Assembly (NCBI GenBank): GCA_963766935.1
Contig: CAVYBY010000008.1
Location: forward strand, 158,884-222,883
DNA: 64,000 nt
Source of the DNA: an uncultured Actinomycetes bacterium
GTDB taxonomy: Bacteria; Actinomycetota; UBA4738; HRBIN12
Direction: 5' to 3'
Numbering within the stretch: position 1 is the first letter of the stretch; each line of letters opens with the position of its first letter. Positions 1 through 64,000 of this stretch are shown piece after piece. A program made the translations under genes and the position numbers. The notes beneath the pieces are model-generated. The model worked only from the letters and a program-made list of their open reading frames with translations, made no database searches and was not told where the DNA came from.

Positions 1-2600
1 GTCGACCCCGGCCGGCTCGCCGCGCACGGGCTGACGCTCGACCGGATCATCGAGACCAGCGGAAACGCGCTCTGGGCCTCTCCACTCACCTTCCTCGAAG
101 CGTCCACGCCCGGCACCGGAGGCTTCATCGACACCGCGAACCAGCGGCTCGGTATCCAGCACCTCCAGCCGATCACCACGGCGAGCGATCTGGCGAAAGT
201 GCCGATCGAAGGGGGGACGGGAGGACCGCTCCAGCTGGGTGACGTGGCGAATGTTGTCGAGGACCACCAACCGCTCATCGGCGACGCCATCTTCACCGAC
301 GGCAACCCGGGTCTCCTGCTTGTGGTCGAGAAGTTCCCCGGGGCAAACATCCTTGCCGTCACCCACGACATCGACGCGGCCTTGGGGGCGCTCCGACCGG
401 GGCTGTCCGGCGTCGACGTCGACGCGTCCGTCTATCGGCCGGCCGCCTACATCGAGCACAGCAGCGGGAATCTCGGCGCCGCCCTGCTCATTGCGCTGGC
501 GCTGATGATCCTCGGGCTCGGCCTGCTGCTGTTCGGGTGGCGAGGCGCCGTCGTAGGCAGCGTGTCGATCCTGTCCTCGCTCGCCGTCGCGTGGCTGGTC
601 CTGTACGTGCGCGGGACGACGATCAGCACGATGGTGCTGGCGGGTCTCGTGATGGCGCTCGCCGTCGTGATAGACGACGCCATCATGGACCTCGACGGCG
701 TGGTGCGCGGACTTCGCGCGCAACGCTTGAACGGCGTGGAACCGTCGGTGGCCACGACGATCCTCGAGGCCTCGCTCCGGATGCGAAACGCGGCCACGTA
801 CGCGACGTTGATCACGCTCGTCGCCGTGGTCCCGCTCTTCTTCCTTCGGGGCGAGTCCTCGCCGTTCGTCCCGCCCGTGATCCTTTCGTTCGGACTCGCG
901 ATCATCGCGTCGATGGTGGTCGCGCTTGTCGTCACCCCCGTGCTCAGCTTGCTGCTGCTTCGGAGAGCACCACTCGAGCGTGACGGCTCACCGATCGTCG
1001 AATGGCTCTTGCGCGGCTACGACCAGGCCATCGCGGGTTCGAGCCGCTTGCCGCGCCGCATGCTCGCGGGAACGGCGGCGATCGTGCTGCTCGCGATCGT
1101 CGCGGTGCCCTTCCTGAGTTCTTCGACACTCCCTTCGTTCCGCGACGGGACCATCCTCGTCGACCTGCGAGCGGTCCCCGGCACATCGCTGCCGGAGATG
1201 GATCGGATCACGGGCCGGCTCGGCCGCGAGCTGACCGCTCTCCCCGGCGTGCGGAACGTCGGAGCGCACGTCGGGCGGGCGATCACGTCGGACCGCGTGG
1301 TCGGCGTCGACTCCGCACAGCTCTGGGTCAGTCTCGACCCGGGCGCCGACTATGACGCGACCGCCGGTGCCGTCAGAGACGTGATCGACGGATACCCCGG
1401 GCTCGCCCACGACGTGCGCACGTATTCGGACGAGCGGGTCGGCGCGGTACTTCGCGAGGCCGACAGCCCGGTCGTGGTCCGCTTGTTCGGCCAGGACCTC
1501 GATGCCCTCCGCGGCGAGGCCGACGAGGTCGTCGAAATGTTGGCCGGGATCGACGGCGTCGTCGATCCGACCGCGGAGCTCCAGCCGCAGCAAGCCACGC
1601 TGAACGTCAGCGTCGATCTCCGGGCGGCCGAGCGCTACGGCATCGTTCCGGGCGACGTACGACGCGCGGCCGCGACCTTCCTCTCCGGCATCGGGGTCGG
1701 GAGCCTCTTTGAACAGCAGAAGGTGTTCGACGTCGTGGTGTGGGGCACGCCCGAGACACGCAACAGCCTGAGCAGCGTGCGCGACCTCCTGATCGACACG
1801 CCCCGCGGTGGGCACGTGCGCCTGGGGTCCGTGGCGGATGTGGCGATCGCTTCGACACCCACGGTGATCCGCCATCAAGACCTGTCGAGGAGCCTCGACG
1901 TCGTCGCCGACGTGCGGGGTCGCGACGTCGGCGACGTGGCGGACGACGTCCGGCGCGGGCTCGGCGAGCATCGACGTTCGCGTTGGAGCACCATGCCGAA
2001 CTCGTCGGCACATACGCCGATCGGCAGGCGGCCGACCGACGCGTCTTGGCGCTGGCAGTCGCGGCCGCGATCGGGGTCTTCCTGCTTGCTCCAGGCAGCC
2101 CTCGGGAGCTGGCGCCTGGCGACCATCGCCTTCTTCACGCAGCCGCTGGTCGCCGCTGGCGTGCGTGCTGGCCGTCTTCGTCGCCGGCCGGGAGCTCACG
2201 ATCGGCTCCGTCGCCGGGTTCGTCGCTGCCTTCGCGCTCAGGCTCGAGGACCAGTCTCACGCTCCTTCGGCACTATCAGCACCTCGAGCGAAGAGACCAC
2301 AATGTCTTCGGCATGACGCTCGTCCGGCGCGGTTCCCACGAGCGGTTCATCCCGATCTTCTGCGACCGTCATCGTCGCAAGCCTCGTCCTCGTGCCGTTC
2401 GCGCTCTCCGGAGCCGTGGCGGGCGAGGAGGTCATCCAGCCGATGGCGGTCGCGATGCTCGGGGGGCTCTTGGCGTCCGCACTCTGAACCTGTTCGTCGT
2501 CCCCGGCCTGTACCTCCGCTTCGGATCGGCGGGAGATCGCGAAGCCACCCCGGAGGACGTCGTCAACGTGCCCGAGCTGGGTCGCGTCTCGGGAACCTGA
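1..2600 (+). CDS. Efflux RND transporter permease, CusA/CzcA (heavy-metal efflux) family, copy 1; 5' end outside window; frameshifted around 1975-2480
   Basis: Motifs VVEKFPGAN, TM4 LAVVIDDAI, PGTSLPEM, VGRAITSD and terminal LNLFVVPGLYLRFG spread over ORFs 199-2316, 2165-2860 and 1740-2600; stop TGA at 2598-2600. Confidence 0.85.
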
Positions 2601-2628
2601 GCAACACCCAAGACAACAAGGAGGAGAG

Positions 2629-3077
2629 ATGCGTGTGCGCCACGAACGGATCGCCGCAGGGGTCGTCCTGTTCGGTCTGGTCCTTGCCGGATGTAGAGGC
2701 GGGGCCGGCGAGGAGGGCAACCGCGAGACCGACGTCGCCACGGTCGAGCCGATCGAGGGGAGCGACGTGGCTCGTGTCACGCTCTCCGAGGACGCGGCTC
2801 GGCGCCTCGATATCCAGACCGAGGCCGTCAAAGTCCTGCCCGGGTCCGGCGCCCGGCTGACGATCCCGTACGCCGCGGTGCTCTACGACGCCGACGGCGA
2901 CACGTGGGCCTACTCGAACCCGGGGCCGCGGTCTTCGTCCGGTCTCCGATCGCGGTCGACCGGCATCGAGGGTGACGAGGCGATCCTGTCCGACGGCCCT
3001 CCTCCGGGACCACATGGTGACGGTGGGCGCCGAGGAGCTGCTTCGGCACCGAGTACGGGCTCTTCAAAGAAGACTGA
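2629..3077 (+). CDS. Small lipoprotein resembling a truncated RND adaptor (membrane-fusion protein membrane-proximal part); frameshifted near the 3' end
   Basis: RBS AAGGAGGAG, lipobox LVLAGC, VTLSEDAARRLDIQT and TIPYAAVLYDADGDTWAY segments resembling MFP termini; sits between the two RND genes. Confidence 0.65.
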
Positions 3078-3123
3078 CCGGGGAGCCGACCGAGAAGACT
3101 GACGGAGAGAGGGACGCGCCGTC

Positions 3124-6100
3124 ATGATGCGCTGGATCGTAAGACGAGCCTGAAGTTCCGGTACCTGGTCGTCGCGTTCGCCGGGGCGATGATGTTCTTC
3201 GGGGTGGGCCAGCTGCCGCCATGCCGGTCGACGTCTTCCCGGAGTTCGCGCCTCCCCGCGTCGAGATCCAGACGTCGTGCCTCGGGCTGTCGGCCGCCGA
3301 GGTGGAGAGCCTGGTCAGCGATCCCGCTGGAGCAGTCGCTGAACGGGATACCGGGCTCGAGACATCCGCTCGAAGTCGGTTTCCGCAGCTCTCGTCGATC
3401 GAGCTCGTTCTTCCGCCAGGGCGCGGACATCCTCGGAGGCGCGGCAGCTCGTCAGCGAGCGCATGGCGGCGGTGATCAAGACGATCCCGACGTGGGCGGC
3501 CCGCCGGTCATGATCCGCCCGTCTCGACGACGGGCCGAGTCATGGAGATCGGGCTGTCCTCCGGACACGATCGACCTCAGGACATGTCGATGACCGCCTA
3601 CTGGACGATCCGGGGACGGCTCCTCAGGGTGCCCGGCGTCGCAAACGTCGCCATCTGGGGCGAGCGCTCAAGATGCTGCAGGTGCAGATCGATCCCGTTA
3701 CGTCTGCCGCCGAACAACATCACCCTCGAGAGGTCATGGACGCGACCCGCGGGCCGTGGACGTCCGGGATCTTGAAGTTTCTCAAGCGGAGCGGTGATCG
3801 GCAACGGCGGGGCGATCGAGACCGCCAACCAGCGAGTCAACATCCAGCACACCGCTCCGCTCGTCACGCCGACTGACCTGGCGCAGGTCCCGTCGGCACG
3901 CGCCACAAGCGGCAGCCCGCTGGTGCTCGGCGACGTCGCCAATCGCGTAACGAAGGAACATCAGCCGCTGATCGGCGACGCGGTCATCAACGACGGCCGT
4001 GGCCTCATGCTCGTCGTCGAGAAGCTTCCGTGGGCCAACACCTTGGACGTCACCCACAAGGTGGAGGCGGCGCTCGACGAGATGAAGCCCGGCCTCACCG
4101 GCACTGGACCATGGACCCGACGATCTTCCGGTCGGCGGACTTCATCGACCTGGCGATCCACAACCTCACCGACGCTCTGCTCCTCGGTTGTCTCCTCGTG
4201 GTGCTGATCACTGCTGATGTTCCTCTTCGCATGGCGAACCGCCCTGATCAGCCTCGTCGCGATCCCGATGTCGCTGATGGCCGCGGTGCTCGTGCTGCAC
4301 CTGCGCGGGGCGCCACGATCAACACGATGGTCCTGAGCGGGTCTGGTGATCGCCGTCGGGGTGGTCGTCGACGACGCCATCATCGACATCGAGAACATCG
4401 TGCGGCGTCTTCGCATGACTCGGAACGGGCAGCGAACGAAGCTCGGCGGCGAGCGTCATCCTCGAGGCCTCGATCGAGGTACGCAGCGCGATCATCTACG
4501 CCACGCTGATCGACGTGCTGACGCTGTTGCCGATGCTGTTCATGCAGGGGCTGTCCGGCGCCTTCTTCCGGCCCCTCGCCGTCTCCTACGGGCTGGCGGT
4601 GCTGGCCTCGATGGTCGTCGCCATGACGGTCACGCCTGCGCTCGGCCTGATCCTGCTGCGCAAGGCTCCGATCGAGCGGCGGGAGTCGCCGCTCGTCCGC
4701 GTGCTGCAGCGCGCCTACGAACGCGTGCTGTCGCCGATCATCCGTGCACCCGGCTGCGGTCGCGGGCGTCGGGTTCGCGATCGTCGCCGTCGGCCTCCTT
4801 GTCGTTCCCCACCTGGGCAAGCCCTGCTTCCCCACTTCAAGGAGCGCGAGTTCCTGATCGCACTGGATCACCAAGCCGGGCACGTCGCTCCCGGAGGAGC
4901 GACGGATCGTGACCGCCGCGAGCCGCGACATCCGTGCGGTTCCGGGCGTCAGCAACTTCGGCTCCCATATCGGCCAAGCGCTCTTCGCCGAGGAGATCGT
5001 CGGCGCCAACTTCGGCGAGAACTGGATCAGCATCGACCCCAAGGCGAACTACGACAAGACGATCGCCGCGTCCAGGCGTCGTGAACAGCTACCCGGGCCT
5101 GTATCACAACGTCTAACCTACTTCAACGAGCGGGTGGAGGAGGTGCTCGCCGGAGCGAGCAACCCATCGTGGTGCAGCGATCTTCGGTCCGGACCTGGAG
5201 GAGCTCCGGGCCCAGGCGCAAGAGGTCCGAGCACCGCTCTGGCGAACATGCCCGGCATCGCCGAAGAGCACGTCGAGCTTCAAGAGGACGTGCCCCAGGT
5301 GGAGGTCGAGGTCAACCTTGACGCCGCCCAGCGCTACGGGATCAAGCCGGGAGACGTCGCCGAGCGGCGTCCACGATGGTTTCGGGCGAAGAGGTGGGCG
5401 ACATCTTCCGGGACGGGAAGGCCTACGACGTCATGGTCTGGACCACGCCCGAGACGCGCGGCAGCCTGACCGACATCGGCCGGCTCCTGCTCGACACGCC
5501 GGGCGGGGTCACGTCCGTCTGGACAGGTGGCCGACGTGGCCATCAGCCGGCCCCGAACGTAATCCAGCGTGAGGCGGACTCCCGCCGCATCGATATCGGC
5601 GCGAGACGTCGAGGGACGTGATCTCGGCTCTGTGGTGCAAGGACGTCGAGCGGGCGGTCGGAGGTCGACTTCCCGCTCGGTACCACGCGGAGATGCTCGG
5701 CGAGTACACCGAGCGCCAAACGGCGCAGAGCCGTCTGATCTGCTTGCGCTGGCGGCCGTAGCGGGGTCTTCCTTCTCCTGCGGGTGGCCTTGCACAGCTT
5801 GCGGCTGGCGGCTGGCCTTCCTCGACCTGCCCATCGCACTCGGTGGGCGGCGTTCTGGCAACGTTCTTGTCCGGAGGCATCATCTCACTGGGCTCCCTCG
5901 TCGGCTTCTTCACCATCTTCGGGCATCGCGGCCCGCACCAGGATCATGATGATCAACCACTACCAGCATCTGGAGGAACACGAGGGCGAGACGTTCGGTC
6001 CCGGCGCTCGTGCTGCGTGGGGCACGGGAACGGCTCTCGCCGATCCTGATGACCGCGTTGGCGACCGGGCTGGCGCTCGTGCCGCTGGCGATCGCGGCAA

Positions 6101-6258
6101 CGATCCCCGGGAACGAGATCGAGCACCCGATGGCCATCGTCATCGTCGGGGGCCTGATCACGTCGACGTTCCTCAACCTCTTCATCGTCCCGACGCTCTA
6201 CCTGCGGATGGGCAGGGGCGTGGCCGTCCCCGCCCGGCCGAACGGAGCCCTCGCGTGA
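3124..6258 (+). CDS. Efflux RND transporter permease, CusA/CzcA family, copy 2; many frameshifts
   Basis: Fragments [93 protein letters not shown]. Confidence 0.85.
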
Positions 6259-6260
6259 GG

Positions 6261-7136
6261 ATGAGGAACGGAGCGTTCGCCGTCGCGGCGATGCTCCTGT
6301 TGCTGCCGGCGTGCACGTCGCGGCGGCCGACCGGCACGGTCACCCCGACGACGGGACCCCTGGCAGCCAAGGACTTCGATCCGGCCAATTTCGCCGAATC
6401 CTGGATCGTGGACAACCGGTGGTTCCCGCTGGAACCCGGCACGAAGATGGTGTTCGAAGGGCACGCGTTCGACGACGAGGAGCGCATCCGGCGCCGGGTC
6501 GTGGTCGTCGTCACCGACCTGACCAAGGAGATCGCCGGCGTCCGCGCGACGATCGTCCGGGAGCTGGACTTCACGAACGGGCGGCTCGAGGAAGCGGAGC
6601 TCGCCTTCTTCGCCCAGGACGCCGGCGGCACCGTCTGGCATCTGGGCGAGTACCCGGAGGAGTACGAGGACGGAGAGATCGTGAAGACCCCGGCGTGGAT
6701 CGCGGGGTCCGAGGGGGCCGCCGCCGGGGTCCAGATGCAGGCCGACCCTCGGTCCGGTACTCGCAGCTACGCCCAGGGATGGGGACCGCGGGTCGGCTGG
6801 AACGACCGCGGACGCGTGGATCGGCTCGGTGGACGGACGTGCGTTCCCGTCGCCTGCTACGACGACATCCTCGTCACTCGGGAGTTCAGCTGGACCGAGC
6901 CGGGTGCCTACCAGCGCAAGCTGTACGCGCCGGGAGTCGGCACCGTCCGAGTGGGATGGGGAGGGGCCCAGGAGGAGGAACGCGAAGTGCTCGTCCTGAG
7001 GGCCCTCGTGCACCTCGACGACGCCGCGCTCGCCACGGTCCGCGCCGAGGTTGTCGAGCAGGAGGATCGCGCGTACGAGAGGAGCCCGGGCGCCTACGGC
7101 CCCACGGAGCGAGCGGCGTCCCGGCCGGCTGGGTGA
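6261..7136 (+). CDS. Hypothetical lipoprotein
   Basis: MRNGAFAVAAMLLLLPAC signal/lipobox followed by a natural-looking globular sequence (DNRWFPLEPGT, FFAQDAGGTVWHLGE, KLYAPGVG); directly follows RND copy 2. Confidence 0.7.
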   Translation: MRNGAFAVAAMLLLLPACTSRRPTGTVTPTTGPLAAKDFDPANFAESWIVDNRWFPLEPGTKMVFEGHAFDDEERIRRRVVVVVTDLTKEIAGVRATIVRELDFTNGRLEEAELAFFAQDAGGTVWHLGEYPEEYEDGEIVKTPAWIAGSEGAAAGVQMQADPRSGTRSYAQGWGPRVGWNDRGRVDRLGGRTCVPVACYDDILVTREFSWTEPGAYQRKLYAPGVGTVRVGWGGAQEEEREVLVLRALVHLDDAALATVRAEVVEQEDRAYERSPGAYGPTERAASRPAG

Positions 7137-7210
7137 CGAGGAAGCTCCCCCTCCCGGTCCACAGGCTGATCGCGAGCGTGCCGGTCTCGGTCCGGGACCA
7201 GCCGCCGGGC

Positions 7211-9237
7211 TCAGGCCGACCAGAGGTCGGTGAGGAACGCGTCGACGGTCGGGGCGCCGGCCCCGGCGTCGATCGAGCGGAGATCCTCCAGCGGCACGTC
7301 CGAACCCTCTTCGTCGAAGAGTGCCCGCACCTCCTCGGGCAGGAACCGCGACACCTGCGCGTACGCGTGCGGATCCTCGAGCCCGCGCGGGCGGCGGTAG
7401 TAGCGAAGCGGCACGTAGACGTGCAGCGCGTCGCGTGCCCGCGTGAGCGCGACGTAGAGCAGCCGGCGCTCCTCCTCGATCTCGTCGTCGCCCCCGGTCG
7501 CCATGTCGCTCGGGATCATGCCGTCGGCCGCGTGGATGACGTGCACGACGTCCCACTCGAGCCCCTTGGCCGAATGCATGGTCGAGAGCACCAGCCAGTC
7601 CTCGTCGAGGAGCGGCGGGCCGGCGAGATCGCTGGTCGACGAAGGCGGGTCCAGCGCCAGGTCGTCGAGGAACCGCGTTCGCGACGGCGACGTCGCCGCC
7701 ATCACGGCCAGCTGATCGAGGTCGCGAAGCCGCGCCGTCGAGCTCTCGTAACGGCGGGCGAAGACCGGCTCGAGGAACCTGCGAAGCCGTTCGAGCTGCT
7801 CGTCCACGCCACGGTCTTCGACCGAGCAGTCCCCGAGGGCCGCGCGCAGCTCGTCGAAGCCTTCGCGGGCCGGACCCGGCACGGCCGGCGGATCGTCGAG
7901 CAGCCGCCTGAGCGGCGACGGACCCGGGTCCGCCTCCTGCCGGACCCCGAGCGCCGTGAGGAGCCGGCGCGCGGTCGCCGGACCGATCCCTTCGGGCAGC
8001 TGGAGCACGCGGAACCAGGCGACCTCGTCCAGCGGGTTCTCGAGCACGCGGAGCAGCGAGAGCGTGTCCTTGACGTGCGCCGTCTCGAGGAACTTGAGCC
8101 CGCCGTATTTCACGAACGGGATGTTCCGCCGCGACAGCTCGACCTCCAGCAGGTCGCTGTGGTGCGCCGCGCGGAAGAGCACCGCCTGACGGTGCAGCGG
8201 GATTCCTTCTTCGCGGTGGCGCAGCACGGCCTTGCACAACACGTCGGATTGCTCCGCCTCGTCGAGGCAGGTTCGCAGCTTCGGCCGCCCCTCGCCCCGG
8301 CGGTCGGACCAGAGCGTCTTCTCGTGCCGCTGCGGCGACAGCGCGATGACCGCGTTGGATGCCGCAAGCAACGGCGGGGTCGACCGGTAGTTCTGCTCCA
8401 ACCGAACGACCGTCGTCCCGTCGAACCGCTGGGGGAACTCGAGGATGTTGCGGACGGTCGCCGACCGGAATCCGTAGATCGACTGCGCGTCGTCGCCGAC
8501 GACGGTCACGTTGGTCCCGGGCGGCCGCAGACCTTCGAGGATGCGCGCCTGGAGCGCGTTCGTGTCCTGGTACTCGTCGACGAGCACGTGGTCGAACGTG
8601 GCGGCGAGCGCCGGTCCCGCGGGCGACTCGACGAGCGCGCGCCAGAACAGGAGCAGGTCGTCGTAGTCCAGGACGTTCTGCTCGCGCTTGCGCCGGGTGT
8701 ACGCCTCGAAGACCTCGCGCATCCCGCCCGCTTCGTCGGCGCACCATGGGTAGCGACCGCTCCAGGACCACACCGAGCTTCTCGCCGGCGTTCACGGTTC
8801 GCGAGTAGATCGCCGCGAGCGTCGCCTTGCGCGGGAAGCGCCGCTCCCCCTGGCCGAGCCCGAGCTCGCCGCGGATCAGGTCCATCACGTCGGCGGCATC
8901 GGTCTGGTCGAGCACGGTGAAGTCCGGGCCGCACGCCGACCGCGCGGCCGTCGAGCCGGAGCAGCCGGTTGGCGACCGCGTGGAACGTGCCGCCCCAGAT
9001 CTCCGACGTCGCCGCCGCACCCGTCATTCGCTCGGCTCGCGCGACCATCTCGCGCGCGGCGCGGCGGCTGAACGTCAGCAGCAGGATTCGCGACGGGACG
9101 ACGCCCCGCTCGATCAGGGCCGCGACCCGGCAGGCCAGGGTCATCGTCTTGCCGGTCCCGGCGCCCGCGACGACGAGCAGCGGGCCGTCACCGTGGGTCA
9201 CCGCGGCCAGCTGCTCCGGATTCAGGTCCTCGAACAC
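7211..9237 (-). CDS. ATP-dependent DNA helicase, UvrD/PcrA (SF1) family; two apparent frameshifts near 8770 and 8930
   Basis: LNPEQ Q-motif, AGAGTGKT Walker A, GTFHA, VLVDEYQD, VGDDAQSIYGFR, LEQNYRS, STMHSAKGLEW, EEERRLLYVALTRA. Confidence 0.92.
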
Positions 9238-9253
9238 GTGTTCGGCGAGTATA
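9230..9253 (-). promoter_or_regulatory. LexA (SOS) box overlapping the helicase start codon, with an adjacent -10 element
   Basis: TCGAAC-ACGT-GTTCGG at 9230-9245 matches the Gram-positive/actinobacterial GAAC-N4-GTTC operator; TATACT on the minus strand at 9253-9248. Confidence 0.75.
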
Positions 9254-9273
9254 GGGCGGCGGACCGGGCGCGC

Positions 9274-10050
9274 CTAGCTGATCAGCGGGATCTCCCGGCC
9301 GGCCGCGGAACGAACGAGGCCGGGGACCTGGTCGGCGCCGACCGTCAGCTCGGAGGCGGCACGTCCTTCCGCATCGACCAGGTAGGCGGCCGGCGTCCCG
9401 ACGCCGGCGAACACCTCGGTCTCGGCCTCACCTCGGAACAGCACCCGTGCGTCGAACCCGTCGAGCAGCGGCCGGTTCTCCTCCCAGCTCCCGCGCGTGA
9501 CCAAGACCAGCTCGACGTCCCGTTTGCGAAGCCCGGTCTGCAGCGCGGCGAGCTCGGGGGCGATCTGCGCGCAGAAGCCGCAGAAGGGGCTCCAGTTGAT
9601 CAAGAGCATCCGGCGGCCGCCCAGATCCGCGAGCTCGACCTCGGCACCCTCGACGTCCGGCAGCGTGAAGGGCGGGATCGGCTCCCCGACGGCCACGCCG
9701 GGCGGCCACGGGGAGGACTCCGGCGGAGGCTCGTATGCGATCCCCTCGAGCAATCCGGCCCGCCCGATCTGCCGCGCGAGCGTCAGCAGGTCTTCCCGAA
9801 CGACGTCGAGCTCGGCGCCGAACACCTCCGCGAAGTCCGAGGCCAGCTCGTCGAGCGTGGCGGCTCCGTCGAACGCGGTCCACGCGATGGTTCCGATCTC
9901 GTTCAGGTAGTGGGCGTTCGCCGACCCTTCGGCGAGCAGCACTGCCTCGCCGTCGAGGACGACCGCAGCCACATTGGGTCGCGGCACCGGGACGAACTCA
10001 CTCTCGATCTCGTCGGCTGGCAGCTCCACATCCGGCGATCGCTCGTTCAC
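9274..10050 (-). CDS. PqqD/RRE domain fused to a TlpA/MauD-like thioredoxin (redoxin) domain
   Basis: N-half LDGEAVLL..HYLNEIGTIAWTAFDGAATLDELASDFAEVF...VREDLLTL (PqqD fold pattern); C-half GEPIPPFTLPDVEG...INWSPFCGFC...GTPAAYLVDAEGR; GTG start overlaps the upstream stop. Confidence 0.8.
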   Translation of the reverse strand: MNERSPDVELPADEIESEFVPVPRPNVAAVVLDGEAVLLAEGSANAHYLNEIGTIAWTAFDGAATLDELASDFAEVFGAELDVVREDLLTLARQIGRAGLLEGIAYEPPPESSPWPPGVAVGEPIPPFTLPDVEGAEVELADLGGRRMLLINWSPFCGFCAQIAPELAALQTGLRKRDVELVLVTRGSWEENRPLLDGFDARVLFRGEAETEVFAGVGTPAAYLVDAEGRAASELTVGADQVPGLVRSAAGREIPLIS

Positions 10051-10871
10051 GTTTCCTCCAGCGCCATGCCGGCCAGCTGGACGATCGCCGCGTCGGCGTC
10101 GATCCACGACGACTCGTAGCAGGCCGCCCGTTCGACGAACCGGCCGAGCGCCTCGAGGCCGGGACCCCCGACCTGCTCGAGGTTGAGGGTCCAATCCGCG
10201 AGGCTCGCCAGGGTGTATCCGCGGCGCGCCGGCCGAAGCGGCGCGTCCGGATCTCCCGCCGGCACGAAGACCGCCTCGACCTTCTCGGGCACCGCGACGA
10301 ACCGGAGCGCGTCCTCGCCACTCCACGGCAACACGCCTGCCAGTCGTTCGATCGCGTCGATCGGAACATCGAGGGACCGACGGAGCGGCACGACGGCCGA
10401 CGTCTCGACATCGATCGCCACGCTGAACTCCCCCGGCATTGCCAAGCCAAGCCTCGAAGCCCGGCGGCCGAGCTTCGCGAACGACGGAGCAAGCGACGGC
10501 GGCACCAGCGTCGGAACTCCGTGCACGTCGGCCACCGATGCCAGCACGTAGACGGCGTCGTCGCGCTCGTGGAAGGTGAACACCTCGAGCTCGGTGAGCA
10601 ACGCGCGGCCGAGCGTCGCCGGGTCGAGCGTGCGCACGATGGCCGAGGAGTCGCGGTACAGGATCAGGAACTCCTTCGATGCCCGGCCGGCCGGCGGCTC
10701 GGGCACCACCACCGAGTACAGGATGTCTTCGACGTCCTCGACCTCGTAGGCGCCGAGCACGTCGCGCAGCCACTCGCCGAAGGCGTGCGAGGTCGAGCGA
10801 ATGGCGAACCGAGCCTCACCGATCTCAAGGGAAAACGACACCACCCACCCGAGGTGGTCCAGTTTGTCCAT
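10047..10871 (-). CDS. Degenerate paralog of the HprK-related kinase (putative pseudokinase)
   Basis: Colinear similarity to 11180-12127 along its length (e.g. LRPARRGYTLASLADWTLNLEQVGGPGLEALGRFVERAACY vs LRPMSRAAALIRIAEQSFNQPVMGRLGARTLFDVVGRAQCF) but no GKT P-loop. Confidence 0.65.
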   Translation of the reverse strand: MDKLDHLGWVVSFSLEIGEARFAIRSTSHAFGEWLRDVLGAYEVEDVEDILYSVVVPEPPAGRASKEFLILYRDSSAIVRTLDPATLGRALLTELEVFTFHERDDAVYVLASVADVHGVPTLVPPSLAPSFAKLGRRASRLGLAMPGEFSVAIDVETSAVVPLRRSLDVPIDAIERLAGVLPWSGEDALRFVAVPEKVEAVFVPAGDPDAPLRPARRGYTLASLADWTLNLEQVGGPGLEALGRFVERAACYESSWIDADAAIVQLAGMALEET

Positions 10872-10940
10872 TCAGGAGCTCTGCGGTTTGCGCTCCCTGA
10901 CACGCTTGCGCAGATCGGAGTCTTCCGTCACGACGGTCTC

Positions 10941-11183
10941 CTACGTGAAGACTTCCCACAGCGCCGCCTCCGCCACCTCGAGCTGTCCGAGGACACCGAA
11001 GAGCGACTGAATGGGCACATGGGTGGGGCTCTCGTCCAGCGTCCGGAAGATCTCCAGCGCCAGCTCCAGTGACTTGCGGGCCTCGTCAACCCGCCGCCGG
11101 CTCTGGATCAGCTCCGTCGCCGCGCGGCTGTACGTGAACGGAATCGACGAGCCGGTTCGCGGAGGCGCCTCGGATGTCTTCAC
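10941..11183 (-). CDS. Small helical hypothetical protein (80 aa)
   Basis: GTG start overlaps the kinase TGA (GTGA); amphipathic helical sequence RAATELIQSRRRVDEARKSLELALEIF. Confidence 0.55.
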   Translation of the reverse strand: MKTSEAPPRTGSSIPFTYSRAATELIQSRRRVDEARKSLELALEIFRTLDESPTHVPIQSLFGVLGQLEVAEAALWEVFT

Positions 11184-12127
11184 ACCGTCACCATCCTGTC
11201 GTCCGCCGAGACGCGGGCGGGCTCGAAGAGACCGCGGACGGCTCGGATCGCATCGCCCAGATCGTCGATCGGCAGGTCGAAGCACTGCGCGCGCCCGACG
11301 ACATCGAACAACGTCCGTGCGCCGAGCCTGCCCATCACCGGCTGGTTGAATGACTGCTCCGCGATGCGGATGAGCGCGGCCGCCCGCGACATCGGCCGCA
11401 GCTCCGTGTCCGAACCCGGGCGGTAGGCGGGAAACACGACGAATGCGATCGGGCCGGGGGCTCCGATCGCCCCCGCACGGAGATCCTCGGCCGCGACGTG
11501 ATACCTGAGGCCGCGGAACCCTTCGTAGAAGAACGGCAGATCCGACGCGAGCCCGTCCAAGACCGGCATGGAGGTGGGCTCGATCAGCAGCGGGCGCAGG
11601 TAGGGATGGACCAGCGCCGTCTCCGGCTCGATCAGGGCCACCTCGTCGCCGAGGAACTGAAATCCCGCGCGAGTCAGGCCGGCCACGAGTGTCGTCTTTC
11701 CCGAATCCGGCGGCGCCGGCATCAAGACGGCTCGCCCGGCGAGCGACGCGACGGCGGCGTGGACGGCCAGGTACCGGTCGGTCCCCTCCACCGCGCGTCG
11801 CGTGCTGTCGAGGATGACCCAGTCCAGCATCGATCCCGGGTTGGGCACTCGCTGGATGCTGTCGCCGTCCTGGAAGAGCTCGTAGCAGTAGATCCTGCGC
11901 TCCTCCTCGAGTCCCGGGCTCAGCCGATGCGTGAGCGTGTACGTGGACACGGGCTCGCCGGCCGCCGGCTGCACAAAGGGAGCCAGCAGCCGCTCCACGA
12001 CGCGGCCGGCACCATCCAGGTCGCTTCGGACGCGGAACGCGTAGTCGAGAGCCCGGAACCGGCGGTCGAAGGACCAGTGCCGGCCATCGAGTTCGCGCAC
12101 CTCAACTCGACCCATCAAGCGCTCCAT
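11180..12127 (-). CDS. HprK-related kinase (type found in lasso-peptide and HPr-rel-A clusters)
   Basis: LAVHAAVASLAGRAVLMPAPPDSGKTTL (His + Walker A) and FLGDEVALI; start may be 12115. Confidence 0.85.
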   Translation of the reverse strand: MERLMGRVEVRELDGRHWSFDRRFRALDYAFRVRSDLDGAGRVVERLLAPFVQPAAGEPVSTYTLTHRLSPGLEEERRIYCYELFQDGDSIQRVPNPGSMLDWVILDSTRRAVEGTDRYLAVHAAVASLAGRAVLMPAPPDSGKTTLVAGLTRAGFQFLGDEVALIEPETALVHPYLRPLLIEPTSMPVLDGLASDLPFFYEGFRGLRYHVAAEDLRAGAIGAPGPIAFVVFPAYRPGSDTELRPMSRAAALIRIAEQSFNQPVMGRLGARTLFDVVGRAQCFDLPIDDLGDAIRAVRGLFEPARVSADDRMVTV

Positions 12128-12143
12128 TCACTACCGAGAAGCC

Positions 12144-12178
12144 CGACACCCGAGGGCCACCGAGGCCCTCGGGTGTCG
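12144..12178 (-). terminator. Perfect 15-bp stem-loop directly downstream of the precursor-like gene (terminator, attenuator or mRNA-stabilising hairpin)
   Basis: CGACACCCGAGGGCC (12144-12158), loop ACCGA, GGCCCTCGGGTGTCG (12164-12178); only a weak U-tract follows on the minus strand. Confidence 0.7.
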
Positions 12179-12202
12179 AGGTGGCACCGCAGCCCGCAGG
12201 GG

Positions 12203-12631
12203 CTACGTGCAGAAGGCGCCGTGCTTGTCCGCCCCTGGGTGGACCGAGACACGGGTGCCACAGACGGTTCCCTTGCAGAACTGGTAGTTCTCGTACGCGT
12301 GGCTGGGCGCACCGCCGTTCGACGCATATGCCCCCTGGTGCTTGCACCAGTCCCTGCAGTCGGCAGCGCTCGCCTGGCCGGGGTCGAGGAAGAAATCCTG
12401 TGCTCCGGTTTCGTGGCCGACGCCCGGGTTGGTCTTGTCGCCGTCCCAGCAGTAACAGGCGCTGCACGATCCCGAGCCGACCGACTGCGCCAGGGCTTTC
12501 GGCCCAAGGCTCTGGATTGCCGGGGCGACCCACAGAAGGGTGCCGCCGACGATGGCGCCTCGCCGGATCAGATCGCGGCGACTCATTCCCAACTCGCTGT
12601 TGAGATCCACGCGCCGTTCGGGCTTGTCCAT
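12203..12631 (-). CDS. Tat-signal, cysteine-rich small secreted protein (142 aa); candidate RiPP-like precursor/substrate
   Basis: RBS GAGGGGG; MSRRDLIRRGAIVGGTLLWVAPAIQSLGPKALA twin-arginine signal with A-L-A cleavage site; mature part has 8 Cys and ends ...GAFCT. Confidence 0.8.
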   Translation of the reverse strand: MDKPERRVDLNSELGMSRRDLIRRGAIVGGTLLWVAPAIQSLGPKALAQSVGSGSCSACYCWDGDKTNPGVGHETGAQDFFLDPGQASAADCRDWCKHQGAYASNGGAPSHAYENYQFCKGTVCGTRVSVHPGADKHGAFCT

Positions 12632-12759
12632 TGTTCCCCCTCGCGCTCGACGCTCTGATCGGCGCTTCCTGATACACGCTAGGCCCCGCCCTGCGCAGAG
12701 CCATGAGTCGTCCGCCGTATCTTTCCTGCACATTGCCGGCGTAGCCGATCTGCCGCCTC

Positions 12760-13629
12760 TCAGCGGAGCGATGTGGCCCCAAGGAGGTCGACGGCGACCA
12801 TCGAGCAGGCCGCGCCGAACGACCACATCAGCAGCGTGGACTTGACCCGCGAGCCGAAGCGGCGAGAGAGCCGGTCGTAGGAATGGTCCCGGTCTCCGAT
12901 CGAGGCGGGCCGGTCCGAGGCCACCCTGCGGACCACCGTCGAGATCAGCTCGTAGGCGAACACGCCCAGACACACGGCGGCCGCGATCAACCCGTTCCAG
13001 CCGGCCTCGCCGGCGTTCGCGATCGAGACCGCCAGGAGAACCCCGAGGGCGTACGCGCCGCCGTCTCCGAGGAACACGCGGGCAGGTGGGCGGTTCCACA
13101 AGAGAAATCCGAGCAGCGCACCCGCGGCGGCCAGCGGCACGGGAGCCGCGATGCCGTCGGCCGCGAGCATGCCGGCGAGACCCAGAGCGGCGAGGACACC
13201 GAGACCCGACGCGAGCCCGTCCTGTCCGTCGGCCATGTTCACCGCGTTGCAACACGCGACCGTCGTGAAGACGAGGCCCACACCCCCGGCCGCGCCGAGT
13301 GGCCCGAGTTCGAGCCCGCCGGCGACGAGCAGCACCCCTGCCGCCGCCTGGACGACGACGCGGATCCAGGGCGCGAGCGGCCGCCGGTCGTCGACGAGGC
13401 CACCGATGAGCGCGACGAGGACCGCCGCGGCGATCCACGGGTCGCCGTTTCCCGTCAGGCCGATCGCGAGCAACGCCGACAGGACGACCGCCGGCCCGCC
13501 GCTCGTCGGGATCGGACGCGTGTGGATCTTCAGCTCCCCCGGCCGGTCGACGAGCCCGACGCGAACCCCGATCCGCGCGAACAACGGCGTCAGCCCCGCG
13601 GCCGCGACGCACGCGATCACGAAGGGCAC
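12760..13629 (-). CDS. Polyprenyl-phosphate HexNAc-1-phosphate transferase (WecA/TagO/MraY family)
   Basis: LVDRPGELKIHTRPIPTSGG, GLVDD, NAVNMADGQDGLA, WNRPPARVFLGDGG, GDRDHSY. Confidence 0.88.
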   Translation of the reverse strand: MPFVIACVAAAGLTPLFARIGVRVGLVDRPGELKIHTRPIPTSGGPAVVLSALLAIGLTGNGDPWIAAAVLVALIGGLVDDRRPLAPWIRVVVQAAAGVLLVAGGLELGPLGAAGGVGLVFTTVACCNAVNMADGQDGLASGLGVLAALGLAGMLAADGIAAPVPLAAAGALLGFLLWNRPPARVFLGDGGAYALGVLLAVSIANAGEAGWNGLIAAAVCLGVFAYELISTVVRRVASDRPASIGDRDHSYDRLSRRFGSRVKSTLLMWSFGAACSMVAVDLLGATSLR

Positions 13630-15383
13630 GTCATCACCAGCACGTCGCTCGCGACACCGGCGTGGACCGACGTCTGCCCGGCCGGGCGGAACCCGAGCCG
13701 CTCGTAGAACCGGTGCGCGCCGTCGTTGTCCGCGCCGACGACGACCTTCAGCTCGCGCACGTCGTGCTCGGCCAGTCCGCTCACGACCGCGCGGGCGAGC
13801 ATGCCGCCGACGCCCTGGGACCGGCACGAGGCGTCCACCGCGATCGAGAGCAACTCGGCCTCGGGCAATCCCGCCAGCTCGGCCGGATGACGCGCGGTTT
13901 CGACCACGCGCCGCAGCACCGACGGCTCGACGAGGCGGGGAACGGCCGCGAGCGCGGCCATCGCTCCCTGACGGCGGGCGAACGTGCCGTAGAACGCGCG
14001 GACCGACGACACGCCCACGGCGAATCCTGCGACCCCGCGCTCGTCCTCGGCAACGAGCGCCACGGAGCCGGCGTCGGCCGCCACCGTCCGATAGAGACGC
14101 CGGAGGAACCCGTCCCCGAGGGCAGGCAGAAACGCGGTCGGCATCGACTCGCGGTGAAGTCTCGCCATCGCCGGTGCGTCCTTGGTTCGAGCACGCCGGA
14201 CCTGCACCTCGCCGGGATCAAGACCGGACTCGCGACTCGGGGCACCGAGCAGCCTCCGCGTCGTCTCCACGACCGTGGAAACAACGCGGCGCTCGTCGAA
14301 CCGCTCCTCGGCGCGCTCGCGCGCCGCGACCCCCATCCTCGTGCGAAGCAACGGATCCCGAAGGATCCGGACGATCGCATCGGACAGACGCACGGGGTCC
14401 CGAACCGGGACGAGGAGGCCCTCGACGCCGTCACGAGCGACCTCGCGGCAACCGCGGATATCCGTGAGCACAAGCGGCAGGCCGCTTGCCGCCGCCTCGA
14501 TCGCCGAGCGCGGCAGCCCCTCGCGCCAGGACGGCAGGACGAAGACATCCATCGCCGCCATCAGGTCGGCCACGTCCTCACGCCAGCCCGCGAACACCGT
14601 GTGGTCACGTGCGCGCTCGATCACATCCGGACCGATCGAGTCCCGCTTGCGGTCGTCGGGTTCGCCCACCACCAGGAAGCGGGCGTTCGGCACCCGCGCG
14701 CACACTAGGTCCGCGGCTTCGAAGAGCTCGGCGTAGCCCTTCTCCATCACCATCCGCCCGACGGTCCCGACGACCAGCTCGTCCTCACCGATCCCCAGCT
14801 CGATCCGGAGCGTGCGGGCTCGCTCGCCGCCCGCGAGGTCCGGCGTGAATGCCGAGAGGTCGATCCCGTTGCCGAGGTGCAGCGAACGGCCGGGGCGCGT
14901 CAGGTGCAGCCGGCGCGCCCAGGCGAGGTCTTCCGCGGACTGGTATAGCTCGAGGTCGCTGCACCGGCCGGCGATCCATTCGGCCGCCAGCACCGGAACG
15001 CGCTTTCGCAACCGATCCTCCGGCGTGGCATACAGGCCGTGCACCGTGTTCACGACTGACGGGACTCCGGCCATCCGCGCACAGACACGGCCGAGGACGC
15101 CGGGCTTGGGATTGTGGGTGTGCACCAGGTCGAATCGCTCCCGGCGGAAGATCCCCAGCAGCTCGGCGGCGGCGAGTGCGTCCTGGCGCGGATCGCATGC
15201 GCGCGTCGCGTGGCGCCACGGGATGTGCCGGATGCCCTCGGCCTCGAGATCCGCCACCCACGGCCCGGGCGCGCTGATCGACGTCACATCGAACCCGGCA
15301 TCGCGAAGCGCGCAGAGCTGCTGGAGGAGCAGAAACCTCAAGGTGAGGTCGACCGTCGCGACGTGCGCGATCCTGGATCTCAT
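13617..15383 (-). CDS. GT4 glycosyltransferase with a C-terminal GNAT acetyltransferase domain
   Basis: VHTHNPKPGVLGR, DVFVLPSWREGLPRSAIEAAASG; C-terminal LLSIAVDASCRSQGVGG...NDGAHRFYERLGF. Confidence 0.88.
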   Translation of the reverse strand: MRSRIAHVATVDLTLRFLLLQQLCALRDAGFDVTSISAPGPWVADLEAEGIRHIPWRHATRACDPRQDALAAAELLGIFRRERFDLVHTHNPKPGVLGRVCARMAGVPSVVNTVHGLYATPEDRLRKRVPVLAAEWIAGRCSDLELYQSAEDLAWARRLHLTRPGRSLHLGNGIDLSAFTPDLAGGERARTLRIELGIGEDELVVGTVGRMVMEKGYAELFEAADLVCARVPNARFLVVGEPDDRKRDSIGPDVIERARDHTVFAGWREDVADLMAAMDVFVLPSWREGLPRSAIEAAASGLPLVLTDIRGCREVARDGVEGLLVPVRDPVRLSDAIVRILRDPLLRTRMGVAARERAEERFDERRVVSTVVETTRRLLGAPSRESGLDPGEVQVRRARTKDAPAMARLHRESMPTAFLPALGDGFLRRLYRTVAADAGSVALVAEDERGVAGFAVGVSSVRAFYGTFARRQGAMAALAAVPRLVEPSVLRRVVETARHPAELAGLPEAELLSIAVDASCRSQGVGGMLARAVVSGLAEHDVRELKVVVGADNDGAHRFYERLGFRPAGQTSVHAGVASDVLVMTCPS

Positions 15384-16777
15384 CGGCTCGATCTCCGTGG
15401 GGTCCGCAACAGCTGCGCCTTGGGTGGGATCGAAAGCAGGACGAAGAACACGGGGAGGAGTTGCACGCGTTCACGGTCGAGCAGACCGAAGTTGGCGAAG
15501 GCCGAGAACGCGATCACACACAGCACGACGTACGCGGCGCAGAACGCAACGAACGGCTGCCGGCGGATGCTCAACAGGGCCGCCATCCCCCAGCGCCATC
15601 GGAACACCGCCAGCAAGAACAGGAACACGCCGCCGACCGAGGCCATGCGCTCGAGCGACCCGCTGGTTTCGGTGGGGAACGGCCGGAAGAACACGGTGAC
15701 CAGAGCCTCGGGAAACTGGCTCGGCCCGCTCACGATCGGCGGGTCGTAGACCGACCCTCCGTACGACGAACCTTCCGAGGTCTGCGAGAGGGCGCTCGTC
15801 AGCCCGTGTTCCGTCCCGATCCCTTCCGATTTCAGGAATCGCTCCGTCCGCATGACCAGCACCCCGGCAAGGACCGCAACCGACACCAGGCCGATCGCCT
15901 TTGCGACCGGCGCCAGCTCCCGCAGGTCGGCCTTCGGCTTTCGCAGCAGGTACGCGAACGCGAACGCGACGCCGATCATCCCGGCCACATGGGGACGGAC
16001 GGCGATCATGGACGCCAGCCCGATCCCCAGCGGGACGAATCCCCGCCGCGCACTCCCGGTCAGCGCGCGCGCGGCGCCGTACACCGCCAAACCCATGCCG
16101 AACACCATCCACGAGTCCTTCCCCATGAACGAGGACCAGAACGCGAAGGAGGGAAACAGGAACAGCAGGCGCGCATAGGTCTTCGGCCTGCCCTCCGGCA
16201 CCGCGATGCGAAACGCCCGGTAGAAGGCGAACCCCCCCCAGAACCCGAGCCACGCGTAGACGAAGAACCCGCCCAGGTTGGTCGGGCCGATGAACGTGTA
16301 CACGATTCCGTTGACGTAGCCGGGCCAGGCTGTCCCCCCGACCCCACCGGGAATGTGGAACGTGAAGCCGCCGGCGTGGAACGTCTCGAGGAGCTGCTTG
16401 CCGACCCGGTCGTAGCGGGCCACGTCTGCGACTCCGCCGTAGTAGTCGAACGCGACAATGCGCCCGATCCAGGCGACCGCGAGATGGAGAAGCAGCACGC
16501 CGAGCAGGAACCAATACAGATGGCGGTTCCCCTCGCGCGCCGCCTCGCGGGAAAGAACCGGGATCGACACGACGACCAGAACGGGAGCGACGAGAAGCCC
16601 GCCCCAGATGTCGAAGGAGCTGCGCCCCATGAGGGTGATCAGCAGCCAGACGTACAGGACGATGAGCAGCAGCCCCGCAACGAGGATGGCCGGCTGGGGC
16701 CACGGCTCGACAGGCCGGGCTGCGATCGCGGGCGCCGGACGTTCGAGTTCGACGCGAACACGAGTGGACTGGCTCAC
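15380..16777 (-). CDS. Polytopic membrane protein, Wzy-like polymerase or GT-C-fold glycosyltransferase
   Basis: About 11 hydrophobic segments; DVARY, FPSFAFWSSFMGKD, VRPH and NFGLLDRER motifs; located between GTs. Confidence 0.6.
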   Translation of the reverse strand: MSQSTRVRVELERPAPAIAARPVEPWPQPAILVAGLLLIVLYVWLLITLMGRSSFDIWGGLLVAPVLVVVSIPVLSREAAREGNRHLYWFLLGVLLLHLAVAWIGRIVAFDYYGGVADVARYDRVGKQLLETFHAGGFTFHIPGGVGGTAWPGYVNGIVYTFIGPTNLGGFFVYAWLGFWGGFAFYRAFRIAVPEGRPKTYARLLFLFPSFAFWSSFMGKDSWMVFGMGLAVYGAARALTGSARRGFVPLGIGLASMIAVRPHVAGMIGVAFAFAYLLRKPKADLRELAPVAKAIGLVSVAVLAGVLVMRTERFLKSEGIGTEHGLTSALSQTSEGSSYGGSVYDPPIVSGPSQFPEALVTVFFRPFPTETSGSLERMASVGGVFLFLLAVFRWRWGMAALLSIRRQPFVAFCAAYVVLCVIAFSAFANFGLLDRERVQLLPVFFVLLSIPPKAQLLRTPRRSSR

Positions 16778-17880
16778 GACAGAAGCTCCTCGTACACGGA
16801 TTCCTCTCGTTCGACGGCGACGCGCATGTCAAACCCGCGGGCATGGCTCCGTGCGGCGCCGGCCATCGCCAGCCGCAGCTCCGGGTCGTCGAGCAGTCGG
16901 CCGATCGCGTCGGACATCGCGTCCGGGTCGTTCACCGGCACGACGTACCCGTCGACGCCGTTGCTCACGACCTCGGGAAGCCCGCCCGCATCCGTGACCA
17001 CCGCGGGCTTCCCGAGGGCCAGCGCCTCGACGACCGCGACCGACAGCCCCTCGTGCAACGACGACAGGACGAACACGTCGAACGCGCTCACGATCCGCTG
17101 GGCGTCGTCACGGATGCCGGTGAAGATCACGCGGTCGCTGAGGCCGAGCGCCGCCGCCAGGTCGCGGGTCGGTGCCTCGAGCGGACCGGCCCCGACGAGC
17201 ACCAGCCAGACGTCCGATGCCGACGCGAGAACCTTGGCCATCGCGTGCAGCAGCACGTGGTGCGCTTTCTTCGGCGTGAAGCTTGCGACGCATCCAATGA
17301 CGCGTGCACCTTTTGGGATGCCCAGCTCCAGACGAACCCCGTCCGGGTCGACCCAGGAGGCGACGGCGCGGTGATCGATGCCGTGATGGAGCGTCTCGAT
17401 CGGCGGTAGCCGCCGTTGCCCGAACGGGCGCGGGTACCGCATGGATGCCTGAACGTGATTCGAGACGGCAAAGACGTGGTCGTTCCGCCGGAACGTCACC
17501 ATGTTCCCGACGTAGGTCGCCCGATGGTACGAGGGCCAGACGTTGTGCTCCGTGTAGACGATGGGAGGGCGTCGGTGAAGGGGAAGCGCCAGCCTCGTTC
17601 CGATCGCCAGGTACGGAGAGTGCACGTGCACCAGATCGATCTCCTCCGTTCGAACGAACTTGCGGACGGCGTGGACCCACCCGGTGCCAGGCATGTTGGT
17701 CAGCTGAAAGGCGGGCACGCCGTGTCCGCGCAACGCGCCGAGCATCGCGGCATTGCTGGGGACGAGGTACCCGATCTGATACTCGAACCGCGAGCGGTCC
17801 AGATACGGGACCGAGTTGAGCAGGAGCTGTTCGGTGCCGCCGCGATTGAGGCCCTTCACGAGGATCAGGACGCGTTTCAC
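16774..17880 (-). CDS. GT4 glycosyltransferase
   Basis: GGTEQ, VHVHSP, YTEHN, DVFVLSSLHEGLSVAVVEALALG. Confidence 0.9.
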   Translation of the reverse strand: MKRVLILVKGLNRGGTEQLLLNSVPYLDRSRFEYQIGYLVPSNAAMLGALRGHGVPAFQLTNMPGTGWVHAVRKFVRTEEIDLVHVHSPYLAIGTRLALPLHRRPPIVYTEHNVWPSYHRATYVGNMVTFRRNDHVFAVSNHVQASMRYPRPFGQRRLPPIETLHHGIDHRAVASWVDPDGVRLELGIPKGARVIGCVASFTPKKAHHVLLHAMAKVLASASDVWLVLVGAGPLEAPTRDLAAALGLSDRVIFTGIRDDAQRIVSAFDVFVLSSLHEGLSVAVVEALALGKPAVVTDAGGLPEVVSNGVDGYVVPVNDPDAMSDAIGRLLDDPELRLAMAGAARSHARGFDMRVAVEREESVYEELLS

Positions 17881-17915
17881 GAAGACTCCTAGTGGATCGC
17901 GGGTGACCGGTTCGG

Positions 17916-19538
17916 TCAGTAGGGGAAGAAGGCCGGGATGACGGTCGACGTGCCGTTCGGGTTCACCTGGAACGCCGTCCAGTCCGCCCGCTGCACGCGG
18001 TACGCGCTGCCCGGCACCATGTTTCTGACGGTGAAGTCGGCCGGCTCGAGGGTCCCGGTGCCGTCGTTGGTGCAGTTCACGAAGTCGTAGCGGGACGGTT
18101 GCCCGTTCGATTCTTCGACCGAGACGCGCGAGATGAGGGACCCGTAGAACGTTGCGACCCCGGTCGTGGAGACGACGTGGTTCGCGACGGCAAGTCCGTC
18201 GTAGACGCGAGCACCCCGGTACGCCAGTTGGTCATGGGGTTCGGTGGCCGAGACCGAATGCATGACGACGCCCACGTTGTTGGAGAACGTCAGCAGTCCG
18301 TCGACGTGGAGGAGGTTCCAGTACGAACCGTGCTCGAATCCGATCCGGTTGTAGAACGAGGTGAAGTCGGTCACCGTATGCTGCGATGTGTCGTTGTGCC
18401 AGAAGTAGATGCCCGACCACTTGTTGTTGTGGGCAACGCAGTTCGTCATCGACCACACGAGGTTCGAGCTCGAGTTCGTCTGCTTGGGCCAGATGAATCC
18501 GCTTGCCGCGTCGTTTCCCCGGTTCCCCGCGACCACGCAGTCGTTCGTAACGAGCCCGGAGCCCAGGCCGAGATTGAAGCCGGCCAGCCGGTAGCCCCGA
18601 TTGATCGGGATCGGAACGAGCTTGGCCGCCATGCAGTGCCGGTACTGGATGTCGTTCGAGCGGTCGGGGTTGTCCCACCAGTAGGCGTCCTCGTTCACGC
18701 CGAAGGCGATGCAGTCGGAGAACGTGACGCCGTCCGACAGATGGGGAACGAACGCGTGCGAGCCGCAGTCGCGGATCACCACCCCGGTGACCTTCGACCC
18801 CACCGAGCCCTTGCCGCACATGTGGAAATGCAGGCCGTAGCGGCCGGGCACGAAGATGCCGTCGCCGGAACCCCGGCGTGGCCCGACGTAGCGGATCTCC
18901 GCCCACCTGATCGACTGGGGTGCCGACGAGTGGATGAAGATGTGCGTGCGGCCGCCCGGCGTCCCCTCGATGCGAACGGTGCGCGTCAGGTTGAGCGCTT
19001 CCTGGGTGAACACGCGCCCATCGGGAGCCGAGACCTCTTCGAGCGGCCCCGACAAGGGCGCGAACGTGGCGACGTCGCCGGCAGCGAACGGCGTGGTCAA
19101 TATCTCGTGGTTCCGCCTCCACGTTGGATCCGAGCCCGTTCGGTTCCATCCGGCCCGCCGGTCTCCACGGATGTTCAGCCGGCCCGCGCCCACGACCCAC
19201 AACCCGACGTCGCTACCGAGGACGACCATGCCACCGCCGACGAAGTCGTCTTCGTCGATCCCTTCGAACCGGAGCGTGTGGGTGACGCCGGGCCCGGGTC
19301 TCATCTCGAGCGTCCCCCGGACGACCAGGTTGCCGCGCATCACCAGGGTGGTGCTGAGGTTCGGGTTGAACCGGAGGGTTCGCCCCGCTCGCACCGTGTG
19401 CGTATCGAGTCGGACGGTTCCTCGGATCTGCCAGACGTCAGCGCGGCCGCCGAGGCCGACCGCGGAGGAGATCGACCGCACCAGGCCGGCCCCAGCGGCC
19501 GCGAACGCACCCAATCGCAGGAACTCACGCCGCTTCAT
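17916..19538 (-). CDS. Tat-exported right-handed beta-helix protein (G8/CEMIP/fibrocystin-like), possible glycan-modifying enzyme
   Basis: MKRREFLRLG signal; EALNLTRTVRIEG, GRYGLHFHMCG, HAFVPHLSDG; parallel beta-helix-type repeats. Confidence 0.7.
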   Translation of the reverse strand: MKRREFLRLGAFAAAGAGLVRSISSAVGLGGRADVWQIRGTVRLDTHTVRAGRTLRFNPNLSTTLVMRGNLVVRGTLEMRPGPGVTHTLRFEGIDEDDFVGGGMVVLGSDVGLWVVGAGRLNIRGDRRAGWNRTGSDPTWRRNHEILTTPFAAGDVATFAPLSGPLEEVSAPDGRVFTQEALNLTRTVRIEGTPGGRTHIFIHSSAPQSIRWAEIRYVGPRRGSGDGIFVPGRYGLHFHMCGKGSVGSKVTGVVIRDCGSHAFVPHLSDGVTFSDCIAFGVNEDAYWWDNPDRSNDIQYRHCMAAKLVPIPINRGYRLAGFNLGLGSGLVTNDCVVAGNRGNDAASGFIWPKQTNSSSNLVWSMTNCVAHNNKWSGIYFWHNDTSQHTVTDFTSFYNRIGFEHGSYWNLLHVDGLLTFSNNVGVVMHSVSATEPHDQLAYRGARVYDGLAVANHVVSTTGVATFYGSLISRVSVEESNGQPSRYDFVNCTNDGTGTLEPADFTVRNMVPGSAYRVQRADWTAFQVNPNGTSTVIPAFFPY

Positions 19539-19547
19539 CGGAGCTCC

Positions 19548-20492
19548 TCATTCGTGTCTGTATCCGAGGCGAGAGAAGAGGGGCTCCGCCTGTTGCGCGA
19601 TTCGTTCCTTCTCGTCCCGCGACAACGAGGTCTCCCAAGCCGCGTCGAGTCTCACCTCTCCGTTGAAGGTCGAGGCCATGGCGTTTCCAATCACATGAGC
19701 GTTCCCGGGTGGACGACACACGTCGTGGTTCTCAACACCCATGAACTCGAAGATGCGATGCATGGTGGCTGCCGGTTCTCGTGCAAGGTCTTCGTAGCGC
19801 ACTCTCAAGTCCCGGCCGGCCGCCAGACCGCGTGAGGCGCGAAGGATTCGTCGATGACCCTTCGTCCAACTGGCCGCGATGGCGGATGGCGTCATCGGTG
19901 AGAGCCCTTTGTCGAAGCGATGCCGGTTCATGGAGCGGGCGAATGCACGAGGGTCCCGAATGAGATGAATCAGCCGGACGTCGAGGTCCCTCGAACTCCT
20001 GAACGCGAGGAACTTCGTCACACTCTTCTCTCCGTCCACCAACAGGGTGGCCCCGGTTGCGAGAAGCGCGGCGTTCCTGAAGGCGGTCCAGGCGCGGACG
20101 TATTCGGCATGTCGCCGGCGGGACAACCGCCAGGCATCCGCGGAGGACAGGATCGCCGTGGTGGATATCAACGCGCTGAGCCAAACGTTGACGGAGGGGC
20201 TGGCCGTCAGATCTGGAACCGTCGGAAGCAACTTTCCTATGGTCGCCCTTCGCGCGGGTACCGCCGACAAGACGCATGTCCAGAATGCGCACTCGGGAAG
20301 CCGGCGGCCGCAGGAACACCAGATCTCCGGTCGCCGCGGATTGGTATCGCCGGGATCGACGATGTTCGGATGATTGCTGAGCAAGAGCGCGAGCAGAGTG
20401 GCGCCGTGATAGGAGGGAGCGAGCACAAAGTAGTGCGGGCTCTGTTGCGTCGGGTGATCCACTGGAGTCGAAGTTTGGGTCGTGGTCTTCAC
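19548..20492 (-). CDS. Sulfotransferase family protein
   Basis: 5'-PSB-like APSYHGATLL, LIHLIRDPRAFARS, VRYEDLAREP. Confidence 0.85.
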   Translation of the reverse strand: MKTTTQTSTPVDHPTQQSPHYFVLAPSYHGATLLALLLSNHPNIVDPGDTNPRRPEIWCSCGRRLPECAFWTCVLSAVPARRATIGKLLPTVPDLTASPSVNVWLSALISTTAILSSADAWRLSRRRHAEYVRAWTAFRNAALLATGATLLVDGEKSVTKFLAFRSSRDLDVRLIHLIRDPRAFARSMNRHRFDKGLSPMTPSAIAASWTKGHRRILRASRGLAAGRDLRVRYEDLAREPAATMHRIFEFMGVENHDVCRPPGNAHVIGNAMASTFNGEVRLDAAWETSLSRDEKERIAQQAEPLFSRLGYRHE

Positions 20493-20493
20493 C

Positions 20494-21348
20494 TCAGACT
20501 CTTCCGCCTCCAACGGCGCGCTCGACGAGGCGGATCTGCGCTTCGTTGAGCTGGTCTTGGAACTTCTCGTTGCGGCTCTCGAGCCCCAGGCTCTGCACGT
20601 ATGAAGTGAGGCTCGGATCCCTGTCCAGTCGCGCGAAGTCCAGGAGATCTCGAAGAACACGAACTGGTTCGGATACAAGTTCTTCGTAGTGAATCTCGAG
20701 GTACCGATGTGGAGGCATCGCCCGGCCGTCTTCGCGGGCTTTGCCGACATCCGCCGCCCAGAGCCTCGCGGCCAACTCGGCCGGATCGCGCCCCTGCGCC
20801 GCCCACTCACGGGGTGTGACGCCGTCTTCGCACCAGATCGGCAGGTCGGGCCAGAAGCCGACTCGAAGCAGCGACGCCACGACGGCCCTGGGATCTCGAA
20901 GGACGTGCACGAACAGCGCGTCGTCGAACAGCGCATCGACGTACCGCATGCATCGCGTGTTGCGGGTGTTCTTGTTGAGAAAGCGGCTCTTGCCTTGGTA
21001 CCGCAGATGCCGCCGGACGGCGCGGTTCACCCGCCGGACGGTGTCCTCCGTCACATCCGTCTCGTCGAGCGGGCCGTCGAGCGGCGTCTCGTTTGCCCAG
21101 AGCCGGTAGCCCTCCGCCGGCTTCGGCACCCATTTGCCGGCACGCTGGATCGCGGAGCTTCGATAGAGGTTCGACAGCGCCGCCAGCTGCGGCACGGACG
21201 GCCAGCGGTCGGTCAGGTTGGAGAACCAGCCCACGTCGGGATGCCGAGCGAGGATCTCGTACAAGAGCGTGGTCCCGGACCGCCCGACGCCCACGACCAG
21301 GACGGGACGCGTCACCTTCTTGACGGGCTCTCTGGTGATGGCACTCAT
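20494..21348 (-). CDS. Sulfotransferase family protein
   Basis: VGVGRSGTTLL, FVHVLRDPRAVVAS, IHYEELVSEP. Confidence 0.9.
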   Translation of the reverse strand: MSAITREPVKKVTRPVLVVGVGRSGTTLLYEILARHPDVGWFSNLTDRWPSVPQLAALSNLYRSSAIQRAGKWVPKPAEGYRLWANETPLDGPLDETDVTEDTVRRVNRAVRRHLRYQGKSRFLNKNTRNTRCMRYVDALFDDALFVHVLRDPRAVVASLLRVGFWPDLPIWCEDGVTPREWAAQGRDPAELAARLWAADVGKAREDGRAMPPHRYLEIHYEELVSEPVRVLRDLLDFARLDRDPSLTSYVQSLGLESRNEKFQDQLNEAQIRLVERAVGGGRV

Positions 21349-22277
21349 ACGAGGTCCCGCGGATCGACGCCCGCGACGGCGCCCAACCGGTTCCCCCACG
21401 CGTCGCGGACGGCCCTGACACCGAGGCGGAGATGGGAGATGGCCGCGGTGGGATGCAGAGGCAGGTTGGCGATCGGTTTCGCGAATCCTCGGACGAACGC
21501 CACGCGCGCCGCCCGCAGCGCATGCCCCCGATGGATGAGGATCCACAGCACGTTGCGCAGGCTGTAGTAGCGCTCCCAGCGAGGCTCATCCAGTCCGAGG
21601 CGCGGCGTTGTTCGCTGCGGGTCGCGGGAGTGCCGGAGCTCGTAGGACTGCGCCAGCTTGCCGTGGACGAACAGTGGATATCCGGCGTCGATCATCCGGA
21701 GCCCGTACTCCAGCTCCTCGAAGCCAAAGAAGAGCTCGGGACGGAACGTTCCCACGTCCCGGACGGCGGCCACCGAATAGAGCGGGAAGAAATTGCCGTG
21801 CAGGTGGTCGACCGCAACCGGTCCCCCCGCCAGGACGCGCGACGGGATCGGAATCGTTCTGCCCCGGCTCCAGTCGAATCGCGCGCCGCGAAGGCCGACG
21901 CCTCCCAGCGTTGGGTCGGACACGCGCAGCTCTTGCGAGAACCTCAGGAGCCCTTCGAGCGTGTCGGGCGCCGGCAGTTCGTCGTCGTCGTCGAACAACG
22001 CAAGCCAGTCGTCGTCGTCCGCCAGCTTCATGGCCGCCTCCATCCCGACGGCCCGCCCGCCGGCCGGCCCAAGGTTCCGCCCGGGAACGATCAGCTCGGC
22101 GTCGAGGCCCGCATCGCGGCACCGCTCGACGAGCGTTTGCGTCTCTTCGCTGGGGCCCCCGTTGTCGACCACGACGAGACCGCTCACGTGCAGCGTCTGG
22201 TCGCCGATCGCCGTCAGTGCGCGCGCAAGCTCGGCCGGCCGGCGGTAGGTGACGACGATGGCAAAGACACAATCCAC
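21345..22277 (-). CDS. GT2 glycosyltransferase (rhamnosyl/galactofuranosyl-transferase-like)
   Basis: AIVVTYRR, VVVDNG, NLGPAGG, ALFDDDD, FFGFEELEYGLR, RYYSLRN. Confidence 0.88.
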   Translation of the reverse strand: MDCVFAIVVTYRRPAELARALTAIGDQTLHVSGLVVVDNGGPSEETQTLVERCRDAGLDAELIVPGRNLGPAGGRAVGMEAAMKLADDDDWLALFDDDDELPAPDTLEGLLRFSQELRVSDPTLGGVGLRGARFDWSRGRTIPIPSRVLAGGPVAVDHLHGNFFPLYSVAAVRDVGTFRPELFFGFEELEYGLRMIDAGYPLFVHGKLAQSYELRHSRDPQRTTPRLGLDEPRWERYYSLRNVLWILIHRGHALRAARVAFVRGFAKPIANLPLHPTAAISHLRLGVRAVRDAWGNRLGAVAGVDPRDLV

Positions 22278-22330
22278 GGCACGCCTTTCAAACAAAGAGC
22301 TGCGATAGTCAGCGGTTGCGGTGTGACGGC

Positions 22331-24204
22331 TCAGAGGTCGTTGATCAACCGGGCGGCGTGGCACAGCGCGCGGGCGGTGAACCGGCGCGACCGCGCGAGC
22401 GGGCTGCTCCAGTGCCGCTTGGCTCTTGGCAGCGGCGACCTCACCGAGGTCTGCTCGCCGTTCAGCTCGGCCAGGTAGTCGTCGAAGACGGCCCGCCAGA
22501 TGACCCGCTGCAGCAGGGACTCGCCTTGCGGCCTGGACTCGCCGGACCGCAGGCCTTGCCACTCTCGCTCGACGCTCTTCGCGTCGAAGGCGTCGCCCCA
22601 CGAACCTGGGTCGGCCACCACGGCACCGATGAGCTCGTGGTCCGGCGCAAACGCCATCCGAGGCCGCAGCGAAGGGACGACCTCACTTGACGAGCGCCGG
22701 TAGTAAGGCATGTCCTTCCAGACCGGGATCAGGTGCCCGGTCACCGCGCGATGCAGGGCGTTCTGCCGGCGTTGCTCCGGGCTCAGGTCGAAGGCCGCAC
22801 GCAGGAACTCCGGAACGAGGAGCGGTGAGACGACGCCATTGCCTTCCGCGGTGGTGCCCCAGCGCCGAACTCGCTCGGCCGCGTAGAAGTAGTCGAGGAC
22901 CTTCGCGTCGTCCAGCCCCGCCGTCGTCGCCGAGTCCAGAACTCGTCGCACCTGCCATGCGGCCGCCGCTTTCGCTTCAGGCGAGACGCCGGCGCGACGG
23001 ACGACACGGGACACCAACCGCTCGCAGATGCTCTCGACCCGCCGGCCGTAGGGGAGCGCCACCAGGTCCGCAATGTCTGGGGGGTAGTAGTGGCCGTGAG
23101 CGATCTCCCCCGCTCCGCCGCTCACACCGATGTGCTGCGGGTACGCGAGGCCGGCGGGCGGACGCGTACTCAGGTACGTGGCCATCCGCGATCCCTCTTG
23201 GAGTCGATGCCACCCGAGCGCCTGTTCCAGAAGAGGAGCTCCCTCGTCGGAAACCGTCGTCCATGGCCCCGAGTCCACACGGTGCCGGACCGGCATCGCA
23301 AGCGCGGAGACCAGCCGCCGCGCCGTCGTGGCTTCCCCGGCCTCGGCGTCGTTCGTGTAGAGCTGAATGTCAACCCCGGCCGCAAGAAACGCCGCCGCAA
23401 CCATTCGCGAATCGCGGCCTCCGCTCAGGCTGACGACGAGATCCCCCGACCACATTCGCGGAACCGACCGGGCGAGCTCCTGCAACGCGTCGGCGACTTC
23501 GTGGACCCGATCGGCCGCGAGCGGGTCGCCGCGGCGGTTGGCCGCGAGCCCGGCGAGGACGTCGACACGGCGCTCAAACCGTCCCAGTCCACCGGCGTCG
23601 TACCCGGTCTGTGCACCGGCGGGCACGGCGTACACCTGCTCGAACGCGGTGTGATCCCCCATGAACCAACCGGTCGCGGCGAACGTTCGCCACCCCGTGA
23701 GGTCGGCCGCCGCACGGACTCCTGCGAACAGACAGGCGGCCGCGGGACGATTCGACCAAACCCAGCCGCCCGGAAACCGCAGCTGGTAGAGCCGTCCGAC
23801 GCCCAGTGCGTCGGTCAGCAACGTGAGTCGGCCCACATCCGGTTCGAGGGTGGACATGACGAACGGAGGGGTCAGCTCCGCCACGCGCTCGGGCCGTTCG
23901 AGCAGCGCCAGACTGAGCGGGAGGCCGCCCGCTCCACGGTTCGTTGCCCGACGACGCGCTCGTAGCCGAGCGGGTAATAGAGCGACCCGACCGCGAAGGA
24001 GGGTTCCTCTTGCCACACCGGCCATCGCGACGGCGAATCCGTCGCGTCCCACACATGGAGTCCGACCCTGCCGGCATCACGTCCACGCCGGGTCACGGGG
24101 ACCGTCCATAGGCGACCGTAGTGAGCCGCCACGCTTGCCAGCCGCGCGGCAATCTCGTTGTCGTTGGGCTCGTGTTCCAACCCGTAGGCGACCAGCACCT
24201 GCAT
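22331..24204 (-). CDS. Asparagine-synthetase-like ATP-dependent amide ligase with a degenerate N-terminal Ntn domain; one frameshift near 23920
   Basis: TDALGVGRLY (Ntn-domain RDxxGxxPLY equivalent), PP-loop SLSGGRDSR, SGGAGE, SPLL; N-terminus MQVLVAYG has no Cys1. Confidence 0.75.
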
Positions 24205-24226
24205 GACACACCCCTCTTCGTGCGAG

Positions 24227-25441
24227 TCAAACCGCGACGCGCATGTCCTCGTAGACGCCCAGAAGCTTGGTGGCCGAGCGCGACCAGTTGTACGTGTCGT
24301 GGACGGCGCGTTTCCCGTTCTCTCCCAGCCGGGTCCGCAGGTCCGGATCGGTCAGCCGGATGAGAGCGCCCGCCAGCCCGTCGCTGTCGCCGAGGGGGAC
24401 GAGGAGACCGCAGTCCGCCTCCTCGACGACGCGACGGGTCCCTGCTCGGTCCGTGGCGACGACGGGCTTGCCCGCGAGCATGTACTGGAAGAGCTTGTTC
24501 GCAAGTCCGGCGTCGGTCTGGACACCGCCGACCAACGGAAGGATGCCGACGTCGCTGGCGGCCAGATATGCGGGCACGCGAGCGAACTCGACCCATCCCT
24601 CGAAGCGCACGTGATCGCCGATCCCGAACTCGGCGACGAGCTGTTCGAGCGAGGCCCGCTTGCGGCCGTCTCCGACGATCACCAGGACCGCGTTGGGGAC
24701 GGCCCGCGCCACCACCGGCATCGCGCGGATGGCCGTCGCGAGGTCGTGACTGCCACCTAGACCCCCGACGTAGCCGATGACGAAGGCATTCCGAAACTCG
24801 TCCTGCAGCGCGAGGTCCGGCGGCGACGAGAGGAACCGTTCGACGTCCACGTAGCTCTCGACGACGGTGATCCGTTCCGGACGCACGCCGACCGAGGCGA
24901 GTCGCGATCCCATTTCGTCCGCGACGGCGATGACCGCGGAGCACCGTGGGACGGACCGCTGCTCGTACTTCTCCCACCGGCGCGGATCCAGGAGAAACCG
25001 GCCGAGTGGCGAGAGCGACCTGCCCTTGATGTAGAAGGGAAGCGCCATCGGATAGTTCTCGTGCAGATCGGCGACGACTCGTGCGCCCGTCCTGGTTCCC
25101 GCGCGAAGCGCGGTCTTCACGAGCGGCAGGTCGTGCACGTGGATCACGTCGAACCGCCCCACCTCTCGCGCGAGAAGGCGAATCTCACGCGCCCACCGAC
25201 CGTTGTGGAACCAGAGCAAGGAGAGGTTGGGAACGCGCCGCCTCCAACCCGTGAGCTCCGCTTTGGGAGTGACGGTGTGCACCACCAGGTCGCGCAGCGT
25301 CCCCGGGAGCTCGATCTCATCCCGGGCGTCTTCCAGGCACAGAAGGTGCACCTCGTGACCCGCTCCGAGCAGCGAGGCCATCTCGCCCTCGACACGGATG
25401 TCGGGCGGGAATCGATTTTCGAGGAGCATGAGCACGCGCAT
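24227..25441 (-). CDS. GT4 glycosyltransferase
   Basis: FPPDIRVEGE, IHVHDLP, DLHENYP, NKLFQYMLAGKPVV. Confidence 0.9.
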   Translation of the reverse strand: MRVLMLLENRFPPDIRVEGEMASLLGAGHEVHLLCLEDARDEIELPGTLRDLVVHTVTPKAELTGWRRRVPNLSLLWFHNGRWAREIRLLAREVGRFDVIHVHDLPLVKTALRAGTRTGARVVADLHENYPMALPFYIKGRSLSPLGRFLLDPRRWEKYEQRSVPRCSAVIAVADEMGSRLASVGVRPERITVVESYVDVERFLSSPPDLALQDEFRNAFVIGYVGGLGGSHDLATAIRAMPVVARAVPNAVLVIVGDGRKRASLEQLVAEFGIGDHVRFEGWVEFARVPAYLAASDVGILPLVGGVQTDAGLANKLFQYMLAGKPVVATDRAGTRRVVEEADCGLLVPLGDSDGLAGALIRLTDPDLRTRLGENGKRAVHDTYNWSRSATKLLGVYEDMRVAV

Positions 25442-25499
25442 GACCTAGGTGCCTCCAATGTGTCGATGACCGGACGGCGGGCGGACGTCTCGGCGAGCG

Positions 25500-26774
25500 T
25501 CAGCCCACGCCGACCGGATGGCCGGTTCGTTCGAGGCGGCGCTCGAAGACATCGGAGAGAAGCCGGGTTCTCGCCGCCCACGTGAACTCCTCGAGCGCCG
25601 CGGACGGCCACGGCGGCAGGGCGAGAGATCCGGACGCCAGCTGCTCCAGCGCCGAGCGCACGCCGTTCGCGGTTGCGGCGCCGATCCCCCGGCCGGTTCT
25701 CCGCAGCACGTCGGCCGCGTACTCGTCGGTGCCCGGTACGGCGAGGATGGGTTTGGAGGCGGCCAGGTACTCGTAGAGCTTGCCCCCCGGAGAGCCCAAA
25801 AGCCCGTCGGACGTCGTGACCAGCAACAGCGCGTCCGCTTCGCACATGGCGTGCCTCGACCGGTCCAACGAGACCACCCCGCGGTCGACCACCGCCTCCG
25901 ACATGCCGCTGCGTCGCGCCTCCGCACGAAATCGTTCGAAGGACGGTCCCAGGTACGAGATCCGGACCGGCCGGGCAACTCCCGACCGCGTCCGGCCGTA
26001 TTCGCGAGCGCCTTCGAAGAACGTCGAGTAGCCGGAGCGTCCCGGGTAGACGACCCCCGTGAACAACACATCGAGCACACTCGGGTCCGTCGGCGGGCGC
26101 TCGGAGGCATGGATCGCCGCCCATGCGGCTTCGTCGAAGGCGCTGGGGATCACGTGTGCCGGCCGCCGGATCAAACGTGCATCGCCTCGAGCGTCCTGGG
26201 GCCATACGTAGACGACGTCATCGGCATCGCGCAACGGACGGGCGAGCATCGCCGCCCGCTTCCGCAGAAGCCACGCCTTCGGGCCATTCCCACGAACCGT
26301 CATCACCGAGGTCCGCCAGATGCCGTCGCGCAACTCGGCCACCCATGGGATGGACCGCGACCGCCAGAAGGAGCGACCGATTCGCAGGGTGGAGACCGGC
26401 GGCGCCGTGGTCCACATCAGCTCGACGTCGGTTGTCGAGAGGTACCGCTCCGCGGCCCGGCGGGCTTCGGACGCCCAGTCGTCCGTGCTGCCGGTGACGA
26501 AGCGAACGAGGCGTCCAAGGGCACCGTCGGTCGTATGTGCGTGCAGGTTCACTCGGATCACCTCGAGTTCGCGGTCAGCCTGGGACTTTGCGTGGCCGGG
26601 GCCGCCCGCACCACAGTGGCACCCGGGCGGGCGGACCTGCGTGGTGATCACGACCGGGGTCCAGCCCAGGTCCGACAAGCCGCGTGCCAATCCGTAGGCG
26701 CGCTCCGACGCAGTCGGCCAGCAGTTGCAGGGTGGAAAGCGCTTCGCGAACATCAGCACCCGCCGAGTCGTCAC
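25500..26774 (-). CDS. GT4-like glycosyltransferase
   Basis: FPPCN, WTTAPPVS, PWVAELRD, GKLYEYLAASKPIL. Confidence 0.85.
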   Translation of the reverse strand: MTTRRVLMFAKRFPPCNCWPTASERAYGLARGLSDLGWTPVVITTQVRPPGCHCGAGGPGHAKSQADRELEVIRVNLHAHTTDGALGRLVRFVTGSTDDWASEARRAAERYLSTTDVELMWTTAPPVSTLRIGRSFWRSRSIPWVAELRDGIWRTSVMTVRGNGPKAWLLRKRAAMLARPLRDADDVVYVWPQDARGDARLIRRPAHVIPSAFDEAAWAAIHASERPPTDPSVLDVLFTGVVYPGRSGYSTFFEGAREYGRTRSGVARPVRISYLGPSFERFRAEARRSGMSEAVVDRGVVSLDRSRHAMCEADALLLVTTSDGLLGSPGGKLYEYLAASKPILAVPGTDEYAADVLRRTGRGIGAATANGVRSALEQLASGSLALPPWPSAALEEFTWAARTRLLSDVFERRLERTGHPVGVG

Positions 26775-27862
26775 GCTTCGACCCCTGCCCATGCCCGGTC
26801 GGCACCCAGCGTCACTCGGAGCGTCTGGAGAACCATGTGCGCGATCCAACGACGCGCGCGCCCCGGCGGCCGTCTCCATCCTTGGTCCACGATCGCGGTA
26901 AGTCCTTGGAGCAGCTGCTCGCGAACGATCACGGGGTCGAACATCTCGATCACTGCCGCGCGGCCTTCTGTGTTCGGCGACAGCCGCCCTTCGGCGTACT
27001 GCCGGTGCAGCTCGTTGAGCCGGGCTTCGGCGGCATCGACCGTGTCGACGGCGTCGGCACCGGGGAACGGGTACGTCCACATCACATACCGTCCGTTCGC
27101 GAGGGCCTCGAGGACCAGGTTCGAAAGACCGTCGTGCGCCGTCGGCCGGACGTAGATCGTTGTCCGAGCCATGACCGCATCCATGTCGCCGACCCAACCC
27201 AGGGCCGCGACGTTCGCGGGCAGCGACTCGGCCGGCGTCGCCCCCAGCAGGAAGAACTGGATGTCCGGCCGTCTGCTCGCGAGCTCGAGGACGAACTCGA
27301 GCCCGTAGAGCTCACCACGATCCTGCAGGGCGTACGCGAGGACCGCGAAACGCGGCGGCAAGGCCGGCGCGGGATGCGGCACATGCGGGGGCGTGATCCG
27401 CACGACTTCCGCCTCGATGCCGGCGCCGGTCAATTCGTCCCGAAGCCATGACGCCACGCACCAGTGCCACGACCGCTCCGCGAAGGCCCGGGATGCGAAG
27501 GGCGCATGCAGGACGACGTCGCTCCCGATCCACAGCGTGAGGGTCGGTATCCCCAATCGTGCAAGCCAGATCTCGAGCCGCTTCAGATCGCGCCGGCCGT
27601 ACAGGTGCAAGACGACGTCTCCCGAGACACCGCGCCTGATCCGTTCGAGCCGTGAACGAAAAGCGCCGACACCGGCATCAGGCTGCTCGGTCCGTCGCAC
27701 GTCGACCCCCGAACCAGCGAGCAGCGCCGCGGTCCGATCGGCGAACAGCCCCGTGGAAGCGACCGTCACCCGCAACGGCCGCGAACGCGGGCCGGCGCTA
27801 CGGGCGCCCGCGAAAACACGTTCCGCGCTCGTGTTAGCCGTCTGGACCAATGTCGACTCCAT
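26771..27862 (-). CDS. GT-B fold glycosyltransferase
   Basis: WIGSDV, YVRPTAHDGLSNLVLEALANGR. Confidence 0.75.
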   Translation of the reverse strand: MESTLVQTANTSAERVFAGARSAGPRSRPLRVTVASTGLFADRTAALLAGSGVDVRRTEQPDAGVGAFRSRLERIRRGVSGDVVLHLYGRRDLKRLEIWLARLGIPTLTLWIGSDVVLHAPFASRAFAERSWHWCVASWLRDELTGAGIEAEVVRITPPHVPHPAPALPPRFAVLAYALQDRGELYGLEFVLELASRRPDIQFFLLGATPAESLPANVAALGWVGDMDAVMARTTIYVRPTAHDGLSNLVLEALANGRYVMWTYPFPGADAVDTVDAAEARLNELHRQYAEGRLSPNTEGRAAVIEMFDPVIVREQLLQGLTAIVDQGWRRPPGRARRWIAHMVLQTLRVTLGADRAWAGVEA

Positions 27863-27872
27863 CAGCACGGCG

Positions 27873-29498
27873 CTAGGGCAGGATCGTGGCGCCGGGGAAC
27901 CGGACGAGCAGCTGCGGATAGCGAAACACCGTGAGAACTTCGTCCAGCGGGATGCCACGCGGATCTCCGGACACGTGAAGGGCGGCACCTCGGTCCTGGA
28001 CCAGCGACGTCAACGCCTTCTCGATCTCTTCCCGAACCCCTTCTTGCCGCTCGTCATCTCGCAGCTCCATCGCGATCACACCGATCTTGCCCTCGTCGAG
28101 AAGTCCGGAGGTGCCGTCGAGCACCGCGGCCTCCCCGCCTTCGACGTCGATTCGAAGAAGGTCGACAAAAGAGACGTCTCGCAGACCCACATCGAGCCGC
28201 TCGCACGGGACCTCGAACTCCTGGAAGGTTTCGGCATCCACGCCGTCGAAATGCGCCAGGCTGCCGAGCCCCTTCATACGGTCCGGAACTCGCAACCGAC
28301 GTTCCTCGTCGTCGCGATGCGCCGCCTTCGCGACCAGCCGGACCCGGTCGGCGAAGCCGTTCATCTCGATATTGCGGCGGGCAAACTCGACAAGCTCGGG
28401 ATTGCATTCGTAGGCAAACACCTTGCCGCCGGGCCCGACGCGCGCTGCTCCCAAGATCGTCGAGAAGCCGAAACTTGCTCCAACGTCAACGAAGGTCATC
28501 CCCGGGCGCAGCCGCCACCGCTGCACGAGGTCGGCGAACGGCTGATGAAAGGTGCCGGAAAGCGCGAGCCCCGGCCCGATCGAGAGGTCGTCCGTGGGAC
28601 ACAGCAACCGGGTGCCGAGCGGTGTCGCGATAAGCACCTCGCCGGCCCCCCATGGAACCGCCCGCAGTGGCTCCGAGATCGGGACGACGCGGTGGGCCGC
28701 TGCCTTTGCGAATCGCTTGGCGGGCCACAACACGCGACGCGTCAGCTGTTGCTTCGCCTTTGTCGTCACTTGGTCGCCGGCCTCGCGCCACAACGCGCGC
28801 GCGGACGGGAGTTTCGCCTCGCCCGATCGCGGAAGCAGGTCCCCGGGCTTCGGGGTCACGCCCCGCTGGCCCTTCCAGCTGTGCTGCCAGTGATGGGCCG
28901 CGTACGCGTGCGCGAACACCTCGCGGCGGCGCCACACCTCTCCCCCCGAGTATGGGAAGAAGTAGGCGGGAGGGAAGATGCGAATCCCTTCCCGGCCCTC
29001 CCACGCCCCGTCGCGGACGACCCTGGTCAAGAGCAGCGGTCCCGTCGAGTGGCTGAGCGGTTCCCTTCGATGGACAAGGCAGGAGGCCGGCAGACGCTCG
29101 ATCATCTGGCGAGGAATCGGATGCGACGGCACCGCGCCAAAGATCGCCGAGCCCAGCTTGCCGTTGGGCTCGCGGCCCGCAAAGAACTCGCAGCCGGCGA
29201 GCAGCGAGTCCAACGGGCGGAGACACTCCATGTCGGTGTCGAGGTAGACACCCCCGAACCGATGCACCACTTCGTATCGGGCGAAGTCGGATTTCTGCGA
29301 GTAGGGCGCCGAGCGGTCGAACAGGCTCCGGTTCCTGAGCCAGTCCAGATCTTCCAAACGCCACACGCGGAACTCCCAATCCGGGTGACGGTCGATCCAA
29401 GTCTGGCGAGTGGCGAGCACGCTGTCGGGCATCGCGTCGCCGCTCACCCACACGTGATGGATGATCCGAGGGATGCTCAAGCTCTGCCCTTTCTTCAT
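27873..29498 (-). CDS. GT32 (DXD, Och1/TcdA-like) glycosyltransferase fused to an FkbM-family methyltransferase
   Basis: IPRIIHHVW, SDFARYEVVHRFGGVYLDTD, TGP, HHWQHSW; C-terminal FVDVGASFG, YECNP, RIDVEGGE. Confidence 0.88.
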   Translation of the reverse strand: MKKGQSLSIPRIIHHVWVSGDAMPDSVLATRQTWIDRHPDWEFRVWRLEDLDWLRNRSLFDRSAPYSQKSDFARYEVVHRFGGVYLDTDMECLRPLDSLLAGCEFFAGREPNGKLGSAIFGAVPSHPIPRQMIERLPASCLVHRREPLSHSTGPLLLTRVVRDGAWEGREGIRIFPPAYFFPYSGGEVWRRREVFAHAYAAHHWQHSWKGQRGVTPKPGDLLPRSGEAKLPSARALWREAGDQVTTKAKQQLTRRVLWPAKRFAKAAAHRVVPISEPLRAVPWGAGEVLIATPLGTRLLCPTDDLSIGPGLALSGTFHQPFADLVQRWRLRPGMTFVDVGASFGFSTILGAARVGPGGKVFAYECNPELVEFARRNIEMNGFADRVRLVAKAAHRDDEERRLRVPDRMKGLGSLAHFDGVDAETFQEFEVPCERLDVGLRDVSFVDLLRIDVEGGEAAVLDGTSGLLDEGKIGVIAMELRDDERQEGVREEIEKALTSLVQDRGAALHVSGDPRGIPLDEVLTVFRYPQLLVRFPGATILP

Positions 29499-30433
29499 GC
29501 TCGACTCGTCGCCGAGCGCATCGGCGACGCCTCCTCGACGGCCGCCATCTCCGCTCTCCGGAGCTCCCGCCGAACGATCGCGCGGATCCTGTCCTTCTCT
29601 TCCTCCAGGTCGAGTGGTCGTGGATTCCAGTTGACGGCGAACCGCATCCAGATCCTCCAGAGCCAGCGGACCGGGCCGAGGCGCCACGCCCTTCTCGAGA
29701 GCCGAGGTCGTGGACGCGGCCGGGCGATCGGGACGCCGAGGTCGCGCAGGATGCTGAGACGGTCGTCCCTGTCCGGGTCGCCGAAGAAGACCACGGGGAT
29801 GCCCATCGCGAGACAGGGAAGCGCGCAGTGCAGCTTGGTGGTAATGACGAGGCGCGCCTCGTCCCGGTACCGCTCCAGAAGCGCTCGCGCCGCGACGCGC
29901 TTTGCTTCGTCACCGACCGTGGCGGAAAGGTCCTGCGTGACGTTGATGGCGCGCCGCCGCAGGAGCCGTGGGATCGGCAGATCCTCACCGTGCACCACGA
30001 ACACCTTGCCGCGCTTCGGCGTCCGCTCCCGTCTGGGGAAGGTCAGCGTCAGACAGCGCGTCGTGTAGGCGCGGACCCCGGCGCGCTCGAGGAGTTGGCG
30101 AGTGGCGTCGTCACGGCAACCGATCGGTTGGTGCTTCTTCAGATAGTCGAGACTCGCTCCCGACAGAAAGTGACGCCGGGACCCGAAGGTCGGGGTGATA
30201 TGGAACCCGACGAAGACTGGAACGATCGCCTCCGACGGAGGAAAGCACCGTTCGGGCGCCATCGAGAACCACCCCTGGAAGATGACGACATGCGGTTCGT
30301 CCGCTTCGACCAAGGCAAGCGAGTCGCGGTCGATCCGAACGTCGACGCGTGGCAGATGCTGCTCGGTGGCGAGCGTCTGGACCTCGTCGCCGAGGTTCCA
30401 TGAACGGTCGTACTTGAAGCTTGCGTACTTCAC
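29495..30433 (-). CDS. Polysaccharide pyruvyl transferase family protein
   Basis: NLGDEVQ, PIGCRD, ITTKLHCALPCLAMGIP. Confidence 0.8.
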   Translation of the reverse strand: MKYASFKYDRSWNLGDEVQTLATEQHLPRVDVRIDRDSLALVEADEPHVVIFQGWFSMAPERCFPPSEAIVPVFVGFHITPTFGSRRHFLSGASLDYLKKHQPIGCRDDATRQLLERAGVRAYTTRCLTLTFPRRERTPKRGKVFVVHGEDLPIPRLLRRRAINVTQDLSATVGDEAKRVAARALLERYRDEARLVITTKLHCALPCLAMGIPVVFFGDPDRDDRLSILRDLGVPIARPRPRPRLSRRAWRLGPVRWLWRIWMRFAVNWNPRPLDLEEEKDRIRAIVRRELRRAEMAAVEEASPMRSATSRA

Positions 30434-31118
30434 GAGACCTCCGGCGACGTTCGCACGACATGAAGTCGTGACCTGCGGACGAACTCGTACTCGTCGTGCT
30501 TGTCGCTGAAGTACTCGTCGACGGCGGTCCGGCACCCGGACCAGTCGTCGTAATCGTCGATCACGAGGACTCCACCGGGGATCAACTGCGGTGCGATTCG
30601 CGCAAGACAAGTCGACACCGACTCGTACCAGTCCGCGTCGATGTGCGCGAGCGCGACCTGGTCATCGACATCGAGGGTGTCCTGGAACAGGCCCTTCACA
30701 AGTCGCACGTTGTGCTCCCCCGGCGGAAAGCCGTACTTGTAGAAATTGTCCGCCACCTTGCCTTTCAGGTCGTCCTCGTAGCCGTAGTAGGTGCCTCCGC
30801 CGATGCCGGGTGACTCGCCGGCGCGGATCACCTCATAGCGCGCGTGAACGTCCTCCCCGTCTCGCAACGACGGGGCGGGGATCATCCCGAAGACGTCGTA
30901 CACGAACAGCGGGCGAGAGCGGGCCTTCGCCGCGGTCATGACGATGGCCGAGCCCCCGAGCGCGCACCCCGCTTCGATCAGGATTCCCGGGGCCTGTTGC
31001 TCGCTCGAGCCTCGTCACCTGGTCGTGCAGATCGAGCAGAGCGCCTTCGGACAGATCCAAGAGAGCCGCTCCGCACGGAGCTGATCACGGCGGGCATCAC
31101 GTCCGAGTTCCGAACCAC
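30430..31118 (-). CDS. TylF/MycF/NovP-family O-methyltransferase; frameshifted 5' part
   Basis: YDVFGMIP, VKGLFQDTL, AHIDADWYES, GGVLVIDDYDDWSGCRTAVDEY. Confidence 0.85.
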
Positions 31119-32390
31119 TACAGCGCCGCCGATTCGTCGCCGCTTCCCTGATCCCAACGATGCTCCAGGCGCACGGCGCTGACCATCCACGGCGGCACGA
31201 GGTTCGTCGGCTCCGACCGCCCGGGCAGCTCGATCCTGAAGTTCGCCACCCGTGTCCAATCCGCAGAACTGCTTCGCTGGGATCGTGGATGCACATCCAG
31301 ACCTCGTAGGTCCGGGCGGCGAGGGGCAGGCTCTCGATCCGGCACGAGATGGTGTGGTCCCCAGGCGGGAGGTCGGTGCCGCCCTCGTCCTCGAGCATGG
31401 AGCACACCGCCAGGGCCCCCGGGCGACCGTCGCTGAAGCCCACGGTCACCGCACAGCTCCGGTGGTCCATCGTGGATCGCACGTGAAGTTGGACGATGAG
31501 ACCCTCTCCACGCTCGAAGCGGTAGCGCTCCTGCCCGTCGAGCCCATGGACCGTCGTCTTGCTGACCGCCAGGCCACGTCCAACGACGCCATCGGCGTCC
31601 TGACGGCCGCGCTGGTTGCGCTCGTCGACCCACTCCATGTACTGGGAGAGCACGTCCTGCGTGTCGCCGATGGCGTGGACCCGGCCGTCGAGCAGGAGGA
31701 GGCTGCGCCCGCAGATCGCCTGGATGACGGGGAGATTGTGGGAGACGAACACTAGCGTGCGTCCCTCTCCGACCAGCGTCCTCATTCGAGCCGCGCACTT
31801 GGCCTGGAAGCCGGCGTCACCGACGGCAAGTGCCTCGTCCACGACGAAGATGTCGGGGTTGAGAAACGCGGCGATCGAGAACCCGAGCCGCAGCTGCATT
31901 CCCGACGAGTAGAACTTCACCGGCGTGTCGAGCGCATGGGCAAGCTCGGAGAACTCGACGATCTCATCGAAGCTGCGCGCGGACTTCGGATTGCTTCATG
32001 CCCGAGGATCTGGCCGTAGAGCCAGATGTTCTCGCGCCCGGTGAGCTCCGGGTGCACGCCCGACCCGACCTCCATGAGCGCCGCCACCCGGCCGCGAAGC
32101 CGACGGTTCCCGCGGTGGGGGACGAGATTCGCGAGATGAGCTTGAGCGCCGTGCTCTTCCCCGCGCCGTTCGGACCGATGAGCGCAAAGCTCTCGCCCTC
32201 TTCGACGTCGAAGCTGATGTCGCTTAGGGCCGGCGTACCCTGCTCGTATGCGCCTCGGCCGTGCAGTCGGGCTCGCGTGCGCTTGCCGATCGAGGCCAGG
32301 TCGTGTCGCAGCGATGCGTAGCGCGGACCTCGCTCCGCCCCGCGGGTACTTCTTGCTCACATGCTCGAAGCTGACAGCGGGAGTCGTCAT
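31118..32390 (-). CDS. wzt: Polysaccharide ABC transporter ATP-binding subunit with a C-terminal carbohydrate-binding-like extension; several frameshifts
   Basis: Fragments [57 protein letters not shown]. Confidence 0.85.
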
Positions 32391-33250
32391 TCAGATCACG
32401 TCCGCGAAGTTCGGCTCGAGCCGCTTGAACAGCAGGTACCCGAGCGAGCCGATCACGACGTGCCCAGCAGGCTGATGCCGAGCACGCCATGTCGGGCGCA
32501 ACCCCTCGGGCAAGGACGTTCGAAAAGCCATCCAGGATCCCCGCCGCCGGGTTGATCGCGACGTAGAGCCCTTTCCAACGGTCGGGGACGACCGACAAGG
32601 GGTATGCGACGGGTGAGGCGAAGAGCCACAGTTGGATCCCGAACGGCACCGCGAACCGGAAGTCCCGGTAGTAGACGTTCAGCGCCGCCAAGGGGCAGCG
32701 AGACACTGACGGCCAGCAGCGCGAGCAGCGCGAACAGGATGGGCGTGAGCAGCCACGTCCACATGACATGCGCCCCGATGAGCGGTCCAACGATGAAGAA
32801 CAGCGCAAGCCCGATCGCGAAATCCAGCGAGGAGCTCACGATCGTCGAGAGGACCGGCACCTCGCGGGGGAAGTAGACCCGGCGGATCATGGCCGCGTCG
32901 GTGACAAGCTCGTTCGCGCCGAACGTCACCGAGCCGGAGAGATAGGTCCAGGGAACCAGCGCGGACAGCGAGAACGCCGCGTAGCTGACTCCCCCTCCGG
33001 GAACCTTCGCGAGATGGCCGAGCGTGACTGTGAACACCGCCATGAACAACAGCGGCTGGAGAACCGCCCAAACGACGCCGAGGACGGCCTGCTTGTATTT
33101 CACGCGGATATCTCGCTCGGCAAAGGCCAGCACCGTGCCGCGAAAGGCCCAGATCTCTCGCAGCGCCGCGAGCTTCCTCGCGCGAGCCCCCGCCTCCAGG
33201 ATCAGCTCTCGCTGTCCTGGTCGACGGCTTTCCAACAGCGGCATCGTCAC
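32391..33250 (-). CDS. wzm: Polysaccharide ABC transporter permease; frameshifted 3' part
   Basis: [50 protein letters not shown], terminal NFADVI. Confidence 0.88.
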
Positions 33251-34829
33251 TGGGCTGCCTCCACGAGCTGACCGGACACGTTCTCGAACGATCTGCCGCA
33301 TGTCGCGCACGTGACGGGCCGGTCGCCGTGGGGCAGACGTTCGCCGCACGAGCACATCCACCCCGCTTGGCGCGCGGGCACACCGAGCACGAGGGCGTGA
33401 TCGGGGACGTCGGTCGTCACGACGGAGCCGGCCGCGACGAACGCGTACCGGCCGACCGTGCGGCCGCAGATGACGGTGCTGTTGGCCCCAAGCGTCGCGC
33501 CGCGCCGGATCACGGTGCGCCGGTACTCCGACTTTCGCTCGATCTCGCTTCGAGGGTTCATCACGTTCGTGAAGACGACCGACGGGCCGCAGAACACGTA
33601 GTCCTCCAACTCGACACCGTCGTAGAGCGAGACGTTGTTCTGGACCTTTACTCCGTTGCCGATCCGAACGCCGCCGGCGACGAACGTGTTCTGGCCCAGG
33701 ATGCAGTCCCTGCCGATGCGGGCGCCGCCCATCACGTGGGCGTAGTGCCAGACGCGCGTGCCGGTCCCGATCCGAGCTCCCTCGTCGATCGTTGCCGTCG
33801 CGTCGGCGTAGAAGTTCGGAACCTCTTCGCGTTCGAGCCCGACCGGCGCCCCACCACGGTCGAGCGACAGCTGGCCCGCCGCCAGCACGCGAAGCACATC
33901 GAGACCGCTTCTTCCGTCGGTCAACGGCGCTTCCCTGCTCGCGATCGCCTCGAGGAACGCCTCGCACTCGATCCGCAGCGGCTCACCCGGCTCGATCTGG
34001 ACCGCGGTCGCCTCGGCCTTTCGCGCGATCGGGACCTTTCCCCCCACCCAGTCCACCTCGTTGGGGTACAGGAGAAGCTTCTCCCCCACGGAGCCGTGTC
34101 GTCGAAGACCGCCATCTGCCGGTCTCCGACCGCGACGAACCGCTGCTCCTTGAACGGGTGCAACCAGCTGACGAACACGTGGGCGGGAACCGACTTCGGG
34201 AACTGCAGGCTCATGAGGCTGGCGTCGGCGATACCGTCGCTCAGATAGGCCCCGCCGCGCACGGCTACCTCGTCGGGCATCTCGCCCATCAGACGCAACA
34301 GCAGTGCGACGTCGTGGGGTGCGAAGCTCCAGAGGGCGTTCTCCTCCGTGCGCACCCGGCCGAAGTTGAGCCGGTTCGAGTACAGGTACAGGAGCTTGCC
34401 GAGCGCGCCGGTCTCGATCAGCTCGCGGAGCTTGGTGACCGCCGGGTGGTACTCCAGCACGTGTCCGACCATCAGGACCCGCCCCGTGGCTTCCGCAAGT
34501 TCCACCGCTTTCTCCGCCTCCGAGACGGAGACGGCGAGCGGCTTCTCCACGAGCACGTCCTTGCCGGCATCGAGCGCCGCAAGCGCCAGCTCCGCGTGCA
34601 TCGCGGCCGGCGCGGCGACGACGACCGCCGTGACGTCCCTGTCGGCGAAGACGTCGTACGGGTCGGATGTCCGCCGCACGTCGGGATGGCTCACGGCCAG
34701 CGCGTCCAGCCGGCGCGAGTCGGGGTCGCACACCATCGCGAGTCGGCCGAGACCGCTCCAGACCCGCACGTGGTTCACACCCCAGGCTCCACAGCCGAGC
34801 ACGGCGATCCGGATGTCGTCCTGATTCAT
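33247..34829 (-). CDS. Gfo/Idh/MocA oxidoreductase fused to a hexapeptide N-acetyltransferase (WbpB+WbpD-like); one frameshift near 34085
   Basis: [27 protein letters not shown]; then [37 protein letters not shown]. Confidence 0.85.
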
Positions 34830-35944
34830 CACCATCTGCTCCTCATCCATCGGGCGGGGACTGCGAGTCGCCGCAGGTAGGAAGGACGCCTCCCCGGACT
34901 GGTCCGAGCGGCGAGGAACTTCTCTTCCGGGAACGCCAGCGCGGCGACATAGGCGGCCTTCGAACGCACCCCGGGGACCGCGCGCATCGTCGCGAGCGCC
35001 GTGCCTCCCGCCTTCCGGCGGCTCCCTTCGTATTGCCGGAGCGCCCGGGTCTCGTCTCGCGGGACCGAGCGCGCGATGCGGTCGAGCTCCTTCGGTGGCT
35101 CGAGCCCGAGCTGCTCGGATGCCACGGAGAACGCGCGGCCGAGAACGCCGGTCAGGCGCCAGGCGCGGCACCACTGCTCGAGCGTGTCCCAGTCCACCGC
35201 ACCCGCCCGCGTCACTTGGAGCACGTCGCGAAGTGGCACAAGCCGCGGGGGCCACGACCCCAGGACCGCGTGCATCGCGGTGTTCAGTAAGAGACCCGTG
35301 TCGTCGAGCCGCGCGACCGCGCGCTCCCCGATCTCGAAGGTGGCGGCCGACCGCAGCAGCTCCTCGGGTCGCATCCAAAGGCCGAACGGACCCAGCACCA
35401 GCGTGCGGTGCAGGTCCACCTCGACGCGATCGTCCGGGTGCACATGCACGCTGGCCTTCCCAAAGCGCGCATCGAATCCGGGGCGGGGCTCGGGCTGGCT
35501 TCGGACGTGCCCCAGCCGCTGGAGCAGCTCGCACGCCCGGTCGTAGTCGGCGGTCGCAACCAGCAGGTCCAGGTCCCCGAACGAGCGCAGGCTCGGGTCC
35601 GGATACACCGTGCGCGCGACCGACGCCCCCTTGAGCACGGCGAACCGAACGCCGGCGGCGTCGAGCTCATCGGCCAGGGCCAGCTGCTTCTTCTCGATCC
35701 GCAGGCACCACACCATCGACTCGAGATGCGCCGAGCGGAGCGATTCGAATGACGGCTCGTCGAGCCGAAGCCATCCCGCGGCCGCACTCTCGAGCGCCAG
35801 GCCGCTCAATCGCTCGAACTCGATCCCCGCGAACAACCGCTGCCGCTGGATCTCCGTCGGAGCGAAGAGCTCCGGCTCGCGGCGAGCCGGGAGCCCAAAC
35901 GCCGCGATCGAGCGGAGCGCAGCGGTGACCGCCGCGTCAGACAT
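34829..35944 (-). CDS. Nucleotidyltransferase family protein (NTP_transf_5 type, RiPP/EPS-associated)
   Basis: [36 protein letters not shown]. Confidence 0.85.
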
Positions 35945-36230
35945 CGGCGCCCGCGACCTCCTCGACGAGCCCGAGCGCCAGCAACTCGTCCACGCACGCC
36001 GCCACCTGCGCTTGCAGGTCCGCGCGCGCGACGCCGTACCGGTCCGCAAGCAGCTCGACCAGCCGCTCGGGGCGCTCCGGAACCACCAGCTCGCGCCATA
36101 CCTCGGCCGCGCCCCCGGTCAGCCGGTGGACGTTCTCGTCCGACGACGTCGTTGCCACGATCTCGTCGTGGGCGCGCCGCCAGATCGCGCGATGCGATCG
36201 CCGCACGAGGACCTCCGGCCCGCCGATCAC
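35937..36230 (-). CDS. PqqD family protein (RRE)
   Basis: 97 aa; HRLTGGAAEVWREL...LVELLADRYGV...VAACVDELLALGLV; overlaps both neighbours. Confidence 0.8.
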   Translation of the reverse strand: MIGGPEVLVRRSHRAIWRRAHDEIVATTSSDENVHRLTGGAAEVWRELVVPERPERLVELLADRYGVARADLQAQVAACVDELLALGLVEEVAGADV

Positions 36231-37534
36231 AGCGTCACCACCGTCGGTCCACGGCTCGGTCCGAACGCATTCCTCGCGTCGAACACCAGCTTCGCGTGCT
36301 CGGCCACCCACTCGAGGTCGTATGCCGTGTGCGGCGTCAGCAAGGCGACGAGGTCCGCGCGAGAGATGGCGAGATTCGTCAGCTCCGTCCGCCACAGCGA
36401 GGCTCCGTTGACCGAGACTTCCTCGACATAGGGGTCGTGGAAGGTCATGCGAGCCCCGCGTTTGGCGAGCTGCTGGATGATCCTGAGCGATGGGGACTCG
36501 CGCACATCCCCCACGTCGGGCTTGTACGCGACGCCGAGCACGAGGATCGACGCCTCCTTCACGGCCTTGCCCGCGTCGTTCAACGCCTCGGCAATCCGCC
36601 CCGCGACCCAGGCCGGCATCTGGGCGTTGATGTCCTCCGCCTCCTCGAGCACCCGGAACTGGTGCCCGACGTCGCGCCGCACCTGCCAGGCGAGATAGGT
36701 CGGATCGAGCGGGATGCAATGGCCGCCCACGCCGGGACCCGGGTAGAAGGGCATGAAGCCGAACGGCTTGGTCGCCGCGGCGGCGATGACCTCCCAGACG
36801 TCGATCTCGACCTCGTGGCAGAGCATCGCCATCTCGTTCGCGAGCGCGATGTTCACGTGCCGAAAGGTGTTCTCGAGCAGCTTCGCCAGCTCCGCGGCCC
36901 GGCATGAAGAGACCGCCATGACCTTGTCCACGAGCTGCTCGTAGAACAGGGCCGCCACACCGGTGGACTCAGCATTGACCCCCCCGACCACGCGCGGCAC
37001 GTCCCTGAACGAGAACTCCCCGCTGCCCGGATCGATGCGCTCGGGCGAGTAGGCGAGCAGGAACTCCTTGCCGGCGACGAGACCCGACGCCTCGAGGAGC
37101 GGCTTCACGCGTTGGTCGGTCGTCCCCGGGTACGTCGTAGATTCCAACACGACCAACGAGCCCGGCCCGAGACATGCCGCGACCTCGCGGCAGGCACCGT
37201 CGATGAACGACAGGTCGGGTGTGCCGTCGAGGAGCGGCGTCGGCACACAGACGAACACCAGGTGGCTGTCGCGCACGGCCTCCACCGACGAGCTGAAGTC
37301 GAGCCGGCCGGTCGCGAAGGCGGAGCGCCAGATCGCGTCGTCGACACCCGCCACCACCGACCGGCCCTCCGAGAGTCCGGCGACCCGGCCTGCATCCACG
37401 TCGATGCCGGTGACGCGATACCCGGCCTCCGCGGCCGCGCAGGCGAGCGACAGTCCGACGTAGCCCTGCCCGACGACGGCGACGTGGGCCGAGCGGTTGA
37501 GGATGCGGCGACGCAGATCAGCGGTTGCCCGCAT
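36227..37534 (-). CDS. UDP-N-acetylhexosamine 6-dehydrogenase (WbpA/WecC family)
   Basis: GQGYVGL, CVPTP, ESTTYPGTT, SPERIDPG, KLLENTFR, GPGVGGHCIPLDP, GVAYKPDVGDVRESP. Confidence 0.92.
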   Translation of the reverse strand: MRATADLRRRILNRSAHVAVVGQGYVGLSLACAAAEAGYRVTGIDVDAGRVAGLSEGRSVVAGVDDAIWRSAFATGRLDFSSSVEAVRDSHLVFVCVPTPLLDGTPDLSFIDGACREVAACLGPGSLVVLESTTYPGTTDQRVKPLLEASGLVAGKEFLLAYSPERIDPGSGEFSFRDVPRVVGGVNAESTGVAALFYEQLVDKVMAVSSCRAAELAKLLENTFRHVNIALANEMAMLCHEVEIDVWEVIAAAATKPFGFMPFYPGPGVGGHCIPLDPTYLAWQVRRDVGHQFRVLEEAEDINAQMPAWVAGRIAEALNDAGKAVKEASILVLGVAYKPDVGDVRESPSLRIIQQLAKRGARMTFHDPYVEEVSVNGASLWRTELTNLAISRADLVALLTPHTAYDLEWVAEHAKLVFDARNAFGPSRGPTVVTL

Positions 37535-37582
37535 GGGGGTTGCCTCCTTGTCGGCGGAAGGCGAAGCGATCTCGCAAGGACC

Positions 37583-37942
37583 TCAGGCTGGGATCCGCTG
37601 TGCGGTCGACGGCTCACCAAGCTCGGCGATCTTTCGGATGGCGGCCGCCCGCCGCCGGAAACACTGACGTCTGCTGATCGAAAGCTCCCGCGCGATCTCG
37701 TTCGCCGGGAGCTGACGCACGTACCAAAGGTGCAGCAGGCGACGATCGCGTTCGCCGATCAGTTGCATCCGCCGGCAGAGCTCGGTGCGCTCAGCCAGGG
37801 TGTCGAGCAACCCACCGCGGATGCCGTCAGTGGCCGTGTTGCCCCGCCGCTGCCCAACCTTGTAGAGCGAGGACGTGACGGGCTGCCACCAGTCCGTGTA
37901 CGTGATCAACGCCCAGACGACCCGCTCAGGCGTGGAGAGCAC
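37583..37942 (-). CDS. Small protein with a C-terminal sigma-70 region-4-like HTH (RinA/ArpU/antiterminator-Q-like)
   Basis: RDRRLLHLWYVRQLPANEIARELSISRRQCFRRRAAAIRKI; RBS GGAGG upstream. Confidence 0.65.
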   Translation of the reverse strand: MLSTPERVVWALITYTDWWQPVTSSLYKVGQRRGNTATDGIRGGLLDTLAERTELCRRMQLIGERDRRLLHLWYVRQLPANEIARELSISRRQCFRRRAAAIRKIAELGEPSTAQRIPA

Positions 37943-38008
37943 ACAAACCTCCGGAAGTTAGACCGTAGCGCCCCTGCCGGTGACGCGGAAGACGGGGAAG
38001 ACCCTTAC

Positions 38009-39658
38009 TCACTGGGAGATCCACATGTCGATTCCCGGATCCGGCGGCGGCTCCGTCGTCGGAGGATCGTCGGACCGGGGCTCCTGCGGTGGCGACTTCC
38101 TGGGCCGCCGCGGCGCGCGGTAGGTCCGCCGGTGCGACCACGAGATCGAGCCTCCGCCCGAGTCGTTGAGGACCACCCCGACCACCTTCGCGCCCAGACG
38201 ATCGAGCAAGCTGGAGATGCTTCCGGCGAGCGCGATGCTGGTCTTGCCGGCCCGCGCCACGAGCACCACGGCGTCGACGTGAGGCGCCAGCGGGACGACG
38301 TCGTTCGCCACCATCAAGGGAGCGCCGTCGAGAATGACGACGTCCGCGACCTCCTTCGCTCGCTGCACGAAGCGCTGCATCTTGATGGATCCCAGAAGCT
38401 CGGCCGGGCGCTCGGGCCGGGCGCCGCTGGCGAGCACGGTCACCCGGTCCACCGACGGCTGTCCGAGGTAAGGGCGAAGATCGAGCGGAGCGCCATGCGT
38501 GAGCTCGCCGTTCATCGCCCCGAGCGCTTCCACGAGACCCGGGCTCGCGGGAACGCCGAACACCTTGTGGATCGCCGGGTGCCGCAGGTCGCACGAGAGC
38601 ACCAGCACGCGGTTCCCGACCTCGGCGTAGGCGGCCGCGAGGTTCGCCGCCACCGTCGTCTTGCCGTCCTTGGGCTCGGCGCTGGTGACGAGGATGGTCC
38701 TCGGCGAGGACGGCTGCTGCAGCGGCTTGCCGTTCCCGTTCGGGTGCCGGGACGGTCCGGGAACCCAGCGCGAGACCTCCGCCCCCAGAAGCCGGAAGAC
38801 GTCGGCCGCGCGCGAGACCGGATGCGACGCCGTGACGACACCCCGCCGGCGGCGCCTCGAGATGACCGGCACCTCGATGAGAACCGGCAGACCGAAGGCC
38901 TCCTCGGCCGCCTCGCGGGTTCGGATCTTCGTGTCGAATCGCTCGAGGACCAGAGCCAGCCCGATCCCCGCGGCGAGTCCGACGAGCGCCGCGAGGGGGA
39001 CCCGCGAGAGCGGGCTCGCCGGCGATTCGGCCGCGGTGGCCGAGACTAGCTCGGCTTTGGTGGCGGGCTGCAACACGCCCAGCGTGACGGGGGTGATCCG
39101 GGCGATCGAAAGCTGGGTCAGGGCGTCTTCCAGCGGCTGGATCATGAGCGGCCCCGCGCCGCGGCCGCGAAGCACCTTGATCTGCTTCTGCAGGAACGCC
39201 TGCTTTTCGTCGATCCGGCGGATCTTGAGGTGCCCCAAGTAGGTGACGAGCGCATTCGAGAAAGCGCCGGAGATGCTCCGCGCCTCTTCCGGTGCCTCGG
39301 CGAACCCCGTAACGGTCACGAAGCCGCTTCCGGTGTCGGCCGTCGCCTCGACCTGTGAGCTGAGCGTCAGCGGATCGCCCTCGAAGTGCATCCGCTTGCC
39401 CGCGATCTGGGCGACATCAGGAAGGCTCAGGACGCTCGCGATCGTCGCGACGGTCATGCTCGGACTTGCCGAGTCCGAGGTGATCGCGTCGGGGCTCCAC
39501 AGCACGGTGGCCGCCGCGTAGGTGGCCTCCGTCGGAGTGGCGGGCGGCGGCGCCACGGCCTCGCCGGTCGCCCACGCCGCGGTCCCCGCGACGACGACGG
39601 CCGCTGCGACAACCCACCAGCGCCGACGGAGGGCTCTCAGATACTGGATCGGCTCCAT
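38009..39658 (-). CDS. Polysaccharide co-polymerase / BY-kinase-like protein (Wzc, CpsC+CpsD)
   Basis: YLRALRRRWWVV N-terminal TM, second TM then ERFDTKIR, TSAEPKDGKTT, CDLRHP, VVILDGAP, GVVLN. Confidence 0.85.
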   Translation of the reverse strand: MEPIQYLRALRRRWWVVAAAVVVAGTAAWATGEAVAPPPATPTEATYAAATVLWSPDAITSDSASPSMTVATIASVLSLPDVAQIAGKRMHFEGDPLTLSSQVEATADTGSGFVTVTGFAEAPEEARSISGAFSNALVTYLGHLKIRRIDEKQAFLQKQIKVLRGRGAGPLMIQPLEDALTQLSIARITPVTLGVLQPATKAELVSATAAESPASPLSRVPLAALVGLAAGIGLALVLERFDTKIRTREAAEEAFGLPVLIEVPVISRRRRRGVVTASHPVSRAADVFRLLGAEVSRWVPGPSRHPNGNGKPLQQPSSPRTILVTSAEPKDGKTTVAANLAAAYAEVGNRVLVLSCDLRHPAIHKVFGVPASPGLVEALGAMNGELTHGAPLDLRPYLGQPSVDRVTVLASGARPERPAELLGSIKMQRFVQRAKEVADVVILDGAPLMVANDVVPLAPHVDAVVLVARAGKTSIALAGSISSLLDRLGAKVVGVVLNDSGGGSISWSHRRTYRAPRRPRKSPPQEPRSDDPPTTEPPPDPGIDMWISQ

Positions 39659-40200
39659 CGGCCCGTCCCTCCTTCCGCCAAGGCGGCGACGGCGGCCGCC
39701 TGGTTCGGGACGCCCAGCCGCCTGAAGGCTCGGGTCTTGTGCTGCTCGACCGTCTTGGGGCTGATCCCGAGCACTCGCGCCATCTGCTTGCAGGCCAGCC
39801 CCTTGGCGGCAAGCCGGAGGATCTGCTCCTCGCGCCGGGTGAGACCTTCGGTCCCAGACGGCGGCGGCGCGCCCCCCGGCACGAGCGCCGATGCCAGGTG
39901 TGAGACGTCCTCGTCGACCGCCACGGTGATCCCCTGTTCGTCGTCGCCGTCCTCGGGCGCCGCCGACGCGATCACGACCACCCGGAGTCCCCGTTTCCGC
40001 AAGCGGCCGATGACGCCGGGCGCGCCCGGGATCCGGGCGTCGATCGCGACCACGTCTGCCTGGCGGGCCCACTCCTCGACCTCGGCGGCGCTCGTCGTGA
40101 CGCCGACCGGCACCAGTGCGGGATACCTCGCGAGCGCCGCCGCGATGCCCTCGGCGGCCAGGGTCTCGCGGTGCGCCACCACCACCGCTCGGACGCTCAT
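39637..40200 (-). CDS. LuxR-family regulator with a degenerate receiver domain
   Basis: LTRREEQILRLAAKGLACKQMARVLGISPKTVEQHK; receiver lacks the first acidic pair (VVVAHRE). Confidence 0.8.
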   Translation of the reverse strand: MSVRAVVVAHRETLAAEGIAAALARYPALVPVGVTTSAAEVEEWARQADVVAIDARIPGAPGVIGRLRKRGLRVVVIASAAPEDGDDEQGITVAVDEDVSHLASALVPGGAPPPSGTEGLTRREEQILRLAAKGLACKQMARVLGISPKTVEQHKTRAFRRLGVPNQAAAVAALAEGGTGRWSRSSI

Positions 40201-42062
40201 GAGGCGGCCCTGCCGGCCGGCTCGCGCACATCGGTCGCGCGCGTCTGCCGCATCCGATCCGCGAGATCCTCGAGGCGGTTCTCCCGGGCGAGCCGCTCCA
40301 TCTCGTCGAGACTTCGGCGAAGGTCGACCGGGTCCGGAGCCGGAGGGATCGCGACGACGATCCCCGGACGCTCGGTCGGCACCGGCGACTCCTCGTCGTT
40401 GACGAGCTCTTCGTGCTGCTTCTCTCCTGGGCGGGCGCCGATCACCTGGATCGGGACGTCGCGGCCCGGGACGCGCCCGGACAGCCGAATCAGCCGGTGC
40501 GCAAGGTCGAGGATGTTGACGGGGTCCCCCATCTCGAGAGTGAAGACCTCTCCGCCGCGCGCGAGCGCCGCGGCCTGGAGCACCAGCTGGACCGCCTCCT
40601 CGACGCTCATGAAGTACCGCGTCATCTCGGGATCGGTGACCGTCACGGGCCCGCCGGCCGCGATCTGCCTGAGGAAGGTGGGCACGACGGATCCCCGGCT
40701 CCCCAGGACGTTGCCGAACCGCACCGCGCACAACACGGTCCCCTGCCTCGACAGCCCGCGCGCGATCTGCTCGGCGATCTGCTTCGACGCGCCCATCACG
40801 CTGGTCGGCCGCACCGCCTTGTCGGTCGAGATCAAGACGAAGCGCGACGCCCCGCAGGCTCCGGCGGCCTCGACGACATTCGCGGTGCCGACGACATTCG
40901 TCAGCAGGGCCTCCTGCGGGTGCTTCTCCAGGATCGGCACGTGCTTGTGCGCGGCGGCATGGAACACGACCTCGGGGCGGTACTCGTCGAATACCTCGCT
41001 GGTCCGAAGACGGTCGCGCACGTCCGCGAGGACCGGCGTGGCGCGCGAGCCGTCGAGGGTCACCAGGAGGTCGTGCAAGTGCGTCTCGTCGTGATCGAGC
41101 AGGATCAACCGCTCCGGTTCGAAGATCTCCACCTGCCGGGCGATCTCCGAACCGATCGAGCCCCCCGCACCGGTGATCAGGACGCGCCGGCCGCGGATGA
41201 GACGGCGAACGGCGGCCAGATCGGTTTCGACCTGGCGGCGTCCCAGCAGGTCCTCGATCCGCAGATCGCGAAGGTCGCCCACCGTCGCGCGGCCCCCGAC
41301 GATCTCCCGCACCGAGGGCAGCACGCGCAACGAGACGCCCGCCTCCTCGCAGCAGATCGCCACGTCGCGGATCAGATCGCCGGTGGCGCTCGGGATCGCG
41401 AGCAGCACCTGGTCCACCTCGAGCTTTTGAGCGATGACGGGGATCGACCCGTGCCCACCCAGCACGATGGCTCCATGAAGCTCGAGTCCGAGACAGCGCG
41501 GGTCGTCGTCGATCAGACCGACCACCTCGAGGGTGGACTGCGGGTCCCGAAGGATGTCGGCGAGGACTTCCGCGCCCGCGTCGCCGACGCCCATCACGAG
41601 GACGCGCGCTCGCTCGCTATCGGCGGAACGCCGGCGGAACGCGAACAGCCGGCTCTGGAACCGGATCGCGCCAAACGCCATCAGCGCCGAGGCGTTCCCA
41701 AACGCGACCACCGACAGTGGAAGCGGCCGCCGTCCGTGACCGAGGAGCAGGGTCATCCCCAGCAGAAGGAGGAAGCTCGCCACGCCGGACAGAAGGACAC
41801 GCCTCGCCTCCTGGACGCTCGCGTGCCGCCACATCTGGCCGTAGAGGCCGAAGAGGTAGTTGCAGAGTAGATGGATCAGCGCGACCGCCGGAAGCACGAC
41901 CAAGAAGCGGTGCCAGCGATTCGTCGGCACGCCGCCCTCGAACCGAAGGACGAGCGGCACCAGGTAGGCGGGCACGACAATCAACGCGTCGAGAAACGCG
42001 AGCGGGATGTCGAGTCGCACCCGCGCGACGATGCGTTGGGGAAGTGATGCGTCCGGGGTCAC
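40197..42062 (-). CDS. Membrane-bound nucleotide-sugar 4,6-dehydratase (CapD/PglF/WbpM family)
   Basis: Four N-terminal TMs, IEDLLGR, TGAGGSIGSE, HAAAHKHVP, STDKAV, RFGNVLGSRGSV, RPGEK. Confidence 0.92.
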   Translation of the reverse strand: MTPDASLPQRIVARVRLDIPLAFLDALIVVPAYLVPLVLRFEGGVPTNRWHRFLVVLPAVALIHLLCNYLFGLYGQMWRHASVQEARRVLLSGVASFLLLLGMTLLLGHGRRPLPLSVVAFGNASALMAFGAIRFQSRLFAFRRRSADSERARVLVMGVGDAGAEVLADILRDPQSTLEVVGLIDDDPRCLGLELHGAIVLGGHGSIPVIAQKLEVDQVLLAIPSATGDLIRDVAICCEEAGVSLRVLPSVREIVGGRATVGDLRDLRIEDLLGRRQVETDLAAVRRLIRGRRVLITGAGGSIGSEIARQVEIFEPERLILLDHDETHLHDLLVTLDGSRATPVLADVRDRLRTSEVFDEYRPEVVFHAAAHKHVPILEKHPQEALLTNVVGTANVVEAAGACGASRFVLISTDKAVRPTSVMGASKQIAEQIARGLSRQGTVLCAVRFGNVLGSRGSVVPTFLRQIAAGGPVTVTDPEMTRYFMSVEEAVQLVLQAAALARGGEVFTLEMGDPVNILDLAHRLIRLSGRVPGRDVPIQVIGARPGEKQHEELVNDEESPVPTERPGIVVAIPPAPDPVDLRRSLDEMERLARENRLEDLADRMRQTRATDVREPAGRAAS

Positions 42063-42355
42063 AGAGACTCAGATCGAGATTGAGGGCCGGAAACCGAAAG
42101 CAGCTTCGCCCTGCGGAACTGCCCGACCAGCGTGCGAATCTGAAGCTCGACCTCTTCGACGGGCAGGTCGAATGCGTGCGCGACGTCCGCGGCGAGCTGA
42201 GGCATCGTCGCGGTGCCGTCGCACAGACCGAACACGACGGTGGCCGTCGAGTTCAGATGGTGGAACGCGCCGTTCGTCTCGTCGAAGACGACCGCCTCGC
42301 CGTCGAGCTCCTCGACGAGAAGATCTGCGCGGATCCTGGGTTTGACGCGGGGCAC
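42059..42355 (-). CDS. PqqD family protein (RRE)
   Basis: EELDGEAVVFDETNGAFHHLNSTATVVFGLCDGTATMPQLAADVAHAF. Confidence 0.88.
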   Translation of the reverse strand: MPRVKPRIRADLLVEELDGEAVVFDETNGAFHHLNSTATVVFGLCDGTATMPQLAADVAHAFDLPVEEVELQIRTLVGQFRRAKLLSVSGPQSRSESL

Positions 42356-42359
42356 GCGA

Positions 42360-42644
42360 CTACTCCTTCCAGATCAGGATGTCGGCCTCTTCGAACTGCA
42401 GGAGGATTCGCCTGACGTCCTCGACGACCACCTCGGAGGGCAGCCCCGACAGCTCGCAGATCGCGTCGATCATCTCGTCGGGATCGGTCTCGCCGTCGCA
42501 GAGCACCCAGATGGCGGCGGCCGTCGTGTTGAGCAGGTGCACGGAGCCGGACTCCGGGTCGTAGAGGGCGTTTTCTCGGTCGGCCTGCCGCAGCCACAGG
42601 TCCGGCTTGCGGGTCGGCCGCCCGGTTCGCAGCAGGATGCTCAT
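42360..42644 (-). CDS. PqqD family protein (RRE)
   Basis: ENALYDPESGSVHLLNTTAAAIWVLCDGETDPDEMIDAICEL...DVRRILLQF; ATG overlaps the regulator stop. Confidence 0.88.
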   Translation of the reverse strand: MSILLRTGRPTRKPDLWLRQADRENALYDPESGSVHLLNTTAAAIWVLCDGETDPDEMIDAICELSGLPSEVVVEDVRRILLQFEEADILIWKE

Positions 42645-43327
42645 CGTCCCGCCCCCGCAAGGGAGTCGAGGATGCCGTTCTGCGTCACGAACGCCGCCGC
42701 TTCCAGTCTCGAATGCACACCGAGCTTGCTCAGCATGTTCTGGACGTGCGTGCGGGCCGTCTCGGAGCTGATCACCAGCTCCTGCGCGATCGCGTCGTTG
42801 TCGCCACCCTGGGCCAGCAGGGCGAGGACCTCGCGCTCGCGCCGGGTGAGCCCCGCCATCCGTTTGAGCGCCTCGTCCCGCTCGCGGCGGCGCTGGATCA
42901 GGTTCCGCAGGAGCCCGCCGAGCATCCGGGGCGGCACGAGGGCCTCGCCGCGATGAACGGCTCGAGTGGCGTCGATCAGCTCGACCAATGGGGACTCCTT
43001 CGAGAGGTAGCCGCTCGCGCCGGCCTCGAGCGCGTGGACGAGGACGAACTCGTCCTCCTGACCGCTGAACACGATCACGCGGCAATCGGGAACCCGGGCG
43101 CTGATCTGTTGGGTCGCGCGGATGCCGTCGCAGTTGGGCAGATCCGCGTCGAGCAAGGCGACGTCGGGCCGGACGCGTTCGGCTTCAGCGATCGCCTGCA
43201 GCCCGTCGCGTGCCTCGCCGACGACGACCAGATCCGCTTCGCCCGACAGGACGACCTTGACCGCTTCGCGAAACAACGACTGCTCGTCGGCGAGCATCAC
43301 ACGGATAACGCCGGTCCCCTCGGCCAC
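42641..43327 (-). CDS. NarL/LuxR-family response regulator
   Basis: IRVMLADEQ, PDVALLD, GASGYLSK, LTRREREVL, SETARTHVQNMLSKLGVHSR. Confidence 0.9.
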   Translation of the reverse strand: MAEGTGVIRVMLADEQSLFREAVKVVLSGEADLVVVGEARDGLQAIAEAERVRPDVALLDADLPNCDGIRATQQISARVPDCRVIVFSGQEDEFVLVHALEAGASGYLSKESPLVELIDATRAVHRGEALVPPRMLGGLLRNLIQRRRERDEALKRMAGLTRREREVLALLAQGGDNDAIAQELVISSETARTHVQNMLSKLGVHSRLEAAAFVTQNGILDSLAGAGR

Positions 43328-43474
43328 GCGGCTCCTCCGTCCCCTCGAAGAGGTCCCCCAGTGCTGCGTGGCTCAACGTAGCCAGGAAACCAACGTCGAA
43401 CACCCGCTGCACGACGTAGACGGTGTACGCCGATGGAACCATTCGTAGGTCTCCCCTCCCGGGGGGACGAAGCG

Positions 43475-44152
43475 TCAGGAAACCGGCGTTTGAGCGGCCG
43501 ATGCCGCGTCGGTGCGATGGCGAAGTTCGTCGGCATCCACCAGGCCGTTTCGTATGGCGAATGCCGCCGCTTCGAGGCGAGAGTGGACACCGAGCTTGGC
43601 GAGGATGCCTTGCACGTGCGTGCGCACGGTGTTGGGGCTGATCGAAAGCGTGTCGGCGATGTCGTGACTCGTCGTGCCGCGCGTGAGCAGCGTCAGCACC
43701 TCGAGCTCGCGCGGTGTCAGCTGGTCCGAGAGCAGAGCGGACGACCCGGCGCCGCGGCCCGGCCCGCGACCCTGGAAGTTCGGGACGACGACTCTGCCGT
43801 CCAGCACGGACCGGATCGCGCTCATGACGTCGCGGATGCGGGCGTCCTTCGTGAGGAAGCCTTGAAAGCCGGCCCCGAGCGCCGCGCGGGCGAGCCGTGG
43901 GTCCCGATCCGACGTGAGGGCGATGATCCGGACGTCCGCGTGACGGTGCAGGATCTCGCGGCCAACATCGAGGCCGTTTTCGTCGGGAAGGCCGATGTCC
44001 ATGAGCACGAGATCCGGACATTCGCGGTCGACCGAGGCGAGAGCCTCCTCGCCCGATGCGGTCACGTCGAGGATCGTCGCGCCCTCCTCCCGAAGCGATG
44101 CGGCAAGCGCCTCGCCGAAGAGCTGCTGATCCTCGACCACCAACACCTTCAT
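43475..44152 (-). CDS. NarL/LuxR-family response regulator
   Basis: MKVLVVEDQ, PDLVLMDIGLP, GFLTKD, LTPRELEVL, SPNTVRTHV. Confidence 0.9.
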   Translation of the reverse strand: MKVLVVEDQQLFGEALAASLREEGATILDVTASGEEALASVDRECPDLVLMDIGLPDENGLDVGREILHRHADVRIIALTSDRDPRLARAALGAGFQGFLTKDARIRDVMSAIRSVLDGRVVVPNFQGRGPGRGAGSSALLSDQLTPRELEVLTLLTRGTTSHDIADTLSISPNTVRTHVQGILAKLGVHSRLEAAAFAIRNGLVDADELRHRTDAASAAQTPVS

Positions 44153-44835
44153 CAGCGTGGCTCGGCCAGACCGGTCGGGATCCGCAGCTCGACGACCGTG
44201 TGCGCCGGGCGGGACTCGACCTGGATCGTGCCGCCGTGAACGTCGATCACACGCCGGGCGATGAACAGACCCAGCCCGGTGCCGTGTTTGCGGGCCCGTC
44301 CCCGGTCTCCGCGGACGAACGGATCGAACAGCGTCGACAGATGCTCGGCCGGAATCCCCGGGCCATGGTCCAGAACGCGGACCACGGCGGGGCCGCGACC
44401 ATGCTCGACCGTGACCTCGACCTTCTCCGCTGCCTCGGAGTACGTGAGCGCGTTTCGAAGGACGTTGGTGATCGCGCTGAGCAGATACGACGGATCGGCC
44501 ACGATCGTCACGTCCTGTCCCGCGTGCAGCACCACCCGAGAGCCCCCGAACTCGAGCTCGCACCGGGCGATCGCCTCGCAGGCCAGATCGACCAGATCCA
44601 CCTCAGACCGTTGGAGCGACGCGTCCCCGGTCGGGGGAAGGAGCAGACCGTCGAGCTGACGAACCATCTCGGCCAGCGTGCGATGGGCCCCGCGGAGCTG
44701 CCCGAGATCGGCCTGCCCGTCGAGGGTGCGCTCGAGCACGGCAAGGACACCGACGAGCGGACCCTTCAACTCATGGGCCGTCCACGCTAGGCCGACATCC
44801 GCCGGTCCGTTCGCCGGCTCAGCAGGGATCCGCAT
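44152..44835 (-). CDS. Histidine kinase core (HisKA + HATPase) with no sensor or TM domain
   Basis: AHELKGPL H-box, NVLRNALTY, DHGPGI, LFDPF, GTGLGL. Confidence 0.85.
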   Translation of the reverse strand: MRIPAEPANGPADVGLAWTAHELKGPLVGVLAVLERTLDGQADLGQLRGAHRTLAEMVRQLDGLLLPPTGDASLQRSEVDLVDLACEAIARCELEFGGSRVVLHAGQDVTIVADPSYLLSAITNVLRNALTYSEAAEKVEVTVEHGRGPAVVRVLDHGPGIPAEHLSTLFDPFVRGDRGRARKHGTGLGLFIARRVIDVHGGTIQVESRPAHTVVELRIPTGLAEPR

Positions 44836-44954
44836 TGGGAGGCGCAGTGTAGACCGCAAATCGCGGCCTTGCCTATCGGCTGGATTGGGGTCCCAAATGG
44901 CTGCTAGAAGGCCCTATCTGGTGGACGGAACCCCTCCCGTCGTGGTGAGCGAAC

Positions 44955-44981
44955 TGCTATGGTGACCGCGCAGCGCGGTCA
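44955..44981 (+). promoter_or_regulatory. Extended -10 element followed by a perfect 19-bp palindrome (candidate operator) upstream of the BldD-like gene
   Basis: TGcTATGGT at 44955-44963; TGACCGCGC-A-GCGCGGTCA at 44963-44981. Confidence 0.5.
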
Positions 44982-45007
44982 TCAACTCAAACGGCTGGAG
45001 GAACGGA

Positions 45008-45475
45008 CTGAGCGAGCTCGATCGTGCCTTGGGAGCCGCGATCCGGCAGTCGAGGATGGAGCGCGGGCTGAGCCTTCGCGGGCTGGCCATGCGGTGCGGC
45101 GGGGCCTTCAAGCCCTCGTCGCTCGGCGGTTACGAGCGGGGCGAGCGGTCGCTCTCGATCGACCGGTTCGTTCGCCTGGCGGAGGTGCTGGGGGTCTCAC
45201 CGGAGCGCCTCCTGTCGGACGCGCTGACGCAAACATCGAACGACGGCCGCCCGGAAGTCTCCGTGGACACCAGCCTTCTGCCGGACAACGAAGCCGGCAA
45301 CGCCGTCGCGGCGTTCGCCCACGAGCTGCGAGCCCGGCGCGGCGATCTTCGTTCGGCCGTCATCACGTTTCGATCGGCGGACCTGAACACGATCGCAAGC
45401 TCGTTGGGTCTGCCGGTCGGCGAGACGCTGCGCCGACTCGGCCCCGCGGCGCTGCACACCGGGTCGATCGCCTGA
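45008..45475 (+). CDS. BldD-like XRE transcriptional regulator with a c-di-GMP-binding motif
   Basis: LGAAIRQSRMERGLSL...KPSSLGGYERGERSLSIDRFVRLA resembles the BldD DNA-binding domain; RGD-LRSAVITF-RSAD equals RxD-X8-RxxD; start is CTG at 45008 (after GGAGGA) or TTG at 45029. Confidence 0.8.
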   Translation: MSELDRALGAAIRQSRMERGLSLRGLAMRCGGAFKPSSLGGYERGERSLSIDRFVRLAEVLGVSPERLLSDALTQTSNDGRPEVSVDTSLLPDNEAGNAVAAFAHELRARRGDLRSAVITFRSADLNTIASSLGLPVGETLRRLGPAALHTGSIA

Positions 45476-45476
45476 C

Positions 45477-47417
45477 TTACCTCTCGTCGGAGCTTCTGAG
45501 CGCGACCATGTCGGGCGCCACGACCATCGGCTCGTGGCCGGGACGCGGAGCAGCGGCCTGCACTCCGACCGCCGCCATGACCTCGGCGCCGTCGATCGTC
45601 TCGCGCTCGACGAGCAGGTGGACCACCCGCTCGAGCCCGGGCCGCTGGCCCTCGAGGATCTTCGTGGCGCGCTCCTCCGCCTCGGTGAGCAGCCGCGAGA
45701 CCTCCTCGTCGATGACGCGCTGTGTCGCCTCGGCGTACTGACGGCTCGTGACCGCCTGACCACCCAGGTACTGCGGATCACCGCTCGCGAACCCGACCGG
45801 GCCCAGGCGCGGGCTCATCCCGAACTCGCGCACCATCCGAGTCGCCAGCTGAGTGGCGCCGGCAAGATCGTTCGAGGCGCCGGTGGAGACCTCGCCAAGC
45901 ACCAGGCGCTCCGCGGCGCGTCCGCCCATCCGAACCGCGAGTGAGTCGTGCAGGTAGCTCTCGGGATACAGGTGTCGCTCGTCCTCCGGCAGCTGTTCGG
46001 TGACGCCGAGCGCCTGGCCCGCCGGGAGGATCGTCACCTTCGCGACGGGGTCCGCGTGCTCCGAGAGCACCGCCACGATGGCGTGACCCGCCTCGTGGAC
46101 CGCGACGGCTCGCTTCTCGTCGGGCATCAACGCGTTGGACGCGTCCCGGCGGCCGAGCAGGATCCGGTCACGCGCCTCGGAGAAGTCCTCCGCCGTGATC
46201 GTGTTGCGTCCGGCTCGAACCGCGAAGATCGCGGCCTCGTTCACCAGGTTCGCCAGATCGGCTCCGCTGAAACCGGGCGTGGCACGCGAGACGGCGTCCA
46301 GATCGACATCCGGTCCGATCTGCTTCCCCTTCGCGTGCACGGCCAGGATCGCCGTCCGCTCGCGCTGGTTCGGCAAGGGAATCTCGACCTGCCGGTCGAA
46401 GCGACCCGGACGAAGGAGTGCGGGGTCGAGCACCTCGGGCCGGTTGGTCGCCGCGAGCACCACGATGCCGGTGCCCGAGTCGAACCCGTCCATCTCCGCA
46501 AGCAGCTGGTTGAGCGTCTGTTCGCGCTCGTCGTTCGAGGTGAAGCCCGCGCCGCGGCGCTGCCCGATCGCGTCGATCTCGTCGATGAAGATGATCGCCG
46601 GCGCGACCTTCTTCGCCTGGGCGAACAGATCGCGCGCCCGAGAGGCGCCGACGCCGACGAAGATCTCGACGAACGACGACCCGGTGATGGCGAAGAAGGG
46701 AACGTTCGCCTCACCTGCGACCGCGCGTGCCAGCAGCGTCTTTCCCGTCCCCGGCGGTCCCACCATCAGCACACCGCGGGGACCCAACGCGCCGGCCTTC
46801 GCGTAGCGCTGCGGGTGCTTGAGGAAATCGACGACCTCGCTGATCTCTTGCTTCGCACCCTCGTAGCCGGCGACGTCGGAAAACCGCGTCGTCGGGCGCT
46901 CGGCGTCGTAGACCTTCGCCTTCGAGCCCATGATCCCGCCCAGCCCGCCGGCCAGCTGCTTGCCCGCCCGGCGCCCGATATAGAGGTAGACGCCGATCAA
47001 CAGGATGAAGGGCGAGAAGCTCAGGATGACGCTGAGCACGCTTACGCCCGGTGTCGGCTTGCCGCTGATCGAGACGCCGTGCGAGCGGAGCGTCTCGGCA
47101 AGGCTCGGGTCCTGCAGCGCCGTCGGGATCTGGCTCGAGTACTCGGCCCCGCCCTTCAGCGCGCCGGTGACCGCGCCGTTCGGGTCGATCAGCGCCGTGG
47201 CGACCTGGCCGTCGTTCACCTTCTGCAGGAACTCGGAATAGCTCACCTTCTGGACGCTCGACTGCGTCCCGGGACGGAACAGCAGCAGGGTCGTGAGCGC
47301 CACGCCGGCAACGATCAGCCAGTTTCGCCATGCCGGCGGAGGCGGAGGCGCGGGCGCTCGCGGCCGGTCCTTGGGCGGCCCCGACTTCGCCGGCCCGGTC
47401 ATCTGGTGCACGGTCAT
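45477..47417 (-). CDS. ftsH: ATP-dependent zinc metalloprotease FtsH
   Basis: Two TMs, [50 protein letters not shown]. Confidence 0.95.
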
Positions 47418-48175
47418 CGGTCTTCCTCCCACACGGTGAATTGCGCCACGGTCCGGTAGCCCATCCGCTCGTACACCGGGAGACCCATCGGGCTCGCCTG
47501 CAGCGTCGCGGACAGCTCCGGCCGGCAGGTCGTCGCCGCCCACGTCACGGCCTCACCGTACCCGCGTCCGCGAGCTTCGGGAATAGTCGCCACCGCATAG
47601 ACACCCACGAACGTGTCGTCGATGCACGCCGCAGCCGTGGCGACCGGCCGCCCGTCGACACGGCCGACCCACACGCGGAAGTCCTCACCGAGCAGCTCCG
47701 GCCGGTACATCGCGCCTTCGCCGGACCGGGCTTCGAACACCGAATCGACGATCACTTCCGCGTCTCGAACGGTGGACGCGTCGGTGGCCTCGACGACCTC
47801 GAGCTCGGATGGCACCGGACGCCCTGCCCCGCCGGCGTCTCGCACCAAGCAGGGGATCTGGTAGCCCTCGAACCCGAGCGGCTCGAGGTTCGGTGTCGGC
47901 CAGATGCTCCAGATCTCGTAGCCGCCACCGTCGGCCGAGCGGAAGAACGCCCGGACGCGCTCGAGGGTAGCGGCCATCGTCTCCTCGGTGAGGGGACGAA
48001 GCAACGTGGCGTTGTTCGGCGGCAACGACACCGGCAGCTCGAGATCGGCCAGGGAAAGATCGTCCGAAAGCTCTGCTCGCTTGCCCATCCGCTCGGCCCA
48101 CATGCGGTACGCCGCCGCGCAATTGCGCGCAGCCTGGTCGAGCTGATCGCCGCCCACGAGTGCATCGGTCGCCAT
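47414..48175 (-). CDS. GNAT family N-acetyltransferase
   Basis: VYAVATIPEARGRGYG, LQASPMGLPVYERMGY. Confidence 0.85.
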   Translation of the reverse strand: MATDALVGGDQLDQAARNCAAAYRMWAERMGKRAELSDDLSLADLELPVSLPPNNATLLRPLTEETMAATLERVRAFFRSADGGGYEIWSIWPTPNLEPLGFEGYQIPCLVRDAGGAGRPVPSELEVVEATDASTVRDAEVIVDSVFEARSGEGAMYRPELLGEDFRVWVGRVDGRPVATAAACIDDTFVGVYAVATIPEARGRGYGEAVTWAATTCRPELSATLQASPMGLPVYERMGYRTVAQFTVWEEDR

Positions 48176-48291
48176 TCGCCCATCATCGCCGAGTCGGTCG
48201 AATCAGGGGGTTGTCCGTTCGAAGTACGGCTGATTCTCCCGGAGTGGCCCATCGCGGGGCCACTCCGGGGTTCCCTCCTATCGACTTCGTG

Positions 48292-48797
48292 TCAGCCGAG
48301 AGCACACACGGCGTATGCCTGGATCGACCAGGACGGCGTCCCCGTGACAGACTGCGCCGTCGCCCTCCACGAGGTCGTGGTAGGCGGGTAGTTGGCGAGA
48401 ACGACCGCGAGCTCGGGATTGTCCCCGCCGAGCAAGAACCCACCGCCCAAAACCTTGTTCCCCGCCGAGCATGTCGCGGTGACCGTCTTGGGTGACGCGG
48501 CGTTGTTGACCGACCCCGAGTTGACGACCTCGTACGCGCTCAGGGGACCGGCGGGGCCGGTGGATCCGGTAGGCCGGTGGCACCTGCGGCCCCACGGATG
48601 TCCCAATTCCGCGGCCACTCGTTCCGCCGACAGGTCTTCCCGGCGGGAATCACCCGGACCACCCTGGTTGCCTTGTTGACGCAGGCATGCACCGAACCCG
48701 GATCGTCTCCCTGCGCGACCGCAGTCGCGACCACGAACGAGATTGCAGCCAGCGCGCCGGCGAACGTGAGCAGCCAACGGGCTCTGGATCCGCCCAT
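48292..48797 (-). CDS. Secreted hypothetical protein with a short collagen-like G-X-Y linker; one frameshift near 48575
   Basis: Signal peptide, HACVNKATRVVRVI...C domain, GAAGATG/PTGSTGPAGP, TATCSAGNKVLGGG...AYAVCA. Confidence 0.65.
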
Positions 48798-48908
48798 CTT
48801 TGCCTCCTTGCGGTAGCACCCCCACTACTCGCCGAAGGCCGCCCGGATGATCAGGATGGTCGCCGACCTGTTCCGTCCAGGGGATGATCCCAGAAGCAAC
48901 GGCAGGTC

Positions 48909-49838
48909 TCAATCCGCGCGTTTGACCTGCTGTTTCCCCAGCTCGCCCGGGTCGAGGCAGGCCGCCGACGGATTCTGCGGGAAGGCTTCGGCGCACGGCG
49001 TGATCAGTCCGCCCGCCCGCGCTGCCGCGACCGCGGCGTCGACGGCCGCAACGATGATCGCGGGATCCGACTCCGGGATGAAGTGACCCACACCCTTGTC
49101 GAGCACGTGGATCGAGTTCGACGACAGCCCCGCGAGCCGGGTCTGCGACCTGGCCGTGAGCCTGGGCGCCGTGACGAGCCACTCGTCCTCGAGGACCCCC
49201 GCGGTGATCACGACGAGCGGCAGCCCTCCGAGCGAGGGCGCGTCCAGCAGCTCATGCACGGTTGCGTGCATGTCGAGCCGCTGGTTTGGACCCGGCGTCA
49301 CGGTTCCATCGATCCACGGCCCGGCGTGCAACCGCTCGTACACCGGGATCTCGGGTTCGCTCGACGCGTCGATCAACACCATCCCGGTCACATCCGCCGG
49401 CGCCAGGGCCGCGAACTCGCGCGCAACCATGCCGCCGTAGGAGTGACCGACCACCACATACGGCGGCGCGACCTTGATCGCGGACAGGAGCGCCTGCAGC
49501 TCACCGGCCTGTGTCGCCCCGGTCAGCGGCTTGACGCTCGGCGGACGCGCGTCGCTCGTACCGTCGCCCGCGCGGTCGTAGGTGCAGACGCGCGTGCTGA
49601 CCCCCACCTGGGAGAGGATCTCGCCGAACGTGTCGATCCCCGACGCCGTGTACCCGGCCTCGAGGATCACCGTTGGTGTGCCCTCGCCCTCGCATTCAAA
49701 GGCAAGCGAATAGCCGCCGATGTCGGCGCGCCCGGTGGTGCGCACGGGGGAAGCGGACGGGGCGGGAGCATCGCCGCCGTGACAGGCGACGAGCGCCGTC
49801 GCGGCGAGGATCGACACGACCGGAATCCTCGCCCTCAC
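48909..49838 (-). CDS. Alpha/beta hydrolase lipoprotein
   Basis: Lipobox ALVAC, TYDRAGDGTSD, GHSYGG nucleophile elbow, GHFI. Confidence 0.88.
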   Translation of the reverse strand: MRARIPVVSILAATALVACHGGDAPAPSASPVRTTGRADIGGYSLAFECEGEGTPTVILEAGYTASGIDTFGEILSQVGVSTRVCTYDRAGDGTSDARPPSVKPLTGATQAGELQALLSAIKVAPPYVVVGHSYGGMVAREFAALAPADVTGMVLIDASSEPEIPVYERLHAGPWIDGTVTPGPNQRLDMHATVHELLDAPSLGGLPLVVITAGVLEDEWLVTAPRLTARSQTRLAGLSSNSIHVLDKGVGHFIPESDPAIIVAAVDAAVAAARAGGLITPCAEAFPQNPSAACLDPGELGKQQVKRAD

Positions 49839-50047
49839 GTGGCCACCCTACCGGTCGGTTGCAGCCACACAACCCGCCCGGTGTGGCGGGCGCCACTTTG
49901 ACTGGGCAGTCAGTCCATTGTTAGAGTTCATGTACGCGGAGCCCGTCCGGGCGGAGCGCTTGCCCGGGCAGAGCCCGAGTCAACGCGCCCCCGACCCGTG
50001 CGGGTCCCCCCCCGCCGTCGGCGGAGCCGAACGGAAGGGGAGGGAAC

Positions 50048-52403
50048 ATGTCCGATTTGGATTCCGCACGTCCGAGCGTCGGTGAGCACGCAGACCATCC
50101 GGTCGCCCGGTTCGAGGACCCGAGCATCGTCCTTGCCCACGGAGCCGATGCGCCGGACCCGCACGACGTGAGCGAAACCCAAGGACTCCGAGAGGAGCTG
50201 CGCCGACTCATGGCTGCGCGTGTTTCCCGTCGCTCGCTGCTCACGCGCGGCGCGACGGGCGTCGGAGTCGGCGCGCTCGCGGCATCGCTCGGCGGGCTGG
50301 CGGCGTCGCCCACGGCTGCGGCGGCAGCGGGGTTCGACGCGACGGGGGACCTCGAATCGCTGAACGCCGCGATCGACGTCGACTTCCTCGGTCGTGTCAC
50401 GAAGAAGGTCGCGAGCTTCAGCGACACGCCCATGGGCTCGCGTCCCGGAGGATCGCCGGCCAACCTCGAGGCGGTGGACTGGATCGCGCGCAGAGATGAG
50501 CGCGGTGGGAATGCGCCGCGTCGCGAAGCTCCCGGTCCCGATCGACCGCTGGGTCTTCGGCGGCGCCATCGGTCGCCGTCGACGGCGGTGGACCGACGTT
50601 CGACGCCAGCTCCTGGGGCGGCGTGCCCGGCACGCCCGCCGGCGGGATCACACGCCGAGGTGCTCGACCTCGGCACCGGCTCAGGCCAGCGACTACGAGG
50701 GCGTCGACGCCACCGGCAAGATCGTGCTCGTCAACTGGGCAGTTCGGCGACTACTGGGTCAACCGGCACGGGCACCAGGCCACGCTCGAAGGCGCCCTGG
50801 CCGTGATCTTCTACACCGGAACCACGGCGGCCGGCGCCTTCTACAACGAGCGCGACGACGGGCTGCTCGGGCTTCGACGGCACCTACGACGACGACTGGG
50901 TGCCGTTCGTCTTCGTCACCCGCAACGCCGCGAACGACCTGCGGCCCGGATCGCGGCGGGACCGACGTTCGTCACCGTTGACGTCGAACGTCGAGCTGAC
51001 CCGGGCCGAGGACGGCGGCGTCGGCTACAACGTGCTCGGCATGATCCCGGGCACCGACCGGGCCGGTCGAGTACATCATCTTCACCGGTCATCACGACGC
51101 CTGGTTCCACGGTGCCGCCGACGACGCCACGGCGATCGCCGCCATGCTCGGGATCGCGAAGGCGATTCGGGACACCGGCTTCCGGCCACGGCGGACGCTG
51201 CTCTTCCTGGCCAGCACGAACGAGGAGTACGGCTACACCGACGCCTACTACGAGTGGCTGATCGGCTGCTGGTACGCGGTGACGCACCAGCGCCGCCGCG
51301 AGTGGGAGACACAAGGCCATCCTCAGCCTCGACTTCGAGCTGCTGGGCACCGGCGATCCCGGCGAGCGGCTGCTGATCCGCACGCACGTCCGAGCTGCTG
51401 GACACGCCGTCGAAGCTCGAGAGCGACCCGTCCCGCGGACGCCGTTCGGGACGGCGTGGCGCAGAACGTCGTCTGGGCCAACGCCGACCACTTCACGCTG
51501 ACGGCCGCGGGGATCCCGGGCCTGTACTTCAACACCGTCGGCACGTCGTACCTGACCCGCGAACTACCACACCAACTACGACGTCGTTCGAGAACGTGAA
51601 CATCCCCTACCTCGCGCCAGAACATCGAGGTCATCAACGACATCTGGGTCGACCACGACCGCTCGACGCTTGCCGCTGCTGGACTTCGTCGCGCGCGCGA
51701 CCGAGGCAGAGGCGCGGATCGCCTACGAGGCGGAGCCGGGGGTCGGGATCCGCGACCTGCCGCGGCACCCACCAACATGCCGCGGACGCGGCTCGAGACA
51801 CGCCGTGGCGAAGTTCCGGGCCGGCCGCCGAGGCGCTGGAGGCGCGGCTCGAGTCCGGCAAACGTCCCACTCGAAGCAGCGGGTCGGTCGAGCGCTGATG
51901 CTGAACGCGGAGCGGCTGATCCTCACTGCGCAACCTGGTCGCGCTGGACGTCTTCGACCAGTACATCTTCCCGCACCAGCAGCTGCAGCGAGACGCGACC
52001 CGGATGCAGCTCGCGATCGACGCGCTCGAAGGCCGGCGAATCCGTCACTGGCCAACGACACGTACATCCGCCGGACCGGACTGACGAGCGCCGGGCGTCA
52101 GTTCGCCTACGAGACCTATGCCGCCGAGAACGCGCGGCACGATCCGCGCGCGGACCGGCTCCAGTGGGGCGGGCAGGCTCATCTGGCCCCCTACGTCGAC
52201 TCTGTGGAGGAATACCACGTCGATCGCGGCAAGATCGCCGACGGGAGTCCGACCCGGCGCGACTTCCGCCAGGAGATCCGCCGTCGATCCGCCAGAAGCT
52301 CGGCCCCGTCTACCGGCGGCTCAACCAGCGGCTCGTACGGATGTCGGAGGTCTTCCACGAAGCCACGGTCGCCCTCCGGGAGGCCGCCAAGCACGCCGGC
52401 TGA
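50048..52403 (+). CDS. Tat-exported M28-family aminopeptidase with a PA domain; many frameshifts
   Basis: SRRSLL signal; GKIVLV (PA domain), YNVLGMIPG, GHHDAWFHGAADD read from DNA 51086-51125, NEEYG, ADHFT..AAGIP. Confidence 0.75.
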
Positions 52404-52407
52404 TCGG

Positions 52408-52496
52408 CGGAGACGCCGGGATTCGAACCCGGGATGGACGGTTAGGCCCATAACCGCTTAGCAGGCGGCTCCTTTCGGCCACTCAGGCACGTCTCC
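52408..52496 (-). tRNA. tRNA-Ser (anticodon GCT)
   Basis: Reverse complement GGAGACG...GCCGC-CTGCTAA-GCGGT, long variable arm, GGTTCGAATCC, CGTCTCC-G; TAGAAT -10 just upstream. Confidence 0.95.
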
Positions 52497-52589
52497 GAGG
52501 GCGATTCTAGAGCACCGACCCTCGCGGTCAGGCGGACGGGGCCGGTCGAAACGTGCCGTGGCAAGGCCATGAGTAGGATGGTGCCTCCG

Positions 52590-53861
52590 ATGGCGATCCT
52601 CACGCTGGGCGTCTCGTTTCGTCGCGCCCCGCTCGACGTCCTGGAGCGGCTGGCGTTCTCCGACGACGACCTCGTCAAGGCCTACCGAATGGCCGCCGAC
52701 GCCGACGGGGTCGGCGAGGCCGTCATCCTGTCGACCTGCAACCGAGTCGAGATCACGGCGGAAGTTCCCGCCTACCACGCCGGGTTCCTCGCCCTGAAGG
52801 AGCTCCTGTGCGACTCGCGCGGGGTCGAGCCCGACGAGCTGGCCGATCCCCTCTATTCGCACTGGGAGCAGGACGCCGTCGAGCACATCTTCGCCGTCGC
52901 CGCCGGCCTGGACTCCATGCTGCTCGGTGAAACACAGATCGCAACGCAGGTTCGCGAAGCCCTTCGGCGCGCGGAGGCGGAAGGCCTCGCCGGACCCGTG
53001 CTCGCTCGGCTGTTCCACGCGGCGAGCCGCGCCGGCCGTCGGGCGCGCCAGGAGACCGGACTCGGCGCCGCTCCCGATGCGTTCGTCGCGCTCGCGTCCG
53101 ACCTGGCCGGCAGCGAGCTCGGCGGGCTGGAGGGCCGCGCCGCGGTCGTCGTCGGGGCCGGGCAGATGGCCGCGCTGGCCGTCGCGCACCTTCGGGGGCT
53201 CGGCGCCGGACCGATCCGGATCCTCAACCGGTCGGTCGAGCGCGCCCAGGTGCTCGCCGAACGAACCGGTGCCGAACACGGCTCGATGACGTCGCTCCCC
53301 GATGCCGTCGAGCGGGCCGACCTCGTCGTGTCCGCCACCGGAGCCGTCGGGCGCGTCCTCGAAGCTTCCACCGTGGCTGCCGCGATGCGCGGCCGTCCCG
53401 AGCGGCCGCTCGTCCTCGTGGACCTGGCCGTTCCCCGCGACGTGGATCCCGAGACCGCCGAGGTTCCCGGCGTCCGTCTGATCGACCTCGACTCGGTCCG
53501 CGACCGGCTGGGGGAGCACGACCAAGCCGCGGCGCTGGAGATCCGGCGCGCCGGGGCGATCGTGGCCGAAGAGGTCCGGCGCTACGTCGTCCGCCGGCGC
53601 GGCGACGACTTCGCCCCGTTGATCCGCGCGCTCCGGGCTCACGGCGACGATGTCGTGCGATTCGAGATGCAGCGCCACTCCGCGCGCCTCGCCGACCTGA
53701 CACCCGAGCAACGGGCAGGCGTCGAAGCGCTCGCCAACGGGATCGTCGCGAAGCTGCTGCACGACCCGATCGTCGAGCTGAAGGAACGCTCCGAGCCCGG
53801 CTCGGAGGGCGTGCACGCGCGCGTCCTCGCCGAGCTACTCGGGCTCGACCCGGATTCGTAA
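52590..53861 (+). CDS. hemA: Glutamyl-tRNA reductase
   Basis: ILSTCNRVE, GLDSMLLGETQI, GAGQM, NRS, DLAVPRDV, KLLHDP. Confidence 0.95.
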   Translation: MAILTLGVSFRRAPLDVLERLAFSDDDLVKAYRMAADADGVGEAVILSTCNRVEITAEVPAYHAGFLALKELLCDSRGVEPDELADPLYSHWEQDAVEHIFAVAAGLDSMLLGETQIATQVREALRRAEAEGLAGPVLARLFHAASRAGRRARQETGLGAAPDAFVALASDLAGSELGGLEGRAAVVVGAGQMAALAVAHLRGLGAGPIRILNRSVERAQVLAERTGAEHGSMTSLPDAVERADLVVSATGAVGRVLEASTVAAAMRGRPERPLVLVDLAVPRDVDPETAEVPGVRLIDLDSVRDRLGEHDQAAALEIRRAGAIVAEEVRRYVVRRRGDDFAPLIRALRAHGDDVVRFEMQRHSARLADLTPEQRAGVEALANGIVAKLLHDPIVELKERSEPGSEGVHARVLAELLGLDPDS

Positions 53862-54764
53862 GTGACCGCGCTCCGGATCGGCACCCGCCGCTCCACGCTC
53901 GCCGTCGCCCAGGCGGAACTGGTCCGCGAGCTGCTCGCCGGCGTCGGCGCCGACGCCGAGATCGTTCCGATGTCGACCCGCGGTGACGAGTCGCCACCGC
54001 CCACCGACGCCCCGCACGGCATGAAGGGTCTGTGGACCGACGCGATCACCGAGGCGCTGCTTGCGGGCGAGATCGACATCGCGGTGCACTCGGCGAAGGA
54101 CCTGCCGGCCGGGGAAACCGAGGGGGTCGTGGTTGCCGGTGTCCCGGTTCGCGGCGATCCGCGCGACGTCTTGGTGCTGCGCGAAACCGGGTCCCTGACG
54201 CCGGGATCGGTCGTCGGGACATCGAGCGTGCGCCGGCGCGCCCAGTTGCTCGCCGCGTTCCCGGGAATCGCATTCGTCGATCTGCACGGCAACGTGGATA
54301 CGCGCTTGCACCGGCTCGCGCAGCGCGAGGCCGACGCGGTGGTGTTGGCGGCGGCCGGCCTGCACCGGCTGGGGATCAGGCCGGCCGAAGCCCGGCCGCT
54401 CGAGCTCGACGTGATGGTCCCGGCGCCGGGGCAGGGAAGCCTGGCGTTGCAGTGCCGGATCGACGACTCGGTTGCGTCGCTTGCGATCGGGTCGGTGGAC
54501 GACCCGCACTCGCACCGGGCATTCGACGCGGAGCGGGCGGTCGTCGCCCGTCTGGGCGGCGGGTGCGCCCTCCCGCTCGGCGCCTTCGCCACGGCGCTGC
54601 ACGGCCGGGTGCATCTGACCGCGCTCGTCGCCACCGCCGACGGCGAGACGATCCTTCGGTCGAGCGCCGAGGCCCGGTTCCCGGAGGATGCCGCCGAGCA
54701 GGTCACCGACGGGCTTCTCGCCCAGGGCGCCGCGCTGATCCTGGCCGCGATCGAGGATGCCTGA
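53862..54764 (+). CDS. hemC: Hydroxymethylbilane synthase (porphobilinogen deaminase)
   Basis: GTRRSTLA, AVHSAKDLP, GTSSVRR, GNVDTRL, PAPGQG, GGGCALP. Confidence 0.95.
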   Translation: MTALRIGTRRSTLAVAQAELVRELLAGVGADAEIVPMSTRGDESPPPTDAPHGMKGLWTDAITEALLAGEIDIAVHSAKDLPAGETEGVVVAGVPVRGDPRDVLVLRETGSLTPGSVVGTSSVRRRAQLLAAFPGIAFVDLHGNVDTRLHRLAQREADAVVLAAAGLHRLGIRPAEARPLELDVMVPAPGQGSLALQCRIDDSVASLAIGSVDDPHSHRAFDAERAVVARLGGGCALPLGAFATALHGRVHLTALVATADGETILRSSAEARFPEDAAEQVTDGLLAQGAALILAAIEDA

Positions 54765-55551
54765 GCCCAGGTCCGGACGCGCCGGGCGACGTCCGCTTTC
54801 GGGCCGGACCGTCCTCGTGACGCGGCCGTCGGGCCGAGAGGCGGCGTTCGTTCGCGAGCTCGAACGACGTGGCGCTCGGGTGCTCGCCGCCCCGACGATC
54901 CAGATCCACCCGGCGCGCTCCGCCGCGCTCACGAAGGCGCTCGGCGACCTGGAGCGCGAGCGGTTCTCCTGGATCGTCGTCACGAGCGTCGCCACGGTCG
55001 ACATGCTCGCGGCGAGGATGCGAGATCCCGCGGCAGTGCGGGCGCGCGTCGCGGCGATCGGCGAGGGAACGGCCGGCGCCCTGCGCGACTGGACCGGCCG
55101 GGCACCCGATCTGGTGCCGGCGACCTTCACGACCGCCGCGCTGGCGAGGGCCTTCCCCCGCGGGACCGGACGCGTCCTGTGCGCTCGCGCCGACATCGCG
55201 CCGCCGGGTCTGGAGGACGAGCTCGCTCGCAAAGGCTGGACGGCCGAGCGCGTCGACGCCTACCGCACGCGGGTCCCCCGTTCGCTTCCGGCGGCCGCGC
55301 GGGCGGCGCTCCGCCGCGGCGAGATCGACGCCGTGACCTTCACGAGCGCATCCACCGTGCGAGGATTCGCGACCCTCGCGGGAACCGGCGTCGGCAGCGC
55401 CCGCGTCGTGTGCATCGGCCCCGTGACCGCCCATGCCGCCAGGGAGGGCGGCTTCCACGTCCACGCCGTGGCCCGCCCGCACACCGCGGCCGGTCTCGTC
55501 GAGGCCGTCGTTCGCGCCATCGGCCCCCGGCCCGCTACCCTGTCCCGATGA
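54757..55551 (+). CDS. hemD: Uroporphyrinogen-III synthase
   Basis: LSGRTVLVTRP, AAIGEGTA, DAVTFTSASTV, CIGPVTA. Confidence 0.9.
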   Translation: MPEPRSGRAGRRPLSGRTVLVTRPSGREAAFVRELERRGARVLAAPTIQIHPARSAALTKALGDLERERFSWIVVTSVATVDMLAARMRDPAAVRARVAAIGEGTAGALRDWTGRAPDLVPATFTTAALARAFPRGTGRVLCARADIAPPGLEDELARKGWTAERVDAYRTRVPRSLPAAARAALRRGEIDAVTFTSASTVRGFATLAGTGVGSARVVCIGPVTAHAAREGGFHVHAVARPHTAAGLVEAVVRAIGPRPATLSR

Positions 55552-56531
55552 GCTTCCCCAGGCAGCGCTTCCGCCGCCTCCGCAGGACGCCGGCCATCCG
55601 GGCACTCGTGCGCGAGACCGTCGTCCTGCCCGAGGATCTGATCGCGCCGCTGTTCGTGAAGGAGGGCATCTCCGAGGCGGCGCCCATCGGCTCGATGCCA
55701 GGTCAGCTCCAGCACACGCTCGAGTCGCTCCGCAAGGAGGTCGTCGAGACGGCCGAGCGCGGCGTTCATGCGTTCATGCTCTTCGGCATCCCCGCGCACA
55801 AGGACGCCGAGGGATCGGAGGCCTGGAATGCCGAAGGCATTTCCCAGCGCGCGATCCGCGTGCTCCGTGAGGAGCTCGGCGACGACGCGGTCGTGATGTC
55901 GGATCTGTGTCTGGACGAGTACACGGACCACGGCCACTGCGGCGTCCTGAACGACCGCGGCGAGGTCGACAACGACGCGACGCTCGATCGATACCGGTCG
56001 ATCGCGGTCGCGCAAGCGGCGGCGGGCGCGGACCTGGTCGGCCCGAGCGGCATGATGGACGGTCAGGTCGCCGCCATCCGCGACGCATTGGACGACGCCG
56101 GCCATACGGATGCCGGGATCATCGCGTACGCCGCGAAGTTCGCGAGCGCGCTCTACGGGCCGTTCCGCGACGCCGCGGAGTGCGCGCCGCGGTTCGGCGA
56201 CCGCACCGGGTATCAGCAGGATCCGGCCAACGCCGACGAAGCCGTGCGCGAGATCCGCGCCGATATCGAGCAGGGAGCCGACATCGTGATGATCAAGCCG
56301 GCCCTTCCCTACCTCGACGTGATCCGCCGGGCAAAAGACGAGACCGCGTTCCCGATGGCCGCGTACAACGTCAGCGGCGAGTACGCGATGGTGAAGGCGG
56401 CGGCGGCGAACGGGTGGCTGGACGAGCGCCGGCTGGCGATGGAGATCCTCACGTCGATCCGGCGGGCCGGAGCCGACCTAGTCCTCACCTACCACGCGAA
56501 AGACGCCGCGGACTGGCTCCGCAACGGCTGA
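55548..56531 (+). CDS. hemB: Porphobilinogen synthase (Zn-type ALA dehydratase)
   Basis: DLCLDEYTDHGHCG, PSGMMDGQV, YGPFRDA, MIKPALPYLD, AAYNVSGEY. Confidence 0.95.
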   Translation: MSFPRQRFRRLRRTPAIRALVRETVVLPEDLIAPLFVKEGISEAAPIGSMPGQLQHTLESLRKEVVETAERGVHAFMLFGIPAHKDAEGSEAWNAEGISQRAIRVLREELGDDAVVMSDLCLDEYTDHGHCGVLNDRGEVDNDATLDRYRSIAVAQAAAGADLVGPSGMMDGQVAAIRDALDDAGHTDAGIIAYAAKFASALYGPFRDAAECAPRFGDRTGYQQDPANADEAVREIRADIEQGADIVMIKPALPYLDVIRRAKDETAFPMAAYNVSGEYAMVKAAAANGWLDERRLAMEILTSIRRAGADLVLTYHAKDAADWLRNG

Positions 56532-56567
56532 GCGCGAACGATCGGCCGGCCACCGGCGGACGCTGAC

Positions 56568-57842
56568 GTGACAACATCCGACGAGCTGTTCGCCCGGGCG
56601 CTCGAGCTCGTGCCCGGGGGCGTCAACTCTCCGGTCCGCGCGTTCGGTGCGGTCGGCGGGCTCCCGCGGGTGATCGCCAGCGGCGACGGCGCGTGGATCG
56701 TGGATGTCGACGGCAAGCGCTACATCGACTTCGTCCAGTCGTGGGGCGCGCTGTTGTTCGGTCATGCGCGCAAGGAGATCATCGAGGCTGTGATCGACGC
56801 CGCGCGGCGGGGCACCTCGTTCGGCGCGCCGGCCGAGGGCGAGGTGGCACTCGCCGAGCTGATCGTGAACGCGGTTCCCAGCATCGAATCGGTGCGGCTC
56901 ACGAGCTCGGGGACCGAGGCCGCGATGAGCGCGGTGCGGCTGGCGCGCGGCACCACCGGGCGCGACGGGATCGTCACGTTCGAAGGCGGGTACCACGGCC
57001 ACGCAGACGCTCTGCTCGCCGCGCGAGCGGGATCGGGTCTGGCGACGTTCGGCATCCCGCGATCGCCGGGCGTCACCGAAGGCGCGGTGCGCGACACGCT
57101 CACGGCGCCCTACAACGACCTCGGGGAGGTCCGGGCCCTGTTCGAGGCGAACCCGGATCGGATCGCGGCCGTCCTGGTCGAGCCGGTCGCCGCGAACATG
57201 GGCGTCGTGCCACCCCAGCCCGGCTTCCTCGAAGGGCTCCGGGCGCTCTGCGACAAGCACGGCGCGCTCCTCGTCTTCGACGAGGTCATCACGGGGTTCC
57301 GTATCGACTACGGCGGCGCGCAGACGGTCTTCGGCGTCACGCCGGACCTCACCGTGCTGGGGAAGGTCATGGGCGGCGGTCTCCCCTGTGCGGCCTTCGG
57401 CGGACGGCGCGACGTGATGGAGCAGCTCGCCCCGGTCGGTCCCGTGTACCAGGCCGGCACGCTGTCGGGAAATCCCGTCGCGGTGGCGGCGGGGATCGCC
57501 GCGCTCAACCTGGCCCGGAGCACCGACCCGTACCCGGGGCTGGAACGCACCGCCGTCGAGCTCGTGGACGGACTCGGCGCCGCGTTCGATCGCGCCGGCG
57601 TCCCCGCCACGATCAATCGCGCCCGCTCACTCTTCAGCGTGTTCTTCACGGCGGACCCGGTGCGAAGCTTCGCCGACGCGGGGGCGGCCGACCACGACCG
57701 CTACGCGAGGTTCTTCCACCACATGCTGGATCGAGGGATCTCGCTGCCGCCATCGGGGTACGAGTTGTGGACGATCGGAACGGCGCACGGCCCCGGCGAG
57801 ATCGAAAAGACGCTCGAGGCCGCGCGCTCGTTTTCCGGGTAG
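56568..57842 (+). CDS. hemL: Glutamate-1-semialdehyde 2,1-aminomutase
   Basis: PGGVNSPVRAF, SGTEA, YHGH, FDEVITGFR, GKVMGGGLP, YQAGTLSGNP. Confidence 0.95.
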   Translation: MTTSDELFARALELVPGGVNSPVRAFGAVGGLPRVIASGDGAWIVDVDGKRYIDFVQSWGALLFGHARKEIIEAVIDAARRGTSFGAPAEGEVALAELIVNAVPSIESVRLTSSGTEAAMSAVRLARGTTGRDGIVTFEGGYHGHADALLAARAGSGLATFGIPRSPGVTEGAVRDTLTAPYNDLGEVRALFEANPDRIAAVLVEPVAANMGVVPPQPGFLEGLRALCDKHGALLVFDEVITGFRIDYGGAQTVFGVTPDLTVLGKVMGGGLPCAAFGGRRDVMEQLAPVGPVYQAGTLSGNPVAVAAGIAALNLARSTDPYPGLERTAVELVDGLGAAFDRAGVPATINRARSLFSVFFTADPVRSFADAGAADHDRYARFFHHMLDRGISLPPSGYELWTIGTAHGPGEIEKTLEAARSFSG

Positions 57843-57846
57843 GACG

Positions 57847-58314
57847 CTAGGCGACCCTCGCGCCGACGAGATCCGCGGCGGCCGGCGACACGGGCTCGCG
57901 GGGCTCGCGCCGCGCGATGGTGAACGTACCGATCACCCGGTCGTCGCCGTCGTGCGCCGCGGCGACGCGGCACCGCAGCCGGCCGTTCCCGGGTCCTTCG
58001 AGAGTGAAGGTCGAGGTCTGACCCGTCAACGCGGCCGTGTGCGCCTCGAGAACGGCAAGGTTCTGCCCTTCCATGCCGAACACGTCCAGGATCTCGCGAC
58101 CCTCCGACTTGTCCCGATCCATCCCTATCAGGCGGATGGCGGCGTCGCTCACGGTCTTCAGCCGGAGCGCCGCGTCGGTGCTCCACAGGAACATGCTTCG
58201 CTCCCTCGTCCGCCGCGGTGAGACGGCGACCATGCGCTGACTGCGGCCGGCCGCACCCGAAGGGGTCCACGACGGCTGCGAATCCGTGATCCCGAACAAC
58301 TCCCACTGACGCAT
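57847..58314 (-). CDS. Stand-alone PAS-domain protein
   Basis: [22 protein letters not shown]...GREILDVF...[18 protein letters not shown] pattern; RBS GGGAGGG. Confidence 0.6.
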
Positions 58315-58572
58315 CGCAATCACCCTCCCGGTGACTTGGTGGCTTCCCACTCCTTTCGGATCGGCGGGCGCCCGGAGCGCAGTCGGCCCGCCGGGGGGTT
58401 TCGAGGTACCGGTGGCGTCGGCCACGGCTCCTACGTGACGGGGCGCCCGGGGTTTAGGACCATCAGCGACCCACGCGCGTTCACGGAATGCGCGGGTCAC
58501 CAAGGGCGTTTTTGCAAGTGCATCGACCTCGCAACCGAATCCCCGATGCACGCCGACGGCAAGGAGACGAAG

Positions 58573-59127
58573 ATGGAACCCATGACGAGTGAGATTGCGA
58601 CCTTCGGGGCCGGCTGTTTCTGGGGCGTCGAGTACGTCTTCGCCCGCGTCCCGGGTGTCACCGGGGTCCAGTCCGGATACAGCGGAGGGGTCACTGCCTC
58701 GCCGACGTACCGGGATGTGTGCTCGCACACGACCGGTCACGCGGAGGTCGTCCGCGTGACGTTCGATCCCGCCCGCGTGTCGTACGAGCAGCTGGTCGAG
58801 GTGTTCTGGGCGATGCACGACCCGACGCAGGTCGACCGGCAGGGACCCGACGTCGGCGACCAGTATCGGAGCGTCATCTTCACGCACTCCGACGAGCAGC
58901 AGCGCGTCGCGGAGGCTTCGCGTGAGCGCGCGTGGTCGCGTTACGACCGTCCGATCGCGACCGAGATCCTTCCGGCGCCGGAGTTCTACCCGGCCGAGGA
59001 CTACCACCAGTCCTACTACGACCGGAACGGCCACACCCCGTACTGCCACGTGGTCCCGACACGAACCCTCGAGCAGCTCGGCCTGATCCCGGCGACCCCG
59101 CCTCAGAGCGCGCACCCCGTATCCTGA
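58573..59127 (+). CDS. msrA: Peptide-methionine (S)-S-oxide reductase
   Basis: [38 protein letters not shown]. Confidence 0.95.
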
Positions 59128-59131
59128 CGGC

Positions 59132-59788
59132 GTGGCAGCACCCTCGGCCGTCCTGATCGATCTGTACGACACGCTCGTGTGGAGCGAGTGGTCCTTGATC
59201 CGCGACGCGTTCGCTGAGCGGCTCGGCGTCTCGGCCGCCGACCTGCTTCACGCCTTCGAGCAGACCCGCGACCTTCGGGGCGTGGGCGCCTACGACGACG
59301 CGGCCGGCGACGCGGCCGTGCTCGTCGAGGCGCTCGGGATCGCTCCAGACCAAGCTCTCGTCGGCGAGCTGACCAAGCTCGAGCGCGACCGGCTCGTCAC
59401 CTCGGTGCACTTGCACGAGGATTCGATCCCGGTTCTGCGGGAGCTTCGCAAGCGCGGCGTCAAGACGGCGCTCGTCAGCAACTGCTCGCACGCCACGCGG
59501 CCGGTCGTCGACCGGCTCGGTCTCGAAGACGAGTTCGACACGGTCGTCCTGTCGTTCGAGGTCGGCTCGCTCAAACCCGAGCCGGCGATCTACCTGGCCG
59601 CGCTCGAACGGCTCGACACTGCGCCCTCCGACGCGGTTTTCGTGGACGACCAGCCCGCCTATTGCGACGGCGCCGCCGCCGTCGGGATCCAGGCTCGCCT
59701 CATTGCTCGAGGTCCCACGGATGCGGCCGCCTCCAACGGGCACGTCGTGATCCGCGACCTGCGGACACTCTTGGACGAACGTCGATGA
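59132..59788 (+). CDS. HAD-family hydrolase
   Basis: DLYDTLV motif I, VSN, KPEPAIY, FVDD. Confidence 0.88.
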   Translation: MAAPSAVLIDLYDTLVWSEWSLIRDAFAERLGVSAADLLHAFEQTRDLRGVGAYDDAAGDAAVLVEALGIAPDQALVGELTKLERDRLVTSVHLHEDSIPVLRELRKRGVKTALVSNCSHATRPVVDRLGLEDEFDTVVLSFEVGSLKPEPAIYLAALERLDTAPSDAVFVDDQPAYCDGAAAVGIQARLIARGPTDAAASNGHVVIRDLRTLLDERR

Positions 59789-60615
59789 CGCACCACGGCG
59801 AGAAGCGTCCGGATCGATTCCCGAAGAAGCTCTACGAGAAGGCGCTGCTCGATCTGCAGGAGGGGCTCGTAAAGATGGAGCAGTGGGTCCAGGAAACCGA
59901 TGCCCGCGTGCTCGTCATCTTCGAGGGACGCGACGCGGCCGGAAAGGGCGGCACGATCAAGCGGATCACCGCGCATCTCAACCCACGCGTCACGCGCCAC
60001 ATTGCCCTGCCAAAGCCGAACGACCGGGAGATCGGGCAGTGGTACTTCGAGCGGTACGTCGCGCAGCTGCCGTCGCGCGGCGAGATCTGCTTGTTCGACC
60101 GGAGCTGGTACAACCGAGCGGGGATCGAGCGCGTGCTCGGTTTCTGCACGGCCGAGGAGTACCAGCGGTTCCTGCGTCAGTGCCCGATCTTCGAGCGCCT
60201 CTTGATCGAGGACGGGATCATCCTGATCAAGTACTGGTTCTCCGTCAGCGACAAGGAACAGGAGCGCAGGCTCCGCGCCCGTGCCGACGACCCGCTTCGG
60301 CGGTGGAAGCTCTCCGATACCGACATCTACTCGCGGACGCGCTGGGTCGACTACTCACGCGCGAAGGACGACATGTTCATCCACACCGACATCCCCCAGG
60401 CGCCGTGGTACGTGGTCGAGGCCGACGACAAACGCAGGGCGCGGCTCAACTGCATCGCGCATCTGTTGTCGAAGATTCCGATCGAGGAGCGCGAGCTCCC
60501 GGAAGTCGAGATCCCGCCACGTCAGCGCGACGAAGGGTACAAACGCCCGCCGAAGGATCTCTCCACATACGTGCCGGACTACGCCGCGGAGGTGCTCTCC
60601 GCGGCCGGAGACTGA
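59785..60615 (+). CDS. ppk2: Polyphosphate kinase 2
   Basis: FEGRDAAGKGGTIKR, FDRSWYNR, RWKLS, DDKRRARLN. Confidence 0.95.
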   Translation: MTHHGEKRPDRFPKKLYEKALLDLQEGLVKMEQWVQETDARVLVIFEGRDAAGKGGTIKRITAHLNPRVTRHIALPKPNDREIGQWYFERYVAQLPSRGEICLFDRSWYNRAGIERVLGFCTAEEYQRFLRQCPIFERLLIEDGIILIKYWFSVSDKEQERRLRARADDPLRRWKLSDTDIYSRTRWVDYSRAKDDMFIHTDIPQAPWYVVEADDKRRARLNCIAHLLSKIPIEERELPEVEIPPRQRDEGYKRPPKDLSTYVPDYAAEVLSAAGD

Positions 60616-60638
60616 TCCGGCCCGCTCGGGCTTCTCGC

Positions 60639-61013
60639 TCAGGCCTCTTGGTTCAATGCGAGGGTGTTGCCCTCGCTGTCCTTGAACCAGCAGCCCTTCC
60701 CGCCTTCGAACTCGGCGACCCCGTCGTCGGTCTTGAGGCCCGGGAAGTCGTACTCCTCGAACGTCACGCCGCGGCCACGAAGATCGGCCATCTCGGCTCG
60801 GATGTCCGTCACCTGCCAGCCGGCAAGCGTGTTCTGCGCGGTGCCGGCGAACGACGTCGGGTAGAGAAGGAACTGTGTTCCGCCGCACTCATACCTGAGA
60901 CCGTCGGCGCGCTCTTCGGCCGGCTTCAGGTCGAGCTTCTCCTCGTACCAGGTACGGGCGCGATCGATGTCGGCCGCGGGCAGGGTCGGGATGATCGGAC
61001 AGTCGGACAGCAT
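60639..61013 (-). CDS. VOC (glyoxalase-like) family protein
   Basis: LPAADIDRARTWYEEKL, WFKDSEGNTL. Confidence 0.88.
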   Translation of the reverse strand: MLSDCPIIPTLPAADIDRARTWYEEKLDLKPAEERADGLRYECGGTQFLLYPTSFAGTAQNTLAGWQVTDIRAEMADLRGRGVTFEEYDFPGLKTDDGVAEFEGGKGCWFKDSEGNTLALNQEA

Positions 61014-61085
61014 GTGCTTCCCCCTTCGTCCTGTGGCGAGCCCCCATCGTCGGCCCGCCGGGGTCGATTGGTCAAGCCGCGCTGC

Positions 61086-61763
61086 TCAGACCAGGTCGTC
61101 GAGGACCTCGGCCACCGGTTTACGGATGCCCGTGACGAAGGGCGTCTCGACCTTCGTATACAGGCGCGCCTTGGCGTCGCGGAGGCGGCGGATGCAGTCG
61201 ACGAGCGTGTCCGCACGCTCGGCCTCGAACGCGAGAATCCACTCCCAGTCACCCAACGCGAAGGCGCTCGTCGTGTTTGCCAGCACGCCGGGAAACTCCC
61301 GTCCCATCACGCCGTGCTCCGCCAGCAGGGCGCTCCGCTCCTCCTTGGACAGGAGGTACCACTCGGGGGTGCGGACGAAGGGGTAGACGCACATGAACTT
61401 TCGCGGCGGCTCGCCGCGGACGAACGCGGGTTGATGGTCCGGAGAGAACTCGGCCGGTTTGACGGCGCCCATGAAGTTCCAGACCGGATCGAGGAGGTCG
61501 CCGGCGTGCGTTCGCCGGAACTCCACCAGGAACCGCTGGATCTCCTCGACGACGGTTCCGACCAGCCAGAGCATGAGATCGGCGTCGGCGCGGAACCCGA
61601 CGGTGGAGTACGTCCCCCGCACCTCGACGCGCCCGTCCCAGGCTTTGACGAGGTTCTCGATCTCCTGGGCTGCGCCGAGACGTTCCTCCGGATCCTCGAG
61701 TGCCTCGCGGAGCTCGGACGAGGCGCGGAACACCGGGTAGTGCGCGTAGATCGTCTCGCTCAT
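61086..61763 (-). CDS. hemQ: Coproheme decarboxylase (chlorite dismutase family, ChdC)
   Basis: GFRADADLMLW, PAEFSPDHQPAF, VYPFVRTPEWYLL, EHG, FALGDWEWILAFE; adjacent to hemY/hemH. Confidence 0.9.
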   Translation of the reverse strand: MSETIYAHYPVFRASSELREALEDPEERLGAAQEIENLVKAWDGRVEVRGTYSTVGFRADADLMLWLVGTVVEEIQRFLVEFRRTHAGDLLDPVWNFMGAVKPAEFSPDHQPAFVRGEPPRKFMCVYPFVRTPEWYLLSKEERSALLAEHGVMGREFPGVLANTTSAFALGDWEWILAFEAERADTLVDCIRRLRDAKARLYTKVETPFVTGIRKPVAEVLDDLV

Positions 61764-63157
61764 CTGATCCTCTCCTCACCGGCGGCAACGGGCTGAAGCA
61801 GAGCCTCGATCGCGTCGGCCACCCTGCCGGCGGCACGGACGCAGTCGGGGATGCCGACGCCATCGTACGGCTGCCCGGCCACGAACACCGACGGCGGCAG
61901 CGCGGCCCGGATCCGCGCGACACGGTCGAGGTGGCCGACCTCGTATTGCGGCATCGCCTTGGGCCAGCGCACCACGGCGGAATGCTCCGGGGTCGCCGGC
62001 AGCGGGAGGACGGCGGTCAGATGGCGGGCGCACGCCTGCACCAGGTCCTCATCCGGCGCATCCAGGACGTCCTCGTCGCCGGCCCCGCCGACGTAACAGC
62101 GCACGACGGCACGGCGGTCTTCGGCGCCCAGGCTCCACTTGCTGGAGAGCCAGGTGCAGGCGGTCATCGGCGCGAGCTCGCGCGGCACCACGAACCCGGT
62201 TCCCTCCGGCAACGCCGTCTGCGAGCCGGGCTCGTAGACGAGCAGGACCACGCCGGTCGACGCGGCGTCGATGCCGTCCAGCTCGGAGGCCGCCGAAGGA
62301 GCGGGGATGCGAAGCAGCCGGGCGGCGGCGGGTGCCGGGACGGCCATGACGACCACGTCCGCCTCGACCCGCTCCCCGCCTGCCACACCGACCAGCCATG
62401 CCTCACCGCGGGGTTCGAGCGTTTCGGCCGCCGCGCCGGTGCGGACCCGCGGCCCGAGCCGGTCGGCGAGCGCGCCGACCAGCCGGTCGACCCCGCCCTG
62501 CGGCGCAAGGAACATCGGCTCGCGCGATCGCTTCTCCGCGCCGCGGGAGGCGGCCTGCGATCCGCGGATCAAGCTCCCCTGCTCGCGCTCCCACTCGCGC
62601 AGATCGGGGAACGTCGCGGCAACCGAGAGGCGATCGATGTTGCCGGCGAAAAGGCCCGCGAGCAGCGGAGCGATCGCGCGATCCGTCGCCTCGTTGCCCA
62701 GACGCCGCCGCAAGAGCGAACCGAGCGTTTCGTCCCCGCCGCTTCGCCGCTTCGCCTTCACCAGATCGAGCAGCGCCCGGCGGCGGCCGCGTCCGGACAG
62801 ACCGGGCCACCGCAGGACGTCGCCGACGTCGCCGGGAATCCCGAACGCGGCCTGCTTGGGAAACCGGACGAGGCCGGTTTCGGTCCACAGATAGGTGCCG
62901 GTCATCGACGGCGAGACCAGACGGAGCCCAAGCTCGCGAGCCAGGTCGGCGGCCCATGGTTTGCGCGCCAGGAACGAGTCGGCCCCCGCGGGAAGCTCGA
63001 GCCCGCCGACCCGGATCGAACGGATCTTCCCGCCGGACCGCTCGCCCGCCTCGAGCACCACGACCTCGGGCTGCGGCCGGAGCATCGTCAGGCGATAGGC
63101 GACCGTCAGGCCGCTCACCCCGCCGCCGATCACGGCGACCCGGCGTGGGCCGGTCAC
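61760..63157 (-). CDS. hemY: Coproporphyrinogen/protoporphyrinogen oxidase (CgoX/HemY)
   Basis: IGGGVSGLTVAY, GADSFLARKP, GTGFVVP, ACTWLSSKW, RWPKAMPQYEVGH, GVGIPDC. Confidence 0.92.
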   Translation of the reverse strand: MTGPRRVAVIGGGVSGLTVAYRLTMLRPQPEVVVLEAGERSGGKIRSIRVGGLELPAGADSFLARKPWAADLARELGLRLVSPSMTGTYLWTETGLVRFPKQAAFGIPGDVGDVLRWPGLSGRGRRRALLDLVKAKRRSGGDETLGSLLRRRLGNEATDRAIAPLLAGLFAGNIDRLSVAATFPDLREWEREQGSLIRGSQAASRGAEKRSREPMFLAPQGGVDRLVGALADRLGPRVRTGAAAETLEPRGEAWLVGVAGGERVEADVVVMAVPAPAAARLLRIPAPSAASELDGIDAASTGVVLLVYEPGSQTALPEGTGFVVPRELAPMTACTWLSSKWSLGAEDRRAVVRCYVGGAGDEDVLDAPDEDLVQACARHLTAVLPLPATPEHSAVVRWPKAMPQYEVGHLDRVARIRAALPPSVFVAGQPYDGVGIPDCVRAAGRVADAIEALLQPVAAGEERIR

Positions 63158-64000
63158 TCGGCGGGAGCCCCCTCCAGGTGATCCCGGACGACGCGGGCGA
63201 GCACCTCGAGGAAGGCCGGGTCGGCGTTCGGCATCCGGGTCCGCTCGAACCGGATCCCGGCGTCGGCGGCGATCCTGGTGGCCTCGATGTCCAGGTCGTA
63301 CAGCGTCTCCAGATGGTCGGACACGAATCCCGCCGAGCAGACGACCACCGCGGGGTGGCCGGCCTCGGCCAGCTCGACGATGACCTCCTCGATCGGCGGG
63401 CCCCACCACGGATCGTTCGTTCGCCCGGCGCTCTGCCACCCGATCCGCACGTGGTCCAGCTCGAGCTTCGCTCCGACGAGATCCGCGGTCTCCTGCAGCC
63501 CGTCGCGGTAGCGGCACGAGGCGTCGCAGTCGCACAGCTTGCAGCGCAAGGTTCCGTCGGAGACGGTCCGCACCGGCAGCGAGTGGGCCGAGAAGACGAC
63601 GGGCGTCCGGCCGCGATCGGAATCCGGCAGCCGGTTCAGCGCCTCGCGAACCCGGCCGGCGAGAAACGACACGAACGCCGGATGCGCGTGATACGAGCGC
63701 ACGAACGAAAGCTCGAGCCGTCCCCGGCCCCGAGGTCCTCGCGCGCGCTTCTCGCGCGCTCCACGTAGGTCTCGACGGACATCCCCGACCAGTGCGGCGC
63801 CATGACCAGTCCGACACCACGCTCGATCCCCGCGTCGACCATCTGCTCGACGGCGTCGGCGATGAACGGGGCGGAGTGCTTCATCCCCGGGAACGCCCGA
63901 AACGCGCCGGGTTTGGTCCGGTTGAGCACCTCCACCGTGCCCTCGGCCTGAGCGCGCGTCGTGTCGAGCAGCGGGAAGACGTCGCCGATCGCCCGGTACC
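63154..64000 (-). CDS. hemH: Ferrochelatase (CpfC/HemH), 5' end outside window; frameshift near 63725
   Basis: GMKHSAPFI, VMAPHWS, FSAHSLP, WQSAGRT..PWWGP, GFVSDHLETLYDLD. Confidence 0.92.
   Translation of the reverse strand, partial: VPGDRRRLPAARHDARSGRGHGGGAQPDQTRRVSGVPGDEALRPVHRRRRRADGRRGDRAWCRTGHGAALVGDVRRDLRGAREKRARGPRGRGRLELSFVRSYHAHPAFVSFLAGRVREALNRLPDSDRGRTPVVFSAHSLPVRTVSDGTLRCKLCDCDASCRYRDGLQETADLVGAKLELDHVRIGWQSAGRTNDPWWGPPIEEVIVELAEAGHPAVVVCSAGFVSDHLETLYDLDIEATRIAADAGIRFERTRMPNADPAFLEVLARVVRDHLEGAPAE

Follow-up and report, generated by a model that had tools for sequence, protein, structure and literature searches.

It is proposed here, at roughly even odds (a probability of about 0.5), that an actinomycete gene joining an RRE domain of the PqqD type to a CxxC redoxin encodes a leader-guided thiol-disulfide oxidoreductase, which would act on its substrate before Tat export and would do so within a kinase/pseudokinase module. 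The gene lies on the minus strand at 9274..10050 of the 64,000-nucleotide stretch of DNA that was analysed (the window) and encodes 258 amino acids plus a stop. Its start codon, GTG, and the TGA stop codon of an upstream 274-aa ORF overlap in the form GTGA, and homologues align from the same position onwards. Translation, Pfam and an AF2 model of the whole protein (pLDDT 92) give a layout of an N-terminal RRE (PqqD) domain, a Pro-rich linker (residues 105-128, with 9 Pro) and a TlpA/ResA-like CxxC redoxin, much as an earlier note made from the bare sequence had described it. Neither a signal peptide nor a TM segment was found (the 19-residue Kyte-Doolittle mean is at most 1.14), in agreement with that note, and the acidic first 25 residues carry a net charge of -5; because signal and membrane segment are both absent, the protein is predicted to be cytoplasmic. 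An assembly artefact or a chance fusion, which had been raised as a concern, is ruled out by the recurrence of the same architecture in many genomes. PqqD-Trx is encoded in 26 of 42 loci from public MAGs and forms the start of 97 of the best 148 cluster representatives, and both PF05402 and PF00578 are found in 65 of 76 homologue matches, the window protein counted in. By sequence clustering the family is large, with 824 cluster representatives at E<=1e-30.

RRE domains serve as address readers for peptide-modifying enzymes, and the domain found here (residues ~24-101; 9748..9981, minus strand) was recognized by Pfam, AF2, Foldseek and profile comparison with PDB sequences. PqqD (PF05402) matches residues 35-101 at 38.3 bits against a curated Pfam cut-off of 23.4. 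In the AF2 model, strands at 27-32, 35-40 and 46-49 are followed by helices at 51-59, 66-77 and 81-97, a winged helix-turn-helix made of a three-stranded sheet and then three helices. Foldseek with the whole fusion model gave thioredoxin-fold matches only, and the N-terminal domain was folded and searched separately. Folded alone it reached a pLDDT of 91.6, and its best matches were the leader-bound TbiB1 structures 5v1u and 5v1v (TMt 0.85-0.86, rmsd ~2 A), followed by PqqD (5sxy, TMt 0.83) and TfuB1 (6jx3, TMt 0.85). The sequence profile ranked the same proteins from E 5.6e-14 for TbiB1 to 4.6e-9 across TbiB1, PqqD and TfuB1, and the RRE fold on which the earlier interpretation depended is in this way upheld by the model. 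With PqqD and the lasso B1 proteins TbiB1 and TfuB1 the fused domain would share both its fold and the groove in which the leader is modelled. The differences lie in the company that the domain keeps: B1 proteins and PqqD stand alone or precede a protease or a radical-SAM enzyme, whereas here the RRE is fused to a redoxin and the leader in the model is the Tat signal of a ~140-aa protein. On the fused RRE the lasso PqqD models of NCBIfam reach 18-21 bits against cut-offs of 70-80, and TIGR04353 (PqqD family chaperone) does not match it. Lasso-peptide biosynthesis was considered and rejected, as neither a B2 protein (PF13471) nor a cyclase (PF00733) was found in the whole genome (93.27% complete).

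The redoxin domain (residues ~121-250; 9301..9690, minus strand) adopts a thioredoxin fold by Foldseek and is matched by Pfam AhpC-TSA (residues 121-190, 42.4 bits, cut-off 26) and Redoxin (35.4 bits, cut-off 26.6). The motif WSPFCGFC and the GTP loop singled out in the earlier note fall at residues 153-160 and 218-220. Within them, the active site C157-G-F-C160 (9571..9582, minus strand) provides the only cysteines of the fusion protein, and G218-T219-P220 (9391..9399, minus strand) presumably forms the cis-Pro loop opposite the CxxC. N152, W153, S154, P155, C157, C160, G218, T219 and P220 do not vary across 69 aligned sequences, and CG[YF]C is present in 76 of the 97 PqqD-Trx representatives. 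Structural matches are headed by ResA (1su9, E 2.1e-9, TMt 0.79) and include DsbE, TlpA (1jfu) and CcmG; with the TlpA/ResA/CcmG (DsbE) group the domain shares the thioredoxin fold at a Foldseek TMt of ~0.8, the N-terminal hairpin, the inserted helix, W-x-x-x-C-x-x-C and the loop G-x-G-T-P-x-x-Y/F-L-V-D. Scores on the fusion nonetheless fall below the cut-offs of the equivalog models for ResA (NF002854, 34.6 bits, cut-off 170), TlpA (NF047696, 31.7 bits, cut-off 230) and MauD (TIGR02661, 24.9 bits, cut-off 188.6). ResA, TlpA, CcmG and MauD are typically extracytoplasmic by virtue of a signal peptide or an N-terminal anchor; the fusion has neither, carries an RRE, and appears to serve Cys-rich mini-proteins in place of cytochromes c or Cu centres.

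That Pfam matches the C-terminal half best to AhpC/TSA, and that JGI pipelines label relatives 'peroxiredoxin', could suggest a general antioxidant, peroxiredoxin- or thioredoxin-like, with an incidental PqqD domain and no dedicated peptide substrate. This is very improbable in view of the W-x-x-x-C-x-x-C motif, of structural matches that comprise ResA, DsbE, TlpA and CcmG and no peroxiredoxins, and of the conserved gene neighbourhood and domain fusions described below. In the strict definition, the AhpC/TSA peroxiredoxins carry a peroxidatic motif P-x-x-x-T/S-x-x-C. The window sequence, L-I-N-W-S-P-F-C-G-F-C, lacks a Pro seven residues before either Cys, and with its ResA/TlpA-type structural neighbours the peroxiredoxin reading was set aside.

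The comparison with MauD that accompanied the earlier interpretation has some basis. MauD is likewise a thioredoxin-like accessory, whose dedicated client is a small disulfide-rich protein destined for export, and MauE is the fusion partner of closely related redoxin domains (85 bits in P0079 and 93.8 bits in P0105, cut-off 27); membership of the MauD family itself is contradicted by the TIGR02661 score. The operon of the fusion differs further in having no MauE, the two MauE homologues of the genome both lying elsewhere, and MauD is not known to have an RRE domain.

A candidate substrate with eight cysteines and a Tat-type signal had been pointed out nearby, and it is present at 12203..12631 (minus strand) as a 142-aa precursor, recognized by its sequence and by a leader profile. 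It begins with an acidic N-region and the twin-arginine motif SRRDLIRRG, continues with an h-region bearing W34-x-x-P37 and a cleavage-type AxA site (ALA-Q), and ends in a core of ~90 aa; its cysteines are at positions 56, 59, 61, 92, 96, 119, 124 and 141. The protein thus appears to carry a Tat-type export signal, and TatC is encoded twice in the genome. Across 23 precursors R18, R19, W34, P37 and A46 are invariant, and the cores are hypervariable to the point that they do not align. Among the 65 Tat-like ORFs of the 2.59-Mb genome only one, the precursor in the window, matches the leader profile, and on this basis the leader is judged to be specific, distinct from Tat signals in general. The cores of related precursors span ~70-210 aa, most being ~100 aa. 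Where at least 6 cysteines are present the count is even in 27 of 29 precursors and odd in two (binomial p 8e-7, a value that overstates independence, the precursors being related within subfamilies), and the leaders of these 29 contain no cysteine at all. No Pfam or NCBIfam family was found for the precursor in the window, nor any Pfam family for 10 Cys-rich precursors of related loci, one of which gave sub-threshold noise only. A language-model atlas search with the precursor pointed weakly to the light chain of methylamine dehydrogenase (0.90, 121 shared features), with a recognition of 2165, below the mark of 2300; this hint is not used as evidence.

Modelling of the fusion together with precursor residues 1-56, for which a precursor alignment was made in this analysis, gave an ipSAE of 0.71 (runs of 0.71, 0.70 and 0.75), and three controls gave 0.00-0.02. 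The mark used for this score was attained by 58 of 80 solved complexes and, among mismatched pairs, by 2 of 110, counts that apply here only approximately because own alignments were used. Between runs at least 75% of contacts are shared, with a partner pLDDT of at least 62. In the model the leader runs beside strand 3 and helix 3 of the RRE, where residues 44-56 and 83-98 of the RRE meet leader residues 28-45; contacts as a whole span leader residues 18-45, the RR included. Beyond the leader, precursor residues 53-56 contact 154-160 (CxxC) and 217-221 (the GTP loop), and the first core cysteine, C56, is placed at the CxxC. Solved RRE-leader complexes exist (5v1u, 5v1v and 6jx3), and resemblance to these may account for part of the score. 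The specificity of the modelled docking relative to the controls is a further argument against a general antioxidant. With the RRE fold and the co-localisation considered next, the modelled placement of the leader in the groove lends partial support to the leader-guided oxidoreductase that the earlier note had suggested.

Co-occurrence of the fusion with Cys-rich Tat proteins, a check recommended earlier, is seen in 17 of the 26 PqqD-Trx loci, which have at least one ORF with leader and Cys-rich core in the fetched flanks (within 5 kb of the fusion in 12 and within 2 kb in 10). Such ORFs number 29 in the 466 kb of loci, compared with one, in this operon, in the 2.59-Mb genome to which the window belongs. 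The remaining 9 loci have none in the fetched flanks. Five genomes with precursor-less loci were searched whole, and three of them have leader matches ~0.7-21 kb from the fusion, apparently on the same contig; in a fourth, that of locus L013, the same-contig match is a 3-Cys ORF that was already in its locus and had gone uncounted. One of the five genomes gave no leader match at all. Relatives of the redoxin that lack the RRE, with tandem Trx-Trx domains, directly precede Tat-signal proteins with 20-22 Cys in four loci (L021-L023 and L039), in which no kinase was found near them.

The operon consists of five genes on the same strand with two GTGA start/stop overlaps. Next to the fusion, at 10047..10871 (minus strand), is the 274-aa ORF, an HprK-related paralogue without a P-loop as judged from TIGR04352, iterated profiles and the P-loop column; in order of rising coordinate it is followed by an 80-aa ORF of no known family (10941..11183, minus strand), whose GTG start codon shares the letters GTGA with the stop codon of the kinase, by a 315-aa HprK-related kinase with the intact P-loop PPDSGKTT (11180..12127, minus strand) and by the precursor. 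TIGR04352, with a cut-off of 200, scores 124.7 bits on the kinase and matches the C-terminal part of the paralogue at 1.8e-4 and 20.7 bits. The kinship of the two is invisible in loose BLAST and was seen with iterated profiles, which converge on the same ORFs, and the paralogue is predicted to be a pseudokinase. The kinases of L027, L030 and L042 have a P-loop variant, E-A-G-K-T-T. For the 80-aa ORF, relatives (55-63% identical) are found in L001-L003 only, NCBIfam gives no match and Pfam gives nothing for a longer 114-aa version; reading of the sequence by eye suggests that the product may be helical. A promoter scan of 9000-13000 found no promoter-like site, and a terminator scan of the same interval found one terminator-like site, which lies inside a gene and is no more than shuffles give.

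The tightest conserved partner of the fusion is not the Cys-rich protein but the P-loop-less HPr-kinase paralogue, found in 24 of the 26 fusion loci. In 58 of the best 148 representatives PqqD-Trx and an HprK-like domain form one polypeptide, with the P-loop absent in all 58; one further architecture among the 148, HprK-like-PqqD-Trx, matches the gene order in the window, and in P0103 a single chain runs PqqD-Trx-HprK-like-NTP_transf_5. The operon sits in a polysaccharide locus, which also contains an NTP_transf_5 gene (110.3 bits) and, 32 kb off, two stand-alone PqqD genes at 42062-42373 and 42375-42620 (TIGR04353, 44.9 and 36.5 bits, cut-off 35). From these family matches the unit is assigned to the type of module that combines an RRE, an HprK-like kinase and NTP_transf_5. 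The HprK-related kinase, the PqqD genes and NTP_transf_5 in the window resemble the HPr-rel-A, paeninodin-type lasso and LPP sets. The kinase of RiPP sets that join an RRE, an HprK-like kinase and an NTP transferase phosphorylates a core Ser, according to PMC13381572, and signal-peptidase and MsbA genes are given there as characteristic of the LPP set. The window departs from these sets in several ways: its kinase is under the TIGR04352 cut-off, its fused RRE is without a TIGR04353 match, a redoxin domain and a second kinase-like protein devoid of a P-loop are added, and substrates of the type found here are Tat-signal proteins and not short peptides.

The pseudokinase link, at 24 of 26 loci, is tighter than the Cys-rich link, at 17 of 26, so the RRE may serve mainly the kinase module. 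Taken further, RRE, redoxin and pseudokinase would together be mainly a substrate recruiter for an HprK-like kinase/nucleotidyltransferase tailoring module, the redoxin would serve as a redox switch or structurally and leave the cysteines of the substrate alone, and the true substrate might not be the Tat Cys-rich protein. This is an unlikely account, even though the strongest conserved links are indeed the adjacency and the fusions with the pseudokinase, the PqqD and NTP_transf_5 genes of the polysaccharide locus are at hand, 9 of 26 loci lack a Cys-rich precursor in the fetched flanks, and modules of this composition are established in RiPP tailoring (PMC13381572). It is difficult to square with a CxxC and a cis-Pro loop that are invariant family-wide and argue for catalytic thiol chemistry, with the RRE-less Trx-Trx relatives that precede 20-22-Cys Tat proteins and have no kinase nearby, with the position of the first core cysteine at the CxxC in the complex model, and with the predominantly even cysteine counts of the linked proteins.

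The direction of the thiol chemistry is a separate matter. A catalytic oxidase would need an electron partner, and none is conserved nearby, which counts against the main reading: clustering of ORFs up to 8 kb from the fusion in 27 loci revealed no conserved partner of the Erv, VKOR, DsbB or thioredoxin-reductase type, the only recurring neighbours being the HprK family, a membrane protein of 465 aa in 13 loci and a GT1 glycosyltransferase in 9. The RRE-redoxin might instead bind the leader and keep the core cysteines reduced, as a reductase or holdase that removes aberrant disulfides and lets phosphorylation, other modifications or unfolded export proceed, with the final disulfides forming outside the cell. 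A reductase of this kind could be recycled by general cytoplasmic reductases, and the targeting evidence (leader, model and co-localisation) fits it equally. Most characterised TlpA, ResA and CcmG proteins are extracytoplasmic reductants, and the fold family is known mainly for specific reductants; Thr before the cis-Pro, here the invariant T219, is typical of reductases and isomerases and not of DsbA-type oxidases. Weighed against these points are the use of a Tat signal instead of a Sec signal, which suggests folded export and hence prior oxidation of an all-disulfide mini-protein, the already reducing state of the cytoplasm, in which a dedicated reductase seems less needed, and the MauE-fused relatives, which by analogy with the mau genes point to a disulfide-forming pathway. 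Overall a reductase or holdase is given perhaps one chance in several, and is a more serious contender than the recruiter.

Under the preferred reading, that of a leader-guided oxidoreductase acting before export, the precursor is synthesised carrying a Tat-type signal with the invariant W-x-x-P in its h-region, a step that can be read directly from the sequence. The RRE would bind this signal over the stretch that begins with the RR and ends with the A-x-A, the leader being modelled as an added strand beside strand 3 and against helix 3, and such binding would mask the Tat signal in the manner of a proofreading chaperone. The Pro-rich linker would let the CxxC reach the first core cysteines for thiol-disulfide exchange, and disulfides would be formed or shuffled, somewhat more probably than the cysteines kept reduced, and the mini-protein folded before Tat export. 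The P-loop-less HprK paralogue would be a physical partner, one that in many relatives lies within the same polypeptide, and probably docks the RRE-redoxin onto the active HprK-like kinase, in which case one leader-binding site would serve both redox handling and phosphorylation. Finally the leader would be released, the protein would leave by Tat, and signal peptidase would cut at the A-x-A. The Tat proofreading chaperones (REMPs, such as TorD and DmsD) offer a parallel in that the fusion is likewise predicted to bind a twin-arginine signal in the cytoplasm; its fold is unrelated to theirs, and the proposed coupling is to thiol chemistry and not to cofactor insertion.

A bolder version of this scheme, which is tentative and decidedly less probable than its core, is that the twin-arginine signal doubles as a RiPP-style leader, and that the grip of the RRE blocks Tat and is relaxed only after disulfides have been installed or proofread and the protein handed to the kinase, export being reserved for finished, oxidised products. 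A literature search found no report of a thioredoxin-fold oxidoreductase on an RRE; Supplementary Data 2 of PMC13381572 might list thioredoxin-type neighbours. If the bolder version is true, the fusion would be a natural, substrate-addressed machine for disulfide folding in the cytoplasm, coupled to Tat quality control, and soil Actinomycetota would harbour secreted disulfide-rich mini-proteins of a class that is both large and hitherto undescribed. If the preferred reading holds, it would explain how disulfide-rich proteins come to use folded-protein export from a reducing compartment, a problem that engineers address by adding oxidases to E. coli. Thiol-disulfide chemistry would then join the leader-guided modifications, and the export signal itself would be the recognition leader, linking RiPP logic with Tat proofreading. 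The apparent clients, a hypervariable library of even-Cys mini-proteins, are attractive as scaffolds or as bioactive molecules.

The gene at 9274-10050 (minus strand, 258 codons plus stop) starts on a GTG that forms an overlapping GTGA with the TGA stop of the 274-codon ORF upstream, and this start falls at the same aligned position as those of its homologues. By Pfam, PqqD covers residues 35-101 (38.3 bits, cut-off 23.4), the linker at residues 105-128 contains 9 Pro, and the redoxin half runs from residue 121 (AhpC-TSA 42.4 bits, cut-off 26; Redoxin 35.4, cut-off 26.6). The only cysteines lie in W-S-P-F-C-G-F-C (residues 153-160), and G-T-P occupies residues 218-220; N152, W153, S154, P155, C157, C160, G218, T219 and P220 are invariant across 69 aligned sequences. 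The hydropathy maximum is 1.14 over a 19-residue window and the N-terminus is acidic, and therefore the protein has no signal peptide and no membrane segment. An earlier note, made from the sequence alone, had read the protein in just this way, as a PqqD-like domain joined by a Pro-rich linker to a TlpA-like redoxin with CxxC and GTP, without signal peptide or TM, and its assignment of the N-terminal domain to the RRE fold agrees with the predicted structure. The AlphaFold2 model of the fusion, from a 69-sequence alignment, has a mean pLDDT of 92, with three strands followed by three helices at residues 27-97, and the N-terminal 112 residues modelled alone reach 91.6. The top PDB match of this domain model is leader-bound TbiB1 (5v1u, 5v1v; TMt 0.85-0.86, rmsd about 2 A), PqqD (5sxy) and TfuB1 (6jx3) match at TMt 0.83 and 0.85, and the RRE domains of PbtF, ThcOx, LynD and sactisynthases rank lower; its sequence profile finds TbiB1 at 5.6e-14 and PqqD at 2.1e-10. 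The C-terminal domain matches ResA (1su9, E 2.1e-9, TMt 0.79), as well as DsbE, CcmG, TlpA (1jfu) and the M. tuberculosis DsbE/DsbF proteins.

The PqqD-redoxin fusion clearly defines a genuine family, and a large one. A word-indexed search with the fusion gave 76 matches, 65 of which (its own protein included) carry PF05402 and PF00578, at 49-71% identity and all from metagenomes or MAGs. Among 42 loci from a survey with each species represented by one genome, local profiles find PqqD followed by the redoxin domain (PqqD-Trx) in 26, which their record titles place in Actinomycetota MAGs, several of them labelled Acidimicrobiia or Microthrixaceae; another 8 hold tandem Trx-Trx without PqqD, and the remainder single Trx or contig-end fragments. 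These counts rule out an assembly artefact. An HMMER search of 1.84 billion cluster representatives yielded 824 proteins at E of 1e-30 or below, and the best 148 newly listed representatives, sorted with local profiles, comprise 58 PqqD-Trx-HprK-like, 39 PqqD-Trx, 30 Trx-Trx, 11 triple Trx and 5 single Trx proteins, 2 PqqD fragments, and one each of PqqD-PqqD-Trx-HprK-like, HprK-like-PqqD-Trx (the window's gene order, fused) and Trx-Trx-PqqD; C-G-[YF]-C is present in 76 of the 97 among them that start with PqqD-Trx.

The fusion (10050-9274) is the last of five genes arranged head to tail on the minus strand, preceded by a 142-aa precursor (12631-12203), a 315-aa HprK-related kinase (12127-11180; P-loop PPDSGKTT; TIGR04352 at 124.7 bits, below the cut-off of 200), an 80-aa ORF of no known family whose GTG overlaps the kinase stop (11183-10941) and a 274-aa ORF (10871-10047). 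Iterated profiles recover the same set of ORFs whether seeded by the kinase or by the 274-aa ORF, and the two proteins are therefore paralogues; the 274-aa protein reads P-S-L-A-P-S-F-A-K-L at the P-loop position and thus lacks a P-loop. This pseudokinase is the tightest conserved partner of the fusion. An HprK-family ORF is found in 24 of the 26 PqqD-Trx loci, 300 nt away or less in 21, and all 24 have a P-loop-less copy that adjoins the fusion except in locus L010, where it lies 1.25 kb away on the opposite strand; kinases with a P-loop lie elsewhere in the loci (three kinase rows with E-A-G-K-T-T at this position were scored by eye). The P-loop is absent from all 58 PqqD-Trx-HprK-like chains among the best 148 representatives, and these fused chains provide Rosetta-stone evidence that RRE-redoxin and pseudokinase probably work together. 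One 951-aa form has PqqD and AhpC-TSA followed by NTP_transf_5 at residues 614-865 (117.6 bits). Alternatively, the RRE-redoxin may mainly serve the kinase module as its recruiting or regulatory subunit, a role that the linkage to the pseudokinase brings to mind and that we consider improbable.

The earlier note had further tied the fusion to a nearby Cys-rich substrate. A protein with a Tat-type signal and 8 Cys does lie at 12203-12631 (minus strand, 142 aa), with an acidic N-region, S-R-R-D-L-I-R-R-G, an h-region, A-L-A followed by Q, and about 90 residues that hold the cysteines. Counted with an iterated leader profile, a client being a leader ORF with at least 4 Cys in the fetched flanks, clients occur in 17 of the 26 PqqD-Trx loci (5 kb away or less in 12, 2 kb or less in 10), with 29 client ORFs in 466 kb. 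The note had missed the tighter partner, the pseudokinase. A generic antioxidant role for the redoxin would be unlikely in the extreme. In the window's own 2.59-Mb genome 65 ORFs fit a loose Tat pattern, and the one with at least 8 Cys, the operon's precursor, is also the one match of the leader profile. Among five genomes with client-less loci that were searched, four give 2-6 leader matches each and the fifth none; in three of the four, if contig numbers equal record suffixes, as we infer, some matches are separated from the fusion by about 0.7 kb (weak, E 7e-4), 12-18 kb and 20-21 kb, and on the same assumption the same-contig match in the other (L013) is a 3-Cys ORF already in the locus and outside the 17.

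A loose scan of the related loci finds many small ORFs with a Tat motif and cysteines, often several per locus, with the common leader S-R-R-x-x-L-K-R-x-G-x-G-A-A-x-A-W-x-A-P-V-x-x-S-L-x-x-P-A-x-A and unalignable cores of 8-22 Cys; all of 23 aligned precursors share R18, R19, W34, P37, A46 and the first core Cys, and no Pfam family was found in the 10 client cores tested. Up to four precursor paralogues per locus, with near-identical leaders and divergent 14-18-Cys cores, are present in L001, L005 (for example 6410-6820 and 7038-7445), L006 and L007, and such sets resemble RiPP multi-precursor arrays. An even cysteine count is a classic mark of fully disulfide-bonded secreted proteins. At least 6 Cys are found in 29 of 34 leader ORFs, none of them in the leader, and the number is even (6, 8, 10, 12, 14, 16 or 18) in 27 of the 29 (binomial p 8e-7, which overstates independence given subfamily kinship); the odd cases, L012 and L025, are both from long-read MAGs, and the L025 fusion itself looks frameshifted. 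Redoxin relatives without an RRE, of the Trx-Trx or triple-Trx kind (loci L021-L024, L026, L033, L038 and L039; representatives P0078, P0079, P0090, P0105 and others), carry either one N-terminal helix or a MauE domain ahead of their Trx domains. Many Trx-Trx forms begin with one hydrophobic helix and then basic residues, which by the positive-inside rule would place their Trx domains on the cytoplasmic face. In L021, L022, L023 and L039 the tandem genes, which lack an RRE and have no kinase nearby, are directly followed by Tat-signal ORFs with 20-22 Cys, and these genes may represent a second way of serving such clients that needs no RRE.

A complex model of the full fusion (69-row alignment) with precursor residues 1-56 (23-row alignment) supports leader binding by the RRE, with scores of 0.71, 0.70 and 0.75 against 0.02 for the best control, part of which perhaps reflects likeness to solved structures because RRE-leader complexes have already been solved. 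Of 80 solved complexes 58 pass the score mark, as do 2 of 110 mismatched pairs, approximate rates since own alignments were used; contact agreement between the runs was at least 75% and partner pLDDT at least 62. In the model two RRE segments, 44-56 (strand 3 with the beginning of helix 1) and 83-98 (helix 3), contact leader residues 28-45, most tightly 47-50 with 38-41 and 84-95 with 34-39, the invariant W-x-x-P stretch. Leader residues 18-26, around RR, also touch the fusion, and precursor residues 53-56, the last of which is the first core Cys, meet 154-160 (CxxC), 217-221 (GTP loop) and 237-240.

The surroundings of the operon offer further context. At 7211-9237 (minus strand), the coding sequence of a UvrD/PcrA-like helicase, so named from sequence motifs (GAGTGKT), is divided between overlapping frames at 8506-9237 and 7211-8773; some 100 residues into the former the reading turns to Arg-rich nonsense, one reference spanning the whole region contains 4 stops, and the split is either an assembly frameshift error or a pseudogene. 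A polysaccharide-type locus (WecA-like GT4, GT1+GNAT, UDP-glucose dehydrogenase, Polysacc_synt_2) spans 12.7-43 kb. The 465-aa polytopic membrane protein at 15380-16777 (minus strand), which recurs in the fusion's neighbourhood in 13 of 27 loci, has no Pfam or NCBIfam family and groups with GT39/PMT_2-type GT-C glycosyltransferases by language-model features (0.98-0.99, 224-225 shared), a lead that the exported Cys-rich proteins might be glycosylated. The polysaccharide-type locus further includes two stand-alone PqqD genes in tandem (42062-42373 and 42375-42620, minus strand), which at 44.9 and 36.5 bits both exceed the cut-off of 35 for TIGR04353, 'HPr-rel-A system PqqD'. They follow a LuxR-type response regulator (42641-43372) and directly precede a Polysacc_synt_2 gene (40197-42068), and further tandem pairs occur in L005, L006, L027 and L030. 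The locus also has an NTP_transf_5 (PF14907) gene at 34829-36118 (minus strand), and a weak PqqD-profile match in another frame around its 5' end (about 35957-36205, E 3.8e-8) may point either to a frameshift or to a small PqqD gene that overlaps it. According to PMC13381572, an RRE, an HprK-like kinase and an NTP transferase together make up an established set for RiPP tailoring, and the kinase of the set phosphorylates a Ser of the core. The kinase, PqqD and NTP_transf_5 families of this set are all present in the window. Paeninodin and pseudomycoidin are reportedly precedents for such a set. The window's own genome (completeness 93.27%) has two TatC genes and no lasso B2 or lasso cyclase.

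In the best explanation, to which we assign a probability of about one half, the fusion would act on the precursor in the cytoplasm by thiol-disulfide exchange, guided by the leader: the RRE would take the leader, in doing so also masking the Tat signal, the redoxin would exchange thiols and disulfides with the precursor, and the pseudokinase would couple this unit to the active kinase. The direction of the chemistry is the point at which a reductase or holdase enters, with the redoxin acting reductively on the precursor; no conserved electron acceptor was found near the fusion and the fold family are habitually reductants, yet we lean towards disulfide formation or isomerisation because the Tat signal implies folded export, cysteine counts are even and redoxin relatives fused to MauE exist, and we regard the reductive alternative as rather unlikely. 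Two MauE-domain ORFs lie outside the operon in the same genome (G000, contigs C8:300822-301178 and C3:427752-428153), in open frames of 374 and 379 aa that probably fuse them to something else, and a weak Trx-profile match (C8:302440-303477) lies 1.3 kb from the first; they are possible, though unlinked, redox partners. A literature search, outside subscription journals and supplementary files, found no paper that describes the PqqD-redoxin architecture or an RRE that reads a Tat signal. RRE-guided tailoring enzymes are known; here both the catalytic domain and the kind of leader are classed as new.
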